Part shown: piece by piece, positions 1-64,000 of the stretch
Layout of the letters: the number at the start of each line of letters is the position of its first letter
Numbering within the stretch: the stretch's first letter is position 1
From: Nitrosopumilus sp.
GTDB lineage: Archaea > Thermoproteota > Nitrososphaeria > Nitrososphaerales > Nitrosopumilaceae
Assembly: GCA_965219345.1 (NCBI GenBank)
Contig: OZ244732.1
Location: 256,001-320,000, forward strand
Direction: 5' to 3'
DNA length: 64,000 bases
Position numbers and translations under genes: made by a program
Notes under the pieces: model-generated
What the model was told of the DNA's origin: nothing
Databases searched by the model: none
What the model saw: the letters and a program-made list of their open reading frames with translations, nothing else

Positions 1-330
1 AACTCTAAGATACTTTGCACGTTCAGGAACTTCAATGCCAAGAAGTTCTTCAACTCCCAAGACATACGGATACAGTATGTTACATGAGTCATGAATTACT
101 GGTCTTTCTAAGTGGGGAATGTTTGTGATATAGTTTCTGTATTCTGCCATTTTTTCCTCTCCGCGGTGAACATATCCGGGATCAGGATCACATGCAACAA
201 TATAGTCACCATCAATTTGTACAATTAGTCTCATATGCCCAGAACCCGGGTGTTGTGGTCCAACATTGAGAGTCATGATTCTCTCGTCGACTTTTTGGAG
301 TGCTAATCCTGGCGGTAATTCTGCAGTCAT
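1..330 (-). CDS. nuoD: NADH-quinone oxidoreductase subunit D (5' part; runs off the window)
   Basis: Manual translation from ATG at 330: MTAELPPGL...TLNVGPQHPGSGHMRL...PGYVHRGEEK; follows nuoC. Confidence 0.95.
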   Translation of the reverse strand, partial: MTAELPPGLALQKVDERIMTLNVGPQHPGSGHMRLIVQIDGDYIVACDPDPGYVHRGEEKMAEYRNYITNIPHLERPVIHDSCNILYPYVLGVEELLGIEVPERAKYLRV

Positions 331-332
331 CC

Positions 333-911
333 CTATCTTCCTTTTATTGCAAAGTCCTTTCTAAGTGGAGGCAAGTCTGCCCAATCTTCTGGCAAAAGCA
401 ATCTTCTATTATCAGGATGACCTTCAAAGTAAACGCCAAACATTTCAAAAACTTCCCTTTCATGAAATTCCACGCTATAGAATACATCTCTAAGAGTGGG
501 AAGTTTGGTTGCATCATTTCCAGGAATTGGATTTTCTTCCCGTTGGGCTCTGGTAGATAAAGCAAGAATTTGTCTTGCTAATGAAGGGTCTGAGTAAGAA
601 CCTATATGATAAACAACTTCAATTTCTTTGTCTTGTGGATAATCTACGCCTGAAACAGACTCTACATGATCATAGTTTAATGCATCACGAATGAATTCTG
701 CAACATCATGCACATTTTCACGACTAACATTAATTCCAATTCTGTCTTTTTTTACAAATGCAATTTCAGCTTTATCACCAAATTTTTCAATGATTTTATC
801 GGAAATGCCCTTCTCAAACTCCGGTAATTCAGCTGATTTTTCTTCTGGTTTTTTTACTACGGGTTTAGCTTCAGGTGTTTCCTCTGTAGGCTTTTCAGAA
901 TCCGAACTCAT
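333..911 (-). CDS. nuoC: NADH-quinone oxidoreductase subunit C
   Basis: EREVFEMFGVYFEGHPDNRRLLLPEDW...PPLRKDF signature. Confidence 0.96.
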   Translation of the reverse strand: MSSDSEKPTEETPEAKPVVKKPEEKSAELPEFEKGISDKIIEKFGDKAEIAFVKKDRIGINVSRENVHDVAEFIRDALNYDHVESVSGVDYPQDKEIEVVYHIGSYSDPSLARQILALSTRAQREENPIPGNDATKLPTLRDVFYSVEFHEREVFEMFGVYFEGHPDNRRLLLPEDWADLPPLRKDFAIKGR

Positions 912-1145
912 TATACAAAGTCCTAGTCGTCATACATTTTAGCGTTTATTTGGGATTTTACATATACAAAAGATCGATATTTGGTAAAATCTGTCATTTT
1001 ATCATATATTATAACATAATAGTACCAGATTTCACTATTAAAATTTACTCTAATTAGGAATTATCTAATCTGGAGGGTCAGATTCATTCTAGGTGAGAAT
1101 GGATTCTCAAATGTTACATCTGATCCAAAGATAATTTCAGAATCA

Positions 1146-2036
1146 TTGAATTTAGTAATGAGTGGAATGTCTTACAGAAATATTGCACGACACGTTGAGA
1201 CAGTTCACCAAATCAGGATTATCCATGTATCTGTGAATAACTGGATAAAGAAATACACCGAATTAATCAAAAACTATGTAGGTTCTTTGAATCCTGAATT
1301 AAGTGATGTTTGGTCTTTAGATGAGATGTATCTTAATGTCAAGAACATCAAAAAGACAGGCAAGGGATTTCACGATTGGCTTTGGAGTATCATTGACCCT
1401 AAAACCAGATTCTTGATTGCCACAGAAGTCTCAAAGAAGAGGGAAATTTCAGATGCAAGAAAGATTATTGCTAGTGGCAAGAAGATAGTAACACAGAATC
1501 CAAACTATGTATTGACTGACTGTCTTAATTCCTATCAAGAAGCAATCAGAAAAGAGTTTGAAAACAAGACTGCACACATCAAGACAAAATCACTAAAGGA
1601 TGGATTCGTGAACAGACCTATTGAAAGATACCATAATGAGATAAGAGAAAGACTCAAAGCTAGACGTGGATTGGGAAATGATGAATCAGCACAGACATTC
1701 TCAGAGTTATTAAAAATCAATCACAACTTTGTCAAACCTCATGAAGGATTAGATGGTAAAACACCAGCTCAATCAGCAGGAATTAATCTTGATCTTGGTG
1801 AAAACAAGTATCTTGATTTGATAAAATTGTCTGGATCTAAAGTGAACTTTGTAAACAATCTAGGGAAGCGAATCAAGAAGGTTATAATAATCAATGAAGG
1901 TGATTCAATCAGAATTTCACCTAGAGATTGGATTGACAAGCAGATTTGGAGAGAGATTAACGACATTTTGAAACTGCATCAATTCAGCTGGCTCTCAAAT
2001 GGAAAAGATAGTTGTTGGCTTAAGATGAACTCTTAA
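1146..2036 (+). mobile_element. IS6-like DDE transposase, probably 5'-truncated
   Basis: HTH (SYRNIARH); DDE motifs WSLDEMY, VLTDCLNSY and NRPIERYH. Open upstream sequence (RFILGENGF) has no Zn ribbon or clear start. Confidence 0.8.
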
Positions 2037-2235
2037 TTCTGTTGTTAAAATACAGCGCCCAGCTAATAATCTGTGCAATTGTGCCAATTACAATTAATCC
2101 GAGACCAAACCGTACTCCAACATCACTAGAAACAGATGCTAAAACATCCAGGTATGATGATCCAAGATAGAGAATAACCCCAAGAAAAATAACTGCCAAA
2201 GTCTTACTCTCTGGAATTTCAGGAATCTTCACCAT
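2020..2235 (-). CDS. Small 2-TM membrane protein
   Basis: 71-aa ORF with two hydrophobic segments and an ATG start. Confidence 0.55.
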   Translation of the reverse strand: MVKIPEIPESKTLAVIFLGVILYLGSSYLDVLASVSSDVGVRFGLGLIVIGTIAQIISWALYFNNRIKSSS

Positions 2236-2268
2236 GGTTTATTTGCTATCATACCATGCTTAATATCC

Positions 2269-2378
2269 ATGTCCCTAAATGAACACTTTACCTAAATGTC
2301 CCGAGTTTGGAACAGTGTACAAAACAAGACACCGTTCAATATACGGAACATTTGAGAACAGTGTTCAATTAGGGACAT
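2269..2378. repeat. 110-bp element with 19-bp terminal inverted repeats and internal sub-repeats (MITE-like or recombination site)
   Basis: ATGTCCCTAAATGAACACT (2269-2287) vs AGTGTTCAATTAGGGACAT (2360-2378), 18/19 inverted match. Confidence 0.7.
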
Positions 2379-2530
2379 AAAATGTTAAATTTATTACTTT
2401 GGTCAAAACTAGGCGGATTTTCAACTGATGGTAAGTTCGGATGATTGGTGTTAAGTTAGGGTGGTCACTAGACGTGTGTGGCTAGTGTGAATTCTACAGA
2501 GTGGTAGTTATCGAGTGTTAAATTGTTAAG

Positions 2531-2824
2531 TTAGTGTACTGTAGGTTTGCACTTGCTACATGGCTTAGCATTTGGATACTTGATCATTATTTCTTTGATG
2601 GTATCATAATGCCAATATTGTTGTTTGTTTTTGTTACCAAGATTCATTTCACCAACAGTGCCATATCTTTCTTGATGTAGACGTTGTAAATTCTTACATG
2701 AAGTAAAATGAATTTTGGTTTTCTTTTCTATAGATTTTTTGGGCATGTGTATGACAATAAACCCTTTCATCTTCTTGTATGCGGTTTTAAGATCGCCACC
2801 TGTTAATAATTCCTCTTTTGGCAT
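2531..2824 (-). CDS. Small hypothetical protein with an Ada-like Zn-binding pattern
   Basis: HxxxC (HFTSC) plus C-terminal CxxCxP (CSKCKP). Confidence 0.55.
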   Translation of the reverse strand: MPKEELLTGGDLKTAYKKMKGFIVIHMPKKSIEKKTKIHFTSCKNLQRLHQERYGTVGEMNLGNKNKQQYWHYDTIKEIMIKYPNAKPCSKCKPTVH

Positions 2825-3114
2825 GTTATGGGTTAAACCAAGCTATAAAAAAATCAGGCGATCAGCTTAAACCAGCAACTATCTTTCCCATTGGATAACC
2901 AGCCAAACTATAAGGTCTTTGAATATCGGTTCTGTAAAGTCTAGGGTTGCTTTTTTTCTGTAAAGATCGGTTGTTATTCAACTTATAATATGAAGTTTAA
3001 ATTAACATATGAATTCAATCAAAACACTCAAAGATATTTTATATTATGCTATGATCTTGACGAACACATTTTATCATAATCAGCACGTTCAAAAACAAGA
3101 TCATGTGAAAGAAC

Positions 3115-4180
3115 TCATTTATATGCAGTTCCATTGAGAAGGTATGGTTTATCATGGCCTTCTTTGACTTGAACAACAACTATTATTCCATCATCAGTTG
3201 AAACATGCTAAAAATTAAAATCAATAAGAGGTTTACAATGATGTTCAATTAGGTGTTGGATTCTTGTATCTAATGATTTTAGTTCCTCATTTTTTATTCC
3301 AATTGTGGTTTGATTATCATAAACACCTAATAAGATTGAACGCCCTTTGTGTTTGCAAAAGATACAATACTTTCTAAAAAATCATTAGGCTTTTTGCCAA
3401 TTTCTACTTTAAATTCAACTTGTTCATTTTCTCCCTTTGCAATCATTTCAACAACATTTTCTTTGGATGTTCTTATTTGTACGCCATCATATCTATCACT
3501 ATGCCATCTGCCAAAAGATTTTAGATCAAGTATGTCGTTAGACGATTTTTCAATAAGATAACAATCAATTGTATCTGGAACAACAGAAACTTCTATCTCA
3601 CACATATTTTCTCTATTTAACTCTAAATTCTTGGAATTAAAGAATTGTTTTTTATTATTTGTGAAAAAAGTTTTCACGACTAACTCATCCGAAGAAATTT
3701 CTCGAGTTTCTATCTACATGATAATCTTATTTTTAGAAGTTATCATAGTTTTGATTTTTACCCTATAATCTGGTAGAAAAATTGCTAATTGTAATGGTGT
3801 ATTTTGAGGTGTAATGATTTCTGTTTCCATGAATGCAGAGATTGCATTATTTACACTAGGAAAAGCTAGCAGATTGCTATTTTTGACACATTCTACATCA
3901 TTTTCTTCAATGTTTGGGAAAAATAAATGTCCAATGCTGCTATTTGCACAATTGTTAAGCAACATAATGAGAATATCTGTATCAGATGAGAAAACCCTAA
4001 GTGTAGATTTTTCGGGAGCATATTTGAATCTCAACTTTAAGGATAAAGTTGCCAGTCAATGGCATGATAAAATAACAGAAATTTTAAAATAAGATTTTCA
4101 GACACGTCTTAAATTAAATTTAGGTTTCAGATTGAAACCACTTCGAAAATTAAGATTCTTTTCTGAAACAAGTCTTTCAT
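3115..4180 (-). pseudogene. Degraded gene with a C-terminal Schlafen/AlbA_2 domain
   Basis: Fragments 3714-4034 and 3327-3677 (GENEQVEFK...SIVSFANTKG). After a frameshift it continues as LLGVYDN...HCKP...*...VVVQVKEGHDKPY. Outer limits are approximate. Confidence 0.75.
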
Positions 4181-4231
4181 AAATTATGTTCTTTAGAAAT
4201 TATAAAACAATAGTATGTTGTAATAATTACA

Positions 4232-4945
4232 ATGATAAACAAAACAATTATCATTCCCGATATCCACAATGATTATCTCACAGCAGAAAAAATAATCAAA
4301 AAGGAAAATCCATACAAAATAATATTTCTAGGAGATTATTTTGATGACTTTGATGATACAGTACAAGATGCAATAAACACTGCAAAATGGCTTAAAGAAT
4401 CACTAAAACAAGAAAATAGAGTGCATCTGATTGGAAATCATGACCTGAGTTACATGACGGATAACCCTAATCTCAAATGTATGGGATATAGAACTGACAA
4501 ACACAAAGCAATCAAAAAGCATTCTATTGACTGGACCAAACTCAAAATGCATTATTTCATTGATGAGAAATGGTTGTGTACACATGCAGGATTTTCAAAT
4601 GATTTTCTCAAGCAACAACATACAAAAAAATCAGATTCAGTACAAAAAGTGTTAGATTACTCAAAAAAAGATTTAGAGAAAATTGATGATGAAAATTATA
4701 CTCATTCATTCTTTCAAGTAGGATTTATTCGTGGAGGCTCAAATGTAGTGGGCGGTCCTTTATGGTGCGATTATGGTGAATTTGTGGATGTTCCAAGAAT
4801 AAATCAAATTTTTGGACATACTCCAAATCATGTTGTTCGTCATCGTAAAACTAAGAATTCTGAGCATTATTGCATAGATACAAAATTGAGACATTATGTA
4901 GTATATCAAAACGGGATGATGCTCATGAAAGAACAATCAGGATGA
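4232..4945 (+). CDS. Calcineurin-like metallophosphoesterase
   Basis: Motifs DIH, GDYFD, GNHD, THAG and GHTP. Confidence 0.9.
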   Translation: MINKTIIIPDIHNDYLTAEKIIKKENPYKIIFLGDYFDDFDDTVQDAINTAKWLKESLKQENRVHLIGNHDLSYMTDNPNLKCMGYRTDKHKAIKKHSIDWTKLKMHYFIDEKWLCTHAGFSNDFLKQQHTKKSDSVQKVLDYSKKDLEKIDDENYTHSFFQVGFIRGGSNVVGGPLWCDYGEFVDVPRINQIFGHTPNHVVRHRKTKNSEHYCIDTKLRHYVVYQNGMMLMKEQSG

Positions 4946-5287
4946 GTTAATGAGAAAACTGTAATTGTCACCATGTTGTCAATAACAAAGAAATACAAAT
5001 CTGCCAAGATTTGATCACAGAAGAGTGTTGAAGCAATCACATGAATCTCTATGAGAGTTTCAAATTAATAATGTGGGACTCTGAGGGCATACAATTATTT
5101 GCTGTAAAATAATTTCAAACAAATCTCTCAAGAGAGATCATAGGAGTGTTCAAATCTCAAATGTACCAAAACAAATCTGTGAGAAAGATTTAGTCGTTAT
5201 AGCACTGCAATCGGGATCAAATTTTAAAAAAACAATGGAAATAATGTCATCACATTTACTTATAAAATTGAGAATCAAATCTAGAGT

Positions 5288-6784
5288 ATGAGTAATAGTA
5301 AGAAAGGAGGGGTTGTAATTAACAACGAACTAACTGATCCTTTAGGGGATTTTGTGATAGACTATCTCCTGGCACAAACAAAGGAGACAACTTATCATGA
5401 TTTTAAAGCGACACTTGACACGAGTAAAAATTCCAATGACATTTCCAAAATCATGAAAGACGTGTATGGGTTTTCAAACGCTGGTGGGGGTTTTCTTGTT
5501 TTAGGAGTACATGAAAACGATCATCTTACTGAAGACATCAAAGGCACATTTGCAAAACTTGGCCTTCCAGACGATTTTAAAATAGATCAAGCAACACTGC
5601 AAGAAAAAATCAATTCACATCTTGGAGACACTCCACTAAGTATAGGTTTTACAGAGTTTACAAGAAAGTTTTATGGCAAGGAGAGAAGATTTGCATTGGT
5701 GTATATTCCACCGTCTCCAAAAATACTAATTACTTCAAAAGATAGAATATACAAAGAGGGAGAGAAGGAGAAAACGGCCTATCACAAAGATACGATTTAC
5801 ACTAGAAGAGGCACTCAAAGCATTCCTGCACGGGAATATGAAATTGAGCAAATCAAAGAACGGATAAAAAATGAAAAATACAGACTGTCCATAATTAGCG
5901 GAGAGCCTGACGATGTAAAAGAAACTCTTTACAGCAATATATTCAAAGTCAAAAGTTTACCATCTACAGTTTATGTCGGAATTGCAAAATATTCTTCATT
6001 TAGTGAAACAATTAATGCATTAAGGGAAAAACATCCTGATGATAGACACTTTGATTTGCGATATATGTCATATGAAGATAAGATAGTATCTTTCCAAAAT
6101 CTGGAAAATCAAAGTAATATCAATCATGAATTAGTTGAAGAAGGTAGTGTTCATAAGGAATCTCTTGACAAATGGCTAGATGATGAAAACAGAGGGAAAA
6201 TTATCATTGCTCTTCTAAACAAGGAAGTAAATGCACATGCATTACGACAGAGAATGCATCAAGATGATAAAAGAAGGTTGTTTTATCCGGCATCAGCAGA
6301 CTATCGTTCTGAATCATGGCCAACTAGATACAAAGGGATTCAGAAAAAACAAGTGGCTAAATTAATATGGGCAGAACAACTAAAACACAAAGTCTATGCA
6401 CATGCAGCAATAAGACTCACAATTACAAAACTTCATGAACAATTTTACTTGAGAATAAACCTAACAATGGTAATTACAGATGATGGAAGACATGTTTCAA
6501 AAGATTCTAGATCAGGAACAATAATTACAAGAAGTTCTTATAACAAGTACAACAACAGTTATCTTAACAACATTCTATTTTGGATAAGCAAACTTGGCGA
6601 TGGTAAAGATCTTTTCATAGTACGAGATTTTGTTATCTCAAATGAACCAGTTCAAATCAACATAAACACAGGAATCAATTGGGACATTCCAACATCAGAT
6701 CTGAAAAGATTCATCGAAGAGTATGATGCAGAAGGAGAGGAAGAAGATGAAGAACCAGAAGAGGGGGACCAATATGACCTCTAA
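5288..6784 (+). CDS. Schlafen/AlbA_2 - APAZ fusion (short-Argonaute partner/effector)
   Basis: N-terminal AlbA_2 (ETTYHDFK...KDVYGFSNAGGGFLVLGVHE...YTRRGTQS). C-terminal APAZ-like region (ETLYSNIFKV...NNSYLNNILFW) and an acidic tail. Overlaps the pAgo start. Confidence 0.82.
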   Translation: MSNSKKGGVVINNELTDPLGDFVIDYLLAQTKETTYHDFKATLDTSKNSNDISKIMKDVYGFSNAGGGFLVLGVHENDHLTEDIKGTFAKLGLPDDFKIDQATLQEKINSHLGDTPLSIGFTEFTRKFYGKERRFALVYIPPSPKILITSKDRIYKEGEKEKTAYHKDTIYTRRGTQSIPAREYEIEQIKERIKNEKYRLSIISGEPDDVKETLYSNIFKVKSLPSTVYVGIAKYSSFSETINALREKHPDDRHFDLRYMSYEDKIVSFQNLENQSNINHELVEEGSVHKESLDKWLDDENRGKIIIALLNKEVNAHALRQRMHQDDKRRLFYPASADYRSESWPTRYKGIQKKQVAKLIWAEQLKHKVYAHAAIRLTITKLHEQFYLRINLTMVITDDGRHVSKDSRSGTIITRSSYNKYNNSYLNNILFWISKLGDGKDLFIVRDFVISNEPVQININTGINWDIPTSDLKRFIEEYDAEGEEEDEEPEEGDQYDL

Positions 6785-8321
6785 TTTTGAGACAACGTAC
6801 ATAGCAGAGCCTGATTTGGTGTTTGGAAATAAAGGAGAAGACAAGGATCCTAGATTAGGTCTAAAATATCACGGCCCATACTTTTACTCTACTGAAGATT
6901 CGCCTTTGGAAAGTGTGCGCATAGGAATAATTGGCAATAGTGAATGTACAGAAATGGCAGAAAAAATCATCAAATTAATTCAAGATCCTGTAAAAAGTCC
7001 AAAACCAAACCATTGGTTGTTTCCAGATTATCCTGGAATGAATAAGGATAGTCCATTTAGATGTAATCTAATTGCAGATCCTAACTGGAATGCCTCTCTA
7101 TCCGATGACTATGATCTAAGCAAAATAGAAAAAACCATGACAAACATGAATGAAAGAATTGCATACGGTGTAAATCTGTATGCAGACAAAGTTGAACAAA
7201 TCAAAAGTGGAGACAACATACCAAATGTAATTATTTGTACACTTCCAAAAATCGTGGAAAAATATTGTGGAATATCCGAATTTACTCGAGGTGCAAAGAA
7301 AATTATGTTGACAAAATTAGAAAAAGACATCATGGTAATGAAAGAAAAAGGACAGTCCTTTCTTACTGAATGGGGAGTGGAAGTAGCAGAAGATAAAAAA
7401 ATTAAGGAGAAAAGTTATGACTTTAGAAACTCACTAAAAGGTAAAGTGATGAAGCATGGAATCCCAATACAAATTATTAAAGAAAGTACAATGCATCAGA
7501 TTTTAAATTATGCATCATTGAGAAAAATTCAAAAAGAAAATCCAGCTGCATTTAGTTGGAATTTTAGTACTGCACTATACTACAAGGCAAATGGAAAGCC
7601 TTGGAGATTAGCAAAACTACGACAAGACACTTGTTATGTTGGAATATCATTTTTTGTAGATAAACTTCATCCCAAAAAAGAAATTCAAATTTCTATGGCA
7701 CAAGTGTTCACACATAATGGTGAAGGCCTTGTACTTCGAGGCTCGGAAGTGGAAATAAATGAACATATAAGGCAACCATGTTTGAAAAAGGAGCAAGCAA
7801 ATTCTTTGATGAAGCGTGCATTAGCAAAATACATTAAAAAAACAAAGAGCAATCCATCCAAAGTTGTAATTCACAAGTCATCTACATTTTCTCAAGATGA
7901 ACAAGATGGATTCAACGATGCAATCTATGAGTTAGGTAATGTGCAAAAGGATTTTGTTGCAGTTAGATCTACGTATTCTTGGGTTAACTTTTTGCGTCTA
8001 GGAAGTTTCCCGGTTCTCAGAGGAACCATGATTGACATTGACAAGAATGAATTCTTACTGTATACATCTGGATATTCACCTAGAATTCGTTCCTACGCAG
8101 GACATCGAGTTCCAAATCCACTTAGAATAATCCACATAGGGGATTCTAGTAAAGTAGAAGTTGCAACAGAGATTCTAGGTTTGACCAAACTTAACTGGAA
8201 CACCACTTCATTTTCCACACACTCGCCCATTACCATTAGATTTGCAGAAGGAGTTGGAAGAATCTTATCCGAGTTAAAAGATGATAAAGATTTACAGGAT
8301 CATTATAGGTTTTTCATGTGA
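6774..8321 (+). CDS. Short prokaryotic Argonaute (MID-PIWI, predicted non-slicing)
   Basis: YIAEPDLVFG, GLKYHGP, FRNSLK..GIPIQII, NFSTALYYKANGKPW, CYVGISF, LGLTKLNWN, PITIRFA, YRFFM-end. ATG 6774 follows GAGGGGG. Confidence 0.95.
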   Translation: MTSNFETTYIAEPDLVFGNKGEDKDPRLGLKYHGPYFYSTEDSPLESVRIGIIGNSECTEMAEKIIKLIQDPVKSPKPNHWLFPDYPGMNKDSPFRCNLIADPNWNASLSDDYDLSKIEKTMTNMNERIAYGVNLYADKVEQIKSGDNIPNVIICTLPKIVEKYCGISEFTRGAKKIMLTKLEKDIMVMKEKGQSFLTEWGVEVAEDKKIKEKSYDFRNSLKGKVMKHGIPIQIIKESTMHQILNYASLRKIQKENPAAFSWNFSTALYYKANGKPWRLAKLRQDTCYVGISFFVDKLHPKKEIQISMAQVFTHNGEGLVLRGSEVEINEHIRQPCLKKEQANSLMKRALAKYIKKTKSNPSKVVIHKSSTFSQDEQDGFNDAIYELGNVQKDFVAVRSTYSWVNFLRLGSFPVLRGTMIDIDKNEFLLYTSGYSPRIRSYAGHRVPNPLRIIHIGDSSKVEVATEILGLTKLNWNTTSFSTHSPITIRFAEGVGRILSELKDDKDLQDHYRFFM

Positions 8322-8332
8322 GGTGTTATGAA

Positions 8333-9271
8333 TTGACAATACGTTCACATTTTGTTCCACAGTTTTACCTGAAAAATTTTGGTGATAAAATCTACTTCTA
8401 TGACAAAACAACAGGGGACATAAAAGAAAGTAATGCATCAAACATTGCACTAAAGAAAGACTTCTATGGTCCTACTGATGAAAATAAATCCAATCCTGTT
8501 GAAACATCCATGAGTCAACTTGAAGGAAATGCAAATGCTGTAATCAGCAAAATTATTGATACTCTTGACTATGTCAAACTTTCTAAGAAAGAAAAGATTG
8601 ATTTTTGTTCTTTTGTTGCATTACAGTATCTTAGAACACAAGAAACAAGAATGCGCATTATACAGTCTGCTAACAAACTTTTTGATGAGATTGCAAAACG
8701 TAAAGAAGTAACTGACGCTGAAATAAGACATACAAAAGAAGGTGAGACAGGAGCACATCGTAACATAATGAAAGAATTCGACCCAATTTCAGCAGCACTT
8801 GGCCAGATGGGAGTTCTGGTTTGTTCAAACAGTACAAAAATTCCACTATGGACTTCGGACAATCCAGTCAATCTACATAATGAGTTTGATCAATTCCCCT
8901 TTGGGAATCTGGGCATTGTGTCAAAGGGAATAGAAATACACATTCCACTTTCTCCTACAGTAAAAATTGCATTCTTTGATCCAATTACATTCAAGAAAGA
9001 AATGCTGCCTGAATTATTTACAATGGAAGAAGCACAAGTTATTCATTCTAATCATCTTCAGACTTCGTGGTCTACTAGATTCATGTTTTCAAATACTGAC
9101 AAATTTTTTATGGCTGATAAGTATCTAAAAGCAAACCCTGAATCAAAGAATGTGGACCGAGAAAGACTAAGAACAGGAATTCGTGAATTAAAACCTGCAG
9201 ATTTTGAAGGTAAAGAATTCCACAAAAGACCGGAGTTTTGGATGGATCCTGAAATATTTGACAAGTTATGA
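8333..9271 (+). CDS. DUF4238 domain protein
   Basis: HFVPQFYLKNF, KDFY, FVALQYLRT and TSDNPV motifs. TTG 8333 follows GAGGTG; the alternative GTG 8318 overlaps the pAgo stop. Confidence 0.88.
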   Translation: MTIRSHFVPQFYLKNFGDKIYFYDKTTGDIKESNASNIALKKDFYGPTDENKSNPVETSMSQLEGNANAVISKIIDTLDYVKLSKKEKIDFCSFVALQYLRTQETRMRIIQSANKLFDEIAKRKEVTDAEIRHTKEGETGAHRNIMKEFDPISAALGQMGVLVCSNSTKIPLWTSDNPVNLHNEFDQFPFGNLGIVSKGIEIHIPLSPTVKIAFFDPITFKKEMLPELFTMEEAQVIHSNHLQTSWSTRFMFSNTDKFFMADKYLKANPESKNVDRERLRTGIRELKPADFEGKEFHKRPEFWMDPEIFDKL

Positions 9272-9304
9272 GACAAAGAAGATTAGAATTTTTACATATT
9301 ATAG

Positions 9305-10042
9305 TCACATAAGACTCATAAAATCTTCCAAGTTTTCTTTTTCATAATCCATATCCCCTTCAAGTTCAGTTAGATCATTCATTACAAATTCCACCATCTC
9401 TTTGAATGTGGATAAAGAATTGAAATATTTCAAAAAATCATTTTTGTCTTGGAGCGATGGTGTATCTTTTGTAGTGTAGGGGTATCTGAATCCGTCTGAA
9501 TTTTTATCTAGGTTTTGGAATTCTTCAATTATTAAACAAGTTTCATCGCTCAATCTTTCTGACTCAACTAGATTCTTCAAATTGCTTAACAGTTTGTCGA
9601 TGTCATGAGTTAATCCAAAATGACCTCCCTTGTGTAAAATAAGCCCTTTCAATTTTATTTCAATGTAATGTCTAAACAAAAATGATAATGGCGCAATTCC
9701 ATAATCATGTTCAGAAAGTAAAAGAACATCAGGACATACATCACGGATTATTTCTTTTTGTATTTCTTCATCAGTTTTTTCAAAATTTATCATGAGAGAT
9801 TTTAATGCTGATTTGTATACTTCCCCATAAGCAAGATAGTTTAGAGCTTTGTCAGGACTCAAATAAATGCCTGTAGCAAAATGACGTTCTTGCATAGTAG
9901 TACATATTGTCATCATCCTAAAAAGGTTAAAAATTATCTGAGATTGTATATTTTTTGTTCTATATTTACCGTACAAAGTAATCGTATCCTTCCTTGAGAT
10001 GTATTTGATTGGTTTTTTGACTTGCTTTATTTGATAATCCAA
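9305..10042 (-). CDS. Hypothetical protein, HEPN-like helical family (start uncertain)
   Basis: PLSFLFRHYIEIKLK...THDI...LDKNSDGFRYP pattern. Confidence 0.6.
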   Translation of the reverse strand: MDYQIKQVKKPIKYISRKDTITLYGKYRTKNIQSQIIFNLFRMMTICTTMQERHFATGIYLSPDKALNYLAYGEVYKSALKSLMINFEKTDEEIQKEIIRDVCPDVLLLSEHDYGIAPLSFLFRHYIEIKLKGLILHKGGHFGLTHDIDKLLSNLKNLVESERLSDETCLIIEEFQNLDKNSDGFRYPYTTKDTPSLQDKNDFLKYFNSLSTFKEMVEFVMNDLTELEGDMDYEKENLEDFMSLM

Positions 10043-10169
10043 TTAAAAATTTAATGAATTTTAGTGGTTTAACTGTGTAAAAAACATTATCTCTTCCTTC
10101 ACGTGTGTTAAAAATATTTTTTAATTCAACTTTTGCCTCATTATTGAATGTGAAATCAATTATTGATGG

Positions 10170-11023
10170 TACTTTGACTTTACCACCTTGTGTCTTTTCT
10201 GACCTGGCTTTAGTGAGGGCCTAAGACCGCAAGATTTGCCAAGTTTTCTCATTCCTGCATATACTCCACCTTTACCCATCCTTACAGGTTTTATTGTTCT
10301 AACAGATACAATCAGAGGATCCGTACCTTTTGGTTATGACATGAATCTGTCTTTCCATTCTTCTTTGTACAATAACAGGTAAGAGCCAGCTTCTGATGTA
10401 AAATTGGTCCAGTATTCTTCATCATCTCCTCTGTATATACAAGGTGCGCCCCCTTGAGTACCATCTTTATTGTAGAAAAATACCACGTCACCCCGGATAA
10501 AACAATCCCAAGCCTCCACTCTAAAACCTACAGAAGAGCACAAGGTTATGATTATTTTATCAGCTGTATCTGTTGCCTTTTTCATGATAGCTGCAGCCGT
10601 GGTCCGGTGCAGGCCCTGTCTTGTGATTTGCCGTCCTTTGGAATGGAGCGATCTAGCTTCTTCCGGGAAAAGTCAATATCATTTGCAGCAAACAATGCCT
10701 TGATTGGCTTTATGAGATTTCTTACCCTTGCAGGTGAAATTATCTTGTTTTCAATTTTCTTTTTTAGCTCCCTGACATATGCATTGATAATTGCCTTTCC
10801 GACAGATACATTTTGGCCTGCTAACTTGCAAGATCATCTGGCCTGATTTTGGGGGGTCTTTGCCAGTTACTAGGATCTGATTATCCACGCATATCTGCCA
10901 AGGTATCAGTTCTAGAAACTTTACAGGATCTCCTTGGTAGTTTCTTGGGGTTTTTTCATTTCCGATATGGTCAATAAAATTTTGATATGCTGGTGCTCTG
11001 TCTCTCTTCTAGCTGCAATCCAT
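10170..11023 (-). pseudogene. Decayed tyrosine recombinase/integrase
   Basis: Fragments AYQNFIDHI.., IKPIKALFAANDID.., LCSSVGFRVEAW, IYRGDDEEYWTNFTSEA and GLRPSL..RHKV resemble the intact integrase at 21292. Multiple stops and frameshifts; truncated before HxxR. Confidence 0.8.
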
Positions 11024-11060
11024 ACTGTACGTTAGAAAAAACATCTATTTTGGCGATTGA

Positions 11061-11588
11061 CTAGTATGAAAGCTTCCTAGCCTTCATTCTCTTAATTTTC
11101 TCTTGCAGCAAGATACATCCTTGTATGAGAGTTTCGGGTCTGGGTGGGCATCCTGGAACATAGACATCAACTGGAATTACTCCGTCAATTCCTGGAAGTA
11201 CATTGTATGAGTCAAAATACAGTCCTCCAGTAATTGCACAAGCTCCCATAGCAATTACATACTTTGGTTCTGGCATTTGATCATAAACTAATCTGAGACG
11301 TGGTGCCATTTTTCTTGTAATAGTTCCTTGAACAACAACTAGATCACATTGTCTAAGTGATCCAAATGCTTCAATGATGCCAAATCTTTCAACATCATAT
11401 CTGGGACTTGATGCTGCACCAAATTCTACACTGCAGCAAGCTGTTTCAATGTGGACAGGCCAGAGTGACCAAATTCTACCCCAGTTGATGGCGTAGCCCA
11501 ACGGTTTACCGATTGCTCTTTCTAAGATGTCTCCTAACTTTCCTACAAAGACATTTGCGTTTTCTGGCGTTACCAAGTCTTTAAGCAA
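11061..11588 (-). CDS. nuoB: NADH-quinone oxidoreductase subunit B
   Basis: TACCSVE, GACAITGG and VPGCPPRPE motifs. Confidence 0.97.
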   Translation of the reverse strand: MLKDLVTPENANVFVGKLGDILERAIGKPLGYAINWGRIWSLWPVHIETACCSVEFGAASSPRYDVERFGIIEAFGSLRQCDLVVVQGTITRKMAPRLRLVYDQMPEPKYVIAMGACAITGGLYFDSYNVLPGIDGVIPVDVYVPGCPPRPETLIQGCILLQEKIKRMKARKLSY

Positions 11589-11628
11589 TCTTATCCCTTA
11601 TCCTAGTAATTATAATTGATATAAAAAA

Positions 11629-12003
11629 CTACCATATTCTTCGTCTCCCTGACTGATACAATGCGAATGCCATTGCTCCAAACATTATAGCTAAGAATCC
11701 CATCATAGGCAAAGTAGCACTCTTTGGAAGTTCCAAAAGAGAACTTCCCCATGCATACAAGAAAATTGCCATGACATCAAAGACTACAAACATCAGAATG
11801 TAGGGATAATACTGCATCATAAAGTGAGTTCGTCCTTCTCCTGATGGAACCTGGCCACATTCCATTGGCAAAAACTTGACAGGATTACTTCTTTTTCTTG
11901 GTGAAATCATTCTTGAAATTACTAATGCAGGTGCCATCGCTGCTATGCCAAAGGCAAACATCAGTACTACGGTACTATAATTGCCCGCTAATTCCCCGAC
12001 CAA
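11629..12003 (-). CDS. nuoA: NADH-quinone oxidoreductase subunit A (start uncertain)
   Basis: MECG..., QYYPYILMFVVFDV, three TM helices; directly upstream of nuoB. Confidence 0.93.
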   Translation of the reverse strand: MVGELAGNYSTVVLMFAFGIAAMAPALVISRMISPRKRSNPVKFLPMECGQVPSGEGRTHFMMQYYPYILMFVVFDVMAIFLYAWGSSLLELPKSATLPMMGFLAIMFGAMAFALYQSGRRRIW

Positions 12004-12084
12004 TTTAGCTATTGACCCTAATTTTTGTATATAATTCAATCGTTTCAGGCACATTTATAGCACATTATAGTAGATATTAGAGAA

Positions 12085-13017
12085 ATGTCTACCTTTCTAC
12101 GAAAAACCAGAGATCGCAGGAGTTTTGAGGAGACAATACAGACAAAGGCAGTAAATACACAAAATTCCTCAAAGTCAGCAATAAGGAATTTTGAGATGTT
12201 TTGTAAGGAGAAGTATGGTAAGACAGGTAATGAGATCATTGCAGAATATCAAGAAGTGGATATTGAGACAGTCTATGAATCTCTGCAAGAATAGATCAAC
12301 TGGAATAGTAAAAGAATTTATCCAAATAGCATCCCTACAGTATTTTCATATCTGAAAAAATACCTAAGATATCACAAGATAAAGATCACAAAGGAAGATG
12401 TGGCAGACCAGCTGAATTTCCCACACAAGATCAAGGAGGAAAAATATCCTTTGGTAAAAGATGAGATTAGGAAAATATTGGAGGTAAGCAATAATAGAAA
12501 CAAGCTCAAAATTCTGGCACAGTCATCAAGTGGATTGAGAAGGGGGAATTATTACAATTATGAAAAATAGATCTAGATACTACACAAAAGAGGATCATAG
12601 TCAATGTTCCTGCCAGCATTACCAAGACAAAGAAATCAAGGGTGGCTTTTTTTAGCAAAGAGGTTACGCCTTTATTGAAACCAATTCTAAAGAGACTAGA
12701 TGGTGAGGACAGAATATTTTTCCGTGGCAAGGCAAATCCTGCAAACATTAGCAGTCACTATCAGTTGGTTCTGATCAAATATCTAGAACGCATAGGTTTG
12801 GCTCAAAAGTATGAATCAGGTCATCACAAGATAACAACGCATAGTTTCAGGGCATTCTTTATAACCAAAGTATCTAGACATGATCCAAACTTGGCAAAGT
12901 ATTTTGCAGGACAAGAATAGTCAAGGGATTTGCTGACGTATGATAGACTTACATTAGATGAGAAGTTACAAAAATATATCGAATTTGATCCGGATTTATT
13001 GATTGGCATTCTATAAT
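12085..13017 (+). pseudogene. Decayed tyrosine recombinase/integrase
   Basis: Fragments with SSGLRRG, VNVPASITKTK, THSFRAFF, FAGQ and TYDR, interrupted by stops (12294, 12920) and frameshifts. Confidence 0.85.
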
Positions 13018-13141
13018 AAACAAATAATTGAATATTTAAAAAAATATAAGATATACTTTTATCAAAACTAATGTCAGGGCAGATTATAGTTCCAGTAAAT
13101 AATAAAAAAGATAATTAAGAAAGAATGTACAATTATCACAC

Positions 13142-13816
13142 ATGACTAAAAAACGATATCCCATACTGTTTAACATTCCTTTACGAACCAAGAAAATTTT
13201 AGAAGAAGCAGAAGAATTAGAAAAAAATAAATTTTTTTCTTCTGCAATTCTAAGATATACTAATTATTTAGAACAATTTCTTGTTATTGCTAGCCTAAGT
13301 TATTGTGAAAAACATGATCATGGACCAGTATCGGAGGTACGAAAATGTGTCATGAATACAAAAATTAACAAGAAGTTCACTTTTCATAATATCATTGGTT
13401 TAATGCCTGATAAAATTAAGACTGATGGGATTAAACAATTGTGCAAAGAAATTAAAAATATTAGAAACCAAATTGGTGCTCATGATTATTTTGTAATTGC
13501 GTTAGATAAAACACGTTATAAACAAAGAAGATTTGATGACGTGAATAGTTATAGAAAATTTATTCGTAATTTGTACAAATTAATTAAAAAGACAAAAACA
13601 ATCAATCAAGCAGAAAATTTTTTATTGTTAGGACATCCATTGACTATTTATTCCACACTTGAAGAAAAAGCATATGACGTTGAAATGATAATAATGGAGT
13701 CTATATGCATGCATACAAGAAAAACAGTACAAAATGTCTGTCAAAAAATTGAACACGAGTTATACAGGACCAGTCCCGATCCAAATTTAAACAAATATTT
13801 TTCACGAGATTGTTAA
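13142..13816 (+). CDS. Hypothetical protein, putative HEPN domain
   Basis: Helical protein with SAIL..YLE and an RNQIGAH (Rx5H) motif. Confidence 0.5.
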   Translation: MTKKRYPILFNIPLRTKKILEEAEELEKNKFFSSAILRYTNYLEQFLVIASLSYCEKHDHGPVSEVRKCVMNTKINKKFTFHNIIGLMPDKIKTDGIKQLCKEIKNIRNQIGAHDYFVIALDKTRYKQRRFDDVNSYRKFIRNLYKLIKKTKTINQAENFLLLGHPLTIYSTLEEKAYDVEMIIMESICMHTRKTVQNVCQKIEHELYRTSPDPNLNKYFSRDC

Positions 13817-13921
13817 TAGGCGATTCATTGGTTGTGATAGGTGAAAACTCATCTAATTTCCTTGGAATTCCAAGATTATGTAGATTCAGATTAAATATAT
13901 GATTCACTTACGAATTAATTT

Positions 13922-16666
13922 ATGAGACCTGAAGACAGTGCACGCCAAGAAATTGACAAAATGTTGATTGATTCAGGCTGGATTATCCAAGATTATGAGG
14001 ATAGAAATCTTAGTGCTGGATTGGGCATAGCAGTAAGAGAATACCCTCTAAATAAGGACAATGCAGATTATGCACTATTCATTGATTCGCAACCTGTAGG
14101 AGTAATTGAGGCAAAAAAGTATGGCCATACACTTAGTGGAGTAGTTGAACAATCTGAAAAATATCTTGATGGACTATATGAAAAATTTACAAATGCCCCC
14201 ATAAGACCTCCATTCTCATATGAGACAACAGGAATTGAAACTAAATTTGCAGACAGACGTGATCCAAATCATCGCTCACGCTATGTGTTCTCATTTCATC
14301 GTCCAGAATTATTACAGGCATGGCTTAAAGAAGAAGAAACATTACGTGCGAGATTAAAGGATATTCCAAAACTAGACTATGAAAAACTTTGGAATTGTCA
14401 AACAGAGGCAATCACAAATCTAGAAGATTCTTTTGCGCAGAATAATCCACGTGCGTTAATCCAGATGGCAACGGGTTCAGGTAAAACATTTACCGCAGTA
14501 ACTTCAATTTATAGACTGATAAAATTTGCAAAAGCAAAAAAAGTTTTGTTTCTAGTTGACAGATCTAATTTGGGCAGACAGGCATTACGTGAATTTCAAC
14601 AGTATCAAACCCCTGATGATGGACGGAAATTTACTGATTTGTATAATGTACAACTGTTACAATCACATACAATTGATCCCATATCTAAAGTTGTAATATC
14701 TACAATTCAAAGAATGTTTTCAGTTCTAAAAGATGACAAAGACTATGTGGAAGAAAATGACGAGTTTTCTGTATATGAGGAAAATTCTGATGAAACTCCT
14801 GTAGATGTAAAATATAATGAAAATATTCCAATTGGTGAATTTGATTTTATTGTAATTGACGAGTGCCATCGTTCCATCTACAACAAATGGAAACAGGTAT
14901 TGGATTACTTTGATTCATTTCTAATTGGATTAACTGCAACTCCTTCAAATGATACCATAGGATTTTTCAAGAATAATCAAGTGATGAGATATACTCATGA
15001 GCGAGCGATAGTTGATGAGGTAAACGTGGGATATCATGTATACAGGATTAAAACCAAAATTAGTGAGCAGGGTGGCGGTGTCGATGCAGGTCAATTTGTT
15101 GAAAAGCGTGATAGACTTACACGTGAACAAACAGCAGAAAAATTAAATGAAGACCTAATTTTTACCAGAGAAGAATTAGATAGATCTATAGTAACAAGGG
15201 ATCAGATCAGACTAGTTGTTAGAACATTTAAAGAGAAATTACCTGAGATCTTTCCAAACAGAACAGAGGTTCCTAAGACCCTGATTTTTACAAAAAATGA
15301 TTCTCATGCCGAAGATGTTACAGAAATTGTTCGAGAAGAGTTTGGATTGGGAAACAATTTTTGCAAAAAAATCACATATCGTAGTACAGAAAAACCCGAA
15401 GAATTGATCTCTAGTTTTAGAAATTCCCCAATGCCACGAGTTGCAGTGACAGTAGATATGATTGCAACTGGAACTGACATCAAACCGCTAGAATGCATTA
15501 TATTTATGCGAGATGTAAAGTCTAAAAACTACTTTGATCAGATGAAAGGCCGTGGCACTAGAACCATTAAACCTGATGATCTAATTGCAGTTACACCTGA
15601 TGCAAAAGCTAAAACTCATTTTGTAATAGTTGATGCAGTAGGTGTATGCGAACATTCCATGAGTGATACTCATTCATTATTTAGAAAACTAAATGGGTCA
15701 TTTAAGATACTTTTAGACAAGGCAGTTGACAAAAATGCAGATACTGAAGACATTGAAAGCTTGGTGTATCGCTTATCTAGATTAAATAGAAAATTAAGCC
15801 AAGAAGATAAAGATGAAATTACTAATGCAAATAATGGGAAATCACTTACAAATATAGAAAAAACATTACTTGATGGAATTGATTCTGATAAAATACTAGA
15901 AAAGGCAAAAGGACAATTTCATACTTTAGAGCCAACTACTGAGCAAATTAAAAAAATATCAAAACAGATGATTGATGAGGCATGCAAAGTATTCGATTCT
16001 GCAAAACTGCGTAAAACAATTCTTGATATCAAAAGCAAAAATGAGCAAATCATCGATGATGTATCAATTGATGAATTACTCGAAGCAGGATTTTTAGATA
16101 AAGTACAAAATATTGACAAAAAGACTATTGAAAACTGGACTCTATTCATTGAGAAGAACAGAGATCAGATTACAGCACTTGATATTATTTACTCAAAACC
16201 ATACAGGATGAGGGAGATTACATTTTCAGATATCAAGAATTTGGCACATGCCATTGAAAAACCTCCATACAATCTAACTTCTAGGATTCTTTGGAATGCT
16301 TACCAAAGACTAGATAAATCCAGAGTAAAGAGCAATCCAGTTAAGATGCTGACTGATTTGATTTCACTTGTACGTTATTCATCTGGAAAAGAGGAGTCAT
16401 TGTTGCCATTTTCAGAAATTATACATGAAAAATTTGAGAAATGGCTTACTCAACAAGAGTCTTCTGGACGCCAGTTCACATCAGAACAAAAGGAGTGGCT
16501 TGTAATGATCAAAAATGCCGTTGCAAGTTCTGTTTCAATTGAGATAGATGCACTCGATGATGTTCCATTTAATCAAAAAGGTGGCAGAGTAAAGTTTTAT
16601 GAGATATTTGGAGATGAATATGAGAAGATTTTAGATGAATTACATGAGGTGTTGATTAATCAATGA
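13922..16666 (+). CDS. hsdR: Type I restriction enzyme subunit R (EcoEI-like)
   Basis: ADY..VIEAKK nuclease; MATGSGKT, IDECHRS, LTATP and QMKGRGTR helicase motifs. Confidence 0.96.
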   Translation: MRPEDSARQEIDKMLIDSGWIIQDYEDRNLSAGLGIAVREYPLNKDNADYALFIDSQPVGVIEAKKYGHTLSGVVEQSEKYLDGLYEKFTNAPIRPPFSYETTGIETKFADRRDPNHRSRYVFSFHRPELLQAWLKEEETLRARLKDIPKLDYEKLWNCQTEAITNLEDSFAQNNPRALIQMATGSGKTFTAVTSIYRLIKFAKAKKVLFLVDRSNLGRQALREFQQYQTPDDGRKFTDLYNVQLLQSHTIDPISKVVISTIQRMFSVLKDDKDYVEENDEFSVYEENSDETPVDVKYNENIPIGEFDFIVIDECHRSIYNKWKQVLDYFDSFLIGLTATPSNDTIGFFKNNQVMRYTHERAIVDEVNVGYHVYRIKTKISEQGGGVDAGQFVEKRDRLTREQTAEKLNEDLIFTREELDRSIVTRDQIRLVVRTFKEKLPEIFPNRTEVPKTLIFTKNDSHAEDVTEIVREEFGLGNNFCKKITYRSTEKPEELISSFRNSPMPRVAVTVDMIATGTDIKPLECIIFMRDVKSKNYFDQMKGRGTRTIKPDDLIAVTPDAKAKTHFVIVDAVGVCEHSMSDTHSLFRKLNGSFKILLDKAVDKNADTEDIESLVYRLSRLNRKLSQEDKDEITNANNGKSLTNIEKTLLDGIDSDKILEKAKGQFHTLEPTTEQIKKISKQMIDEACKVFDSAKLRKTILDIKSKNEQIIDDVSIDELLEAGFLDKVQNIDKKTIENWTLFIEKNRDQITALDIIYSKPYRMREITFSDIKNLAHAIEKPPYNLTSRILWNAYQRLDKSRVKSNPVKMLTDLISLVRYSSGKEESLLPFSEIIHEKFEKWLTQQESSGRQFTSEQKEWLVMIKNAVASSVSIEIDALDDVPFNQKGGRVKFYEIFGDEYEKILDELHEVLINQ

Positions 16667-17889
16667 GTGAGTTAGTTTTTGAAAAAAATATTCAATTATC
16701 AAAAGGATGGACTGTTTGTAAATTAGAAGATATTGCAATGGAAATTAACTCTGGTTTTGCTTCTGGCAAACACAATAAATCTGGAAATGGGATTGCACAC
16801 ATACGACCCATGAATATTGACAGTTCTGGTAAAATTAATTTAACTGTTGTAAAGTATATTGAAGATAATTTTAAAGATAAATTGAAAAAAGATGATGTGT
16901 TATTCAATAATACCAATAGTCCAAAACTACTTGGAAAAACTGCATTGATAAAAGAGAATACTAATTGGGGTTATTCTAATCACATGACTAGAATACGATT
17001 TAATTCTTCAAAAGTTGAATCTTCTTGGTTTGCACTTTTTTTACACAAATTATTTTTAGATGGATATTATAAACAAATTGCAAAGAATCATGTAAATCAA
17101 TCTAGTATAAATTCTAGTGATCTAGCAACAAAAATTCCAATAATCATTGCTCCTAAGAATGAACAAAAACGCATCGTATCCAAAATTGAATCAATCTTCG
17201 CACAGATTGACGCAGGAAAAGAAAAACTGGTGGATGTAAGAAAATTGTTGAAGCAGACTAGACAGTCTATATTAAAGAAAAATTTTGATGCATCAAGTAA
17301 ACAATATGAGTCCCAAAAATTAGATAATTTATCTATTAAAATCACTGATGGTACACATTTTACACCAAAATACGAAGAAAGTGGAATTCCATTCATATCT
17401 GTAAAAAACATACAAAATGAAAGAATCTATTTTGATAATTGTAAATATGTGTCACAAGAAACTCATGAAAAATTAATCAAACGATGTCATCCTGAATTTG
17501 GAGATCTGCTTATTACTAAAAGTGGTACAATTGGACGAATTGCAATTGTTGACACAAAAGTTCCTTTTAGTTTGTTTGTGAGTGTTGCACTAATAAAATT
17601 GAGGAATAATATTAATAAAAACTATCTAAAGCTTTTCTTCCAAGATTTCTTTAATCATATAGACATCTCTCAACAAATCAAGGGTGTTGTAATCAAAAAT
17701 TTCCATCTTGAAGATATTCGACAAGTTCTAATCCCCCTTCCTCCACTAAATGAACAAAAACGCATCGTATCCAAAATTGAATCAATCCTTGGCAGGATTG
17801 ACGCAATTGAAAATCTCATAATTTTAACATTTTGTATGATTTTAATGATGAAAATTATGTTGCCATCAAGTATTATACTTGAAAATTAA
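16663..17889 (+). CDS. hsdS: Type I R-M specificity subunit, copy 1 (two TRDs; lacks the normal C-terminal conserved tail)
   Basis: KGW, two TRDs, and P..NEQKRIVSKIESI twice. Homology ends at RIDAIE, followed by an unrelated tail. ATGA overlap with hsdR. Confidence 0.92.
   Translation: MSELVFEKNIQLSKGWTVCKLEDIAMEINSGFASGKHNKSGNGIAHIRPMNIDSSGKINLTVVKYIEDNFKDKLKKDDVLFNNTNSPKLLGKTALIKENTNWGYSNHMTRIRFNSSKVESSWFALFLHKLFLDGYYKQIAKNHVNQSSINSSDLATKIPIIIAPKNEQKRIVSKIESIFAQIDAGKEKLVDVRKLLKQTRQSILKKNFDASSKQYESQKLDNLSIKITDGTHFTPKYEESGIPFISVKNIQNERIYFDNCKYVSQETHEKLIKRCHPEFGDLLITKSGTIGRIAIVDTKVPFSLFVSVALIKLRNNINKNYLKLFFQDFFNHIDISQQIKGVVIKNFHLEDIRQVLIPLPPLNEQKRIVSKIESILGRIDAIENLIILTFCMILMMKIMLPSSIILEN
17161..17214 (+). 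repeat. hsdS repeat A, left copy (inverted partner 20576-20629)
   Basis: 53/54 identity to the reverse complement of 20576-20629; the first 50 bp are identical. Confidence 0.95.
17752..17813 (+). repeat. hsdS repeat B, left copy (inverted partner 19887-19948)
   Basis: 55/62 identity to the reverse complement of 19887-19948; the last 25 bp are identical. Confidence 0.92.
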
Positions 17890-17918
17890 TAAAAAAAGGA
17901 AAACTGATTTTTGATCAA

Positions 17919-18023
17919 TTATCTATTACTACGGCCACCGCCAGAAGGCTTGCCAGTACCACTAGGCCATCCGCCGCCATTCCCTTGGCCTCGACCGGCT
18001 TGAACTTGTGTATGATTACTCAT
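17919..18023 (-). CDS. 34-aa Gly-rich peptide
   Basis: MSNHTQVQAGRGQGNGGGWPSGTGKPSGGGRSNR*. GC-rich ORF in AT-rich DNA, with a TTAAATAA TATA-like box ending about 21 nt upstream of the ATG. Confidence 0.6.
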   Translation of the reverse strand: MSNHTQVQAGRGQGNGGGWPSGTGKPSGGGRSNR

Positions 18024-18219
18024 AACCAATAAAATATTTATTATTATTTAAGTTTTACATATGATTTATCAATTCTATCTTTGTTTAAAACAAACATTCG
18101 AAATTAAGTATTTTCTAATTCACTACCCAATATCAAAGAATCCATTTTATAAGACATATGTACAAAAATACAAATTCTAAAAAAATTTGATATTTCTAAT
18201 AAATCAATAATTTTTTTCT

Positions 18220-19704
18220 TTATTTTTTTCCAAGATTTAGAACTAGCTCATCTATAGAATCAAGTGCAAATTCCAGATTGTTTTTAATCTCATCAGCAAT
18301 TTCTTCAGGAGATGGTAAATTTTCAATATCCTCTAAAGAATCATCTTTTAGCCAGAAAATATCTAACGATACTTTGTCTCTTTTTATCAAATCATCATAA
18401 GAATAGGCATGAAATCTGTCTGTTTCCTTTCTTTTTAGAATATTTTTTGCATTGTAACACTTTACAAAATCATTCAAATGTTCTCGATCTAGTTGATTTT
18501 CTTTTAATGTAAAATGTTGATTTGTTCTAAAGTCATAAATCCATAGTTTCTCAGTCCAGGCTTTTCCATCTGTTCTTGCAGGCTTTTTATCAAAGAATAA
18601 CACATTTGCCTTTACACCACCTGCATAAAATATTCCTGTAGGTAATCGAAGTAAAGTATGACAGTTCATTTGTTCTAACATTCCTCTTCTTACAGTTTCT
18701 CCGGCACCTCCTTCAAACAATACATTGTCTGGAACTACGATTGCACACCGTCCATTATTTTTAAGAATTGTTTTCACATGCTGTAAAAAATTTAACTGCT
18801 TGTTTGATGTACTAGCCCAAAAATCATCTCTTTCATACGATAATGTTTCACGTTCAGCTTTTCCTGTTTCAGAAAAAATTACTGTACTTGATTTTTTTCC
18901 AAATGGAGGATTAGTCATTATTACATCAAATCGATCGTTTGGAACAGAAATTAATGAATCTCCTGCAACAATCTGGCTTTCAGTTGAGCCAATACCATGC
19001 AGATACATGCTCATTGCACATAATCTAACCACTTCTGTTACAATATCCCAACCCTTGAATGTTTTATTCTTGAGAAATTTCTTTTCATCGGGATCTAATT
19101 GAAATTTCTTTATCAAGTATTTGTGTGATGATAAGAAAAATCCACCAGTACCACATGCAGGATCTCCTATCGTCTCTTTTGGTTTTGGTTGTATGACATC
19201 AACTATTGCATCAATTAATGCACGCGGTGTAAAGTACTGACCTGCACCACTCTTAACATCCTCTGCATTTTTTTCTAATAATCCTTCATAGATCTCACCT
19301 TTGACATCAATATCCATTCCACTCCAGAGAATCTTGTCTTTGTCTTTTGAATCCCCATCAATTAGTTTGATCAGTCGCTCTAATTTTGCTGGATCTTGGA
19401 TTTTATTTTGGGATTTTCTGAAAATTACTCCTAATAATCCTCTTTCTTGAGCTAAATTCTCCAAAGCATGTCTATAGTGAGTCTCCAAGTCTCCACCTGT
19501 TTTTCCAGTTAATGTAGTCCAATCATATTTTACAGGAATAATTGATTTTTTCTTAAATGGTGGCTTTGTTTGTTCATCTGCCATCTTTAAGAATAGCAGA
19601 TTAGTTAATTGTTGGACATAATCCCCATAGGACACTCCATCATCTCTTAGCACATTACAGAAATTCCAGAGTTTTTGTACTATTATTGGTGCTTCATTTG
19701 ACAA
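18220..19704 (-). CDS. hsdM: Type I R-M N6-adenine methyltransferase
   Basis: GQYFTPR, DPACGTGGF and NPPF motifs. Confidence 0.96.
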   Translation of the reverse strand: MSNEAPIIVQKLWNFCNVLRDDGVSYGDYVQQLTNLLFLKMADEQTKPPFKKKSIIPVKYDWTTLTGKTGGDLETHYRHALENLAQERGLLGVIFRKSQNKIQDPAKLERLIKLIDGDSKDKDKILWSGMDIDVKGEIYEGLLEKNAEDVKSGAGQYFTPRALIDAIVDVIQPKPKETIGDPACGTGGFFLSSHKYLIKKFQLDPDEKKFLKNKTFKGWDIVTEVVRLCAMSMYLHGIGSTESQIVAGDSLISVPNDRFDVIMTNPPFGKKSSTVIFSETGKAERETLSYERDDFWASTSNKQLNFLQHVKTILKNNGRCAIVVPDNVLFEGGAGETVRRGMLEQMNCHTLLRLPTGIFYAGGVKANVLFFDKKPARTDGKAWTEKLWIYDFRTNQHFTLKENQLDREHLNDFVKCYNAKNILKRKETDRFHAYSYDDLIKRDKVSLDIFWLKDDSLEDIENLPSPEEIADEIKNNLEFALDSIDELVLNLGKK

Positions 19705-21145
19705 TTTTTTTCCTCTTTGATGGTTTTTGGTTTTGTATTAACTGTTCTTTTTGTTGTTTTATCTTTTGTAATAAAATTTCCGCTGGTTCATCACTTGGAT
19801 CTTGTGGAACTAGCTTGCCTTCAAATGCTTTTTTGAGAGTGCTCTTTTTTAATTGATCAAGCTTGGTCAATGAATCATCGACTTGCTTTTCAATTGCGTC
19901 AATCCTGCCAAAGATTGATTCAATCTTTGAGACGATGCGGTGCTGTTCTAGGAGTGGTGGCAAAGATACTTTGATGGATTTGAGCTGTTTTCCCGTTATG
20001 GCTTTGAATGTAGTGCCAGTCCCTTTTTGGGAGATGTGGTTTTCCAAATATCTCAAATGGTAAAAAACATACGACATGTCTGCGACTTCCAGTGTTTTGA
20101 TTGCAGATAATCCACGCCCGATACAGCATGTCTCTGGGCTGATGTTTGTCGAACCCACCGGAGCTCTAACTGAAATCAAGATATCGTTTTTCTCGGCTGT
20201 CTTTTTTGGTGAATCACACCAAACTCTGGTTGTGGGATAAAATTCTCCAAAATCTGCTTTGCCTTGGAAAAATGGAAGTCCACTTCCTTCCTTGTTGTAT
20301 GTAGACGATGGTGGAGATTGTCCTAGTATGACAGTGGAGATGTTTTCTAGATCTGTCCTAATCCATCCTTTTGGCAGATCATCTTTTTCAAAAAATAATT
20401 CTTTGACAGAATCTTTATGAATTCTCTTCAAAAGAATTTCAGCTGGCTCATCATTAGGATCTTGCGGGAGAATCCTACCCTCAAAAGCCTGTTTGAGCAC
20501 GCTACTCTTCAACTGCACCAAGCTGCCAGAAGCTGATGTAACCTGTGATGCCAATCTCTCCAGGTTTTCCCGTATTGCATCAATCTGTGCGAAGATTGAT
20601 TCAATTTTGGATACGATGCGTTTTTGTTCGTTGAGTGGTGGGATTGGTATTGGAATTGATTCTACATCTGTTTTACGTATAGAAGGCACTGTTGTAGATC
20701 TAGATAAATTTCCAAGTTTTATAGTGATGAAAAAATAATACAAATATAAAATTTCAATAACGCTTTCATTAGAAATTAATCCCATTACATTATTATCAAA
20801 AAGGGAATCTGTTGAAGAAATTGCACGTCGGTTTAATTTTAAGGCTTCACCAATTTTTGCAAATACAATTGTTCCTTTAGGAAATAACTTTCCTTTCAAG
20901 AGATCACAGATTTCTTGAGATACATAATTGTCCGATTCATTTAACCATAAACAATTATTCCGAACGGTTTTTGAAATATCTCCTACTTTGTAGAAAGAAT
21001 ATTTTTCCTTTTTTCCCCCTTGGTAAATTTTTGGAAATCCTATTCCAGAATTTACAGTACATACCGCATCTAATTTAGTTTCTATCCATCCTTTAGGAAG
21101 ATCATCTGAATTATTACCAGTGGAAGCAATATTCTTTTCTGACAA
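19694..21145 (-). CDS. hsdS: Type I R-M specificity subunit, copy 2 (complete)
   Basis: LPKGW twice, two TRDs, EQxRIVSKIESI twice, AFEG..PQDP.DEPAEILL tail. Overlaps the hsdM start. Confidence 0.95.
   Translation of the reverse strand: MSEKNIASTGNNSDDLPKGWIETKLDAVCTVNSGIGFPKIYQGGKKEKYSFYKVGDISKTVRNNCLWLNESDNYVSQEICDLLKGKLFPKGTIVFAKIGEALKLNRRAISSTDSLFDNNVMGLISNESVIEILYLYYFFITIKLGNLSRSTTVPSIRKTDVESIPIPIPPLNEQKRIVSKIESIFAQIDAIRENLERLASQVTSASGSLVQLKSSVLKQAFEGRILPQDPNDEPAEILLKRIHKDSVKELFFEKDDLPKGWIRTDLENISTVILGQSPPSSTYNKEGSGLPFFQGKADFGEFYPTTRVWCDSPKKTAEKNDILISVRAPVGSTNISPETCCIGRGLSAIKTLEVADMSYVFYHLRYLENHISQKGTGTTFKAITGKQLKSIKVSLPPLLEQHRIVSKIESIFGRIDAIEKQVDDSLTKLDQLKKSTLKKAFEGKLVPQDPSDEPAEILLQKIKQQKEQLIQNQKPSKRKKIVK
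19887..19948 (-). repeat. hsdS repeat B, right copy
   Basis: Inverted partner of 17752-17813. Confidence 0.92.
20576..20629 (-). repeat. hsdS repeat A, right copy
   Basis: Inverted partner of 17161-17214. Confidence 0.95.
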
Positions 21146-21291
21146 TTCATTGAATTAATTTTATCTTTATTTTAAGATTATTACAATAATTTCTTTCATA
21201 ATTTTTAATCATATTCCAATTGAAAATAAAAAATAGGTTAAATTATATTTTCAAACATTTGTACAAAAATAGATATTATAAGACCATAAGT

Positions 21292-22215
21292 ATGTTCACA
21301 TACAACACAAAACCAAGAAGTACGATACTCTTTGATGAATCTATAAAATCAGAATATACAAAAAAGAATTACAATAGTCATCTTAATTCATTCAAAAAGT
21401 TTGCCAAAATAAGCATCATAGACGAATTACTATTCATGCCGCAAGACAAACTACAAAACATACTAGAAGATTATCTAATAGAACTAAAACATACCACAAA
21501 TCCAAACACTATACCATCAAAGTTTCAAGGAATAAAGCATTTTTGTGTTATGAATGAAATCAATCTAAACTGGAATATAATACACAAACTGTTTCCACAA
21601 AAGCAGAAAACCCAAAGCTTGAGATCCTATACTGCAAAAGAGGTCAAGGAATTATTGTCAAACACAAAAAGCATTAGAAACAAGGCATTGATTCATTTTT
21701 TGGCCTCAACTGGTGCAAGAATTGGAGTATTTGACCATGAGTTACTAATCAAACATACTAGAAAAATGCCATTTGGTTGTATTGCAATCAAACTCTATGC
21801 AGATCATATTGAGGAATACTGGGCCTTTCTTACCACGCAGGCATCAAAAATATTGAATGCATACCATGAACAGCGTAAATTATATGGAGAGATATTTTAT
21901 GAAAATACTCCAGTTTTTACAATAAGAGATACATCAAAACAGCTTGGATGGAGTGGTGCAAGATCGGTAATATATAGAACAATATCAAAAAGCAACATAG
22001 ACAGATGCAAACAGGATAACCGTTACGATGTACAAGCAGACCATGGATTCAGAAAGAGATTCAACACCATACTCAAGATTAACAATTCTGTAAACTATAA
22101 CATTGCAGAAAAACTGATGGGACATAAAAACGGATTGGATGGCGTCTATTTTACGCCAACAGTAGAAGAATTGTTTGCAGAATTCAAAAAAATAATGCAT
22201 AAAATTGAGATCTAG
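21292..22215 (+). CDS. Tyrosine recombinase/integrase (apparently intact)
   Basis: Catalytic set STGAR, HGFR, LMGH and VYF; ATG at 21292. Confidence 0.92.
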   Translation: MFTYNTKPRSTILFDESIKSEYTKKNYNSHLNSFKKFAKISIIDELLFMPQDKLQNILEDYLIELKHTTNPNTIPSKFQGIKHFCVMNEINLNWNIIHKLFPQKQKTQSLRSYTAKEVKELLSNTKSIRNKALIHFLASTGARIGVFDHELLIKHTRKMPFGCIAIKLYADHIEEYWAFLTTQASKILNAYHEQRKLYGEIFYENTPVFTIRDTSKQLGWSGARSVIYRTISKSNIDRCKQDNRYDVQADHGFRKRFNTILKINNSVNYNIAEKLMGHKNGLDGVYFTPTVEELFAEFKKIMHKIEI

Positions 22216-22329
22216 TCAAAATTAAATTCGTATTGTCCATTATACACGCAAAAATTTTGTGAATCATATGTGTGGGTATTTTTATAGGATTTTGACTATC
22301 AACCAAAAGATTACATTTAGATTGTTTTA

Positions 22330-23016
22330 TTATTCATCTGTCTTCTCTTTCTCAATTTTCTCTACATGGTAATCTAATTTCTTTATCATGTTAACGGTAA
22401 GATCCAAACTACTAATTAGTGGCCTGTCTTTTTCTGGATGAAGATTCTTTTTTATTTCCTTGATTCCAGACTCTGCTAGCATGCCTGCTAAATCTCGATA
22501 GTATTTTTTATGAGAATCACGATACTGATCCTCATTAATTTCATTCGTATTTCGGTATGTGGCATATTTTCCAGTAGATTGTGAAGATATTCCCTGTGGA
22601 TGAAATACAAATATTGCATCCAAGAGTTTTTGCATATTGTCCAAGCTAAAAACATCTTGGGCAAGATTTCTTTGTATATTCTTAAAGTGCTGTAGAACAT
22701 ATTCCTCCCCTACCAGATCAAAGCTTAGTGTGGATTTTATGATGCTGGCAGGCAGATTCGAATAATTCTGTCTAATGTATTCCCTATCTGAATTTTCAGA
22801 TGTCCTATCTGACGTTATGTTGGATATTCTAATTATCTCAGATAGCATCATAAAGGCATTTACGGAATTTGTTATCTTGGAGATAATGTCGTTTTTTGCC
22901 TTTGAGAGTCTTTTGGTCTCTGTCTTTGTTTGATTCCCAGTAGCAAACTGTTGGTTATGGTGACCTTTGAGAAAATCTAGTATCTTCTTTTCAAACGCGG
23001 TCAGCTCTTGTTCCAT
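22330..23016 (-). CDS. Hypothetical protein
   Basis: 228-aa ORF with no recognised motif. Confidence 0.6.
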   Translation of the reverse strand: MEQELTAFEKKILDFLKGHHNQQFATGNQTKTETKRLSKAKNDIISKITNSVNAFMMLSEIIRISNITSDRTSENSDREYIRQNYSNLPASIIKSTLSFDLVGEEYVLQHFKNIQRNLAQDVFSLDNMQKLLDAIFVFHPQGISSQSTGKYATYRNTNEINEDQYRDSHKKYYRDLAGMLAESGIKEIKKNLHPEKDRPLISSLDLTVNMIKKLDYHVEKIEKEKTDE

Positions 23017-23397
23017 TACTTCATAAATAGTGGATGTATATTAAAAGTCTACCAATATTTGAGAAAGTAATTTACTTGTGAAGCCTAGATTTTTTAATAA
23101 TATATTTAATAATTTCAATAACACAATACTACAGATAATAATCATAACATTAAGAGAAAGTGGAACCACTGGGTGAAAAACAATGGAAACAACTAACTGA
23201 CGCACTCAACAAAAGTCCAACTCCAGAAAAGACAATTTGTAAAAGAATCAGTAGAGTGTTTTAAACATCTAAAAGAACAAAAAGAATAGATCCCACATTG
23301 TCATCTGATGGCTTTTTGTTTATGGCAAAAAAATTATTGTATTTGCTACACTTGCAATGACGCATGTGAAAATAAAATGAATATCCTGAAAGAATAT

Positions 23398-23988
23398 TTA
23401 CAAAAGGATTCGATTTAAAAATTTTCCATCAAGTTTTATTGTTTCATCAACTGCGTCAAGTAAAGAGTTGTTTATAGCAAATCTTGAAAAATATGCCAAT
23501 ACAGTTTTAATTCCTACCTCTTTAGCTTTTTCAATAGCATACACAAAATCACTATCACTTGCAATTAGAATAACTTTATCTGTTTTCTTTTGCATGCTTA
23601 ATTGTACTATGTCAACTCCAATTTGTATATCTACACCTTTTTGATTAAATTGAAATTTTTGACAATCAGGATCCCATACTTTTTGTAATCTACCTAACTT
23701 GACTTCATATTGGCATGATTTTCCAACATTATATGAAATCGTTGTACATTTCTATACATCTCTGTTTCATGTTGTAGGAGGATTACTTACAGTTGGCATA
23801 CAGTTATGGCAAAAGGCATCAACTATAGTAGTAGAGTTACTTAGCTCAGAAATTAATTTGGCATAATCGATTTTGATATGTTTTGTTTTGCAACATTTTC
23901 CAACATATCCCGCATCAATGAAAATAGTAGAATTAACTGAACCGGCGTTGTCCAAGTTACCCTGACCAACACTGGCGGTCATATACAT
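23398..23988 (-). pseudogene. NYN (LabA/DUF88, PIN-like) domain gene, disrupted
   Basis: IFIDAGY in the 5' fragment; QKGVDIQIGVD and ASDSDFVYAI in the 3' fragment; stop/frameshift near 23700-23770. Confidence 0.8.
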
Positions 23989-24276
23989 ATAGTGGTATTA
24001 AAAAAATCTATTTAGTCTTTTCGGATACAAAATTCAATTATGCTTTATAAAAGGACAGATACCAAATTGCATGCAAAAAAGAGCACAGATAAAATGCAAG
24101 TTAACAGAGATGAGCAATAAATGGTAAATGAATCCCTGAAACATCTAGACAAGTTTGGATTTTTTGTGACTAGGAAAAATTTTTGTGTGTAAAAAGGTAT
24201 GGTTACTTTTTTCGATCAAATTTTGGAAAAAACAATTTTTGTAAACAACTTAATAGGATAATGACAGAAAGCGAGC

Positions 24277-24741
24277 ATGTCATTGAATATTGGAGATGTT
24301 GCTCCTGACTTTGAACTTCCAGATACAGAATTGAAGATGCGGACTTTGGATGAATTTAAAGGGGAAAAAATCGTACTATCATTCATAGTTGCTGCAAGTT
24401 CTCCAGTTTGTGAAGCTGAGCTATGTACACTTAGAGATTCCTGGCAAGAGATTTCAGATCTTGGCGCGCAAATAGTATCAATCAGTAATGATGGACCATT
24501 TGCAAACAAGGCATTTGCAGAAAAACACAACTTCAATTTTCCATTATTAGGAGATTATAACAGTAAAACAATTCGTGATTACGACATACTGATGAAAGAT
24601 TTGCTTCACATTAAAGACTACAATGCTGCAAAACGTTCTGTTTTCATAATAATGGAAGATGGAAAGATTGGTTACAGATGGGTTTCAGAAGATCCATTAA
24701 AAGAACCAAACTATGAAGAAATTAAAAATTTTCTAAAATAG
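24277..24741 (+). CDS. Peroxiredoxin (AhpC/TSA family)
   Basis: GDVAPDFELP, SPVCEAE and KRSVFII motifs. Confidence 0.92.
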   Translation: MSLNIGDVAPDFELPDTELKMRTLDEFKGEKIVLSFIVAASSPVCEAELCTLRDSWQEISDLGAQIVSISNDGPFANKAFAEKHNFNFPLLGDYNSKTIRDYDILMKDLLHIKDYNAAKRSVFIIMEDGKIGYRWVSEDPLKEPNYEEIKNFLK

Positions 24742-24751
24742 AAAAAAATTT

Positions 24752-25264
24752 TTATTCTATTTCTGCAATAACGTAGCCTTTGGCAACGGTTTCAGTTTCC
24801 TTAACTTTAATTGATTTTATAACACCATCTTTGTGTGCTTTAATGGCTACCTGCATTTTCATGGACTCCAAAGTACAAACAACATCGCCTTTCTTTACAG
24901 AGTCTCCATCGGCAACTGCGATCGATACAACCTTTCCTGGAATTTGGCTTTTCAAAGCTAATTGTGCATTGCCAGTGCCACCTCCACCAGTGTTTTTGTA
25001 AACAATTTCATCAAAGTGGGCATGAACGTTTAGAGTAATTGGAACATTGTCAATTACAAGATTCATTTCACTTGTAGATTGTTCAAGATATTTTGCTCTG
25101 TGGTATTTTTGGTCCAAAATGAATTCAATTCCCTTTGAAGTCATATTAAGAATTTTTAGTTGGTGTTCGTTATCATTGATTTTAATTACATATTCATTGT
25201 TACCAAGGTTTTCTGTTATCTTTCCTTCAAATGACTTTTCAATATCTGGTATTTTATAATCCAT
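24752..25264 (-). CDS. accB: Biotin carboxyl carrier subunit of acetyl/propionyl-CoA carboxylase
   Basis: ESMKM biotinylation motif. Confidence 0.93.
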   Translation of the reverse strand: MDYKIPDIEKSFEGKITENLGNNEYVIKINDNEHQLKILNMTSKGIEFILDQKYHRAKYLEQSTSEMNLVIDNVPITLNVHAHFDEIVYKNTGGGGTGNAQLALKSQIPGKVVSIAVADGDSVKKGDVVCTLESMKMQVAIKAHKDGVIKSIKVKETETVAKGYVIAEIE

Positions 25265-25270
25265 GATTCA

Positions 25271-26758
25271 TCAATCCAATTTATTTTTCCAGTTGGAATT
25301 GTTGGCAGATTGGTTTTGTATGCGGCTCTTAAAGTATTCAGAATGAATTATTGCCGCAGCTAAAGCTGCTTCGCTTTTCTCCTCTCTTTCCTTCTTGAGA
25401 TCTTCAGTCAATCTATCAATCATGCCATGACGCTTGAGAAAATCAGTGGAAAGATCCCCGTTTTTGTATTCATCGGAGTTTAGAATTGTTTTGTATAGAG
25501 GAATTGATGTTTCTACTCCTTGAATGTAAAAGTCATTTAATGCTGCAAGCATTCTAGTTCTAGATTCTTCAAATGTTTGACCCCATGTGACAAGTTTTGC
25601 CATAAGTGAGTCATAAAATGGGGAAACTGTACAGCCAGGATACAGGTAGGTATCACATCGAACACTCGGCCCAGCTGGGATTATTACATCTGGAACAGGC
25701 CCGGTAGAGGGGGCAAAGTCCAAGAAAGTATCTTCTGCATTGATTCTACACTCTATTGCATAACCATTCATTTTGAGATCACCTTGTTTGAATGGAATTG
25801 GCTCTCCATTTGCAATATCTAATTGCAATTTAACCAAATCCAGTCCTGATACAAATTCTGTAATTGGGTGTTCTACCTGTAACCTAGCATTGATTTCAAT
25901 AAAGTAGAATTCGCCATTATCGGCTCTAAGAAATTCAGCGGTTCCCAAGTTAGTATAGCCAACCGCATCTGCTGCTTTACAGACCAACTCGCCTATACGT
26001 GCCCTTGTTTCTTCATCAACCACAGGTGAAGGAGTTTGTTCAATTAATTTTTGGTTACGCCTTTGAATTGAGCATTCTCTTTCAAAGATGTGAACTGTAT
26101 TACCATGAGTATCTCCAGCCATCTGGTATTCAATGTGTCGAGTTTTTTCAAGGAATTTTTCTACAAGAATGGCAGATTTCCCCACTGCCGCAATTGATTC
26201 TCCTGTAACAGATTCATAGCCTTCACGTAATTCTTTATCACTAGTTACAATCCTAATTCCACGACCACCCCCGCCATAAACTGATTTTAACATAACAGGA
26301 TATCCAATTTTATTTGCAATTTTTTCTGCGTCATCAGCATCTTTTACCAGGCCAGGACTGCCAGGAACAGTTGGAACTTTGGCTTTTAACATTGCAGCCT
26401 TACATTTCATTTTGTCACCACAAAGATCCATTGAATCTGCAGATGGGCCAATGAAGTTAATTTTATTTTTTTCACACAGTCTTGCAAAGTCATCGTTTTC
26501 AGAAAGAAAACCATAACCTGGATGAACAGCATCAGTACCAGATGATAGCATTACTTCAAGAATTTTTTCTTGGTTGAGGTATGATTTCGCAGGAGCTGCT
26601 TCCCCGATGCAATATGCTTCGGTAGCCTGTTTTACGTGTAAAGAATTGTAATCTTCATCAGAGTAAACTGCAACGGTTTTGATTCCAAGTCTCCTACATG
26701 TTCTAATTACACGTAAAGCAATTTCTCCTCTGTTTGCGATTAGTACTTTTTCAATCAT
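25271..26758 (-). CDS. accC: Biotin carboxylase subunit
   Basis: ANRGEIA, HPGYGFLSEN, GGGGRG and RLQVEH motifs. Confidence 0.96.
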   Translation of the reverse strand: MIEKVLIANRGEIALRVIRTCRRLGIKTVAVYSDEDYNSLHVKQATEAYCIGEAAPAKSYLNQEKILEVMLSSGTDAVHPGYGFLSENDDFARLCEKNKINFIGPSADSMDLCGDKMKCKAAMLKAKVPTVPGSPGLVKDADDAEKIANKIGYPVMLKSVYGGGGRGIRIVTSDKELREGYESVTGESIAAVGKSAILVEKFLEKTRHIEYQMAGDTHGNTVHIFERECSIQRRNQKLIEQTPSPVVDEETRARIGELVCKAADAVGYTNLGTAEFLRADNGEFYFIEINARLQVEHPITEFVSGLDLVKLQLDIANGEPIPFKQGDLKMNGYAIECRINAEDTFLDFAPSTGPVPDVIIPAGPSVRCDTYLYPGCTVSPFYDSLMAKLVTWGQTFEESRTRMLAALNDFYIQGVETSIPLYKTILNSDEYKNGDLSTDFLKRHGMIDRLTEDLKKEREEKSEAALAAAIIHSEYFKSRIQNQSANNSNWKNKLD

Positions 26759-28302
26759 AGATTGATGTTTCCGTGTTTTCTAGGTAGTTGTCTTTCTCTT
26801 TTGTTTTCAAGCATCCCAAGTGCTTTTATTAGCATAGGTCTTGTTTCAGCTGGATCAATTACATTGTCAACAGTTCCATGAGATGCGGCAACGTAAGGAT
26901 TTTCAAATTTTTCCGCAAATTCATCAATTAGTTCTTTTTTGAGAGGTTCAGGGTCTTTAGCTTTTGCAAGTTCCTTTCTATACATGATTTTTACGGCTGC
27001 TTCTCCGCCTAGAACTGCACATCTTGCAGTGGGCCACGCATAGTTAATGTCAGTTCCAAGATTTTTGCTTCCCATTGCAATGTAAGCCCCACCATATGCT
27101 TTGCCAATAACTAGTGTGATTCTTGGAACAGTAGCTTCACAAAATGCATAGAGTAATTTGCTTCCATGTCTAATGATGCCATTGTGTTCTTGATTAGAAC
27201 CAGGCATATAGCCGGGAGTATCCACCAAAGTGACAAGGGGTATGTTGAAGGAATCACAGAATCTGATAAAACGTGCAGCCTTGCTTGATGAGTCGATATC
27301 AAGTGCGCCTGCAAGATGCATGGGATTATTCGCGATAAATCCGACAACTCTACCATTCATTCGTCCATAGCCAACTACAATATTTGGTGCAAATAGCTTA
27401 TGTACCTCAAAGAATTCATGATTGTCAACAATTGAGTTAATGATGTCTTTCATGTCATATGGTTGCAAAGGATTTTCTGGAATTATGTTAATTAGATTAT
27501 GATCCAATCTATTTGGATCATCATCAGTCGTAGTTTTGGGCGGCTCCTCAGTATTATTTTGTGGAAGATATGAAAGTAATTTTTTGACATAATCCATGCA
27601 CTCGTATTCATTTTGCGCAACAAAATGTGCAACTCCACTTTTTGTACCATGTGTCATTGCGCCACCAAGATCATCAAATGAAATTTCTTCACCTAATACA
27701 GTCTTGACTACGTCAGGTCCTGTAACAAACATAGTTCCTATTTTGTCAACCATAATTACAAAGTCTGTCATTGCGGGAGAGTATACGGCACCGCCTGCTG
27801 AAGGACCAATGCTTGCAGTAATTTGTGGAATCACTCCAGAAGCTAATTGGTTGTAATAAAAGATATCTGCAAATCCATCAAGACTCATAATTCCTTCTTG
27901 GATTCTAGCACCGCCGGAATCCATTACACCTATGATCGGGCATCCTGTTTTAAGTGCATGTTCCGTAAGCTTAGTAATTTTTTTAGCTCCCATTCTACTC
28001 AATGTTCCACCAAGTAAAGTAAAGTCATATGCAAAGACAAAGATTTGTCTGCCATTTACTGTTCCATAACCACAAACCACACCATCTGTAAAGAATTTCT
28101 TTTTCTGCATATCATATTCATGATAATGGTGCGTTACCAATGGATCAATTTCGGTAAAAGTACCTTCATCAAGTAAAAGATTGATTCTTTCACGGGCAGT
28201 TAATTTACCCTTATCATGCTGAGCCTTGATTCTATCTTGGCCCCCTCCTTGTAATGCTGTGTTATTCTTTTTGGTGTATTCATCAATCTTTTCAGAATGC
28301 AT
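26755..28302 (-). CDS. pccB: Acyl-CoA carboxylase, carboxyltransferase subunit (3HP/4HB cycle)
   Basis: KLTARERI, DSGGARIQEG, KAYGGAY and RKHGNINL motifs. Confidence 0.95.
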   Translation of the reverse strand: MHSEKIDEYTKKNNTALQGGGQDRIKAQHDKGKLTARERINLLLDEGTFTEIDPLVTHHYHEYDMQKKKFFTDGVVCGYGTVNGRQIFVFAYDFTLLGGTLSRMGAKKITKLTEHALKTGCPIIGVMDSGGARIQEGIMSLDGFADIFYYNQLASGVIPQITASIGPSAGGAVYSPAMTDFVIMVDKIGTMFVTGPDVVKTVLGEEISFDDLGGAMTHGTKSGVAHFVAQNEYECMDYVKKLLSYLPQNNTEEPPKTTTDDDPNRLDHNLINIIPENPLQPYDMKDIINSIVDNHEFFEVHKLFAPNIVVGYGRMNGRVVGFIANNPMHLAGALDIDSSSKAARFIRFCDSFNIPLVTLVDTPGYMPGSNQEHNGIIRHGSKLLYAFCEATVPRITLVIGKAYGGAYIAMGSKNLGTDINYAWPTARCAVLGGEAAVKIMYRKELAKAKDPEPLKKELIDEFAEKFENPYVAASHGTVDNVIDPAETRPMLIKALGMLENKRERQLPRKHGNINL

Positions 28303-28403
28303 AACAGTGATCTAAAGCATGAGAGTTTCCTATATTAATTTAGTTTGGTGATGGAAACATTGTCAGGTTTTTGCTAAAATTCAAGTATATTCGTTTTAGA
28401 AAT

Positions 28404-28715
28404 TTAGGAGTTGATAATTAAGAATTTCTTTTTTACTGATTTTTGGTAAGAACTAAAAGCATCCTTTTCCTCACTGCATTTCTTACAGATACATAATTGA
28501 GATACGTTTGGGATATCACAAGTTTCCTGAAATTCACATTGAGGGCAACCAGCAGGAGCACCACATACTGCACAGCGTAATTCATTAATTTCAGCACATT
28601 TTTCATGTTTTACACCCAATCCTTTGGCCCACAATCCAATTTCATTGACTTGAATTTTTTCATTACATACTAAACAAGTCCCTGGGAACTTCATAGGAAT
28701 TTTCCTCCAGCTCAT
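28404..28715 (-). CDS. Cys-rich Zn-finger hypothetical protein
   Basis: Multiple CxxC motifs; abuts the upstream gene. Confidence 0.75.
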   Translation of the reverse strand: MSWRKIPMKFPGTCLVCNEKIQVNEIGLWAKGLGVKHEKCAEINELRCAVCGAPAGCPQCEFQETCDIPNVSQLCICKKCSEEKDAFSSYQKSVKKKFLIINS

Positions 28716-29881
28716 TAGATTAGTTCAATCTCCTTTTTGACAATATCACCAAAACTTTCTTCTATTTCTAATTCAAGGGATTTATTTTTAATGCAGAATA
28801 AAACATAAGGCAAACAAAGTGTCACAAAAGCACTAGAAGACAAATGTAATTTTTTTGCCATAACGGATGATAATGACTTTATTTTATTGCCATCCCAACG
28901 AATTCTATTAAGTAAAGGCCAAGAAAGATTGTATTGCGTATACCTAATTCTGTCATCATTTTGATATAATTCTATCAAAACATCATTTAGATAACGTAAA
29001 AGTCTCCAATTCTGAGTTTTCATAATTTTGCCATAAAGCATGTCAGCATTTGAGATAATCTCTAGATATTTGGCAAATGCCGTATTATCTAAATTACTTG
29101 TAATTATACTGGAATAGAATGCATCAATCTTTTTTCTTGGATCAATTTGCATGTAATACAAAACACCTCTAGCTTCTTCAGTTGAGTTTGCTTTAAAGAA
29201 TGCATTTACTCCGTCTTCAACATTAATACTCTCAAAAGATGTTTCAGTTTGAGGATTAAACCCAGTAACCAAAGACTGAGTCAGATTAATCATAGAGCGG
29301 ATATCGCCACGAGATTTGCCAATAACTTTGATTAAAGAACCAGGACTTAGTTTTGCACTTTCTTTTTTTAGAATGTTTTCAAGATAGACTCTCAAGAGAC
29401 GAGGCGGAATTCTTTTGAAGTAGATTGTTTTAACAACTTTTCTGATACTTTTCATCTTGTCTAAGGTATCATCGTTTGCAGCGAGAACAATAGGTACTGT
29501 GGGTTCTTTTAGAATGTCGACAAGAGCTGAAGCACCGCCATAATCACCACGACCATGAATGCCATCTACCTCATCGACAAATATCATTGGAGTTCCCAAA
29601 ACACTCACATTACCTAAAACAGGCATAAGAATTTCATTAATTCTAGATTTACTTCTAACGTCACTGGCGTTAAGTCCAATCATATCATATCCAAATTGTT
29701 TTGCCAGGAGATAGGCCATAGTGGTTTTTCCAATTCCAGGAGGTCCGACCAGAAGTAGGGGTTTTGTCCCTTTCTTCCATTTTGCAAACCATTCCATTAT
29801 AGCCGCACGAGATTCTTCGTTTCCCACCATGTCAGAAATAATCTGAGGTCGATGTTTTTCAGACCACATCAATTTAATCAC
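28715..29881 (-). CDS. rfcL: Replication factor C large subunit
   Basis: WSEKHRP, GPPGIGKTT, LNASD, DEVD and GDIR motifs. Confidence 0.88.
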   Translation of the reverse strand: MIKLMWSEKHRPQIISDMVGNEESRAAIMEWFAKWKKGTKPLLLVGPPGIGKTTMAYLLAKQFGYDMIGLNASDVRSKSRINEILMPVLGNVSVLGTPMIFVDEVDGIHGRGDYGGASALVDILKEPTVPIVLAANDDTLDKMKSIRKVVKTIYFKRIPPRLLRVYLENILKKESAKLSPGSLIKVIGKSRGDIRSMINLTQSLVTGFNPQTETSFESINVEDGVNAFFKANSTEEARGVLYYMQIDPRKKIDAFYSSIITSNLDNTAFAKYLEIISNADMLYGKIMKTQNWRLLRYLNDVLIELYQNDDRIRYTQYNLSWPLLNRIRWDGNKIKSLSSVMAKKLHLSSSAFVTLCLPYVLFCIKNKSLELEIEESFGDIVKKEIELI

Positions 29882-30993
29882 TTTGGCAGTTTGGATTCAA
29901 ACTCTGACCATTTGTTTGCCTTTTGCAATACATTATACCAATATTGGTTATAATGTTCTACAGTCAAAAACAGAAATTCTAAAAATTCTTTGTGGGAGAA
30001 TCCCTCAGGCAATAATTCAAGAGTAAGACGACCGTCTTGCAAATATAGATTACTTTTTTCCAGAGTAATTTCGAATCCTTTCTTCACATCATTTGCCAAT
30101 AATGAATAGTAGAGTGGCCAAGAAGGAATTTTTACAAATCCATTTTTAATAGAGTCTTCAATTTCGTTTCCACATCCAACACCTTCTGCAGCTCTTGCCA
30201 TACCCAGATAGAAAATTTCGCCCAATGGTCGTTCTGCCAAAGCCATGTTTCTACCAGCAGTTCCCATCACTGCTCGATATTTTTTGTAAGACAATGCCAT
30301 TTCTTCTTCAGTAATTTCAGTTGGTTTTGATTTTAATTTCTCATCAAGATACTGTCCTACTCTGGCATCTTTGAATCCTTCTTCAAATTCTTTTAGTACT
30401 TGTTCACCACCCTTTGAAATTTTGTTTCTAGCTAATTTCAAGATATATGGATTCATTAGTTTGTAATCATCAAGATAATCCAGGTCTTCGTCTTTGTCTA
30501 CAATTCTATCCATTGGTTCGCTAAGATCAATCGCCAAGATATGTCCCTCAACCATATCCTGTTTTAGTTGGGGATCATCTCGTCCTGTGTATTTTGCTGC
30601 AGCGTCAAACAATCCATTAAAAACAGGAAAGGTCATTTTTACAAAATTAGAGTTTAAAATTCTAGCAACTCTATCCTTTAGAACATCAATACTTTCTAAT
30701 TTTGATTTTATAGGCTCAATTTCAGATGCGTTCAGTATTATTTCAGTAGAGCCTACCTCATCACCAAATGCTTGCTGAGTAGAGTTTGGGTCAGTATCAG
30801 ACTTTATTTCATTAAGAAGACCTTGTGCAAATCTTTCTGCAAAATTTGGGAACCCATTTTCTGTTTCTTCTTTATATTTTTTAAATAATTTGTAACCTTT
30901 TGACTTGAACAGTCCCTGTTTCAATATTTGCTTTCCAGGTTTTGTGCTCATCAAAGCTTCTTTACTTGCAACAGATTGATCCTTGCCACTCAC
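29878..30993 (-). CDS. Hypothetical protein (core context)
   Basis: 371-aa ORF overlapping rfcL. Confidence 0.8.
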   Translation of the reverse strand: MSGKDQSVASKEALMSTKPGKQILKQGLFKSKGYKLFKKYKEETENGFPNFAERFAQGLLNEIKSDTDPNSTQQAFGDEVGSTEIILNASEIEPIKSKLESIDVLKDRVARILNSNFVKMTFPVFNGLFDAAAKYTGRDDPQLKQDMVEGHILAIDLSEPMDRIVDKDEDLDYLDDYKLMNPYILKLARNKISKGGEQVLKEFEEGFKDARVGQYLDEKLKSKPTEITEEEMALSYKKYRAVMGTAGRNMALAERPLGEIFYLGMARAAEGVGCGNEIEDSIKNGFVKIPSWPLYYSLLANDVKKGFEITLEKSNLYLQDGRLTLELLPEGFSHKEFLEFLFLTVEHYNQYWYNVLQKANKWSEFESKLPK

Positions 30994-31075
30994 AAACGTT
31001 GACTTGTTTATTGTTATTTATGCTTTCAAAACAAATGTTTACTTGACTTAAATTACGAAATCTTGAATATTCATT

Positions 31076-31876
31076 ATGGAAGTAATAGAAATTCTTCGTG
31101 AAGCTTCAAATAGAATTTATGAAAATGTAAAAGATCTTGCAGGTACTGAACATGCTGCAGGAGATTTTGGCAGAGGTGCGGGAGGAGACATTTCACGAAA
31201 CATAGACATTGTTGCTGAAAAAACAGTTTTAGATTATCTTAAAGAAATTAATTTTGAATGTGTTGTTTTGGGTGAAGAATGTGGGAGAGTAGAACTGTCA
31301 GATAATCCTAAGGGATACATAATCATGGATGCAATAGACGGTTCTGCTAATGCGGTACGTGGTGTTCCTTTTTTCTGCAGTTCATTAGCATTTGCAACTG
31401 AGAACAGACTTAGCTCGATTACAGACGGAGTCGTTACAGACCTATCAAATGGTGGGATGTACTGGGCTTCAAAAAACAAGGGTTCATTTTTCAACGAAGA
31501 GCAGATCAAAGTCCATAGTAGCGATCCAATCTACAAAATAGTCGGCATCAACATATCTGGAGCAACGCCAGACTTGATCAAACGATTACATCCAGTGTTT
31601 GAAAACCATAATCACGCAAGACATTTTGGTGCAAACGCACTAGAAATGGCATTATGTGCTAGAGGGTTATTAGATATTTTTGTTGATTTGAGGGACAAAA
31701 TCAGAATACAAGACATTGCTGCAGGATATCTAATTGTAAAAGAGGCGGGAGGACTACTGTTGGATGCAGATTTGAATCCACTTGATGCTGATCTAAGTTA
31801 TGACACAAGAGTTTCTTTTATTGCAGCTGCAAATCAGAAAATTCTTGATGAAATAATGTCACAGATCAATCCATGA
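31076..31876 (+). CDS. Inositol monophosphatase / FBPase family protein
   Basis: GEE, DAIDGSAN and DIAAGYLIVKEAGG motifs. Confidence 0.92.
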   Translation: MEVIEILREASNRIYENVKDLAGTEHAAGDFGRGAGGDISRNIDIVAEKTVLDYLKEINFECVVLGEECGRVELSDNPKGYIIMDAIDGSANAVRGVPFFCSSLAFATENRLSSITDGVVTDLSNGGMYWASKNKGSFFNEEQIKVHSSDPIYKIVGINISGATPDLIKRLHPVFENHNHARHFGANALEMALCARGLLDIFVDLRDKIRIQDIAAGYLIVKEAGGLLLDADLNPLDADLSYDTRVSFIAAANQKILDEIMSQINP

Positions 31877-32006
31877 ATAGATTGCAATAGAAGATTAAAT
31901 TATTACAAGTGATTTCATAGTTTTTTATACTTAGAACAATAATCAAATTTTTGAATGAAATTATAAAAGAAATATTTTTATCTAAAGTAGAAGAAAAACT
32001 TCTTGT

Positions 32007-32849
32007 ATGGTATCTGAGATGAAGGCAAAGGTCACATATATGGAAATGATAAAAGAAGACCTTGTAATCATACGATTAGTTCCAGAAAATGGGATGCCGC
32101 AATACAGAACTGGTCAATTTCTAACAATTGGTCTTCCAATACCAGCAGAAAAAAAGATAGTCAGAAGAGCATATTCAATTGCGTCAAATGCAGAGAATAG
32201 AGACTATTTTGAATTTGTAATCAGATGGGTAAGAAAACCACTACCCGGTCGTGTAACAACTGAATTATTTTATCTGAGTGTTGGTGATGAAGTACTTCTA
32301 GGAGACCCTACAGGAGCTGCATTACAAATTAGTGAAAAGCTACATAATGGAGAAAAAGACAACAGAAGGATAATTTGTGTTGGCGGTGGAACAGGATTAG
32401 CACCATTTATTGCATTTGCAAATCATTTCCACGATACCAATGACAAAAGAGAAGTAATTATTTTGCATGGAGCTAGTTATGTTGATGAATTAAGTTACAA
32501 ACGACTCTTGACGGATTTGGAAAATGAAAGCGAGAAAAGAGGAAGAGACCAATGGAACTTTAGATATAGAGCAGCCATTAGTAGGCCAAAAGAATTCTAT
32601 AACAGATCTTGGTCTGGTCATGTAGGCAGAGTAGAATCATTTTTCAAGCCTGATAAAAAAACTGGATTATCACCAATGGATGAGATGGTAGGAGAGGAAA
32701 TTACACCAGACAATACAATTGTCTACATTTGTGGATACCAAGGTACTATTGATGGGGTAATCGAATCTCTTGGTTCAAGAGGTTTTGTTACAGAACATGA
32801 GAAAAATCCTGACGGAAGCTTTGGAATAAAGTTTGAATCTTACGGATAG
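32007..32849 (+). CDS. Ferredoxin/flavodoxin-NADP+ reductase (paralogue 1)
   Basis: RAYSIAS, GGGTGLAP, YICG and ESYG-end. Confidence 0.9.
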   Translation: MVSEMKAKVTYMEMIKEDLVIIRLVPENGMPQYRTGQFLTIGLPIPAEKKIVRRAYSIASNAENRDYFEFVIRWVRKPLPGRVTTELFYLSVGDEVLLGDPTGAALQISEKLHNGEKDNRRIICVGGGTGLAPFIAFANHFHDTNDKREVIILHGASYVDELSYKRLLTDLENESEKRGRDQWNFRYRAAISRPKEFYNRSWSGHVGRVESFFKPDKKTGLSPMDEMVGEEITPDNTIVYICGYQGTIDGVIESLGSRGFVTEHEKNPDGSFGIKFESYG

Positions 32850-32957
32850 TAATATTTTTCAAAAAAATAATTAATTTTCATTTTTGAGATCAGAAAACCA
32901 GTTTTTATTAGAAAAGTTAACCCGTGGATTTTTATATCGTAATATTTTTGGTAAAAT

Positions 32958-33125
32958 ATGGCAAAACTCAAGTGTGGGGATTATGGTTTTGAGTGTGATT
33001 TTGTAGCCGAAGGGGAGATGGAAGAAGTTATTGAAAATTTTAGGACACACACGGATGATGTGCATGGGATAGATTATTCTAAGGAAGCCGTAATGCAGTT
33101 TCTCTTAAGAAAACAAGGCATTTAA
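32958..33125 (+). CDS. Small DUF1059-like metal-binding protein (55 aa, below the ORF-track cutoff)
   Basis: MAKLKCGDYGFECDF...HTDDVHG pattern. Confidence 0.8.
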   Translation: MAKLKCGDYGFECDFVAEGEMEEVIENFRTHTDDVHGIDYSKEAVMQFLLRKQGI

Positions 33126-33130
33126 TAGAA

Positions 33131-34207
33131 TTAAGCATCAAATCTTTTCATTGTTGCAGATAAAATAGGAACTTCTTTTGTAATAATTTTTTCAACTGCA
33201 GGTACAATGTTTATTCTAGCTTTAACACTTTCTTCATAAATTTCATAAATTTGATCTCTAAACAGTAATTTAATTCCAGGAAGTGCAGTAATGCCTTCTT
33301 CAACAGTTCTAGGATCTGACAAATCTAAAATCAGTGTGCCTTTTTTCTTTTCCTCCATAATCAATCGAATTCTATCATAGGTGATTAAGAAATAATCACA
33401 TGTTGTTGCAACAAAGATAATATCATATTTATCAAAACCGGCCAAAACATCGTTAAAGTCAACAGGATTTCCACTCAATAGTGTTGTAAATCCAGTTGCA
33501 CGATCAATTGTTCTACTCGTTACATCAAAGTCAATGCCTCTTTTTTTCAAAGCTTTTGCAACCATAGCAGCAGGCTCACCAGTGCCAATAATCAATACTT
33601 TTTTCTTGGCATCAAGTCCCGCTTTCTCATCTACTAGTTTTATTGCAACATCACCGAGAGAGGTAACTTCTTTTGCGATTCCGGTTGTATCTCTCATTCT
33701 GAGAGATAATCTAATTACGCTTTCAAATAATTTATTAAGAATTTTGCCAGAGACGCCTGCGCTCTTTGCCTTAGCTAATGAGAGTACAATCTCATCAAAT
33801 ATTTCTTGTTTTCCAATAACAGGAGAATCCAATCCAGATGCTAAACGTAACAGGTGAAGATATACATCATCCCCTTTGTATACTTCAAGAGTTTGATCAA
33901 AATGATCAATATCATTCTGTTCCAGTGAAGACAGAGGTATCCAAGTATCTTTAATTTGATTTAACACAAGAGTTCTTCCTTCAGGCCTCCGTGCATCAGG
34001 AGAATCAGAAGTTTCAACATTGCTTACTAAAAAGATTTCAACCCTACTTGCCGTTTGAATAATGATACATTCATCAACGCCAGAAATTTTTTTGAATTCT
34101 TCAGATGCTGCAATTACATCTTTAAAAGTAAATTTTGCCAATGCATGTAGAGGTACATTTTTGAAAGTGACCCTTGCATTCATTACATCGAAACTTACTT
34201 GACTCAA
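33131..34207 (-). CDS. Glutamyl-tRNA reductase-like protein lacking the catalytic Cys
   Basis: HemA-like motifs (HLLRLASGLDS, GTGE, DLSDPR), but QTASRVE replaces STCNR.E. Confidence 0.8.
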   Translation of the reverse strand: MSQVSFDVMNARVTFKNVPLHALAKFTFKDVIAASEEFKKISGVDECIIIQTASRVEIFLVSNVETSDSPDARRPEGRTLVLNQIKDTWIPLSSLEQNDIDHFDQTLEVYKGDDVYLHLLRLASGLDSPVIGKQEIFDEIVLSLAKAKSAGVSGKILNKLFESVIRLSLRMRDTTGIAKEVTSLGDVAIKLVDEKAGLDAKKKVLIIGTGEPAAMVAKALKKRGIDFDVTSRTIDRATGFTTLLSGNPVDFNDVLAGFDKYDIIFVATTCDYFLITYDRIRLIMEEKKKGTLILDLSDPRTVEEGITALPGIKLLFRDQIYEIYEESVKARINIVPAVEKIITKEVPILSATMKRFDA

Positions 34208-34217
34208 ATCATCACCA

Positions 34218-34916
34218 TTAAGATTTTATCTTCTCCCGTCCACCTTTTGCAGTTCGGAAAACATTCATTCCAATGAAAAAATTTTCATGTAACGATTTTA
34301 AATAAATGATATCATTCTCAGTATTTTGGATTTGTTTTTCAGTAGCTTCTGGATCATTTTTTAATTTTTCAAGTCTTTGATTTGTTTCCTCTAAAAAGTC
34401 ATCTACTCCGCGTTCATAATTTGAAACACCAGCATACTCAGGGCTAAGAACATGCTCAGGAATATAATCAGGAGTTACATCCTGGAACTTCTCAGCTTTT
34501 CTTGTAATAGATTCCTGTTCTTCTGCTGAAAGAATTGGCCGTGGGAATCGGTCTTCCTTCTCTAACCAAAATTCTGGTTCGCCCATCTCTCGTCTGAAGA
34601 TTTCCTCACTTTGTCTCTTAAACGTGTGAGCAGGGCCCTTCGCTTCGTCTTCTTTTACTTCATCAGCAATTGCCTTGTATTCTGCTTCTGCTGCAGCTTC
34701 CGCTTTTTCTTTTGCAGCTGCTGCTTTTGCAACAGCTTTTTGTAGCGCAATTTCTGCTTTTTCAGCTGCTTTAGCTGCCGTCTCTGCTTTCGCTGCTGCG
34801 TTAGTTGACACTTTAGTTTCTTTTTTTGTAGTTTTTTCTGTTGACGGTTTTCCGGATGATGAATCTTCGGTAGTTTTTTCTTCTACTTTAGATTCTTTTT
34901 CTTCCTCAGACATCAA
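34218..34916 (-). CDS. Hypothetical protein with an Ala/Lys/Glu-rich helical N-terminus
   Basis: 232-aa ORF. Confidence 0.75.
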   Translation of the reverse strand: MMSEEEKESKVEEKTTEDSSSGKPSTEKTTKKETKVSTNAAAKAETAAKAAEKAEIALQKAVAKAAAAKEKAEAAAEAEYKAIADEVKEDEAKGPAHTFKRQSEEIFRREMGEPEFWLEKEDRFPRPILSAEEQESITRKAEKFQDVTPDYIPEHVLSPEYAGVSNYERGVDDFLEETNQRLEKLKNDPEATEKQIQNTENDIIYLKSLHENFFIGMNVFRTAKGGREKIKS

Positions 34917-35341
34917 AATTTACTATTGTTGCCTGAATTTTAATATTCTTGTGTGAAAAATCATTCATCATTTCTTTTTTGAATAATAATATCTGCAAAT
35001 ATCATTCTGATTGGTAGTAAAATGATTTTTAGCTAACTGAATTTTGTAAAAATTATGGCGCCCTTGGTGGGTTCATGTCTTGTAGAATGGCGCCCTGCAC
35101 TAATTATTGTCAAACCAGTTTGATCGCTCATACTTAGTATAGTATAGTGACTGAGCTTTTGATATGGGTTGTGTTTTGGTTATTGTGTGATAACCTGTAA
35201 CATCAAATGTGAATATGCAGACAAAATACAGGGAATTTTTTTTTAGCTGATCCTATAGATCACAAGCTAGTTACATGCATCAAGATTGTTTTTAATATCA
35301 CATATACAATAACAAATCATGTTGCATGACGGTAACATTAC

Positions 35342-36826
35342 ATGAAAGAAAATACAAAATCTCCAGAGCTATTCATCGGACTGACTGGAGCAGTAGGAAC
35401 CGATCTAGATAAAATCTCTAAAATGTTTGATAAAAAGCTGCAGACGTTGGGGTATGCTACAGAAGTTATTGTCCTGAGCAAACTCCTAGGAATGATCAAA
35501 GGATTGGTGAATGATTATGACCTGCAAGACGAGTATGCTAGGATTATGGCACTGATGGATGCAGGGGACAAATTCAGACAAAAAACTGGGACGGGTAATG
35601 CATTGATCAAACTTGCCATACCTTATGTGATCAATATTCGAAACAAGATGAAGGGTTCCAATGACTCCAACTGCAGACAGGCCTACATATTCAAGTCACT
35701 AAAACACGTAAAAGAAGTACAAAAACTGCGCCAGGTATACGGTAAGAATTTTTGGCTTGTCTCTGTCTACTCACCGCACAATATTAGATCCAAACATCTA
35801 GCAGAGAAGATTTCAAACAGTAACAAAAACAATTCTGATGAGTATGTGATGAAACTGATAAAACGTGATGAACATGACAGTACAAATCCACTAGGACAAA
35901 ACGTCAGAGATACATTCTCAGAAGCTGATGTATTTCTCAATATGGAGTTAGATCTTGATGAATCGATTGACAAGTTTGTGGAGCTCTTGTTTGAAAATAC
36001 ACTAAACACCCCAACTACTGAGGAATCTGGAATGATGCACGCCTTTACTGCCTCCATGGCATCCTCCTCATTATCTAGGCAAGTCGGTGCCTCAATACTT
36101 ACAAAATTAGGTGATTTGATATCTACTGGAGTCAACGAGGTTCCCAAGGCACGTGGTGGACACTATGTTGTTGGAGATATCAACGATGCAAGGGAATGGA
36201 AGCTCGGTTATGACTCTAACACACGCAAAAAGACAGAGGCACTTACTGAATTTTTGACTAAGCTAGATGAGGAAAAATGGCTGTCAGATCATGTCTCAAG
36301 ATCGAATATGACTGCAAAGGCCTTGGAATCAAAACAAATCAGAGGTTCTGCATTTCTTAATCTGATAGAGTATGGAAGGGAAGTGCATGCAGAAATGTCG
36401 GCCCTCATGAGTGCACTACGTATTGGAATCTCAGTCAAAGGATGTACGATGTATTGTACAACTTTTCCATGTCACATCTGTGCCAAGCACATAATTGCAA
36501 GCGGGATCTCAAAACTAGTCTACATAGAACCTTATCCCAAGAGTCTGGCAAAAGAACTATACTATGATTCGATTACGGTGGATGAGGACATAATAAGAGA
36601 CAAAGTTCAGTTTAATCCGTTCATAGGAGTATCTCCCAGACGGCATATGGAGTTGTTCAGAATGTTAAAGAGAAAAGATAAAGATGGAAATAGCATAACA
36701 TGGAATCCAGATGATGCAGTCCTCAGATATGTAGAACCCACTGTGCCTTATAACAAAGAGCAACAGGAGGTCAATCAACTAGAAAAAATACTGTCCGATC
36801 AAGGATTAGAACTTGAAGAATATTGA
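35342..36826 (+). CDS. Anti-phage dCTP deaminase (P-loop kinase-like + deaminase; AvcD-like)
   Basis: IGLTGAVGT, LSRQVGA, GVNEVPK, HAE, TFPCHICAKHII and YIEPYPKS motifs. Confidence 0.93.
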   Translation: MKENTKSPELFIGLTGAVGTDLDKISKMFDKKLQTLGYATEVIVLSKLLGMIKGLVNDYDLQDEYARIMALMDAGDKFRQKTGTGNALIKLAIPYVINIRNKMKGSNDSNCRQAYIFKSLKHVKEVQKLRQVYGKNFWLVSVYSPHNIRSKHLAEKISNSNKNNSDEYVMKLIKRDEHDSTNPLGQNVRDTFSEADVFLNMELDLDESIDKFVELLFENTLNTPTTEESGMMHAFTASMASSSLSRQVGASILTKLGDLISTGVNEVPKARGGHYVVGDINDAREWKLGYDSNTRKKTEALTEFLTKLDEEKWLSDHVSRSNMTAKALESKQIRGSAFLNLIEYGREVHAEMSALMSALRIGISVKGCTMYCTTFPCHICAKHIIASGISKLVYIEPYPKSLAKELYYDSITVDEDIIRDKVQFNPFIGVSPRRHMELFRMLKRKDKDGNSITWNPDDAVLRYVEPTVPYNKEQQEVNQLEKILSDQGLELEEY

Positions 36827-37083
36827 CCAAATATTATTATAAGAAACCAGTCTTTCTGTATTGTATGCAGTCATTACAAAAAGGATGGTTGGAAAAAGTA
36901 TTCAAAGACGCAGCCGAAGCAGTGGCAAAAATGCCAAAGGAAGAACGCGAATACTATGAACAGCATTCCAACTAGATTCTCTGTATTTTAGATTACAATC
37001 ACTGTTTTCTTATGTTTGTTGCATAACGGCTCTGTAGCGTTATGGTGACCTGAAATATGATCTTCTCTGAATTGAAAATTTAT

Positions 37084-37829
37084 TTATTCAGTAGCCTTGT
37101 TCAAAGAAGCATTTTGTATGATCGTCTTCCACTTGTTAGCGTCCTCAACCTCAATCTTTGAGGCCTGCACGGGTGTCTCACCCACTCTAAACGCACCTTC
37201 AAACAAAACCCAGAACATTGCCCTGTCATGTCTGTTTGATATCTGTCCCAGAATTGAAACTATTTCATCTGATGTAAGAAGATCCTGAGATCTTACTGTC
37301 TGCTCGTTTCTGTCAATGTATCTAGACGGTTTTATCCAAGACACTTCTTGCACATACGGGTTCTCATCACGGTCTCCAATCTCTCCGGTCTTGGCGTAAT
37401 GTACAAGACGCAGCATCGTCATGGCGTATGCCTTTTTTGTCTCGCCCTTGTATGATTCATTGGATATTATATCAGACAATACTGATTCACAATCATTCTT
37501 TGTAGCAGCTTCAAGCAGTACTGGCGCATCAAACTTTGTGTTAAACAATCTTAGAATCAGTGTCAGTCTGTCTGCATAGTAGACTATTCTACCGTCTTTT
37601 TTTCCCGCAAGCTTTAGCTTTTCTAGAAATCTGACTGCAACGTCTCCCTGCTGTGTCTGTCCAAGTCTTTTCTTTATGCGACACAGCTTGCCTGCATAGT
37701 TGTGGATATCATCTGGATTTTTTCTAGTCAAAGGTACGGACAAAGATTGATCGGTATTTAAGCCAGTTTTTTTGCGGGATTTCTTTTTTCTAGAACTGCT
37801 CCCTTTGTGGGAACCGGAAAAAATGTCAA
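37084..37829 (-). pseudogene. Truncated tyrosine integrase (N-terminal half)
   Basis: DLLTSDEI...DRAMFWVLFEGAFRVGE, then homology ends; no HxxR or catalytic Tyr. Confidence 0.75.
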
Positions 37830-37831
37830 GG

Positions 37832-37906
37832 CGCCCTCGGCGGGATTTGAACACGCGTCTCAGCCGTGACAGGGCCGAATTCTAGACCAGGCTATACTAC
37901 AAGGGC
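37832..37906 (-). tRNA. tRNA-Asp(GTC)
   Basis: Cloverleaf GCCCTTG...CTGTCAC...TTCAAAT...CGAGGGCG. Confidence 0.93.
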
Positions 37907-38002
37907 ACAAGTACTTTGAATCAAATTGCTAGATTAAAAGTTTCGGTCACAACAAAAAATTTTGTAAAAGACTAAATTATACACTCAAAGCATTTTTCAT
38001 AA

Positions 38003-38076
38003 GGGTCTATGGCGCAGCCAGGTAGCGCACCGGACTTTTAATCCGGTTGTCGAGGGTCCGAATCCCTCTAGACCCG
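38003..38076 (+). tRNA. tRNA-Lys(TTT)
   Basis: Cloverleaf GGGTCTA...CCGGA CTTTTAA TCCGG...TAGACCCG. Confidence 0.93.
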
Positions 38077-38095
38077 CTACTTTTCTTTATAAAAA

Positions 38096-39556
38096 TTATC
38101 GAATTATTTCATTAACCTGTTTTTCCAAGTTTGTAATAGATGAGTTGATTTTATTTTCTCTGTTAGTAATAGTTGTTCTATAGTTGTTAATCTTTTGAAT
38201 TCTATCAGAAATCATTCTTTTTTGTTCATCATATCCTGAGGAACCATATGATTTTCTCTCCTTTAGAGAGGAGGCAACAGTTGTAGAAGAGATAATTTTT
38301 GAAACGATTTTTGGATTAACTTTAGTGCCAACCACAGATTTTTTAATTTCTGTTGGAGTCAGTTTTGAAATAGGTTTTTTTGAGTTATATGCTAATTGTA
38401 CTAATATGCCTGCAATTTTATGCGTCACTCTAAATGGGATTCCCTCTTGAACTAATTTTTCAGTAATATCTAGTGCAATAAGATTACTTGATTCAGTAAC
38501 TTTTTTCATTTGTTTTTCATTTACTTTCAAAGTGAGGAGCATTGATTTTAAAATTAACAATGCACTGATAGATATTTTTGATGTGGACCAAATAGATGAT
38601 TTTATTTGTTGTAAATCACGTCCATAACCTGTTGCCAGACCTTTGATAGTTGTTAGAATTGCTGTCAAGTTTCCAATAACTTCAGCAGTTTTACCTCTTG
38701 TTAATTCTAAAATATCTGGATTCCTCTTTTGAGGCATTACGCTTGAGGGAGATGTAAATTCATCAGACAATTCAATAAAAGAAAATTCAGATGTGGACCA
38801 GAGTACAAAATCTTCAGATATCCTACTTAAATTAGTCATCAAAATTGAAATCATTGCAACATATTCTGCCACAAAATCACGTGTACTTGTTGCATCAATA
38901 GAATTCTCAACAAGATCATCAAAGCCTAACATCTTTGCAGTACTATGTCTATCAATTGGGATGCTTGTTCCTCCAATAGGTCCTGCACCAAGTGGACTTT
39001 GGTTAACTCGTTCAAAAGTTCCATAAAGTCGTTGAAAATCTCTAGACAAAACATCTGCATGTGCCAAAAGATAATGAGAGAAAAGGCCTGCTTGAGCTTG
39101 TTGAAGATGAGTATAAAGGGGCATGATTGTTTTCTGGTGATTTTTAGCCACAGAAACTAGAGTTTCCATAGTATCCAAAAGACAGTTGCAAACAATATTG
39201 ATGTCGTCTCTAATTTTCATTCTAATATCTAAAACAACTTGATCGTTGCGTGATCTTGCAGTATGCATCTTTCCTCCACTAGCCATACCAGCCTTTTTGA
39301 TGACTAGTGATTCAACCAATTCATGAATGTCCTCTGCTCCAGACGATGAATCAAATTTTTCTTTTTTCAAATGTTTTAAAGCTAACAAGATTTTTTTTGC
39401 ATCATTTTTTGTTATGATGTTTTTTTGGTATAACATCAAAGTGTGAGCTTGGCTTCCAATAATATCATAGAGTGCAATTTCAAAATCATCATCCATTGAT
39501 GAAACGTAATCCAAAGTAATACCGCTCAAATCATTTCCAAGACGTGAACGATACAT
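38096..39556 (-). CDS. argH: Argininosuccinate lyase
   Basis: EDIH, HTARSRNDQ, THLQQAQ and SSVMPQKRNPD motifs. Confidence 0.96.
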   Translation of the reverse strand: MYRSRLGNDLSGITLDYVSSMDDDFEIALYDIIGSQAHTLMLYQKNIITKNDAKKILLALKHLKKEKFDSSSGAEDIHELVESLVIKKAGMASGGKMHTARSRNDQVVLDIRMKIRDDINIVCNCLLDTMETLVSVAKNHQKTIMPLYTHLQQAQAGLFSHYLLAHADVLSRDFQRLYGTFERVNQSPLGAGPIGGTSIPIDRHSTAKMLGFDDLVENSIDATSTRDFVAEYVAMISILMTNLSRISEDFVLWSTSEFSFIELSDEFTSPSSVMPQKRNPDILELTRGKTAEVIGNLTAILTTIKGLATGYGRDLQQIKSSIWSTSKISISALLILKSMLLTLKVNEKQMKKVTESSNLIALDITEKLVQEGIPFRVTHKIAGILVQLAYNSKKPISKLTPTEIKKSVVGTKVNPKIVSKIISSTTVASSLKERKSYGSSGYDEQKRMISDRIQKINNYRTTITNRENKINSSITNLEKQVNEIIR

Positions 39557-39605
39557 TACCTAAGGTTTTGGAATGGTTATATATAGCATCGACGCTTTTG
39601 CCCAC

Positions 39606-39929
39606 ATGAGTCAAGATATCAAACTACTACGAGTAAAAATCTTCGATAAGCTATCAACGATTGTGGATCCAGAAATTAACACATCAATTGTTGAACTAGA
39701 ATTAATTGATGAGGTTGATATCAATGATACCAATGTTAAAGTTGATTTGCATTTAACTAGTCCATTCTGTCCAGCAGTTTTTGGTTTTAAGATTTGTCAA
39801 GATATTCACGATCATCTTTTGAAGGTAGACGGAGTAGATGATGTTAAAGTAAATGTTTCAAATCACTTTATGGCAGAGCAGATTAACAATCAAGTAAACA
39901 ACAGTCCAAACCCAAAAAAACAGAGTTAA
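39606..39929 (+). CDS. MIP18/DUF59 Fe-S cluster assembly protein
   Basis: DPEI..SIVEL and LTSPFCP motifs. Confidence 0.88.
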   Translation: MSQDIKLLRVKIFDKLSTIVDPEINTSIVELELIDEVDINDTNVKVDLHLTSPFCPAVFGFKICQDIHDHLLKVDGVDDVKVNVSNHFMAEQINNQVNNSPNPKKQS

Positions 39930-40693
39930 CTTCTAAATCCCAACAAATAGCCCCTAAGTAGTTGTATTCCCATCGCAGGATCAACGCCTTTGGGACATAC
40001 TTGACTACAAGAACCAGCAAAGTGGCATCTCCATATTCCATGAGATTCATCAATCATCTTAAGCCTGGAATCTTTGCCCTTATCTCTACTATCTGCGACA
40101 TATCGGTATGCTTGAGCTAATGCTTGCGGTCCAACAAATGAAGAATCTGTTGCCATTGTAGGACATGCAGAATTACACAAACCACATTTGATACAATTAG
40201 CAAATTGGATGTATTGTTCTACTTCTTCAGGAGATTGTAAGAATTCTTTTGTATCAGATTCTAGTTCAGTATCATCTCGGATAAGATATGGCTTGATTTT
40301 ATGATGAGTGTCAAACAATCTTTCAAACTTTACAGCCAAATCACGAATAATTGGAAAGTTGCTCATAGGTTCAACTGTAACAACATTAGAGTTTAGTTCA
40401 CTAATTTTTGTAAAACATGCAAGTCTTGGTTTTCCATTAATCATCATTCCGCATGAGCCACAGGTTGCTTGTCTACAAGAGTGGCGAACTGCTACTGAAT
40501 GATCAAAGTGTTCTTTGACATAAAGAATTGCTTCTAGAACAGTTGTCCATTTCTGATATGGGACAATAAACTCCATTAATACACTTGAATCATCATGTTC
40601 AGGATTATATCTTGAAATTCTAAGTGTGATTGATTTAGAAGAAGATAGTGATGTTGATGCTTGTTCGTCTGCGATGCCAGACACCTGTGCCAT
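39926..40693 (-). CDS. sdhB: Succinate dehydrogenase Fe-S subunit
   Basis: SCRQATCGSC, CIKCGLCNSACP and CHFAGSCSQVCPK motifs. Confidence 0.96.
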   Translation of the reverse strand: MAQVSGIADEQASTSLSSSKSITLRISRYNPEHDDSSVLMEFIVPYQKWTTVLEAILYVKEHFDHSVAVRHSCRQATCGSCGMMINGKPRLACFTKISELNSNVVTVEPMSNFPIIRDLAVKFERLFDTHHKIKPYLIRDDTELESDTKEFLQSPEEVEQYIQFANCIKCGLCNSACPTMATDSSFVGPQALAQAYRYVADSRDKGKDSRLKMIDESHGIWRCHFAGSCSQVCPKGVDPAMGIQLLRGYLLGFRS

Positions 40694-40695
40694 TT

Positions 40696-41040
40696 CTATG
40701 CCATCCCCATGTTAACTACAATAATTGTTCTTGAACCGTATGCTATTAATCCAATCATTGCAGCTAGACAACCATAAGAAACAGCTTTTTCATAAATTCT
40801 TCCTTGTTTTAATTCCAATAAAATAACTCTAAGACCATTAAATCCATGAATTGAAAGCAAGACAAGTATTAATTCCAACATTATAGCATACGGAACGAAT
40901 TTGTAGTTGGCAAGAACACTTTCAAACTCCAAGGATTCTGCAAATCCCTGCGTAAGCCGCATCAAAACGTGAACTGCCACTAGGGCTACTGCTGCAATGG
41001 CAGTTCCATAGTGAATTTTCATGATTGTGCTTTCTCTCAT
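40696..41040 (-). CDS. sdhD: Succinate dehydrogenase membrane anchor
   Basis: Three TM helices, HGFNGLR; operon position. Confidence 0.85.
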   Translation of the reverse strand: MRESTIMKIHYGTAIAAVALVAVHVLMRLTQGFAESLEFESVLANYKFVPYAIMLELILVLLSIHGFNGLRVILLELKQGRIYEKAVSYGCLAAMIGLIAYGSRTIIVVNMGMA

Positions 41041-41041
41041 C

Positions 41042-41473
41042 CTATTCACCAAGCATTACCGCTAGCCCATACATCATTGCAAATGCTGCAAGAACAATTG
41101 CAGAATAGATGCCTATCTTGTGTCTGTAATTTTGTGATGCTGGTTCATATGGATAATCAGGTCTAGCAGGTTTTCCCACACCAACTCCTCCATGTCCTAA
41201 CATCACTCTAATTCCATTAACAGTGTGAAATACACACATTCCAATTACAATTGCCAAAATAGCATGTCCTTCAGTAGTTGACGTCATTTCCATCAGTTCA
41301 TCCCACCCAACTTGTCCTCTCAAAATATTACTTGTTTCATAAATATGAGCTACAAAATATGCCAGTAATCCTAATCCACTTAATCGCATTAGCCAATATG
41401 CAACTCGTTCGATTCCATAGCGACGTGGATTTGCCATCCCTCCAATGCCCTCTTTGTGCTCGTCTTGGGTCAT
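41042..41473 (-). CDS. sdhC: Succinate dehydrogenase cytochrome b subunit
   Basis: RLSG, HTVNGIR, three TM helices. Confidence 0.87.
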   Translation of the reverse strand: MTQDEHKEGIGGMANPRRYGIERVAYWLMRLSGLGLLAYFVAHIYETSNILRGQVGWDELMEMTSTTEGHAILAIVIGMCVFHTVNGIRVMLGHGGVGVGKPARPDYPYEPASQNYRHKIGIYSAIVLAAFAMMYGLAVMLGE

Positions 41474-43186
41474 CTAATATTTTCTCTCCACTGGACGGTA
41501 CTTAGTTATTGTGACTGGAAATGTTTTCATGATTGGTTCATTTGGATCATAGTAAGCAAGTGTATGATGTAAGAAGTTTACATCATCACGTTTAGTATAA
41601 TCAGTTCTTGCATGTGCACCACGAGATTCTTTCCTGTTAATTGCACCAATCAACACAACCTCTGCTACTCTAAACATAGAATCAAGTTCCATTACATTTG
41701 AAAAATTGGTGTTATACTCTTTTGCCTTATCATCAACATGTTTCCAAGTCTGCTCTTTAAGATCACGAGTCTTCTTGAGACCTTCTACTAAATCAGTTTC
41801 ATTTCTGTAAACATAGGCTTTTTCATTCATGGTGTCAGTAAGTTGTTGTCGAATTTCATATGGATTTACGTCGCCACTTCCTCTAAAGATTCCATCATAG
41901 ATTCTCTTTTCTTCTGCTTCAACCAAATGATCAGGCCAAGAAACGGATGGAATACCATTTTGGATATATTCCACTGCCAATTCTCCAGTAATTTTACCCC
42001 AAACAATGCATTCCGAGGTTGAATTTGCGCCTAGTCGGTTTGAACCATGAACACTATTACATGCTGCCTCACCTGCAGCCCAAACTCCCAGCATTTGTGT
42101 AGCACCTTGAATATCAGTATGAATTCCTCCCATCATATAATGACAAACGGGTCTAACATCAAGTAATTCTTCGGCAGGATCAATACCAGAAAATTTGATA
42201 GAAATTTCTCTAATTCCACCTAATTTCTCTTTAATCTTTTCATCCCCAATATGCCTTAAATCAAGTTTCATACAATCAACCCCAGTTTCATGTTTGAACC
42301 CTCGACCTTCCTGAATTTCGGTCATTATTGATCTTGATACAATATCACGTGGAGCTAATTCCATTTTACTAGCAGCATAATCTTTCATAAATCGTTCACC
42401 TTTGTTGTTAAGTAGATAAGCACCTTCTCCTCTTGCACCTTCTGTGATCAAAATTCCAGATGGCAAAATTCCTGTTGGATGGAATTGTACAAACTCCATA
42501 TCTTTTAGTGCCATGCCAGCACGAAATCCCATATCCAATCCATCTGGAGTCGATGACAGTGCATAAGTCGAAAAACTATACAATCTTCCAGCACCGCCAG
42601 TTGCAATGATAAGAGCTTTTCCTTTAATTGTGTAAAATGTACCAGAAGATAATTCAATTGCAGTAAGTCCCATGAATCGTTTTCTGTCATGAATGATTGA
42701 TGTTGCAAACCATTCGTTAAGATATTCTATATTTTCATATTTCTGACATGTGTCATACAAAGTTTGCATTTCAAAGAAGCCAACTTTATCTGATGCATAA
42801 GTTGCTCTTGGAAAACTATAACCGCCAAAGTTTCTTTGATCAATTTTACCATTATCTTTTCTAGACCAAGGCATACCCCAATGTTCTAATTGGTAGATTT
42901 CTTTTGGCATTTCTACACAAAGTTTTTCAGCAACATCTTGATCTGCAAGAAAGTCACTTCCTTTTACAGTATCATAAATATGAGATTCAATGGTATCACC
43001 TTCTTCTTCACAAATTACTGCTGCAGTTCCTCCTTCTGCAGACACAGAATGAGAGCGCATTACTTGTAATTTTGAAACAATGCCAATTTTGAGATTTGGT
43101 CCCTTTTTTGCAGCCGCTATTGCAGCTCTTAAACCGGCAAGACCAGAACCACAGATTATTAGATCAAATTCGATGGAATCTGTCAT
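41474..43186 (-). CDS. sdhA: Succinate dehydrogenase flavoprotein
   Basis: GSGLAG, RSHSVSAEGG, QFHPTG, HGSNRLGANS and ESRGAH motifs. Confidence 0.97.
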   Translation of the reverse strand: MTDSIEFDLIICGSGLAGLRAAIAAAKKGPNLKIGIVSKLQVMRSHSVSAEGGTAAVICEEEGDTIESHIYDTVKGSDFLADQDVAEKLCVEMPKEIYQLEHWGMPWSRKDNGKIDQRNFGGYSFPRATYASDKVGFFEMQTLYDTCQKYENIEYLNEWFATSIIHDRKRFMGLTAIELSSGTFYTIKGKALIIATGGAGRLYSFSTYALSSTPDGLDMGFRAGMALKDMEFVQFHPTGILPSGILITEGARGEGAYLLNNKGERFMKDYAASKMELAPRDIVSRSIMTEIQEGRGFKHETGVDCMKLDLRHIGDEKIKEKLGGIREISIKFSGIDPAEELLDVRPVCHYMMGGIHTDIQGATQMLGVWAAGEAACNSVHGSNRLGANSTSECIVWGKITGELAVEYIQNGIPSVSWPDHLVEAEEKRIYDGIFRGSGDVNPYEIRQQLTDTMNEKAYVYRNETDLVEGLKKTRDLKEQTWKHVDDKAKEYNTNFSNVMELDSMFRVAEVVLIGAINRKESRGAHARTDYTKRDDVNFLHHTLAYYDPNEPIMKTFPVTITKYRPVERKY

Positions 43187-43257
43187 TTTTCAGACAAACT
43201 TGCTTTGAGTGTGATAAATATGTAGTAATTTGGAGGCGTGATCCAAAATATTAAAAT

Positions 43258-43283
43258 ATATCACTAGTGATATCACTAGTGAT
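43258..43283. promoter_or_regulatory. Tandem palindromic operator at the PadR gene start
   Basis: ATATCACTAGTGATAT (perfect 16-bp palindrome) overlapping a second ATCACTAGTGAT. Confidence 0.65.
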
Positions 43284-43791
43284 GATTTCAGAGTGGTTTC
43301 AGAGAGTAGGAAGTTCGATTCCTAGAGGGTTTTCGAGATATTTCATTTTAGAACTATTGAAAAAGAAAGAACGTACTGGAAAAGAGATCATCGATTATGC
43401 AGTAGAACAAAGTAATGGAATTTGGAAACCATCTCCAGGATTGATCTATCCATTGTTAGGTAGATTACTAGATGAAGGATTAATTGAAGAAAATGAAGAT
43501 GGAAAATATCAATTAACAAAGAAAGGAAACGAAACAGCATCTGATGTAGATAAGATAAACGATATTGTTAGAAAGCAATTGGAGGTTTTGTTTAGACTAA
43601 GCAACGTAGGAAGATTTGTTGCCATAGATCTATTAGAAAAGATTTCAGCAATGGGTTCCATCCTAAGTTCAAATTTTGCCCATATGACTGATGATGAGAC
43701 AAAGAAATACAAACATTTTCTTGAATCAGAACTAAAGAAAATTCAAGGAAAAGAAGTAAATGACAAAGGCAAAGAAATTAAGATCGAATAG
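43282..43791 (+). CDS. PadR-family transcriptional regulator
   Basis: WKPSPGLIYPLLGRL..EGLI..YQLTKKG. Confidence 0.9.
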   Translation: MISEWFQRVGSSIPRGFSRYFILELLKKKERTGKEIIDYAVEQSNGIWKPSPGLIYPLLGRLLDEGLIEENEDGKYQLTKKGNETASDVDKINDIVRKQLEVLFRLSNVGRFVAIDLLEKISAMGSILSSNFAHMTDDETKKYKHFLESELKKIQGKEVNDKGKEIKIE

Positions 43792-43918
43792 CAATATAGA
43801 AAAATTACTTGAATAGATTTCTATAAAAAATCAAAACCAAAAAAGATCTAATATCTATCAAGTAATATCAGATAATTTTGGATTAAAATCATAAATAATT
43901 CACAGGAAGAACACAATT

Positions 43919-44785
43919 ATGAAAAATTTAAGAAATATGTTAAAATCAAAAAAACCACTTGTTATTCCAGGAGTTTATGATGCATTAGGTGCAAAAATTG
44001 CCCAAAAAGTTGGATTTAAGGCAATGTTCCAAACAGGTTATGGAACATCTGCATCTCTATTTGGAATGCCAGATTATGGATTTATTGGAGCAACAGAAAC
44101 AGTAGATAATGCGAGACGTATATGCAGGGCAGTTTCAGTACCTGTAATTGTAGATTCAGATACAGGGTATGGAAATGCTTTGAGTGTTTGGAAATTAGTT
44201 AAGGAACTAGAATCATCAGGAGCTGCAGGAATTTTTCTCGAAGATCAAAGATGGCCTAAAAGATGTGGACATATGCAAGGAAAAGAAGTAATTCCTCAAG
44301 AAGAATACACTGAAAAATTATCAGCTGCCCTTGATGCAAGAGAAAGCAAAGATTTCATAATTGTTGCAAGAACAGACGCAAGAGCAACTGAAGGATTAGA
44401 TGCAGCTATTGAGCGTGGGAAACAAAATAAAAAAACAGGCGCTGATGCAATATTTGTGGAAGCCCCAAGATCATTAAAGGAAATGAAAAAGATTGGAAAA
44501 GAAATCAATGCGCCATTAGTTGCAAATATGATTGAAGGGGGAGCTACGCCATTGAGTTCAGCTGAAATACTAAACAAAATTGGATTTAAAATAGTTCTTT
44601 ACCCGCTATCTGTTTTGTATGCTAATACATTTGCAACCATGAATATTCTAAAAGAGTTGAAGAAATCAGGGAACACTACAAAATATAAACAAAAAGTTGT
44701 GAATTTTGATCAGTTTAATCATTTGGTTGAACTTCAAAAGTTCAGAAAAATGGAAAAAAAGTACGGATTTTCAAAAAGAGAATAA
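43919..44785 (+). CDS. Isocitrate lyase / PEP mutase family enzyme (methylisocitrate lyase-like)
   Basis: DSDTGYG, EDQ..PKRCGH and ARTD motifs. Confidence 0.9.
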   Translation: MKNLRNMLKSKKPLVIPGVYDALGAKIAQKVGFKAMFQTGYGTSASLFGMPDYGFIGATETVDNARRICRAVSVPVIVDSDTGYGNALSVWKLVKELESSGAAGIFLEDQRWPKRCGHMQGKEVIPQEEYTEKLSAALDARESKDFIIVARTDARATEGLDAAIERGKQNKKTGADAIFVEAPRSLKEMKKIGKEINAPLVANMIEGGATPLSSAEILNKIGFKIVLYPLSVLYANTFATMNILKELKKSGNTTKYKQKVVNFDQFNHLVELQKFRKMEKKYGFSKRE

Positions 44786-44810
44786 AAGAAAAATTTCAAG
44801 TAAAGCGCAG

Positions 44811-45314
44811 TTATGCTGTGTTTCTCTTTACTTCAATTTCTATTGTTGAAACGTTTCTGGTTCTACCGTCTTGTGACTCTAATGCTTCTGAGCCAATGTT
44901 AATTTCTCCTATAGAATAGCCTGCACTTTCTGTTTTTCGTGCAATGATTTGAGCTACATCTACAGCACGACCAATGCTCATTCCTCTAGCTTTGATGTAA
45001 ACGGCTGGTAAGTTTGCCAATTGAATTAGTGTGGATGTAACATATGCCATCAATGGTTTCTTACCTATGAATATGGTGTCTCTGCTTCCTCGAGTTTCTT
45101 TAGGTGTAGAAGACTGTTCGTTTTCTGAAGTCTCTTTAGGTGTAGAATACTGTGTGTTTTCTGAAGTCTCTTTAGGTGTAGAAGACTGTTCGTTTTCTGA
45201 AGTCTCTTTAGGTGTAGAAGACTGTTCGTTTTCTGAAGTCTCTTTAGGTGTAGAATACTGTGTGTTTTCTGAAGTCTCTTTAGGTGCAGAAGACTGTTCG
45301 TTTTCTGTTGACAT
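44811..45314 (-). CDS. albA: Alba chromatin protein with a repetitive N-terminal extension
   Basis: IFIGKKPLMAYV, KARG.SIGRAVDVA and NVSTIEI motifs. Confidence 0.92.
   Translation of the reverse strand: MSTENEQSSAPKETSENTQYSTPKETSENEQSSTPKETSENEQSSTPKETSENTQYSTPKETSENEQSSTPKETRGSRDTIFIGKKPLMAYVTSTLIQLANLPAVYIKARGMSIGRAVDVAQIIARKTESAGYSIGEINIGSEALESQDGRTRNVSTIEIEVKRNTA
45090..45305. repeat. Coding tandem repeat, 6 x 36 bp
   Basis: Unit encodes EN(EQS/TQY)S(T/A)PKETS, in the order A-B-A-A-B-A. Confidence 0.95.
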
Positions 45315-45428
45315 AGCATTCAACTATTCAGGGATAATTTAAATCTAAAAGAATTTTTTTTTGATCTATGAAAATTTTTTGAAAAATTTGAACTATTATT
45401 AACCAGAAAAGAGTGATTTATTCAGAAC

Positions 45429-45965
45429 TTGGAAAATATTTTGAAAATTTTAGAATTAGGAAGTTGTGAAGAAAAAATTAAAATTTTAGAAACTTTAGAT
45501 TGCACAGATAATTCAGAAATTTTAGAAAAAATAATTTTGAAATTAGATGACGATGATATTCAAGTTAGAGGAGAAGCATTTAGTTCACTTGTATTAAATG
45601 AAAACAAAATTTCAAATTTCTTAATTAAAAGTTTAAATTCTGCAAGTAAAAATATCAGAGGTTTTGCATCATTAGTATTAGCAAATAGAAATGAGATAAC
45701 TGCAATTCCAGACATTATAAAACTTGCAAAAGATGAACATTCTATGGTTAGAGCATGCGCAATTGGAGCACTAGGACATCTCAAAGCTCAAGAAGCTAAA
45801 GAAATTTTTCTTGAATCTTTGTTAGATTCTAATTTAGAAGTAAGAAAAAGTGCTATTCAGGCAGTTATTGATCTAAATATCACAATTTCAGAAAAAAAAA
45901 TAATGGAGATTATTAAAGAAAAAGATCCTGAAATAGAAAAAATGCTTTCTCAATTAAAAAAATAG
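45429..45965 (+). CDS. HEAT-repeat (PBS lyase-like) protein
   Basis: Repeating LxD....VR..A..AL pattern. Confidence 0.85.
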   Translation: MENILKILELGSCEEKIKILETLDCTDNSEILEKIILKLDDDDIQVRGEAFSSLVLNENKISNFLIKSLNSASKNIRGFASLVLANRNEITAIPDIIKLAKDEHSMVRACAIGALGHLKAQEAKEIFLESLLDSNLEVRKSAIQAVIDLNITISEKKIMEIIKEKDPEIEKMLSQLKK

Positions 45966-46039
45966 TGGACCGGAAGGGATTTGAACCCTCGATCCGATGC
46001 ATGCCATGCACCTATCCTACCGGACTAGACGACCGGCCC
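45966..46039 (-). tRNA. tRNA-Ala(GGC)
   Basis: GGGCCGG...GGTGC ATGGCAT GCATC...TTCAAAT...CCGGTCCA; G3:U70 present. Confidence 0.92.
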
Positions 46040-46164
46040 AATAATCAGAATTCTGATTGAATTACATTTTTCAAATTGGTTATTAACGTTTAGCGGTCTA
46101 AATGAAATACATTATGAAGTTAACACAAAAGATATTTAACTATAATTATCTTGATTGAATCGTT

Positions 46165-47010
46165 ATGGTGGTAGATAACAAAGCAACTGTCACATATGTT
46201 CAATTACTAAAAGAAGATCTTGTAATTATTAGACTGGTTCCAAAAGATGGTCCAGTTCCTGAATTTCAAGCTGGTCAATTCATTACATTAGGATTGCCAA
46301 ATCCTGTAGAAGGTGGAAAGATTGTTAGACGAGCGTATTCAATTGCATCTCATCCAGAAAATAGGGATTTCATTGAGCTTGTTATCAGATGGATTAGGAA
46401 ACCACTCCCTGGCAGATTAACTACACAATTATTTAATCTAAAAGAAGGAGATGAGATTCTTTGGTTAAAGCCATCAGGTAAAGCACTGATGATTAGTGAA
46501 GAACTTCCTAATGGGGAAAAAGATAACAGAAGAATTGTATGTATAGGGGGCGGTACAGGTCTTGCACCATTTGTCAGTTTTGCACAGCACTTGCATGATA
46601 CTGGAGATAAACGAGAGATTATAGTTTTACAGGGTGCTAGTTACGTTGATGAGTTAAGTTACAAAGATTTGCTAACTTCTCTTGAAGATGAAAGTGGGAA
46701 GAGAGGCAAGGATGAGTGGAACTTTAAGTACAGAGCAGCAGTCAGTAGACCTCAAGAATGGTTTAACAGATCATGGGGCGGTCAAATTGGAAGGGTTGAA
46801 ACATTCCTAAGACCTAGAGAAAATAACAAGTCACAACTTGAAGAATTAATCGGTGGTGAAATCACTAAAGAGAATACAATTTTCTATATTTGTGGTTGGC
46901 AGGGAACAATAGATGGTGCAATGGACTTTTTAACACCAAAGGGATTTGTCACAGAACATAACAAACGTGAAGATGGAAGTTTTGAAGTTAAATACGAATC
47001 ATACGGATAA
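46165..47010 (+). CDS. Ferredoxin/flavodoxin-NADP+ reductase (paralogue 2)
   Basis: Same motifs as 32007-32849. Confidence 0.9.
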   Translation: MVVDNKATVTYVQLLKEDLVIIRLVPKDGPVPEFQAGQFITLGLPNPVEGGKIVRRAYSIASHPENRDFIELVIRWIRKPLPGRLTTQLFNLKEGDEILWLKPSGKALMISEELPNGEKDNRRIVCIGGGTGLAPFVSFAQHLHDTGDKREIIVLQGASYVDELSYKDLLTSLEDESGKRGKDEWNFKYRAAVSRPQEWFNRSWGGQIGRVETFLRPRENNKSQLEELIGGEITKENTIFYICGWQGTIDGAMDFLTPKGFVTEHNKREDGSFEVKYESYG

Positions 47011-47077
47011 AAATTTTAAAAAGAATAATTTTGTGAAAATCAATCATTGAAATATGAGATTTATGTAGGAAATGTAA

Positions 47078-47679
47078 TTGATTACTGCACTATATCTTGC
47101 GCATCTAAATCCAGTAACTGATGCACATATTGAAATTATCTCAGAGTTAAAAAAAGAAGCTGATATTGTTAAAGTCATGCCCGTAGTTTTCAAAGTGGGG
47201 GACAGGGAAGTTAACAGTAAAAGTTTTCCATTTAATTTTGAAACGAGAAAGAAAATGTTAATGTCTATTTTTGGCGATTCAATTCAAGTCACTGATGATT
47301 ATGCATTTTTTGCTCCATTTAAAAAATATCTTCCTCCATTAGTAAGACGAAGATCATGGAAATTAAGAAAACAGATTCTTCAAGGAGTTAAAGGAGATTT
47401 TTTTTCATATACAGGTGACAAGGCTGAAGGTTATATGCTAAAAATGTACAGATTAAAACCAAAATTGGGAGAAAGAAAATCACTTTCTGCATCATCCGTT
47501 AAAGAAAAATTGTTTGATGCTGCACTTGGAAAAGAATCTACTTGGAAAAAAGATGTTCCAGAAAGCATAGCAAAATAATAGAAGAGAATTGGGAAATAGT
47601 AGAGAAATTTGCAAACATTGAAGATGGGACCACAAGAGTTGCAGGAATGAAATTTCCTAAAGAAGGATATTCAAAATAA
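47078..47679 (+). pseudogene. HIGH-superfamily nucleotidyltransferase-like gene with an apparent frameshift
   Basis: HLNPVTDAH and SASSVK motifs. Stops at 47578, but adding one A to the run at 47572-47575 extends it as IIEENWEIVEKF...KFPKEGYSK* to 47679. Confidence 0.7.
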
Positions 47680-47713
47680 ATAGAGATTAATACACTTCCA
47701 GTAAAAATTTTCT

Positions 47714-48631
47714 GTGAAACTTCCACTTTCAAAATATGTCTGGTTTGACGGAGAGTATGTTCTTGCGGAAAAGGCTCAAGTTCCAATTACTACTCATGCA
47801 ATTCATTATGGAACATCAATCTTCGAAGGAATTAGGGCATATTGGAATGGAAAAAATCTTTATGTATTTAGACTAGATGAACATGTAAAACGATTTAGAA
47901 GATCGGGACAGTTTTACAATATTTCACTTAACTTCTCTGATAAAGTCATTAGTAATGCAATTACAGGAATCTGTAGAAAAAATGAAATCAAGAAATCATG
48001 TTACATCAGACCATTTTATTTTGTAGGGGATTATGGAATAAATCTACATGTAACTGAAAGGGCTCCAACAAATGTTGGAATTTTTTCATTTCTTTTTGGA
48101 GATTTATTTAACAAAAATGGAATTTCAGCGGAAGTGGTGTCTTGGAGGAAATTCTCAGACAAGTCTACCCCCACACAAGCAAAAATGGGCGGTAACTATT
48201 TGAATTCTATTATTGCAACACAAGAAGCAAAACGAGATGGTGTTGATGAAGCAATTTTGCTTGATCATAATGGAAATGTTAGTGAAGCGCCAGGAGAAAA
48301 TATCTTTATTGTTAGAGATGGGCAATTGGCAACACCATCACTAGAGTCATCTGCACTTGAAGGAATTACTCGTGATGCAGTAATCAAAATTGCAAGAGAT
48401 TTGGATATTGATGTCGTTGAAAGAGACATTGCAAGGATGGAATTATCTATGTCTGATGAGATTTTCCTGACTGGAACAGCGGCTGAAATCACTCCCATCA
48501 TATCAATGGATTCAAAAAAGGTAGGTAATGGTAAACCAGGTGTAATAACTAAAAAAATGATGAAAGAGTACACAGACATAGTAATGAACAAAAATGATAA
48601 CTATTCTCATTGGTTAACTACGGTGTATTAG
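47714..48631 (+). CDS. ilvE: Branched-chain amino acid aminotransferase
   Basis: HYGTSIFEG, AKMGGNY, SEAPGENIF, LEGITR and TGTAAEI motifs. Confidence 0.95.
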   Translation: MKLPLSKYVWFDGEYVLAEKAQVPITTHAIHYGTSIFEGIRAYWNGKNLYVFRLDEHVKRFRRSGQFYNISLNFSDKVISNAITGICRKNEIKKSCYIRPFYFVGDYGINLHVTERAPTNVGIFSFLFGDLFNKNGISAEVVSWRKFSDKSTPTQAKMGGNYLNSIIATQEAKRDGVDEAILLDHNGNVSEAPGENIFIVRDGQLATPSLESSALEGITRDAVIKIARDLDIDVVERDIARMELSMSDEIFLTGTAAEITPIISMDSKKVGNGKPGVITKKMMKEYTDIVMNKNDNYSHWLTTVY

Positions 48632-49567
48632 ATGAAAATCGTTCAAATTGGAGCCGGTGGATGGGGTAAAAATCATACCAGAATTTTATCTCGATTAGGT
48701 GTACTTTCAGCTGTCTGTGATTCAGATTCTGAAAGAAGTAAAGAATATGGAGAAAAATATTCTGTAAATCATTATGAATCATTAGATGAACTACTAATTT
48801 CAGAAGAGTTTGATGGAGCATTTGTAGTAACACCTACATCAACTCACACAGAAATTGCAACAAAATTGTTAGAGGCAAAAAAGCATGTTTTTGTAGAAAA
48901 ACCAATGACGTACAAATCTGAAGATGGTGAAAAACTTGCCAAACTTGCGGAGAAAAATAAAGTGATTCTAACCTGTGGATATATTGAGAGATTTAATTCT
49001 GCCGTAGATATTGTAAAGAAATTTGTCAAGGAAAAAAAATTCGGTGATTTGGTGATGTTAGAATTTCACCGTGAAAATAGAATGCCTCTTCATATCAAAG
49101 ATGTTGGAATCATTTATGATACTTCAGTACACGATATTGATACTGCAAATTGGTTGTTTAATGATATGCCATATGTAGTATTTGCAAGAGCAGGTAAAAT
49201 AAAACACGAACATGAGGATTTTGCAAGCATCATGCTAGGATACAAAGATGACAAAGTTGCGATTATTTCATCAAACTGGATTACACCAAAAAAAGTTAGA
49301 AAATTCAATGCTGTATGTACAGATGCGATAATTTCTTCAGACTTTATCACTCAAGAGATAATTGTAGAGAAAGGTGATGAAACAGAAACTGTTCAAAACG
49401 AAAAACAGGAACCATTGTTATTAGAAATTCAAAGTTTCCTAGGAGCAATTGAAGGTAAAAACGAACAAGTTGTTAAATCACAAGAAGCAGTCAACGTTAC
49501 AAAGATTGCAGAAGCTGCACTTTTATCTAGTCAAAAAGGAATACCAATCTATCTAGATCTAAAATGA
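48632..49567 (+). CDS. Gfo/Idh/MocA oxidoreductase
   Basis: GAGGWG, HVFVEKP and DTSVHDID motifs. Confidence 0.92.
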   Translation: MKIVQIGAGGWGKNHTRILSRLGVLSAVCDSDSERSKEYGEKYSVNHYESLDELLISEEFDGAFVVTPTSTHTEIATKLLEAKKHVFVEKPMTYKSEDGEKLAKLAEKNKVILTCGYIERFNSAVDIVKKFVKEKKFGDLVMLEFHRENRMPLHIKDVGIIYDTSVHDIDTANWLFNDMPYVVFARAGKIKHEHEDFASIMLGYKDDKVAIISSNWITPKKVRKFNAVCTDAIISSDFITQEIIVEKGDETETVQNEKQEPLLLEIQSFLGAIEGKNEQVVKSQEAVNVTKIAEAALLSSQKGIPIYLDLK

Positions 49568-49833
49568 ATAAGACAATGATGGATATTTTGGCATGCCCAA
49601 TTGACAAGAATCATCCTTTGGAATTATTTGAAATCAAAGAAAAAGACAATATAGTTTCAGAAGGGGCATTATTTTGCTCAAAATGTTCTAGATTTTATCC
49701 AATTATTGAAGAAATTCCAATAATGCTTCCTGATGAATTAAGAGACAAGAAACAAGATTTAGAATTTTTGAAAAATAACAAAAATAATCTGCCAGAGGGA
49801 ATTATTAAAAATGCATCTCCATGGCATCTTTAA
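49564..49833 (+). CDS. Trm112-like protein
   Basis: DILACPIDK...CSKC.RFYPI.EEIPIMLPDE. Confidence 0.88.
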   Translation: MNKTMMDILACPIDKNHPLELFEIKEKDNIVSEGALFCSKCSRFYPIIEEIPIMLPDELRDKKQDLEFLKNNKNNLPEGIIKNASPWHL

Positions 49834-49837
49834 TGAA

Positions 49838-50071
49838 TCATAATTTTAACATTTTATGGAATATACTTTTTTTCATTTTGAGCAATATCAATATCCAAGC
49901 AATTACAAGAATAATTGCAATTATTGTTTTTAATCCAGATGATAAAATCATATCAAGATCGCCATAACCACTAATAGAAATTGGTGCTATAGTAAGGACA
50001 AGTATTGCTCCACCTAAAATCATAAGCATCCACATTACAAAAATAAAAGTGAAAATTGGTAACGCTATCAT
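49838..50071 (-). CDS. Small membrane protein
   Basis: Two TM segments; overlaps the upstream gene. Confidence 0.7.
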   Translation of the reverse strand: MIALPIFTFIFVMWMLMILGGAILVLTIAPISISGYGDLDMILSSGLKTIIAIILVIAWILILLKMKKSIFHKMLKL

Positions 50072-51129
50072 AGTTCTTTAGATGACAGTTGTTCTTCTTT
50101 TACAAGTTTAAATCCCATATCCATTCCTCTAATCCAAAAAAGATCCTTTTCTAAAGGATTGTATTGAGAAAATTCAGGAAGAGTTTCTCCAAAAGCCATT
50201 TTGATGTAATAAAATGGCATATTAGATCCAGCAGTAGAAAAAAAGTTACTAGTTGTAAAAAATCTACCTGCATTTATTTCTGTTATACATGGAATACCTT
50301 CTTTGTTTTCTTTCAAATCAACACAGAAAACTCCAGTTGCATTTTCATCTAAAGATAAAACTGCTTTTGTTGCTATATCATTCACATCATCTCTATGAAC
50401 AGTACACGCTATTGATGGTGAAGAAGTTTGTCCACTGGGGGTTAGATAACCAAAAAGATATTCCACTCTTTCACGTGCTTGTGAGGTAAGTAATTTACCA
50501 TCTTTCCAAATACTTTGAAATGCAAATTCTTTTCCTGGGAGAAATTCACTTACCATGAATTGACCATATCCAATTCCATTCATACTGTTCCAATAATCTA
50601 TCCAAATCTTTCCATGTATTGTATTTTTTATTGGAAGGCTAGCTCTTGAACCAGCTCCCCTTATTGCTCTAAGCCAAACTTTTTCATTATTTTCTAATAA
50701 TTTATCAATCTGATTTGAAAGATTAGTCTCATTCTCTACAATATAAGATTCAGCAGTAGGGATTTGCTTGTTTCTAAGTTTATTTACTAGATCCATTTTA
50801 TTTTGGCAAATCTCTATTGTTTGCTTTGATGGAAGAAATAGCCGAGTCCTAACGTGTTCTCTGTTTCTTGATAAGAAAAGAACTTCAGGATCAGGTTGAG
50901 GATGAACTAAGTCTACCTTTTCTTTTTCAATTATTTCATTAAGTTTTTCCAAATATGTTGGTTCTGACACTGAAGGTAAAATATAGCGAACATCAGCATC
51001 GGCAAGTTCTAAATGAAATTTGTTCGTATCAGTTCCAATAATAAAAAATTCTTCATTAGTACCTCTTAGTGATGCTACAAAATTTGTGGCAGCAGCTCCT
51101 CCACAACCAGTTACAAGAATTTTTTTCAT
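50068..51129 (-). CDS. ATP-grasp domain protein
   Basis: ILVTGCGG, GAGSR, SEFLPG.E and EINAGRF motifs. Confidence 0.85.
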   Translation of the reverse strand: MKKILVTGCGGAAATNFVASLRGTNEEFFIIGTDTNKFHLELADADVRYILPSVSEPTYLEKLNEIIEKEKVDLVHPQPDPEVLFLSRNREHVRTRLFLPSKQTIEICQNKMDLVNKLRNKQIPTAESYIVENETNLSNQIDKLLENNEKVWLRAIRGAGSRASLPIKNTIHGKIWIDYWNSMNGIGYGQFMVSEFLPGKEFAFQSIWKDGKLLTSQARERVEYLFGYLTPSGQTSSPSIACTVHRDDVNDIATKAVLSLDENATGVFCVDLKENKEGIPCITEINAGRFFTTSNFFSTAGSNMPFYYIKMAFGETLPEFSQYNPLEKDLFWIRGMDMGFKLVKEEQLSSKEL

Positions 51130-51713
51130 TTATTTATCACTTCTTTAATATCTGCTAAATTTTTTATTATTTTCAAATTACCATTCCTTTCATTTTTGGT
51201 ACTAAAAAGTATATGTTGGCATCCTGCTTTTTTTGCACATTTCATATCATAAATTCCATCTCCTATAACAAGAATTTTTTCTGGATTAAGTTTAATTTTT
51301 TCTAATGTTCGTTGTATTTGTTCAAATCGATCGTAGCTTTCATCTCGTGTAAGAATATTTGAAAAAAGATCAGTGATACCAAATTTATTCAAAATTTCTA
51401 TTGCTACTTTTCTACATTGCATAGTTACTAAACATAACAAACAATTTTTTGCTTTTAAAAAACTCATAATATCGTTTACTCCCTGCATAGATTCTAAATT
51501 TTGTACTGCAATCATTTCTTGTTCACATATCATTTCAAAGGCTTTATCAATCTTAGATTTATCCCCATTCGCTTTGTCAATTATTGATGGAATTAATGGA
51601 GAGAAAGGTTCATCTATTTGAAAAATATTTTTTAATTTTTCTTGTATTGTTTTATAATCTGTAGGTAGATGTACTAAAGTTCCATCTAAATCAAATATAA
51701 CTCCTTTAATCAT
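51126..51713 (-). CDS. HAD-family hydrolase
   Basis: FDLDGTL and IGDGIYDMKCAKKAG motifs. Confidence 0.9.
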   Translation of the reverse strand: MIKGVIFDLDGTLVHLPTDYKTIQEKLKNIFQIDEPFSPLIPSIIDKANGDKSKIDKAFEMICEQEMIAVQNLESMQGVNDIMSFLKAKNCLLCLVTMQCRKVAIEILNKFGITDLFSNILTRDESYDRFEQIQRTLEKIKLNPEKILVIGDGIYDMKCAKKAGCQHILFSTKNERNGNLKIIKNLADIKEVINK

Positions 51714-52702
51714 ATTTTTACTCCCATTAAAAATGAGGTAATTACAGCAAGAATTCCAGAAAATATTACAAGTTTGAAAATGACCGAAGCAACTTGTTTT
51801 TCTGAGAGTGGTTGTCCGCTTACAATTAGCCTAACTAAACTGATTGGGGCTTTTTTATCAGTAGATGATTTTAGTTTAAAATCTTCAGTAAGTTCTACTG
51901 GTTTTATCTTTATTTCTCTGTGCTCTACAATTTTTTTCATACTTGATAAAAACAAAAATGAATTAATTATTGCAGGCAATAGTGCTATGGCTGCAATTAT
52001 TTCTACTTGACCTACAATCGCAATAGCTCCATACATTGCCCCCCAAGCCAATGCGCCAGAATCTCCAGGGAATATTTTGCTTGGAATCTTGTGGTATTTG
52101 TAAAATGCCAATGAAACAAAACCTAACGGTAGACTGATGATTGCTATCTCGTAATTTTGTAAGATGAACAATGCGATACTCAATGAAAAACTGGCAATTA
52201 TCATAAATCCACTTGCAACTCCGTTTAGGACATCAATTGAATTGATAGTGTTTCCAGTAATTACAATCATGAAGATAATTATTATAAGATAAAGTATTGG
52301 AATATGTACTTCTCCAAATAATGGAAATGCAAGATCTGAATCATATACCCCCAAGAAGATTATTGGTGTTGCAGCAATAGCTAGTGCAACTGGTTTGAAC
52401 CATCCACCCACAACCTTTCTATCATCTACATAACCAATTGCAAATGCAAGAAAAGTAGTAATCATTACAGCTAAAATTTCATTCATTTGCAAAAATGCAT
52501 ACAATATTATTTCAGATACAATAATTCCGGCAATAATTGATATGCCACCTGGTCTTGCAATCATTACATCACCTTTCTTGAGTATATCCTTTACTGTATA
52601 ATTCCGTTTTTCTAGAAATGTAATCAAGTGAGGGGTCATTAGAAATACGACAAAAAATGCAACTGTACAAGAAGCTAATGCTGGAAGTATTAATTCAATC
52701 AA
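51710..52702 (-). CDS. MraY/GPT-family polyprenyl-phosphate HexNAc-1-P transferase
   Basis: GYVDD, NTINSIDVLNG and IFPGDSG motifs; many TM helices. Confidence 0.9.
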   Translation of the reverse strand: MIELILPALASCTVAFFVVFLMTPHLITFLEKRNYTVKDILKKGDVMIARPGGISIIAGIIVSEIILYAFLQMNEILAVMITTFLAFAIGYVDDRKVVGGWFKPVALAIAATPIIFLGVYDSDLAFPLFGEVHIPILYLIIIIFMIVITGNTINSIDVLNGVASGFMIIASFSLSIALFILQNYEIAIISLPLGFVSLAFYKYHKIPSKIFPGDSGALAWGAMYGAIAIVGQVEIIAAIALLPAIINSFLFLSSMKKIVEHREIKIKPVELTEDFKLKSSTDKKAPISLVRLIVSGQPLSEKQVASVIFKLVIFSGILAVITSFLMGVKI

Positions 52703-54828
52703 TTATCTAACCTTCGTAATTCAGACTTTATGTTATCTGCAAGGGTTGAACCAATTTTATCTATTTCTGCTAATTTATTCACTGGAATCTTTGCCAAATC
52801 ATCCAGATTCTTAATTCTGTGTTTGTATAGGATTCTCGCTCTAACTCTACCTATGCCCTTTACTTTGACTAGTTCAAGTAATTCCTCTCGAATCCCATAA
52901 ACAATTCTTTTTCTTATATTACCAAGTTCCTCAAGCAAATCTGCCCTCTCAACATGTTTGGAAATTTCTCTGAGACAATATGAAAGCCAATTTGCTGTTT
53001 CTGCCATCCTATGCATGTCTCCTGACTCTATTCCAAGGCTATCAGATAGGGACAATTCTGAAGATTCTGTAATCCATGCATGTAAAGCCAAAAGACTTCT
53101 TGAGCAGTCATATTCTGAAATTGGTTCAAGCAACTCTGAAGAATTATTTTCTATCAAAATACTAGCAGATTCATAATCCTTTTTTCGAAGTGAGAATTTG
53201 GGGAAAAATTCCTCACAATTTGAGATCAAATGCAAGAATCCAAATGTATGTTTTCTGTCTTGGGATACGTTTTCAAGAGCATCTCTAAAGTATGTTGCAG
53301 TTAAGGGATCAATATACAACATTGATGTCTTTTTACCAAATTTTGTAGCATTGAATCTTTCACCTTTTTTGATTATCAAATATTCACTGGAAAGAAAGCG
53401 TAAAGAAATATCAATTGCAAATTTAATTGTAGGTTTTCTTGATTGTAGTCCCCCTAATGTTTGCAAGAAAAATTCCAAGATCTCATCTTTTTTGATTCCT
53501 GGACGTGTAACTATCACACTAAGTATATGAGTACGTAAAGATTTGTCATCAGTAATTTTCGAAATTATTGGTTCTGGTTCTCCATTAATGTAATAATCAA
53601 TTAGATCTTCTGTGTTTCCATTTCCAACAATTATTGCTTCTCCATAATTATCATATTGAGGTCTTCCAGCTCTACCACAAAGTTGTTTGTATTCTAAGAT
53701 ACTAATTGGTCTATTTGCACCAACTTTTGCGTTATACCTAGTAATGTTTGAAATTACAACTCTTCTTGCTGGAAGATTAACTCCTGCAGCTAAGGTTGGT
53801 GTGGATGACAATAGCTTGATAGTTCCTTTACGAAATTCTGCCTCTATTGTTTGTCTGCAATTTTGGTTTAATCCTGCATGATGAAATGCAACTCCTTTTT
53901 TTACAAGAAATGCTAATGTCTTAATTAATTCTGTATGTTCATTTTCTGATAGAATTTTTTTTGAGGTTTTTTCTAATTCCATCAAATCTTTTTTTTCTAA
54001 AATTTGAGAGATGATATCTGCTGCTTTTGTTGCAAGTGACTTGGAACGATTTCTGGTCTCTGCAAATACTAGAGATTGGCCTCCTTCTTTCACTGATTGT
54101 ACGCCTAAATCAATTGGAGTTCCACATATACTACGCTCAACTGAAAAGACTTTGCCATCATTCATAGTAACTTCTCCTGCATCACATACTCCTTCTGATA
54201 GAGGTACTGGCCTCCAGTCATTTTTTACTAGTTTGCAGTTAAGCCAATCTGCAATCTCATTAGAATTTGTAATAGTAGCACTAAGACCTACAATCTGTGG
54301 ATTTGTCTCCAATAATTTTAGCTGTGTAAGAATCATCTCAAGTGTTGGACCTCTATTTTCATCTCCAATCAAATGAACTTCATCGGCAATTACAAGTCCA
54401 ATCTCTTCAACCCACTTAGCACCATATCTGATAATAGAATCCATTTTTTCATTTGTTAAAATTAACACATTACTTTTTTCTAAATTCTTTCCAATGTTTT
54501 CATAGTCTCCAGTAGATATACTAACATTGGTATTATTTCCTAGTTCAACTTTTTCTAATTTTTTAAATTCAAAGAATTTCTCAGCAGCTAATGCACGTAA
54601 AGGACTAAGATAAATCACCTTACCTTTATTTTTGGAAAGATAGCTAATCATTGCAAGCATTGCAATCAGAGTCTTTCCACTCGCAGTTGGTGCAGATACC
54701 AGAATACTTTTTCCATCTAGTAATCCAGACTCTACACTATCAGCTTGTGGCGGATATAATTTTTCATATCCTTGTGATTTTAAAAATTCAATTGCAGTAT
54801 CAGAAAGGTCTAGTTTCTCTATTTTCAT
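52699..54828 (-). CDS. hel308: Hel308 (Ski2-like) helicase
   Basis: LYPPQ, APTASGKT, DEVH, FHHAGL, GVNLPA and GRAGRP motifs; C-terminal HhH. Confidence 0.93.
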   Translation of the reverse strand: MKIEKLDLSDTAIEFLKSQGYEKLYPPQADSVESGLLDGKSILVSAPTASGKTLIAMLAMISYLSKNKGKVIYLSPLRALAAEKFFEFKKLEKVELGNNTNVSISTGDYENIGKNLEKSNVLILTNEKMDSIIRYGAKWVEEIGLVIADEVHLIGDENRGPTLEMILTQLKLLETNPQIVGLSATITNSNEIADWLNCKLVKNDWRPVPLSEGVCDAGEVTMNDGKVFSVERSICGTPIDLGVQSVKEGGQSLVFAETRNRSKSLATKAADIISQILEKKDLMELEKTSKKILSENEHTELIKTLAFLVKKGVAFHHAGLNQNCRQTIEAEFRKGTIKLLSSTPTLAAGVNLPARRVVISNITRYNAKVGANRPISILEYKQLCGRAGRPQYDNYGEAIIVGNGNTEDLIDYYINGEPEPIISKITDDKSLRTHILSVIVTRPGIKKDEILEFFLQTLGGLQSRKPTIKFAIDISLRFLSSEYLIIKKGERFNATKFGKKTSMLYIDPLTATYFRDALENVSQDRKHTFGFLHLISNCEEFFPKFSLRKKDYESASILIENNSSELLEPISEYDCSRSLLALHAWITESSELSLSDSLGIESGDMHRMAETANWLSYCLREISKHVERADLLEELGNIRKRIVYGIREELLELVKVKGIGRVRARILYKHRIKNLDDLAKIPVNKLAEIDKIGSTLADNIKSELRRLDN

Positions 54829-56912
54829 ACTCGGTTATAATGACCGGGTTTTGATTCATAAATAGATGCTTCTCTAAGCATTCTTCGGATATAGTCTCTT
54901 GCCTCATCTTGAGTGAATTTATCACTCTTTTCAAGTTCCTGAACAAACGTCTTTTCTTCTACTGGCACCTTGTTATCACCCTCAAGACCTCTGAGAATAT
55001 CCATGAATAATTGCATCTTTGAAACCTCACTTCTTGGTTTTCCTTGTAATACTCCAAGATCTACCTTTCCAGTATTGACATCTACTCCTGCATCCTCAAG
55101 CATACTCTGAAGCAAAAAGATTGCACGTTCAGCATCTTCCAGTTCTACCTCGTCTTTCATAAGTAATCTTGCTCTTGCCGTGGAGAGTCTGATAATTCCT
55201 TCTAGTTGTCTGGGTGTAACTGTAATCATCTCCTCAGACTCTACGTTTCTCATCTGGAGATAATATTCAAGGATCTTTTCTTCAGCCTCTTTTGTCAAGA
55301 TAGGAGAAGAACGTTTTGCATATGAAAGATATTTTGTTAGTAAATCAACATCAATTACAGAACGTTGGTCTGTTCCTTGTGGAGTATGCAATTCAATAAT
55401 ATGTCTAGCAATCTTTTCATCTTTCTCTTTACTTGGAATGTCTCTTACAACAAAAATCAAGTCAAATCTTGTAAGTAATGGAATTGGTAAGTTTACATTT
55501 TCTGTAATATTTTTGAAAGGATCATATTTTCCATACATGGGGTTTGCTGCAGCTAAAATTGAGGTTCTAGCATTTAGTGTAGCTACAATACCACCTTTTG
55601 CAATACTAGCGGATTGTTGTTCCATAACTTCGTGTAAAGCACTTCTGTCTTCTGGTTTCATCTTGTCAAATTCATCTATACATACAAGACCCTGGTCACC
55701 AAGTACAACTGCACCTGCTTCAAGCATCATAATTCCAGTTTTGTCTTTAACTATTGCAGCTGTAAGTCCTGCAGCAGTTGAACCTCTACCAGAAGTATAC
55801 AAACCTCGTGGTGCAATTCTTGAACAAAATTTCAGCATCTCACTTTTTGCAGTACCAGGATCTCCAACTAGAAAAACGTTGATGTCTCCTCTAATCTTAC
55901 TTCCATCACCTAATTGTCGTTGGTTGGCACCTACAATAAGTAACATAATAGCTTCTTTGATTACTGAATGTCCTTGAATGTGGGGAGCAAAGGAGTCAAT
56001 TAGTCTTTGATACACATCAGGACTTTGACTTAATGTTTTGATCATTTCTTCTTCCTCGGGAGAAACTTCGTCTTTTGCTATTTTACGAGATAATTTAGAA
56101 CCATGTCCGCCCAAAAATTCAATATTATTTCCTTCAATTCTTAATCGGTATAATCCACTATGACCTCTCTGAACGCCTGAAACTGATTCTTGTTCTATTC
56201 TTACTATACCTGTAAGGATTATTCTATCACCAGGCCTAGCATTATCTACCAAATCCTGCCTAATTGTGACATCAATATAGTGAGGAAGTTGTCCTGGTGG
56301 CAAATCCTCAGGAAGTTCCTGTAATCGAAGAAGCTGAAAATCAATAAACTTACTTGCTTCAGGTTTTAGATCAAAATCTCTATGTTTACAATTTGGGTTA
56401 TCACATATTACAGGCATCTTTACATCCATTCCTTTAAGCTGAATTACTTTGGTAGGATGATCGTCTGGACAAACAAAGACCAGTTCTTTTGCAAGAGGTT
56501 TTACCTCTGATGCCCTAACTACCATTCCTGAAACACTTGTAATTATTCCAATGGTTTCAGCATTGATTTGTCTAAGGCTTCTCTGAAGTGGATAATTAAC
56601 TAGTCTAACACGAACTTCATCTTTGATTTTTTCAGCATAATCTGTAAATCTTGTTTGTAGTGCTTCTTTGATTGCTCTGGAGAATGCATCAAAGATTCTA
56701 TCAGGGCTTTGAGAAAATAAGTTTCCAAGTTCTGGTTCAAAAACTAAATCATTGTAATCAACGACAATATATTTTGCATTTTTAGCCATCATCTCATCAA
56801 TTGCCTCTACGTACTTGTAATGACCAGATTTGTCTTTGAATCTAGTAAGGAACTCTTTTACTTTATCTGATAATGCAGAATCTGTAAATGTACTAGTTTG
56901 AGCGTTACTCAT
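54825..56912 (-). CDS. mcm: MCM replicative helicase (no intein)
   Basis: GDPGTAKS, IDEFDKM, LLTRFD and TPRQLE motifs. Confidence 0.97.
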   Translation of the reverse strand: MSNAQTSTFTDSALSDKVKEFLTRFKDKSGHYKYVEAIDEMMAKNAKYIVVDYNDLVFEPELGNLFSQSPDRIFDAFSRAIKEALQTRFTDYAEKIKDEVRVRLVNYPLQRSLRQINAETIGIITSVSGMVVRASEVKPLAKELVFVCPDDHPTKVIQLKGMDVKMPVICDNPNCKHRDFDLKPEASKFIDFQLLRLQELPEDLPPGQLPHYIDVTIRQDLVDNARPGDRIILTGIVRIEQESVSGVQRGHSGLYRLRIEGNNIEFLGGHGSKLSRKIAKDEVSPEEEEMIKTLSQSPDVYQRLIDSFAPHIQGHSVIKEAIMLLIVGANQRQLGDGSKIRGDINVFLVGDPGTAKSEMLKFCSRIAPRGLYTSGRGSTAAGLTAAIVKDKTGIMMLEAGAVVLGDQGLVCIDEFDKMKPEDRSALHEVMEQQSASIAKGGIVATLNARTSILAAANPMYGKYDPFKNITENVNLPIPLLTRFDLIFVVRDIPSKEKDEKIARHIIELHTPQGTDQRSVIDVDLLTKYLSYAKRSSPILTKEAEEKILEYYLQMRNVESEEMITVTPRQLEGIIRLSTARARLLMKDEVELEDAERAIFLLQSMLEDAGVDVNTGKVDLGVLQGKPRSEVSKMQLFMDILRGLEGDNKVPVEEKTFVQELEKSDKFTQDEARDYIRRMLREASIYESKPGHYNRV

Positions 56913-57423
56913 TTAGATCTCCTCTTATTTGTTTTTCAAACTCTACACTATTTTCATGGATAGTTTTATAGAAGATATTTTCTTCAACAGTTAATTTGTT
57001 TTTGAGTTCAGAATTTAGTTTAATAGAATCTGCTATCTTTACTAGTTTACCTCTTCTCATTCTAAATAATTCTAACATCATACTTTCAACTTTATCAAAA
57101 TCATCACGATTCAATTGTTTCATAGATTCTTTTAGTTTAATGTAAAAGTGAGGATCTAATGTAGAGAGTTGATATTCACCAACCATCTTTTCTTTTGATA
57201 ACGCTTGTTTTAGCTCAGTAATCATATCTGGGGAATCTAATGACGCCAGCTTGTTGTCAGTTAGTATCTTTCCAATCCACTGAGGCATGTTAATCACCTC
57301 ACCTGAAGTTCCTTCAGTCTTTATTCCTGCAACATTAAATTTGAAATCACGATTAACTGTAACCTTAGTATCCTTTAGGCGATGTCCAACTGAATGTACT
57401 TTTTCTATCTTATCTATTTCCAT
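56905..57423 (-). CDS. GINS complex subunit (Gins23-like)
   Basis: MPQW, LDPHFY and RRGKLV motifs; immediately upstream of and overlapping mcm. Confidence 0.82.
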   Translation of the reverse strand: MEIDKIEKVHSVGHRLKDTKVTVNRDFKFNVAGIKTEGTSGEVINMPQWIGKILTDNKLASLDSPDMITELKQALSKEKMVGEYQLSTLDPHFYIKLKESMKQLNRDDFDKVESMMLELFRMRRGKLVKIADSIKLNSELKNKLTVEENIFYKTIHENSVEFEKQIRGDLNE

Positions 57424-57428
57424 GGTGA

Positions 57429-57525
57429 GATCTGATCCTCCGACAAATCCTTGAAGAATTGGGATCGATCAATTCTTTTTACTATTTGGTGAGATCAATT
57501 GATCCTAATTAATCTCAGGCTGATC
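57429..57525. promoter_or_regulatory. GATC cluster with repeats in the GINS/RFC divergent intergenic region
   Basis: Seven GATC sites in 97 bp, plus direct and inverted repeats. Confidence 0.55.
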
Positions 57526-57616
57526 GCACAAAAAATACGGCTGGTCATGATTTTAATTTATGGTATGTCACAATAACCAATTCGGACTTATTAATGGGAA
57601 TTGAACCTAAAGTTTT

Positions 57617-58567
57617 ATGATTGTAACTGGTATGTGGGTAGAGAAATATCGACCAACAAAACTTACAGAAATTATTAATCAGACAGAAATTATTGGTAGT
57701 CTGAAAGCCCTAATTAAAGATCCAACAGATATGCCTCACTTGCTCTTTTCTGGTTCTGCAGGAGTTGGCAAAACCACTACTGCATTATGTCTTTCAAGAC
57801 AAATTTTGGGAGACTATGCTAAAGACTACACACTTGAGCTAAATGCATCAGATGAAAGAGGAATTGGGATGGTTAGAGAAAAAGTAAAGAAATTTTCAAG
57901 ATTTGCAGGAATGGTAGATGTTCCATTCAAGATTATAATTTTAGATGAAGCAGATGAAATGACTTCGGATGCTCAAACTGCGCTTAGAAGGATTATTGAA
58001 GATGCGGCAAAAATTTGTAGGTTTATTCTTATTGCAAATAATGTGTCCAAAATAATAGAACCTATTCAAAGTAGATGTGCATCTTTCAAGTTCACATCAG
58101 TTTCTGAGGATGATGTCATAGTTAGATTAGAAGATATTGCCAAAAAAGAGAAAGTAAAGACAGATAAAAAGGGTCTAAAGGCAGTTTATGAATATACAGA
58201 AGGGGATTTGAGACATGCAATTAACCTAATGCAAGCAACTGCAAGTCTTGGTGGAATCACCGAACAGAATGTAAAGGTATCGGCTGGACTAACAAAAACA
58301 AGTGATGTTGATGAGATTCTAAACATTGCACTATCTGGAAAAGTTGTTGAAGCAAGAGATAAGATGATAGAATTGATCAAAGTTTATGGAATGTCAGAAT
58401 CTGATTTCCTAAAGTATCTCAATTCAGCTGTTTTCAAATCAAAACATGACAATCTATCAGAGATTTTACAAGTAATTGCAAAGTATGATTATAGAATTTT
58501 AGTTGGAGCAAATTCTGAAATTCAGCTATCTGCAATGCTTGCAGAGCTTGCAAAATTAGAAAACTAG
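57617..58567 (+). CDS. rfcS: Replication factor C small subunit
   Basis: WVEKYRP, GVGKTT, LNASDERG, LDEAD, QSRC and GDLR motifs. Confidence 0.96.
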   Translation: MIVTGMWVEKYRPTKLTEIINQTEIIGSLKALIKDPTDMPHLLFSGSAGVGKTTTALCLSRQILGDYAKDYTLELNASDERGIGMVREKVKKFSRFAGMVDVPFKIIILDEADEMTSDAQTALRRIIEDAAKICRFILIANNVSKIIEPIQSRCASFKFTSVSEDDVIVRLEDIAKKEKVKTDKKGLKAVYEYTEGDLRHAINLMQATASLGGITEQNVKVSAGLTKTSDVDEILNIALSGKVVEARDKMIELIKVYGMSESDFLKYLNSAVFKSKHDNLSEILQVIAKYDYRILVGANSEIQLSAMLAELAKLEN

Positions 58568-58568
58568 T

Positions 58569-59477
58569 TCAGAAAGCATCTAAAGACTTTAGACTTTTAC
58601 ATCTGTTTCTGATTGTTACCTCAGTAACACCTGCAGCCACAGCAATTGTTTTTTGGGTTATATTCTCGCCAGTTTCCATACTTGAAAGATATAGTGCAGA
58701 TGCTGCCATTCCCATTGGATCTTTTCCAGATACAATTTGTTTTTCTTCAGCTTTTTTGAGAAGTTTTATTGCAAGACGTTTAGTTTTTTCTGATAGACCT
58801 ATCTGACTTGCAATTCTTGCAATGCACTGAACAGAATCCACTACAGGCATCTTCAAGTCTAATTCTTTTACTAACATCCTGTAACAAATTGCAAGGTTTT
58901 TTCTCGTAATGTTAATTGTACTTGAAACATCATTAAGAGTTCGTGGAGTGCCAGATTCACGACAAGCAGCATAAAGTGTTGCAGCTATTAATCCTTGGAT
59001 TGATCTTCCCCTAACAAGTTTTTTTTCCAAAGCTTTTCTGTAAATGTAAGCTGCTTTTTCAACTATGGCATCTGACAGGGATAATTTCTCTTTCATTTTG
59101 AGTAATTCACCAAGTGCAACTTGGAGATTTCTATCAGCAGAATCTTTAGTGCGACTTCGACTATCCCAAATTCTTAATCGCTTAATGGATGATTTCATGG
59201 ATGTAGATAATGGATTTCCAGAAGAATCTTTGTTAATTGGATTGATTATTGTACTTAGACCCTGATCATGTCTAGTTAGTGAAGTTCTATCTCCAGTTCT
59301 TGATTTGTTTGTGTTACTGTCTGAGAATGTTCTTTCTGGTCCGTGATTTTCTACTCTATCAGTAATTACAAAGCCGCACTTGCCACAAAACATTTCACCT
59401 GTTTCTTCATCAGTGATTATTTTGCTTTTACCACATCTAGGACAACTTTGTTTTTTTGATAGTTGTTGCTGTGCCAT
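58569..59477 (-). CDS. tfb: Transcription initiation factor IIB paralogue
   Basis: Zn ribbon CPRC..CGKCG; RGRS, GKDP and GVTEVTIRNR motifs. Confidence 0.95.
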   Translation of the reverse strand: MAQQQLSKKQSCPRCGKSKIITDEETGEMFCGKCGFVITDRVENHGPERTFSDSNTNKSRTGDRTSLTRHDQGLSTIINPINKDSSGNPLSTSMKSSIKRLRIWDSRSRTKDSADRNLQVALGELLKMKEKLSLSDAIVEKAAYIYRKALEKKLVRGRSIQGLIAATLYAACRESGTPRTLNDVSSTINITRKNLAICYRMLVKELDLKMPVVDSVQCIARIASQIGLSEKTKRLAIKLLKKAEEKQIVSGKDPMGMAASALYLSSMETGENITQKTIAVAAGVTEVTIRNRCKSLKSLDAF

Positions 59478-59551
59478 TGTTATCTTGTTGTATGTAATGT
59501 CTAATAAATCGTCAAAATCCGTGCATTATGAGTCATTATTAAAAATAGAAA

Positions 59552-59635
59552 CGCAGAGAGAGGGATTTGAACCCCCGTATGCTTACGCACACAGGCTCTC
59601 AAGGCCCGCGCCCTACCGAGCTAGGCGACCTCTGC
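59552..59635 (-). tRNA. tRNA-Ser(TGA)
   Basis: CGGGC CTTGAGA GCCTG anticodon arm, long variable arm, G discriminator. Confidence 0.9.
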
Positions 59636-59708
59636 AAAAAATAGTGCAGAAAAGTAATTAAAATCTGTTGAGGTAAAATAGAAAAATAAGAAAAAAGAAA
59701 AAGTTTTC

Positions 59709-60254
59709 TCAATGGCCTGAGTGAGGTCCACCGCCGCCAGTCATTTTCACATATGTACCGTCTGCTTTCTCGTGCCACTCCAGATTAGCTGCTTCGATTA
59801 AAATAGCTCCTTGAGGACAAATTTCTTGACATGCCATACAAATCGTACAATCGTGTTCTCTGATTGGCTGTGATTTATCTGAAGCATCTAATCTTTCATT
59901 TGCTTCTGTAAGACCAGTACCTTCAAAGGTTGCATTAAGACAGTCTACTGCTGGAATATCTTTTTCAGTTCTGTACCATTGAAATGTTTGGACAGGACAT
60001 ACACCAAAGCATTCACCTGCTGCAATACATGAATCCCAATCAACTGCGACAGTTGTTCCATGAATTCCTAGAGGAACCATTTCTTCTCCATGTTCTGCAT
60101 AAGCTGCTTTAACATCGTCATTTGAGAATGCTTTTCCGTTTGGATCTCCTTTACCCCAGATAAAGTGCTTATTCTCACCATCTGAATGGCTGGTTTTTCC
60201 TACCGGCTTTACGTCATTGTGACAAAAGTCTTCAGGTATAACTAAATCTACCAT
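59709..60254 (-). CDS. 4Fe-4S dicluster ferredoxin with an N-terminal extension
   Basis: CIAAGECFGVCP and CTICMACQEICP motifs. Confidence 0.92.
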   Translation of the reverse strand: MVDLVIPEDFCHNDVKPVGKTSHSDGENKHFIWGKGDPNGKAFSNDDVKAAYAEHGEEMVPLGIHGTTVAVDWDSCIAAGECFGVCPVQTFQWYRTEKDIPAVDCLNATFEGTGLTEANERLDASDKSQPIREHDCTICMACQEICPQGAILIEAANLEWHEKADGTYVKMTGGGGPHSGH

Positions 60255-60270
60255 ACTAAGATAATTTTAG

Positions 60271-60290
60271 GATATTATTTAAAGCTAGAC
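60271..60290 (-). promoter_or_regulatory. Ferredoxin promoter, copy 1
   Basis: GTCTAGCTTTAAATAATATC; identical to 60855-60874. Confidence 0.75.
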
Positions 60291-60327
60291 AAAATTAGTT
60301 GCGACTAAATTTTAGAATTATCAATCT

Positions 60328-60846
<519 letters not shown>

Positions 60847-60854
60847 TCAATTTA

Positions 60855-60874
60855 GATATTATTTAAAGCTAGAC
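60855..60874 (-). promoter_or_regulatory. Ferredoxin promoter, copy 2
   Basis: Same 20-mer at nearly the same distance from the ATG. Confidence 0.75.
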
Positions 60875-60961
60875 TAGAACCAAAAGGAATTATCAGTCAT
60901 AGATCAATTGCGAAGAAAGATTTCCTTACGTTCATAACGATCTACGATCAATCTTGGAAAG

Positions 60962-61627
60962 ATGGATATTTTCAAATTTGATGTTTATCGGGGGCCAAAC
61001 CTTGGAATCTACATTAGTGTTAACGACAGTCTGGTTATGGTTCCAATGGGTTATGCCAAATCAAAAGCAGAAAAGCTTGCAAAATATCTTGATGCAGATA
61101 TTCTTTATACATCAATTGCAAATACTAGGTTAATTGGAACATTATCTGTAATGAATAACAGGGGAATCTTACTTCCTAAAACTGCATATCAAAATGAGTA
61201 TGATGTATTGAAAAAAGAGACCAATCTTGAAGTTGGTGTGTTAGATTCAAAATTTACTGCACTTGGAAATGTAATCTGTGCAAATGATAAAGGGGCAGTT
61301 GTGTCCCCTTGGTTGTCAGATAATGATTGCCAAACCATTAAAGATGTTCTTGGAGTTGAAATAATTCAGAAAAGAATTGCAGGGTTCAATCAGACAGGAG
61401 TAGTTCTTGTTGCAAACAATACTGGCGCTGCAATCCATCCGGAAGCTGATGAAGAAGACATGAAGACTTTTGCCAATCTCCTAGGCGTGAAAGTAGAGCA
61501 GAGCTCAGTTAATAATGGTACTCCATATGTCTCTTCTGGAATTCTTGCAAATAATCATGCACTAGTTGTGGGATCATTAACTACTGGTCCTGAGATTATG
61601 ATGCTGACTAGGGCTTTTCTAAATTAA
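60962..61627 (+). CDS. eif6: Translation initiation factor 6 (aIF6)
   Basis: NLGIY, GNVICANDKGA and SVNNG.PYVSSG motifs. Confidence 0.93.
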   Translation: MDIFKFDVYRGPNLGIYISVNDSLVMVPMGYAKSKAEKLAKYLDADILYTSIANTRLIGTLSVMNNRGILLPKTAYQNEYDVLKKETNLEVGVLDSKFTALGNVICANDKGAVVSPWLSDNDCQTIKDVLGVEIIQKRIAGFNQTGVVLVANNTGAAIHPEADEEDMKTFANLLGVKVEQSSVNNGTPYVSSGILANNHALVVGSLTTGPEIMMLTRAFLN

Positions 61628-62888
61628 GAACAGAGTTTGGATCTTCGGTAAGTTTTTCCAAAGATATTACTACTTCTGTTCCATCAATCATATCACGCAG
61701 AACAACATTTCCTTCTTCTAGTTCCTTTGGTCCTACAATAATTGAGAATCTTGCATTTGTTGCTATCTCCATCTGTTTCTTTAGGTTACGCCCTGCCAAG
61801 TCAATGTCAGTTGGGATATTAGCTAGACGCAGCAGTGATGTAATTGAATGTGCAACTTTTTGCATCTCATCATTGATGTATAGTACAGCAACTCTGTTCT
61901 GTTTTAATTCTGGAATGATTCCTTGCTCTTGCATTGTTAGAATGATTCTCTCAACTCCACCTGCAACTCCTGTAGCTCCAATGTCTTCTCTTCCAAATGC
62001 TTTGGTTAGTGAGTCATATCGTCCGCCACCGGCAAGAGCCCCCAATGTAGAGTTTTTGTCAAATACTTCAAAAACTATACCTGAATAGTAATCCAATCCC
62101 CTAACTATTCCAAAGTTAATTCTTACATTTGATACTCCACGATTTTCCAATGAATCTATTAGTTGTTTTAGCTCATCCCAAGACTCTAGTTGTGATGTAT
62201 CGAATGCTTTTTCAACTTCTGTGATGCTTCCTTTGATTTGTGAGAACTCTAGAATTTTTTCTAGCTTGTCTGTTTCATATCTGTCTTTGAATTCCTTTAG
62301 TATCTCTTCTTTGGATTTTTTTGAAATTTTATCTACTGCTCGTAAAATATCAGCCACCAGCTGTGGTTCTTTGGAATCAAAAATTTTGTTAATGTAAGAC
62401 TCTACAAGATTTCTGTGGTTAATGTCAATAGTGATATTTTTCAGTAATAGCGAATCAAATAGCCGAGATGTCAATTCAATGGCTTCAGCCTCAGATTCGA
62501 GGGTAGCCTTGCCGTAAATCTCAATATCCCACTGGTGAAAGTATCGGTATCTTCCCTTTTGAGGTTCGTCATATCTGAATACTCCACCAAAGCTTGAGAT
62601 CTTTGCTGGAAGCTTCATCGACTTTTGAGATGCTGCATATCTCGTCATGCCAACTGTAAAGTCATATCGTAGTGCTACTTCCCTATCTCCTTTGTCTGTG
62701 AAGAAGTAGATTTCATCTTTTATTGCTGGTCCTGATTTTGTCTCCAATACTGAAAGTAATTCAATTGGTGATGGATCCATAAATGAGAATCCATATAGAT
62801 TGGAAAGTTGCTTGAAATGATATCTGATATGCTCTATGTTTACAGTTTCAGACTTTTCAAAGTCTTTCATGCCTCGAGGTAATTCCAA
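61608..62888 (-). CDS. hisS: Histidine--tRNA ligase
   Basis: PRGMKD, LRYDFT, FRYDEPQKGRYRYF.Q, RGLDYY and GGGRYD motifs. Confidence 0.97.
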   Translation of the reverse strand: MELPRGMKDFEKSETVNIEHIRYHFKQLSNLYGFSFMDPSPIELLSVLETKSGPAIKDEIYFFTDKGDREVALRYDFTVGMTRYAASQKSMKLPAKISSFGGVFRYDEPQKGRYRYFHQWDIEIYGKATLESEAEAIELTSRLFDSLLLKNITIDINHRNLVESYINKIFDSKEPQLVADILRAVDKISKKSKEEILKEFKDRYETDKLEKILEFSQIKGSITEVEKAFDTSQLESWDELKQLIDSLENRGVSNVRINFGIVRGLDYYSGIVFEVFDKNSTLGALAGGGRYDSLTKAFGREDIGATGVAGGVERIILTMQEQGIIPELKQNRVAVLYINDEMQKVAHSITSLLRLANIPTDIDLAGRNLKKQMEIATNARFSIIVGPKELEEGNVVLRDMIDGTEVVISLEKLTEDPNSVLNLEKP

Positions 62889-63001
62889 GATGAATAGTCT
62901 GTCAGGTGTTCTGATTTAGATATTTCTGTGATAATTGCGCCAAACTTGTAATACTGAAAACTACGATCATCTTTAAATTGATCTAGGCTAAAAAATTACT
63001 A

Positions 63002-64000
63002 GTGGTTAATTCACATATTCTTATTTTATTACTGGTTGGAATTTTATCATTAGTTTCTTTTCTATCTGATGTTTATGCTCAAGATGTTTACATTCAAGTC
63101 GATGATCTTCCAGATTGGGCAGATTATGCATCAGATGTAATGTATCTTTCTACAGAAGCATGGAAGGATGCAAACGAAGGATTAGAATTCTATAAAGTAG
63201 AAAGTGGTTCAGATTTCCGAGTTCAATGGGTTCGAGAATTTGGTGTAGAGCATGTGGGTTATGCATATGGGAATCAATTCATCGAAGTAGGTTTAGGTGA
63301 TAGTAATTGTGGAAATCAATGGAATCCCTATTCTGAAAGATACATTTCTCATATCATGAAACATGAAATTGGACATGTTTTTGGTCATGAACATGATAAT
63401 AACCCTGATTCCATAATGTATCCTGTAGCTTTGAATTTGGAATATGATATTGTTAAAGCAGAATATCGTCTTACTGAAGGATATGGACAGTTTATCCAAT
63501 TTTGTACCATCAAAGATTTGACTTCTTATGAGTTTAATATTTCAACAACAGATAAAACCTATGGTTTTGATTACTATATTGTTCCTTCAAGTAATGAATT
63601 TTTAAAATGGAGTGAAGGTAAAACATTTCAACATTATTCAAACAATGAATGTTTTGGAGAGAATTGGTTGAGTATTTCTGGTACGTGTAAGGGAGTTTCT
63701 ACAGGTAGTGGAATAATGGTACTAATGGATAGTGAATTAACATCTCCATTAGTGACAATCACTGTTAAACAATTAGAACAGCCTAACATTGTAAACTCAA
63801 AATCTTTCCTAACCTCAAAATCAACCACACAAGAATATGCCCCACCTGTTTTTGATACAGAACTTCAAGTATCCATGCTTGAGAGTCAGATTAACGGTTT
63901 ACAAGATAAAGTGATTTCTCTAGAGGCATTAGTTGCACAATTAGAACAGGAAAATAAGCAATTCCAAACTATGTCTGCAAAAGAATTAGCAGAACAAAGA
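63002..64000 (+). CDS. Secreted matrixin-like (metzincin) metalloprotease; runs off the window
   Basis: Manual translation from GTG 63002: signal peptide, HEIGHVFGHEH, Met-turn SIMYP, and a coiled-coil near the window end. Confidence 0.85.
   Translation, partial: MVNSHILILLLVGILSLVSFLSDVYAQDVYIQVDDLPDWADYASDVMYLSTEAWKDANEGLEFYKVESGSDFRVQWVREFGVEHVGYAYGNQFIEVGLGDSNCGNQWNPYSERYISHIMKHEIGHVFGHEHDNNPDSIMYPVALNLEYDIVKAEYRLTEGYGQFIQFCTIKDLTSYEFNISTTDKTYGFDYYIVPSSNEFLKWSEGKTFQHYSNNECFGENWLSISGTCKGVSTGSGIMVLMDSELTSPLVTITVKQLEQPNIVNSKSFLTSKSTTQEYAPPVFDTELQVSMLESQINGLQDKVISLEALVAQLEQENKQFQTMSAKELAEQR

What the first reader, a model, noticed from the sequence alone, without database searches (positions are those of the whole stretch)
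5288..9271. Archaeal short-Argonaute system with a Schlafen(AlbA_2)-APAZ effector and a coupled DUF4238 gene
Seen: three tightly coupled genes. Gene 1 has an AlbA_2 domain retaining acidic residues at the Schlafen catalytic-like positions (E-x4-D-FK ... KD), fused to an APAZ-like region. Gene 2 is a MID-PIWI-only Argonaute with GISF where slicers have GID. Gene 3 is DUF4238. Known: short pAgos heterodimerise with APAZ-effector fusions (SIR2 in SPARSA, TIR in SPARTA, DUF4365/DREN in SPARDA) and trigger abortive infection on guide-target pairing. Schlafen cores are tRNA endonucleases, and DUF4238 is an anti-phage domain. Inference: a guide-programmed sensor that switches on tRNA/RNA cleavage. 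AlbA-APAZ fusions may already appear in comparative surveys, but I know of no characterised example, nor one from ammonia-oxidising archaea.
Basis: partly seen in the sequence, partly recalled or inferred. Interest (0 to 1): 0.92.

Follow-up and report, generated by a model that had tools for sequence, protein, structure and literature searches.

The report
Archaeal Schlafen-APAZ short Argonaute defence operon
An ammonia-oxidising archaeon carries, on a strain-specific 10-kb island, a two-gene short-Argonaute immune system whose predicted weapon is a Schlafen RNA-cutting domain, a type listed in surveys but not found tested; the DUF4238 gene behind it looks like a separate defence gene.

Summary
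Window 5288-9271 carries three same-strand, abutting genes: a Schlafen(AlbA_2)-APAZ fusion, a MID-PIWI short pAgo and a DUF4238 protein.

The first two are a conserved cassette. In 26 of 26 related loci with a full-length Schlafen-APAZ gene, the pAgo lies directly downstream. Single-chain natural fusions also exist. The C-terminal half has an APAZ fold closest to SPARHA and SPARDA. E33, D38 and K40 are invariant and align with the proven catalytic residues of the tRNase CbCash.

DUF4238 is not part of the conserved system. It is missing from all related pAgo loci, including an 88%-identical one. Similarity to an abundant relative ends at the pAgo stop codon.

The genes sit in a roughly 10.15-kb strain-specific island that splits nuoB from nuoC.

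Most likely mechanism (inferred): guide-dependent DNA sensing switches on Schlafen RNase and causes abortive infection.

Schlafen-APAZ partners of short pAgos are already catalogued in print, and I found no characterised example. Verdict: a new member of a known but untested kind, of moderate interest.

The parts
5288..6784 (+). Gene 1: Schlafen(AlbA_2)-APAZ effector protein, 498 aa (P0001)
   Evidence: ORF. Pfam SLFN_AlbA_2 6e-12. PADLOC APAZ models down to 1.5e-25. AF2 model with mean pLDDT 82.4.
5384..5830 (+). Schlafen/AlbA_2 nuclease-type domain (residues 33-181), with E33-x4-D38-x-K40, K57-D58 and the (A/G)FSN-GGG box
   Evidence: Pfam match range. E33, D38, K40, K57 and N64 are 37/37 and D58 is 36/37 in alignment A1. 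The profile aligns E33/D38/K40 on CbCash E17/D22/K24 and on the E-x4-E-x-K motif of SLFN8 and SLFN14. The catalytic role of E17/D22/K24 comes from PMC13462974.
5897..6676 (+). APAZ domain (residues about 204-463)
   Evidence: PADLOC PNTD1-PNTD2 models. Profile against PDB: HNH-APAZ 9om4_A at 4.1e-27, and DREN/DUF4365-APAZ chains. Foldseek: 9om4_A E 2.1e-15 with TMt 0.73, 9vx1_E TMt 0.84, then SPARTA chains.
6713..6781 (+). Acidic, predicted-disordered C-terminal tail (residues about 476-498; 14 D/E and 0 K/R in the last 22)
   Evidence: pLDDT below 50 for residues 479-498. 34 of 37 family members have a net charge of -5 or lower in the last 22 or fewer residues. The analogy to the SPARTA acidic C-tail is an inference from 10.1101/2023.07.12.548734.
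6774..8321 (+). Gene 2: short pAgo (MID-PIWI), 515 aa (P0002); start overlaps the gene 1 stop by 11 nt
   Evidence: PADLOC pAgo_I 1.9e-141. PDB sequence matches: SPARDA Ago 9jsb_A 3.7e-67, SPARHA 9om4_B 3.2e-56, SPARTA 8ifk_B 1.1e-53. R/H218, K222, Q233, K271 and the C-terminal M515 are conserved in 25 of 25 sequences.
8318..9271 (+). Gene 3: DUF4238 protein (317 aa from GTG 8318, or 312 aa from TTG 8333); judged a separate single-gene defence module
   Evidence: Pfam PF14022 6.5e-41. Start analysis. Absent from related pAgo loci. AF2 pLDDT 90.5 with no solved structural relative found.
920..11074 (.). Strain-specific island of about 10.15 kb inserted between nuoC (333-911, -) and nuoB (11061-11588, -). 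It holds the operon, an IS240-type transposase ORF, a Schlafen pseudogene, a metallophosphoesterase gene and a HEPN gene
   Evidence: The two flanks lie within about 105 nt of each other in 13 of 17 other same-genus genomes. nuo identities. Junction alignment with an imperfect ~25-nt direct repeat. Empty-site joints 919->11075 and 806->11073 in contigs of run X5.

Best explanation
Genes 1 and 2 form a self-contained two-gene short-Argonaute defence system. Its APAZ and pAgo parts are closest to the SPARHA and SPARDA (clade S2B-type) systems, but the APAZ is fused to a single-lobe Schlafen/AlbA_2 RNase domain instead of an HNH or DREN DNase.

Proposed mechanism:
1. The Schlafen-APAZ protein and the catalytically dead MID-PIWI pAgo form a heterodimer that mimics a long pAgo.
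2. The complex loads 5'-phosphorylated small guides, probably RNA, in the R/H-K-Q-K pocket of the MID domain.
3. [quoted passage not shown]
4. Pairing of the guide with invader DNA expels the tail and drives pAgo-mediated oligomerisation.
5. Oligomerisation brings Schlafen domains together into an active nuclease that cuts tRNA, or other cellular RNA. Translation stops and infection or plasmid establishment is aborted.

Shown here: domain identities, APAZ fold, invariant catalytic-type residues, strict gene pairing, natural fusions and location on an island. Inferred: the complex, the guide type, tail autoinhibition, oligomerisation, the RNA substrate and the abortive outcome.

Gene 3 (DUF4238) is most likely an independent single-gene defence module that landed directly behind the pAgo stop codon in this lineage. 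It is probably co-transcribed with the operon.
For: Identity of the parts:
- Pfam SLFN_AlbA_2 and PADLOC APAZ models on gene 1, and PADLOC pAgo_I 1.9e-141 on gene 2.
- The family profile hits the HNH-APAZ chain of SPARHA at 4.1e-27 and DREN-APAZ chains of SPARDA.
- The AF2 model (pLDDT 82.4) matches APAZ chains of SPARHA, SPARDA and SPARTA at E 2e-15 to 1e-9.
- The pAgo matches solved short pAgos of SPARDA, SPARHA and SPARTA.

Functional linkage of genes 1 and 2:
- The pAgo lies directly downstream in 26 of 26 loci with a full-length Schlafen-APAZ match, out of 30 loci fetched. The other four are a contig-end truncation, a fragment and two bacterial Schlafen-only hits.
- P0116 (981 aa) is a single chain. 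Residues 8-432 match gene 1 and residues 482-981 match the pAgo at 46% identity, E 9e-159. P0105 shows the same arrangement.

Nuclease competence:
- E33, D38 and K40 are invariant in 37 of 37 sequences and in 25 of 25.
- They align with CbCash E17/D22/K24. Mutating those residues abolishes tRNA cleavage by CbCash (PMC13462974, passages read).
- The same E(x)4(D/E)xK motif and SAFAN box define the tRNase of the Schlafen-pAgo RzAgo, which DNA target recognition switches on (preprint 10.64898/2026.05.29.728809, sections 5 and 10 read).

Guide pocket: R/H218, K222, Q233 and K271 and the C-terminal residue are conserved in 25 of 25 pAgos. The Y/R-K-Q-K pocket is described in PMC6299218.

Acidic tail: 34 of 37 members have a strongly acidic tail.

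Defence context: the genes lie on a strain-specific island, and the sampling is sporadic, with pAgo in 10 of 201 family genomes and 0 of 16 same-genus genomes.

DUF4238 as a separate module:
- 0 of 30 related loci carry it.
- It is not downstream in the 88%-identical L049.
- 0 of 10 downstream genes of relatives are DUF4238.
- 0 of 14 DUF4238 loci hold a pAgo or a Schlafen-APAZ gene.
- In run X5 a contig of a high-depth relative (about 89% identical over 6423-7565) covers the pAgo. One contig there runs into unlike sequence at 8319, the pAgo stop, and the high depth falls off in the same bin. I infer that the two belong together.
- DUF4238 alone protects E. coli against T7 (PMC9122126).
Against: - No experiment or expression data bear on this locus. 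Heterodimer formation, guide loading, oligomerisation and the RNA substrate are all inferred from other systems.
- The Schlafen domain here is a single lobe without the GHKL ATPase that drives RzAgo tetramerisation (Pfam finds only SLFN_AlbA_2 in gene 1). How an active two-lobe site would form is unknown.
- Schlafen/AlbA_2 domains were earlier annotated as DNA-binding domains in pAgo operons (PMC6299218).
- My assignment of K271 as the fourth pocket residue, and of S292 and H367-K368 to slicer catalytic positions, rests partly on recalled motif positions.
- The near-zero spacing between pAgo and DUF4238, with a possible ribosome-binding site overlapping the pAgo stop, is what a functional operon partner would also show.
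- I could not see the genomic context of the closest DUF4238 homologues (66-82% identity, P0236-P0240).
Confidence: 0.7

Rival explanations
1. Three-component system. DUF4238 is a lineage-specific functional partner of the Schlafen-APAZ/pAgo complex, such as a second effector, a regulator or a guide-biogenesis factor. It would be co-translated with the pAgo.
For: The gene is on the same strand and starts between -4 and +11 nt from the pAgo stop. A GAGGTG motif lies 8 nt before the TTG that corresponds to the homologues' start. DUF4238 has no known mechanism (PMC9122126) and no solved structural relative was found, so a partner role cannot be excluded on mechanistic grounds. One family genome (G061) holds two DUF4238 homologues, and a pAgo C-terminal fragment lies about 11 kb from one of them.
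Against: 0 of 30 related Schlafen-APAZ loci carry DUF4238. The closest pAgo relative with context (88% identity) has a convergent endonuclease-domain gene instead. 0 of 14 DUF4238 loci hold a pAgo. In run X5 a contig runs into unlike sequence at the pAgo stop, where a relative's high depth also ends. [quoted passage not shown] DUF4238 works alone in E. coli.
Confidence: 0.1
2. The Schlafen domain is not a tRNase here. It could act as a nucleic-acid-binding or regulatory module, or it could cut a different substrate such as rRNA, mRNA or DNA. The immune output would then differ from tRNA depletion.
For: AlbA_2/Schlafen domains in pAgo operons were first classed as DNA-binding (PMC6299218). CbCash also cut 16S rRNA in vitro. 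The closest APAZ/pAgo relatives, SPARHA and SPARDA, are DNases. The domain lacks the second lobe and the ATPase of characterised Schlafen enzymes.
Against: The metal-binding E-x4-D-x-K residues and the KD/FSN-GGG box are invariant across 37 sequences down to 33% identity. That degree of conservation is expected for a catalytic site, not for a mere binding module. Every prokaryotic Schlafen tested in the papers I read cleaves tRNA.
Confidence: 0.15
3. The locus is a decaying or silent remnant of a horizontally acquired island and has no current function.
For: The same island holds a frameshifted Schlafen pseudogene and a transposase ORF. The island is absent from the same-genus genomes sampled.
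Against: All three ORFs are intact and full-length relative to their homologues. All invariant family residues are retained in the window's proteins.
Confidence: 0.04

Closest known systems
SPARHA (short pAgo + HNH-APAZ; PDB 9om4) and SPARDA (short pAgo + DREN/DUF4365-APAZ; PDB 9jsb, 9qbp, 9qbl), clade S2B-type short pAgo systems
   Same: Two-gene operon with the effector-APAZ gene upstream of a MID-PIWI pAgo. The APAZ is closest by sequence (9om4_A 4.1e-27) and by fold. The pAgo is closest by sequence (9jsb_A 3.7e-67, 9om4_B 3.2e-56). It has the RK/HK-type MID pocket.
   Different: The effector domain is a Schlafen/AlbA_2 RNase-type domain, not an HNH or PD-(D/E)XK DNase. The predicted collateral substrate is therefore RNA rather than DNA. 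Filament formation has not been tested here.
SPARTA (short pAgo + TIR-APAZ)
   Same: Heterodimer logic. The APAZ fold matches (8z8y_B, 8i88_C and others) and the pAgo is homologous (1.1e-53). The effector protein has a strongly acidic C-terminal tail, like the autoinhibitory SPARTA C-tail. TIR-APAZ/pAgo pairs occur in the same archaeal family.
   Different: The effector is a TIR NADase rather than a Schlafen domain. Tail function has not been tested here.
SLFN-pAgo (RzAgo, Runella zeae; preprint 10.64898/2026.05.29.728809)
   Same: An Argonaute sensor coupled to a Schlafen domain with the E(x)4(D/E)xK and SAFAN motifs. In RzAgo, target DNA recognition switches on tRNA cleavage and abortive infection. 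This is the best functional analogue.
   Different: RzAgo is a single extra-long long-B pAgo of 1,071-1,187 aa with PAZ and a GHKL ATPase that drives tetramerisation. Here there is no GHKL and no PAZ, there are two polypeptides, and the pAgo is a short one. [quoted passage not shown]
Cash (CRISPR-associated Schlafen, CbCash; PMC13462974) and bacterial Schlafens (PMC13056530)
   Same: A single-lobe prokaryotic Schlafen nuclease domain. The catalytic E17/D22/K24 of CbCash align with E33/D38/K40. These enzymes are activated by oligomerisation and cleave tRNA.
   Different: The sensor is Csx15 with cA4, or other fused sensors, rather than APAZ/pAgo. That paper lists Schlafen domains linked to short pAgos as 'Cluster 6' without testing them.
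Rst_DUF4238-type single-gene defence (Rousset et al. 2022, PMC9122126)
   Same: Gene 3 is a full-length PF14022 protein (6.5e-41). DUF4238 genes occur on prophage or viral contigs (11 loci) and in defence hotspots.
   Different: Identity to those viral-contig homologues is only 21-29%. The PADLOC DUF4238 model matches weakly (1.3e-3). Here the gene abuts a pAgo.

Membership tests
Short pAgo system (short pAgo + APAZ-effector) | pAgo consists of MID and PIWI only (no N or PAZ domain) | tested here: met
   515 aa. The PADLOC pAgo_I profile is matched over 1-455 of 455 positions at 1.9e-141. Full-length alignment to solved short pAgos of 471-507 aa.
Short pAgo system (short pAgo + APAZ-effector) | PIWI lacks the catalytic DEDX tetrad | tested here: inconclusive
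   The local motif CYVGISFF is the same as in the solved inactive SPARDA pAgo 9jsb_A (CYVGISFY). S292 is S in 22 and A in 3 of 25 sequences, and H367-K368 are invariant. Mapping these to the slicer D positions is recalled, and I did not align against an active pAgo.
Short pAgo system (short pAgo + APAZ-effector) | Adjacent gene encodes an APAZ domain fused to an effector domain | tested here: met
   PADLOC PNTD1-PNTD2 models, profile against PDB, Foldseek, and adjacency in 26 of 26 loci.
Short pAgo system (short pAgo + APAZ-effector) | MID pocket for a 5'-phosphorylated guide (Y/H/R-K-Q-K) | tested here: met
   R218 (20 R, 5 H), K222, Q233 and K271 are conserved in 25 of 25 sequences. R-to-K spacing of 4 and K-to-Q spacing of 11 match RsAgo Y463/K467/Q478 (PMC6299218). 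The assignment of K271 is tentative.
Short pAgo system (short pAgo + APAZ-effector) | pAgo and the APAZ protein form a heterodimer, and the effector is activated by guide-target pairing | not testable with these tools
   Only indirect support is available: natural single-chain fusions P0116 and P0105.
SPARDA / SPARHA | Effector domain is a DREN (DUF4365) or HNH nuclease | tested here: not met
   The N-terminal domain is SLFN_AlbA_2. Similarity to 9om4_A and the DREN-APAZ chains covers only residues from about 186 to 440.
Prokaryotic Schlafen nuclease | E-x4-(E/D)-x-K catalytic motif | tested here: met
   E33, D38 and K40 are 37/37. They align with CbCash E17/D22/K24 and with the SLFN8 and SLFN14 motifs.
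Prokaryotic Schlafen nuclease | SAFAN-type Schlafen box followed by a Gly/hydrophobic core | tested here: met
   YGFSNAGGGFLVLGV in the window, with family consensus AFSNYGGGWLxLGV. N64, G66, G68 and G73 are invariant. The motif is defined.
Prokaryotic Schlafen nuclease | Metal-dependent RNA (tRNA) cleavage | not testable with these tools
   Requires biochemistry.
SLFN-pAgo (RzAgo type) | Single long-B pAgo chain with SLFN + GHKL ATPase + PAZ-MID-PIWI | tested here: not met
   There are two separate genes. Pfam finds no GHKL/HATPase_c_4 match in gene 1 at E <= 0.1. The pAgo is of the short type.
DUF4238 (PF14022) defence protein | Full-length match to PF14022 | tested here: met
   E 6.5e-41, profile positions 2-280 of 281. 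Family invariants H11, P14, E62, E69, Q103, R106, S180, D181 and others are retained.
DUF4238 (PF14022) defence protein | Anti-phage activity as a stand-alone gene | not testable with these tools
   Shown only for an E. coli P2-hotspot homologue (PMC9122126).

The most novel reading that the evidence does not exclude
DUF4238 has been recruited in this lineage as a third, translationally coupled component of the Schlafen-APAZ/pAgo system. It might act as a second effector or as a modulator triggered by the activated complex. That would be the first short-pAgo system with an obligate extra subunit, and it would give the orphan DUF4238 fold a mechanistic context.
Probability: 0.1. Interest if true: 0.7.

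Novelty: new member of a known kind. Interest (0 to 1): 0.45.

Why it matters
Short pAgo systems with NADase (SPARTA, SPARSA) and DNase (SPARDA, SPARHA) effectors have been solved. The Schlafen-APAZ branch has only been listed in surveys. This locus and its family offer a compact two-protein, ATPase-free version of the Argonaute-to-Schlafen wiring recently shown for RzAgo. The family comprises 85 hits in a capped search. 27 of the 30 loci fetched carry archaeal labels, 25 of them among the 26 full-length ones. Natural single-chain fusions also exist.

Characterising the system would show three things:
- how a single-lobe Schlafen RNase is switched on by pAgo oligomerisation;
- whether tRNA depletion is an immune output in archaea, including ecologically dominant ammonia oxidisers whose virus defence is little studied;
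- whether a programmable, DNA-triggered RNase could be added to pAgo-based detection tools.

Showing that DUF4238 is not a conserved partner stops the locus from being misread as a three-gene system.

Tried and rejected
- Complex prediction on two copies of the Schlafen domain (residues 8-198, alignment A1): verdict 'no answer', score 0.00 against a mark of 0.42, controls not run. This is no evidence either way. I did not test the APAZ/pAgo pair or DUF4238 with that tool, because only one job was allowed.
- The look-up of sequencing runs listed no RNA holder, so nothing can be said on expression or co-transcription.
- Read laying used assembled contigs only. Parts of runs X6 and X7 without cover say nothing.
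- A metagenome scan with DUF4238 found no relative. A scan of viral contigs with the Schlafen-APAZ alignment found none.
- DUF4238 fold searches gave no hit: Foldseek against PDB had 0 matches at E <= 0.001, and VIA-align against 48,161 chains gave a best Z of 3.7. This does not show that the fold is new.
- Searching the window's genome with the flank of L001 found nothing. I therefore could not judge the 'Gammaproteobacteria' label of that contig.
- The repeat finder gave no clear terminal repeats for the island. The imperfect direct repeat emerged only from the junction alignment.
- I considered and rejected membership in SPARDA, SPARHA and RzAgo-type SLFN-pAgo, because the effector or the architecture does not match.
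- No phylogenetic tree of short pAgos with reference clades was built. Placement rests on E-value ranking against solved structures.

Full report
**1. What is in the sequence**

Window 5288-9271 holds three + strand ORFs.

- Gene 1 (5288-6784, 498 aa) matches Pfam SLFN_AlbA_2 over residues 33-181, at E 6e-12 and 46.6 bits against a cut-off of 25.3. It matches nine PADLOC models of APAZ-bearing Argonaute-associated proteins over residues about 204-463, best E 1.5e-25.
- Gene 2 matches PADLOC pAgo_I over the whole profile at E 1.9e-141. Pfam's own Piwi model did not report it at E <= 0.1.
- Gene 3 matches Pfam DUF4238 at 6.5e-41.

The best start of gene 2 is the ATG at 6774, which overlaps the gene 1 stop by 11 nt. 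Gene 3 starts either at GTG 8318, a 4-nt overlap, or at TTG 8333. The TTG corresponds to the first residue of homologues that begin MTIRSH, and GAGGTG lies 8 nt upstream. A TTATAAAA-like stretch lies about 20-30 nt upstream of the gene 1 ATG. Reading it as an archaeal TATA box for a leaderless transcript is my inference and was not tested.

**2. The Schlafen-APAZ protein**

A word-indexed search found 85 homologues, nearly all about 480-515 aa with the same Pfam domain. Those that carry names come from Nitrosopumilaceae, Nitrosotenuis, Nitrosotalea, Nitrososphaeria, Methanoperedens, Aenigmarchaeota and Nanoarchaeota. The exhaustive search gave 494 hits at E <= 0.001 and 49 at E <= 1e-30.

I aligned the query with 36 of the 85 hits to make alignment A1, which reaches down to 33% identity. 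E33, D38, K40, K57, N64, G66, G68 and G73 are invariant, and D58 is present in 36 of 37 sequences.

A profile of the N-terminal domain alone (A3, 25 sequences) finds CbCash (1e-4), SLFN8 (1.1e-4) and SLFN14 (2e-3) among solved structures. The printed alignments put E33/D38/K40 on CbCash E17/D22/K24 and on the E-x4-E-x-K motif of the mammalian catalytic lobe. In CbCash these residues hold a Mg2+ ion at the tRNA T-loop, and mutating them abolishes cleavage (PMC13462974, passages). The same motif plus the SAFAN box defines the nuclease of RzAgo (preprint, section 10) and of bacterial Schlafens (PMC13056530, passage).

The C-terminal half is APAZ:
- The A1 profile hits the HNH-APAZ chain of SPARHA (9om4_A, 4.1e-27, residues 186-440) and DREN/DUF4365-APAZ chains of SPARDA.
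- The AlphaFold2 model (mean pLDDT 82.4) has APAZ chains of SPARHA, SPARDA and SPARTA as its top Foldseek matches, for example 9om4_A at E 2.1e-15 with TMt 0.73 and 9vx1_E with TMt 0.84.

The last 20 or so residues are predicted disordered and extremely acidic, with 14 D/E and no K/R in the last 22. A strongly acidic tail recurs in 34 of 37 family members. In SPARTA an acidic C-tail of TIR-APAZ plugs the guide-target channel and autoinhibits the complex (preprint 10.1101/2023.07.12.548734, passages). A similar role here is an inference.

**3. The pAgo**

Its closest solved relatives are the pAgos of SPARDA (9jsb_A 3.7e-67, 9qbp_B 4.9e-63), SPARHA (9om4_B 3.2e-56) and SPARTA (8ifk_B 1.1e-53). 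8in8_C is far behind at 1.4e-25.

I aligned 25 pAgos, the window plus 24 loci. R/H218 (20 R, 5 H), K222, Q233 and K271 are conserved in all of them. Their spacing matches the first three residues of the Y/R-K-Q-K 5'-phosphate pocket. The protein ends in an invariant HY(R/K)F(Y/F)M. Position 292 is S in 22 and A in 3 of 25 sequences, within the GISF motif that is shared with the inactive SPARDA pAgo. That this is the slicer Asp position is recalled, not tested.

**4. Which genes belong together**

A scan of one genome per species returned 30 loci. In all 26 whose match spans the full Schlafen-APAZ protein, a pAgo homologue (43-76% identity) begins within about 20-80 nt downstream. Two of these are cut by contig ends. 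The four loci without a pAgo are a contig-end truncation (L022), a 120-residue fragment (L027) and two bacterial Schlafen-only matches (L029, L030).

Two proteins in the representative library are single chains that join the two genes. In P0116 (981 aa), residues 8-432 match gene 1 and residues 482-981 match the pAgo at 46% identity, E 9e-159. P0105 (913 aa) shows the same arrangement. Gene-calling read-through cannot be excluded, but there are two separate cases.

By record title, 27 of the 30 loci are archaeal. One full-length locus (L001) is labelled Gammaproteobacteria, and I could not check that label.

DUF4238 behaves differently:
- tblastn found it in 0 of the 30 loci. Among 46 loci searched later, it appeared only in the three that had been fetched with DUF4238 itself.
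- The closest pAgo relative with context (L049, 88% identity) is followed by a convergent 501-aa ORF with an RE_endonuc domain.
- The genes downstream of the pAgo in ten relatives are an endonuclease domain, a ThaI restriction enzyme, a DNA methylase, an HTH protein, ribosomal protein S12 and five ORFs without a Pfam family. None is DUF4238.
- Conversely, 0 of 14 DUF4238 loci (3 from family genomes, 11 from viral contigs) hold a pAgo or a Schlafen-APAZ gene.
- In run X5, from a different study than the probable source sample, a contig of a high-depth relative (about 89% identical over 6423-7565) covers the pAgo region. One contig there runs into unlike sequence at 8319, the pAgo stop, and the high depth falls off in the same bin. 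I infer that these belong together.
- DUF4238 alone protects E. coli against T7 (PMC9122126, passage).

I therefore read gene 3 as an independent module placed directly behind the pAgo. Its mechanism is unknown. The AF2 model is confident (pLDDT 90.5), but neither Foldseek nor VIA-align found a solved relative.

**5. Genomic setting**

The genome encodes archaeal AmoA, so the host is an ammonia-oxidising archaeon.

Window 333-911 is nuoC, 11061-11588 is nuoB and 11629-12054 is nuoA, all on the minus strand. In 13 of 17 other same-genus genomes, the sequences matching window 1 to about 933 and 11070-12034 lie within about 105 nt of each other. The roughly 10.15 kb between about 920 and 11074 is therefore an insertion inside the nuo operon.

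An alignment with the uninterrupted junction of G207 shows that both island ends keep a copy of the junction sequence. This forms an imperfect direct repeat of about 25 nt, with 17 of 25 positions identical by my count. Contigs in run X5 show the empty site directly, through joints 919->11075 and 806->11073.

The island also carries:
- an IS240-type DDE transposase ORF, which has paralogues elsewhere in the genome;
- a frameshifted Schlafen pseudogene;
- a metallophosphoesterase gene and a HEPN-domain gene.

None of these accompanies the cassette in relatives. A type I restriction-modification system lies just outside the island.

Within the family, the pAgo was found in 10 of 201 sampled genomes and in 0 of 16 same-genus ones. 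DUF4238 was found in 3 of 201. Five of the nine other pAgo-bearing family genomes carry a different pAgo, only 35-37% identical, with an APAZ-type gene upstream. I scanned four of the five upstream genes and all four are TIR-APAZ.

**6. Mechanism**

Shown here: the domain identities, the APAZ fold, the invariant catalytic-type residues, the strict pairing of genes 1 and 2, the natural fusions and the island context.

Inferred by analogy with SPARTA, SPARDA and SPARHA for the sensor, and with RzAgo and Cash for the effector:
- heterodimer formation;
- 5'-P guides, probably RNA, and DNA targets;
- release of the acidic tail;
- pAgo-driven oligomerisation that pairs single-lobe Schlafen domains into an active RNase;
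- cleavage of tRNA;
- abortive infection.

My confidence that this is a Schlafen-APAZ/short pAgo system is about 0.95. My confidence in the whole mechanistic chain is about 0.6. My confidence that DUF4238 is a separate module is about 0.8.

**7. Comparison with what is known, and novelty**

Schlafen-type domains fused to APAZ in short-pAgo operons are already listed in four papers, of which I read passages or the named sections:
- PMC6299218: orthogroup og_40, SIR2_1 plus Schlafen with APAZ.
- The SPARTA preprint introduction: 'Schlafen/Alba' among APAZ-appended domains.
[quoted passage not shown] 1e legend and section 5.
- PMC13462974: 'Cluster 6'.

Full-text searches found no characterised example. 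A search for Argonaute together with Nitrosopumil* and defence returned two unrelated papers.

The system is not a SPARDA, SPARHA or RzAgo-type member, because the defining effector or architecture is not met. It is a new member of a catalogued but untested kind. A specialist would find the inference expected after the 2026 Schlafen papers, yet the family is a good, compact experimental target. Interest 0.45.

Noticed in passing
window 333-911, about 920-11074, 11061-12054: The defence island splits the NADH dehydrogenase operon between nuoB and nuoC. Both ends keep an imperfect ~25-nt copy of the original junction. The empty site is seen in 13 of 17 other same-genus genomes and in contigs of run X5. 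Whether nuoC and the genes after it are still properly expressed is open.
   Followed up: partly
window 1146-2036 (+): An ORF with a DDE_Tnp_IS240 domain (3.2e-14). It has 76-82% DNA-identical copies elsewhere in this genome and in same-genus genomes. An imperfect 57-nt inverted repeat lies at 1987-2043 / 2847-2903.
   Followed up: partly
window about 3121-3713 (-): A second Schlafen/AlbA_2 gene, now a pseudogene. Profile positions 1-32 and 32-107 lie in different frames, with one TAG inside. E-x4-E-x-K and SFAN are still readable.
   Followed up: partly
window 4232-4945 (+) and 9305-10042 (-): A calcineurin-like metallophosphoesterase (2.4e-10) and a HEPN-domain protein (1.3e-6) flank the operon inside the island. 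Neither is found near the cassette in relatives. An 82% DNA-identical copy of the phosphoesterase gene sits elsewhere in a same-genus genome.
   Followed up: partly
window 13922-17889 (+): Type I restriction-modification genes lie just outside the island. hsdR matches ResIII and EcoEI_R_C, and hsdS matches Methylase_S. The neighbouring ORFs up to about 21145 were not examined.
   Followed up: no
L039, L040, L042, L043 (genomes G190, G052, G010, G131): Other genomes of the same ammonia-oxidiser family carry TIR-APAZ + short pAgo (SPARTA-like) pairs. Their pAgo is 35-37% identical to the window's.
   Followed up: partly
proteins P0116 (981 aa), P0105 (913 aa), P0100 (559 aa), P0205 (864 aa): Architectural variants of the family. 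P0116 and P0105 are single-chain Schlafen-APAZ-MID-PIWI fusions. P0100 is a Schlafen-APAZ with an N-terminal winged-helix domain. P0205 is an APAZ protein with SIR2_2 plus HATPase_c_4.
   Followed up: partly
window 8318-9271 (model m3d430b3d912b): DUF4238 gives a confident model (pLDDT 90.5, pTM 0.89), but neither Foldseek nor VIA-align found a solved structural relative. Family invariants include H11, P14, E62, E69, Q103, R106, S180-D181 and N245.
   Followed up: partly
G061:C1 about 898633-913103 (L034, L044): One family genome has two distant DUF4238 homologues. A 61-aa pAgo C-terminal fragment lies about 11 kb from one of them, which may mark a decayed defence island.
   Followed up: no

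Follow-up and report, generated by a model that had tools for sequence, protein, structure and literature searches.

We propose that a Type I restriction-modification (R-M) locus of Nitrosopumilus sp. is an hsdS shufflon ("epigenetic inverton") driven by the neighboring recombinase Rec, a reading that we consider reasonably likely, and that it is probably one member of an archaeal family of hsdS invertons. All positions below refer to the window, the whole 64,000-nucleotide stretch of DNA that was analyzed. An HsdR helicase/nuclease, an HsdM N6-adenine methylase, and a two-TRD HsdS are encoded together in the locus, where hsdR-hsdS1 on the plus strand opposes hsdS2-hsdM on the minus strand. 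The restriction subunit gene hsdR (13922-16666, +; ResIII, E 7e-37; EcoEI_R_C, E 4e-35; PADLOC REase_I) ends in an ATGA overlap with the start of hsdS1 (16663-17889, +), which occupies expression site 1 and encodes two Methylase_S stretches. Expression site 2 holds hsdS2 (19694-21145, -), which has a TTG start and two Methylase_S stretches, matches PADLOC Specificity_I over residues 13-480 (E 2e-67), and is the complete S gene in the assembled state. Its C-terminal tail of 64 residues (19694-19886, -), the sole copy in the locus, overlaps the start of the methyltransferase gene hsdM (18220-19704, -; N6_Mtase, E 4.5e-67; HsdM_N; PADLOC MTase_I, E 7e-186) by 11 nt and travels with hsdM. Gene calls and domain matches thus bear out the initial annotation, which had hsdS1 and hsdS2 facing each other across hsdM, and the recombinase that it placed about 150 bp from hsdS2 is intact, with 146 bp between the hsdS2 start at 21145 and the ATG of Rec at 21292.

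The divergent intergenic region between hsdS2 and Rec (21146-21291) may act as a promoter region and contains a motif (about 21245-21281) that is conserved upstream of Rec genes. Another copy of this motif (18144-18180, +) lies in the spacer 3' of hsdM (17890-18219), which would move with the segment between the B repeats described below. The spacer also holds a small G+C-rich frame (17919-18029, -) encoding a Gly-rich product, for which a homologue search gave no convincing match. A further pair of hsdS-like frames, each with a single TRD, was seen elsewhere in the genome (G000:C1:1120374-1121701).

The two hsdS genes share nested inverted repeats within their coding sequences. The order in hsdS1 is TRD a, CR1 (repeat A1), TRD b, CR2 (repeat B1), and an unrelated 25-residue read-through tail (17814-17889); its product runs to ...RIDAIE and continues with 25 hydrophobic residues without relation to HsdS before the stop. 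In hsdS2, the order is TRD c, CR1 (repeat A2), TRD d, CR2 (repeat B2), and the genuine tail. Repeat A1 (17161-17214, +), which encodes EQKRIVSKIESIFAQIDA, is identical to the reverse complement of A2 (20576-20629, -) at 53 of 54 positions, 50 nt of which form an exact run, and B1 (17752-17813, +) matches the reverse complement of B2 (19887-19948, -) over 62 nt at 88.7% identity, the final 25 nt being exact. These repeats, as well as the loss of hsdS1 homology right after repeat B and the single C-terminal tail attached to hsdM, had been claimed in the initial annotation and hold base for base. The four hsdS conserved regions all resemble one another, so B1 also pairs with A2 (35 nt exact) and A1 with B2, and each gene contains direct repeats (A1/B1, 80% over 83 nt; B2/A2, 73%). 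Such repeat lengths are far above chance, yet two oppositely oriented hsdS paralogues would be expected to show them; more telling is that the repeats are much better conserved than the surrounding TRDs, which cannot be aligned.

Inversions simulated in silico gave a complete, in-frame S gene in every case. Inversion at B produced a-b-tail (447 aa), inversion at A produced a-d-tail (477 aa), and inversion at both produced c-b-tail (453 aa), beside the assembled c-d-tail (483 aa), and all four S genes overlapped the hsdM start by 11 nt as in the reference. The predicted products S(a,b), S(a,d), and S(c,b) were therefore recovered with their frames kept. The locus thus combines at least two hsdS genes in opposite orientation with intragenic inverted repeats whose inversion products stay in frame, as in known hsdS invertons. 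In the mechanism that we propose, Rec would exchange strands between inverted copies of the near-identical core common to the four conserved regions. Exchange at CR2 (repeat B, 2.07-kb segment) would flip a cassette made of the sole HsdS C-terminal tail fused to hsdM; the hsdS gene receiving this cassette would become complete and be co-translated with hsdM, and the other would read into junk. Exchange at CR1 (repeat A, 3.36-kb segment) would additionally swap the second TRD, giving the four states S(c,d), S(a,b), S(a,d), and S(c,b). Both predicted invertible segments contain hsdM and hsdR is outside all of them, so the methylase operon would be placed either behind hsdR or at the Rec-adjacent site. 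The model supposes that both expression sites are transcribed, that the four S proteins differ in specificity, and that flipping is frequent and reversible.

The candidate invertase Rec (21292-22215, +) is a XerA-like tyrosine recombinase matching PF00589 with 30.5 bits (cut-off 27.1). Among 19 sequences, R143, R254, H278, and Y286 are invariant and H251 is nearly so, and these R..HxxR..H..Y residues align with those of archaeal XerA; the β-hairpin lysine was not located. The best solved relatives in a profile search were XerA of Pyrococcus abyssi (4a8e, E 2.7e-8) and Thermoplasma acidophilum (5hxy, E 6.9e-6), and a single-sequence search of the PDB returned 0 matches. With 53.5 bits against a curated cut-off of 220 for the XerA family NF040815, Rec is not a XerA orthologue. 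A genome-wide NF040815 search found none at the cut-off, the best score being 72.9 bits elsewhere in the genome, and a weak XerA-like fragment was observed at 12546-12881. The genome holds 12 matches to Rec, whose clade is multi-copy and was found within the genus only. The 146-bp distance to hsdS2 falls well within the 2 kb from an R-M gene adopted for invertase homologues in PMC7672463, and Rec may well be the inverting enzyme.

Sequence comparisons across the genus indicate that this Rec clade goes with inverted hsdS pairs. Of 24 full-length Rec orthologues (identity 56% or higher), 16 have a listed match to the hsdS domain PF01420 within 2 kb, as against 0 of 40 paralogues at 36-50% identity; 15 of 80 rows, partial or stop-containing, were left out of this count, two of them at most 500 bp from an hsdS domain. 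Besides the orthologue in G017, seven of the 24 have no listed hsdS nearby, and four of these are on contigs of fragmented assemblies without a listed hsdS domain. Inverted hsdS pairs adjoin members of this clade in other Type I systems as well, with HsdM proteins only 24-31% identical to HsdM here, and in five genomes (G144, G145, G142, G154, and G161) hsdM, usually with hsdR, lies between the two hsdS genes. Inverted CR1/CR1 and CR2/CR2 repeats with exact runs of 19-287 nt are present in 13 of 13 loci with two mapped facing hsdS genes. Within eight loci, the CR1 pairs share 53, 51, 51, 44, 53, 54, 53, and 54 of 54 bases, compared to a between-locus mean of 47.1 of 54, with at least 53 shared in three of 128 between-locus pairs; this set was gathered by BLAST with the window's own repeat A, which favors similar sequences. 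Around the orphan Rec copies of G017 and G154, no inverted repeat of at least 30 nt was found within 5 kb.

A core, GAATCAATC, occurs at both CR positions in 23 genes; besides the full hsdS of G159, these are all inverted-pair hsdS genes of the first two R-M families. Synonymous sites near GAATCAATC vary, and the conservation of the core is partly at the protein level, as it encodes a conserved HsdS peptide. We also considered whether GAATCAATC might be a recombinase site lost by decay where Rec is missing, but did not accept this as evidence: the motif is absent from G156, yet CR2 in that genome carries ATTGCATCAATC, the form seen in a third, Rec-linked family, and the motif doubles as peptide-coding sequence.

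Comparison with relatives shows that repeat B was the exact site of one inversion in the past. In G156, the closest relative, the canonical order hsdR-hsdS-hsdM is found on one strand, with the tail following hsdS on the hsdR strand. Window positions 13875-16692 match it at 91.9% in the same orientation, whereas 18211-19960, comprising hsdM, the tail, and repeat B, match at 95.2% in the opposite orientation, and the homology ends 12 nt beyond repeat B. Given the canonical order in G156, the assembled genome here represents the B-flipped state. G046 shows the canonical order too, as does a metagenome contig with 74-75% identity to TRD a in its first TRD. When loci with orthologous HsdM were examined from nine of 12 genomes, six of the nine contained Rec and an inverted hsdS pair (G014, G154, G164, G161, G155, and G009), G159 contained Rec with one full hsdS and one hsdS fragment, and G156 and G046 had neither Rec nor an inverted pair. 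Searched at the DNA level, 150 genomes of the genus gave no match above 80% identity for hsdS1 and none above 76% for the TRDs of hsdS2, the sole higher row in the latter search being a 66-nt match (94%) to the conserved CR1 region. A metagenome scan for the same TRDs in another arrangement gave four loci, of which only L037 was informative.

The locus is present as Logan contigs, which we take to be built from 31-letter words, in five sequencing runs, four of which (X1, X3, X4, and X5, from two studies) were analyzed using a contig index that samples 31-letter words and a likeness threshold of 90. Contigs crossing B1 (17758-19227) and B2 (19199-19938) are oriented as in the reference and match their flanks in depth. 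They extend across B1 into the junk tail and spacer in X3 (17758-19227) and X4 (17762-18361), and from hsdM through the tail into B2 in X1 (19199-19911) and in X3 and X5 (both 19199-19938). No B-recombinant contig was listed in the four runs, but contigs drop rare variants and cannot cross repeat A, whose 50 identical nt exceed the presumed 31-letter words, and contig orientation is therefore weak evidence either way. Two opposite-strand joints at repeat edges, 17158/20576 (X1, depth 2.7) and 17752/20576 (X3, depth 21.2 compared to about 45-50 for the strain), were not counted as support for inversion and probably derive from co-occurring strains. As the identical runs (50 and 35 nt) are longer than the presumed word, a recombinant of the same strain would add no new words; a separate joint contig must thus differ in sequence and most likely stems from a co-occurring strain. 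Loose contig ends at 19963, 20478, and 20576 did not match the junctions predicted for inversion at A or B.

The reference-only orientation would also suit a fossil rearrangement, the best of the alternatives, although we regard it as rather unlikely. Rec would then be the integrase of a cryptic element or variable island with the R-M genes as cargo, the hsdM-tail unit would have been inverted once by homologous recombination between paralogous hsdS conserved regions, and hsdS1 would be a truncated pseudogene without present switching. A stretch of about 12 kb (about 12200-24170) does differ between genomes with conserved flanks and Rec at its edge, and a recombinase bordering a variable segment between conserved flanks is typical of an integrase. 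At the same chromosomal site, G017 has an intact Rec orthologue (71% identity) and no hsd genes, carrying a DNA-methylase fragment and a DUF285/fn3 surface protein. Another R-M family occupies the site in G144, which matches both flanks, and the matches of G145 to the window are limited to Rec, an orf228 homologue, and the right flank, with none for the left flank. The XerA-like fragment and the 12 Rec matches in the genome fit an integrase as well, and integrated elements of Thaumarchaeota, as described in the main text of PMC6563490, often carry HsdM/S/R beside XerC/D-type integrases. However, no att-like flanking direct repeat of at least 15 nt was found among exact matches, the longest between 10500-13950 and 22200-25300 being 14 nt, within the range of shuffled sequence. 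Unlike a terminal integrase, Rec lies between inverted hsdS genes in G164, G155, and G014, splitting hsdS from hsdM, and its linkage to hsdS is specific to the clade, the paralogues that resemble ordinary integrases showing none. Both hsdS frames are open with intact TRDs, and one old event would leave the within-locus near-identity in eight separate loci unexplained.

A further alternative, that the repeats do not mediate inversion but deletion and re-insertion, or else gene conversion from silent cassettes, is very unlikely. Its precedent is S. pneumoniae SpnIV with its direct-repeat hsdS systems, and the locus has within-gene direct repeats (A1/B1 and B2/A2) and the genome a single-TRD hsdS-like pair; nevertheless, the inverted pairs are the best conserved, and the assembled and canonical states differ by an inversion and not by a deletion. 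Wrong orientation of the inter-repeat segment during assembly is the least probable alternative, since independent contigs from two studies cross B1 and B2 in the reference orientation and the assembly consists of just two contigs (1.87 Mb and 41.6 kb), even though 50-nt exact inverted repeats can mislead short-read assemblers and the contigs break at repeat A, leaving the a-to-b linkage without independent confirmation.

Beyond the proposed Rec-driven inverton itself, we tentatively suggest that Rec and a tail-less hsdS form a portable diversity-generating cassette that brings its own recombination core within the hsdS conserved regions. This cassette may have been plugged into at least two to three unrelated Nitrosopumilus Type I operons, in positions after hsdM, between hsdS and hsdM, or beyond hsdR; here, hsdM with the shared HsdS C-terminus would be the mobile piece between two expression sites, and phase-variable restriction and methylomes would provide a population-level antiviral defense in free-living marine ammonia oxidizers. 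If the loci are active, they would extend the hsdS inversion mechanism to Archaea, including an abundant free-living ocean nitrifier, and provide a new clade of recombinases and a candidate target site for it, as well as a concrete locus for asking whether virus pressure drives phase-variable defense in marine archaea. If they are inactive, they are a tidy record of R-M operon reshaping through recombination at hsdS conserved regions.

Inversion switches of hsdS are a well-studied bacterial route to varied restriction specificity and methylomes, mainly in host-associated bacteria. In the Mycoplasma pulmonis hsd loci studied by Dybvig and co-workers, hsdM and hsdR lie between two inverted hsdS genes, a possible precedent for hsdM on a flipped segment and a layout resembling that in G154, G144, G145, and G142. 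As outlined in PMC4948785, hsdS-hsdS inversions at M. pulmonis hsd1 and hsd2 yield chimeric specificities, some products being non-functional, and according to PMC7672463 the recombinase HvsR is encoded away from the hsd loci and flips vsa genes too, whereas Rec adjoins hsdS2. The initial annotation knew of no such system in archaea, but this does not stand, as archaeal loci are mentioned in passing in PMC4948785 and PMC10028968, and archaeal loci may also be named in the REBASE list of PMC7394358 and in Data S2 of PMC10028968. Among broad surveys, PMC9881135 left archaea out and PMC5903667 found nothing in six archaeal data sets; the 2024 review of archaeal R-M systems (PMC11033074) makes no mention of phase variation, inversion, recombinase, or shuffling.

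In Thaumarchaeota, integrated elements that bear an integrase commonly carry Type I R-M genes as cargo (PMC6563490, main text), and, like our locus, these cryptic elements have a XerC/D-type recombinase next to HsdM/S/R within a variable region; that main text is silent on inversion, and its passages on these elements describe no paired inverted hsdS genes with homogenized repeats. Archaeal XerA shares its catalytic residues with Rec, which falls below the XerA family cut-off. Among the closest parallels are SpnD39III/Spn556II (the ivr or cod locus) of S. pneumoniae with the tyrosine recombinase CreX/PsrA, and related invertons are described in E. faecalis, S. agalactiae, T. denticola, and B. 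fragilis (PMC4948785, PMC7672463). As these sources describe SpnD39III/Spn556II, opposed hsdS genes, frame-keeping intragenic inverted repeats, and a recombinase in or beside the locus are common to both, and a full second hsdS gives a four-way switch in the S. pneumoniae type (PMC7394358), as it would here. In the SpnD39III type, hsdM is described as fixed upstream of one expressed hsdS with silent partners, whereas here the flipped cassette consists of hsdM and the sole C-terminal tail, and each hsdS gene has a start. Finally, Rec is nearest to archaeal XerA among solved recombinases, and its host is a free-living marine archaeon in contrast to the host-associated bacteria that carry systems of the SpnD39III type.

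The Type I restriction-modification locus spans ~13.9-22.2 kb of the window (G+C 34.6%; genome size 1.91-Mb). It begins with hsdR (13922-16666, + strand) and hsdS1 (16663-17889, +), whose start overlaps the hsdR stop. A 330-bp spacer (17890-18219) separates these genes from hsdM (18220-19704, − strand) and hsdS2 (19694-21145, −), which overlap by 11 nt. The tyrosine recombinase gene, here called Rec (21292-22215, +), lies beyond a 146-bp divergent intergenic region. A domain search identified two Methylase_S domains in each hsdS gene, corresponding to TRDs a and b in hsdS1 and c and d in hsdS2, and all four conserved regions (CR1 and CR2 of each gene) encode ...EQ(K/H)RIVSKIESI(F/L)..IDA. The hsdS1 product reads ...RIDAIE and then 25 hydrophobic residues of unrelated sequence before a stop, while the hsdS2 product continues past CR2 into a 64-residue tail.

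The spacer also contains two smaller features. A motif, AAACAT.TGT.CAAAAATA..., precedes the Rec gene by ~30-50 nt in ten loci; in the window it occurs at 21245-21281 (+), and a second copy at 18144-18180 (+) is located in the spacer downstream of hsdM, within the putatively invertible segment and directed into the hsdM 3' end. This copy could be left over from a Rec gene since lost, or could act as an antisense promoter or accessory site. A locally G+C-rich patch harbors a small glycine-rich frame (17919-18029, −; 36 codons from a TTG start, 34 from an internal ATG), for which searches of the genome and the fetched loci returned low-complexity matches only. Outside the window, the same genome carries two divergently oriented open frames, 213 and 225 codons long (G000:C1:1120374-1121701), which both encode a single Methylase_S domain and end in ...LLPKLMSG(E/Q)IR(I/V); no hsdM was detected near them with the HsdM of the window as query.

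The two hsdS genes share nested inverted repeats. Repeat A, formed by the CR1 pair (17161-17214 / 20576-20629), has 1 mismatch in 54 positions with 50 nt exact, and repeat B, formed by the CR2 pair (17752-17813 / 19887-19948), is 62 nt long and 88.7% identical, with no mismatch in the last 25 nt. Cross pairs are also present, with 35 nt exact between B1 and A2 and 77-80% between A1 and B2. Flips were simulated in silico by a script inverting segments at the repeats, and the reading frames were kept in every simulated state. In the reference state, site 1 behind hsdR encodes a-b with the unrelated read-through end (408 aa) and site 2 next to Rec encodes c-d-tail (483 aa). The B flip gives a-b-tail (447 aa) at site 1 and c-d with the read-through end (444 aa) at site 2, the A flip gives a-d-tail (477 aa) and c-b with the read-through end (414 aa), and A followed by B gives a-d with the read-through end (438 aa) and c-b-tail (453 aa). 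The complete hsdS ends 11 nt inside hsdM in all simulated states. A simulated B1 x A2 cross exchange leaves three TRDs in one gene (674 aa) and one TRD in the other (217 aa). The genes, repeats and products thus bear out the arrangement described in the initial annotation, namely facing hsdS genes, nested repeats A and B and a single tail on hsdM, and its proposed products S(a,b), S(a,d) and S(c,b) beside S(c,d) are complete in-frame genes in silico. Its interpretation of the locus as an inversion system with four switchable specificities stands in part, with added support from a past inversion at repeat B and from the linkage of Rec to inverted hsdS pairs.

HsdM orthologues (E at most 1e-60) were found in 12 of the 150 other genomes of the genus, and nine loci were fetched. 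The closest, G156 (HsdM 97%), has hsdR-hsdS-hsdM on one strand without a recombinase. Window 13875-16692 aligns to it in the same orientation at 91.9% DNA identity, and 18211-19960, which carries hsdM together with the tail and repeat B, aligns in inverted orientation at 95.2%, with homology stopping 12 nt past repeat B. G046 also has the canonical order, as does a metagenome contig in which the first TRD shares 74-75% identity with TRD a. On the basis of these three comparisons, the assembled state is the B-flipped form of the canonical hsdR-hsdS-hsdM order, and the alignments indicate that an inversion at repeat B has happened in the past of the locus.

Inverted CR1/CR1 and CR2/CR2 repeats were present in 13/13 loci with two mapped facing hsdS genes; the long ones include a 189-nt repeat with 99.5% identity in G164 and a 213-nt repeat with 96% identity in G155 locus b. 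In the 54-nt core, gathered by BLAST using repeat A of the window as query, within-locus CR1 pairs shared 53, 51, 51, 44, 53, 54, 53 and 54 bases; between loci the mean was 47.1, with at least 53 shared in 3/128 pairs. Three within-locus CR2 pairs shared 54, 48 and 54 bases, compared to a between-locus mean of 46.7. Judged by sequence, the repeats behave as if recombining. Both CR positions contain GAATCAATC inside the palindrome ATTGAATCAAT in 23 hsdS genes, which are all inverted-pair hsdS genes of the first two R-M families plus the full hsdS of G159, and the codons beside it vary synonymously; a third R-M family has ATTGC(A/G)TCAATCC in this place. GAATCAATC is a candidate crossover core, an argument that is not decisive because it also encodes a conserved peptide. 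In G155 (L023), the opposed hsdS genes carry an inverted repeat of 622 nt (3496-4112 / 8338-8954; 91.5% identity, 287 nt exact). A whole TRD lies within this repeat, and some flips there would keep specificity.

Five public sequencing runs from two studies contain the locus, as contigs only, and four were examined. Contigs across B1 and B2 showed the reference orientation at near-flank depth (44-47 versus 49-51 in run X3), and contigs ended at repeat A. The search index of the runs samples 31-letter words, which we take to be the assembly word of these contigs as well; breaks at repeat A are expected because its 50 identical bases exceed this presumed length. Two opposite-strand contig joints at repeat edges most likely derive from other strains. 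In X3, TRD d (19934-20537) was at ~2.7x flank depth (130 versus 47-49), and therefore the same TRD is also present in a more abundant co-occurring strain. The G+C content is 41-42% at 19800-20600 (TRD d and central hsdS2) versus 28-36% around it, which together with the depth hints at a recent TRD exchange between strains.

The Rec protein matched PF00589 with 30.5 bits (cut-off 27.1), and its nearest curated family is archaeal XerA, at 53.5 bits far under the cut-off of 220. A profile of 19 Rec clade members identified the XerA structures 5hxy (E 2.7e-8) and 4a8e (E 6.9e-6), and R143, H251-x-x-R254, H278 and Y286 of Rec align with XerA catalytic residues in the profile alignment. A Rec orthologue (63-69% identity) accompanied an opposed hsdS pair in 6/9 fetched loci (G014, G154, G164, G161, G155 and G009). 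The G159 locus has Rec, one full hsdS and one hsdS fragment, and the Rec-less loci of G156 and G046 (2/9) have no inverted hsdS pair. A Rec(-)-hsdS'(-) block sits between hsdS and hsdM in G164, G155 and G014, and the two hsdS genes enclose hsdM and hsdR in G154 and G161. The genus-wide set consisted of full-length Rec matches without internal stops (64 of 80, after removal of the window's own match and of 15 that were incomplete or interrupted). Among the PF01420 matches listed, an hsdS domain was located within 2 kb of at least 16/24 Rec matches at 56% identity or more and of 0/40 at 36-50%; these counts are lower bounds because 36 further PF01420 matches lie outside those listed. The best match beyond the genus, in 16 other genera searched, was 34% identical. 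Members of the same clade also adjoin inverted hsdS pairs in other Type I systems, whose HsdM is 24-31% identical to that of the window (G144, G145, G142, G162, G149, G148 and the second locus of G155).

Rec adjoins orf228 (22330-23016, −), encoding a 228-aa protein without significant family matches (a single weak Pfam hit, E 0.0034, falls below cut-off); a homologue also lies beside Rec in G144 (82% identity), and in G145 the homologue (64%) is found on the other end of the R-M block. A weak XerA-like recombinase fragment (12546-12881, +; 26 bits, one internal TGA) is located at the left edge of a ~12-kb variable stretch (~12.2-24.2 kb) that contains the locus between conserved flanks. At the same site in G017 (L013 9253-16091 versus window 12200-24170), bounded by the acetyl-CoA carboxylase/peroxiredoxin flank and the left flank, an intact Rec orthologue occurs without hsd genes, and the cargo comprises a fragment of a DNA methylase along with a 1053-aa surface protein (DUF285/fn3). 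G144 has another Type I R-M family there with both flanks matching, and window matches in G145 are limited to Rec, the orf228 homologue and the right flank. Because the site is variable and, in the available part of PMC6563490, Type I R-M genes of thaumarchaeal integrated elements are often found beside XerC/D-type integrases, Rec could itself be an island integrase or derive from one. We consider such an island-integrase or fixed-fossil reading rather unlikely, however, as Rec lies between hsdS genes in three genomes, hsdS linkage is specific to this Rec clade, repeats of the same locus are homogenised, and a search for exact direct repeats (10500-13950 versus 22200-25300) found no att repeat flanking the island. 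The reading we consider most likely, and probable, is that the locus is a genuine hsdS inversion system driven by Rec and belongs to a family distributed across Nitrosopumilus.

In the hsd loci of M. pulmonis, hsdM and hsdR lie between inverted hsdS genes. Archaeal cases in the literature are passing mentions only or fall outside the scope of surveys: the existence of such loci in archaea is noted in passing (PMC4948785), archaeal invertons were termed minimally investigated (PMC10028968), one survey scan was restricted to bacteria (PMC9881135), another reported zero inversions in six archaeal data sets (PMC5903667), and a review of archaeal R-M contains none of the relevant inversion or phase-variation words (PMC11033074). 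Our literature search found no described archaeal or thaumarchaeal hsdS inversion case; supplementary tables may list predicted archaeal loci. As far as the available parts of the sources describe them, bacterial hsdS invertons (PMC7672463, PMC4948785, PMC7394358) follow the same logic as the proposed inversion system. It differs from them, within the same portions, in its archaeal, free-living host, in a recombinase clade nearest to XerA, and in a putative flip cassette of hsdM and the single HsdS C-terminus that would move between two start-bearing hsdS genes.
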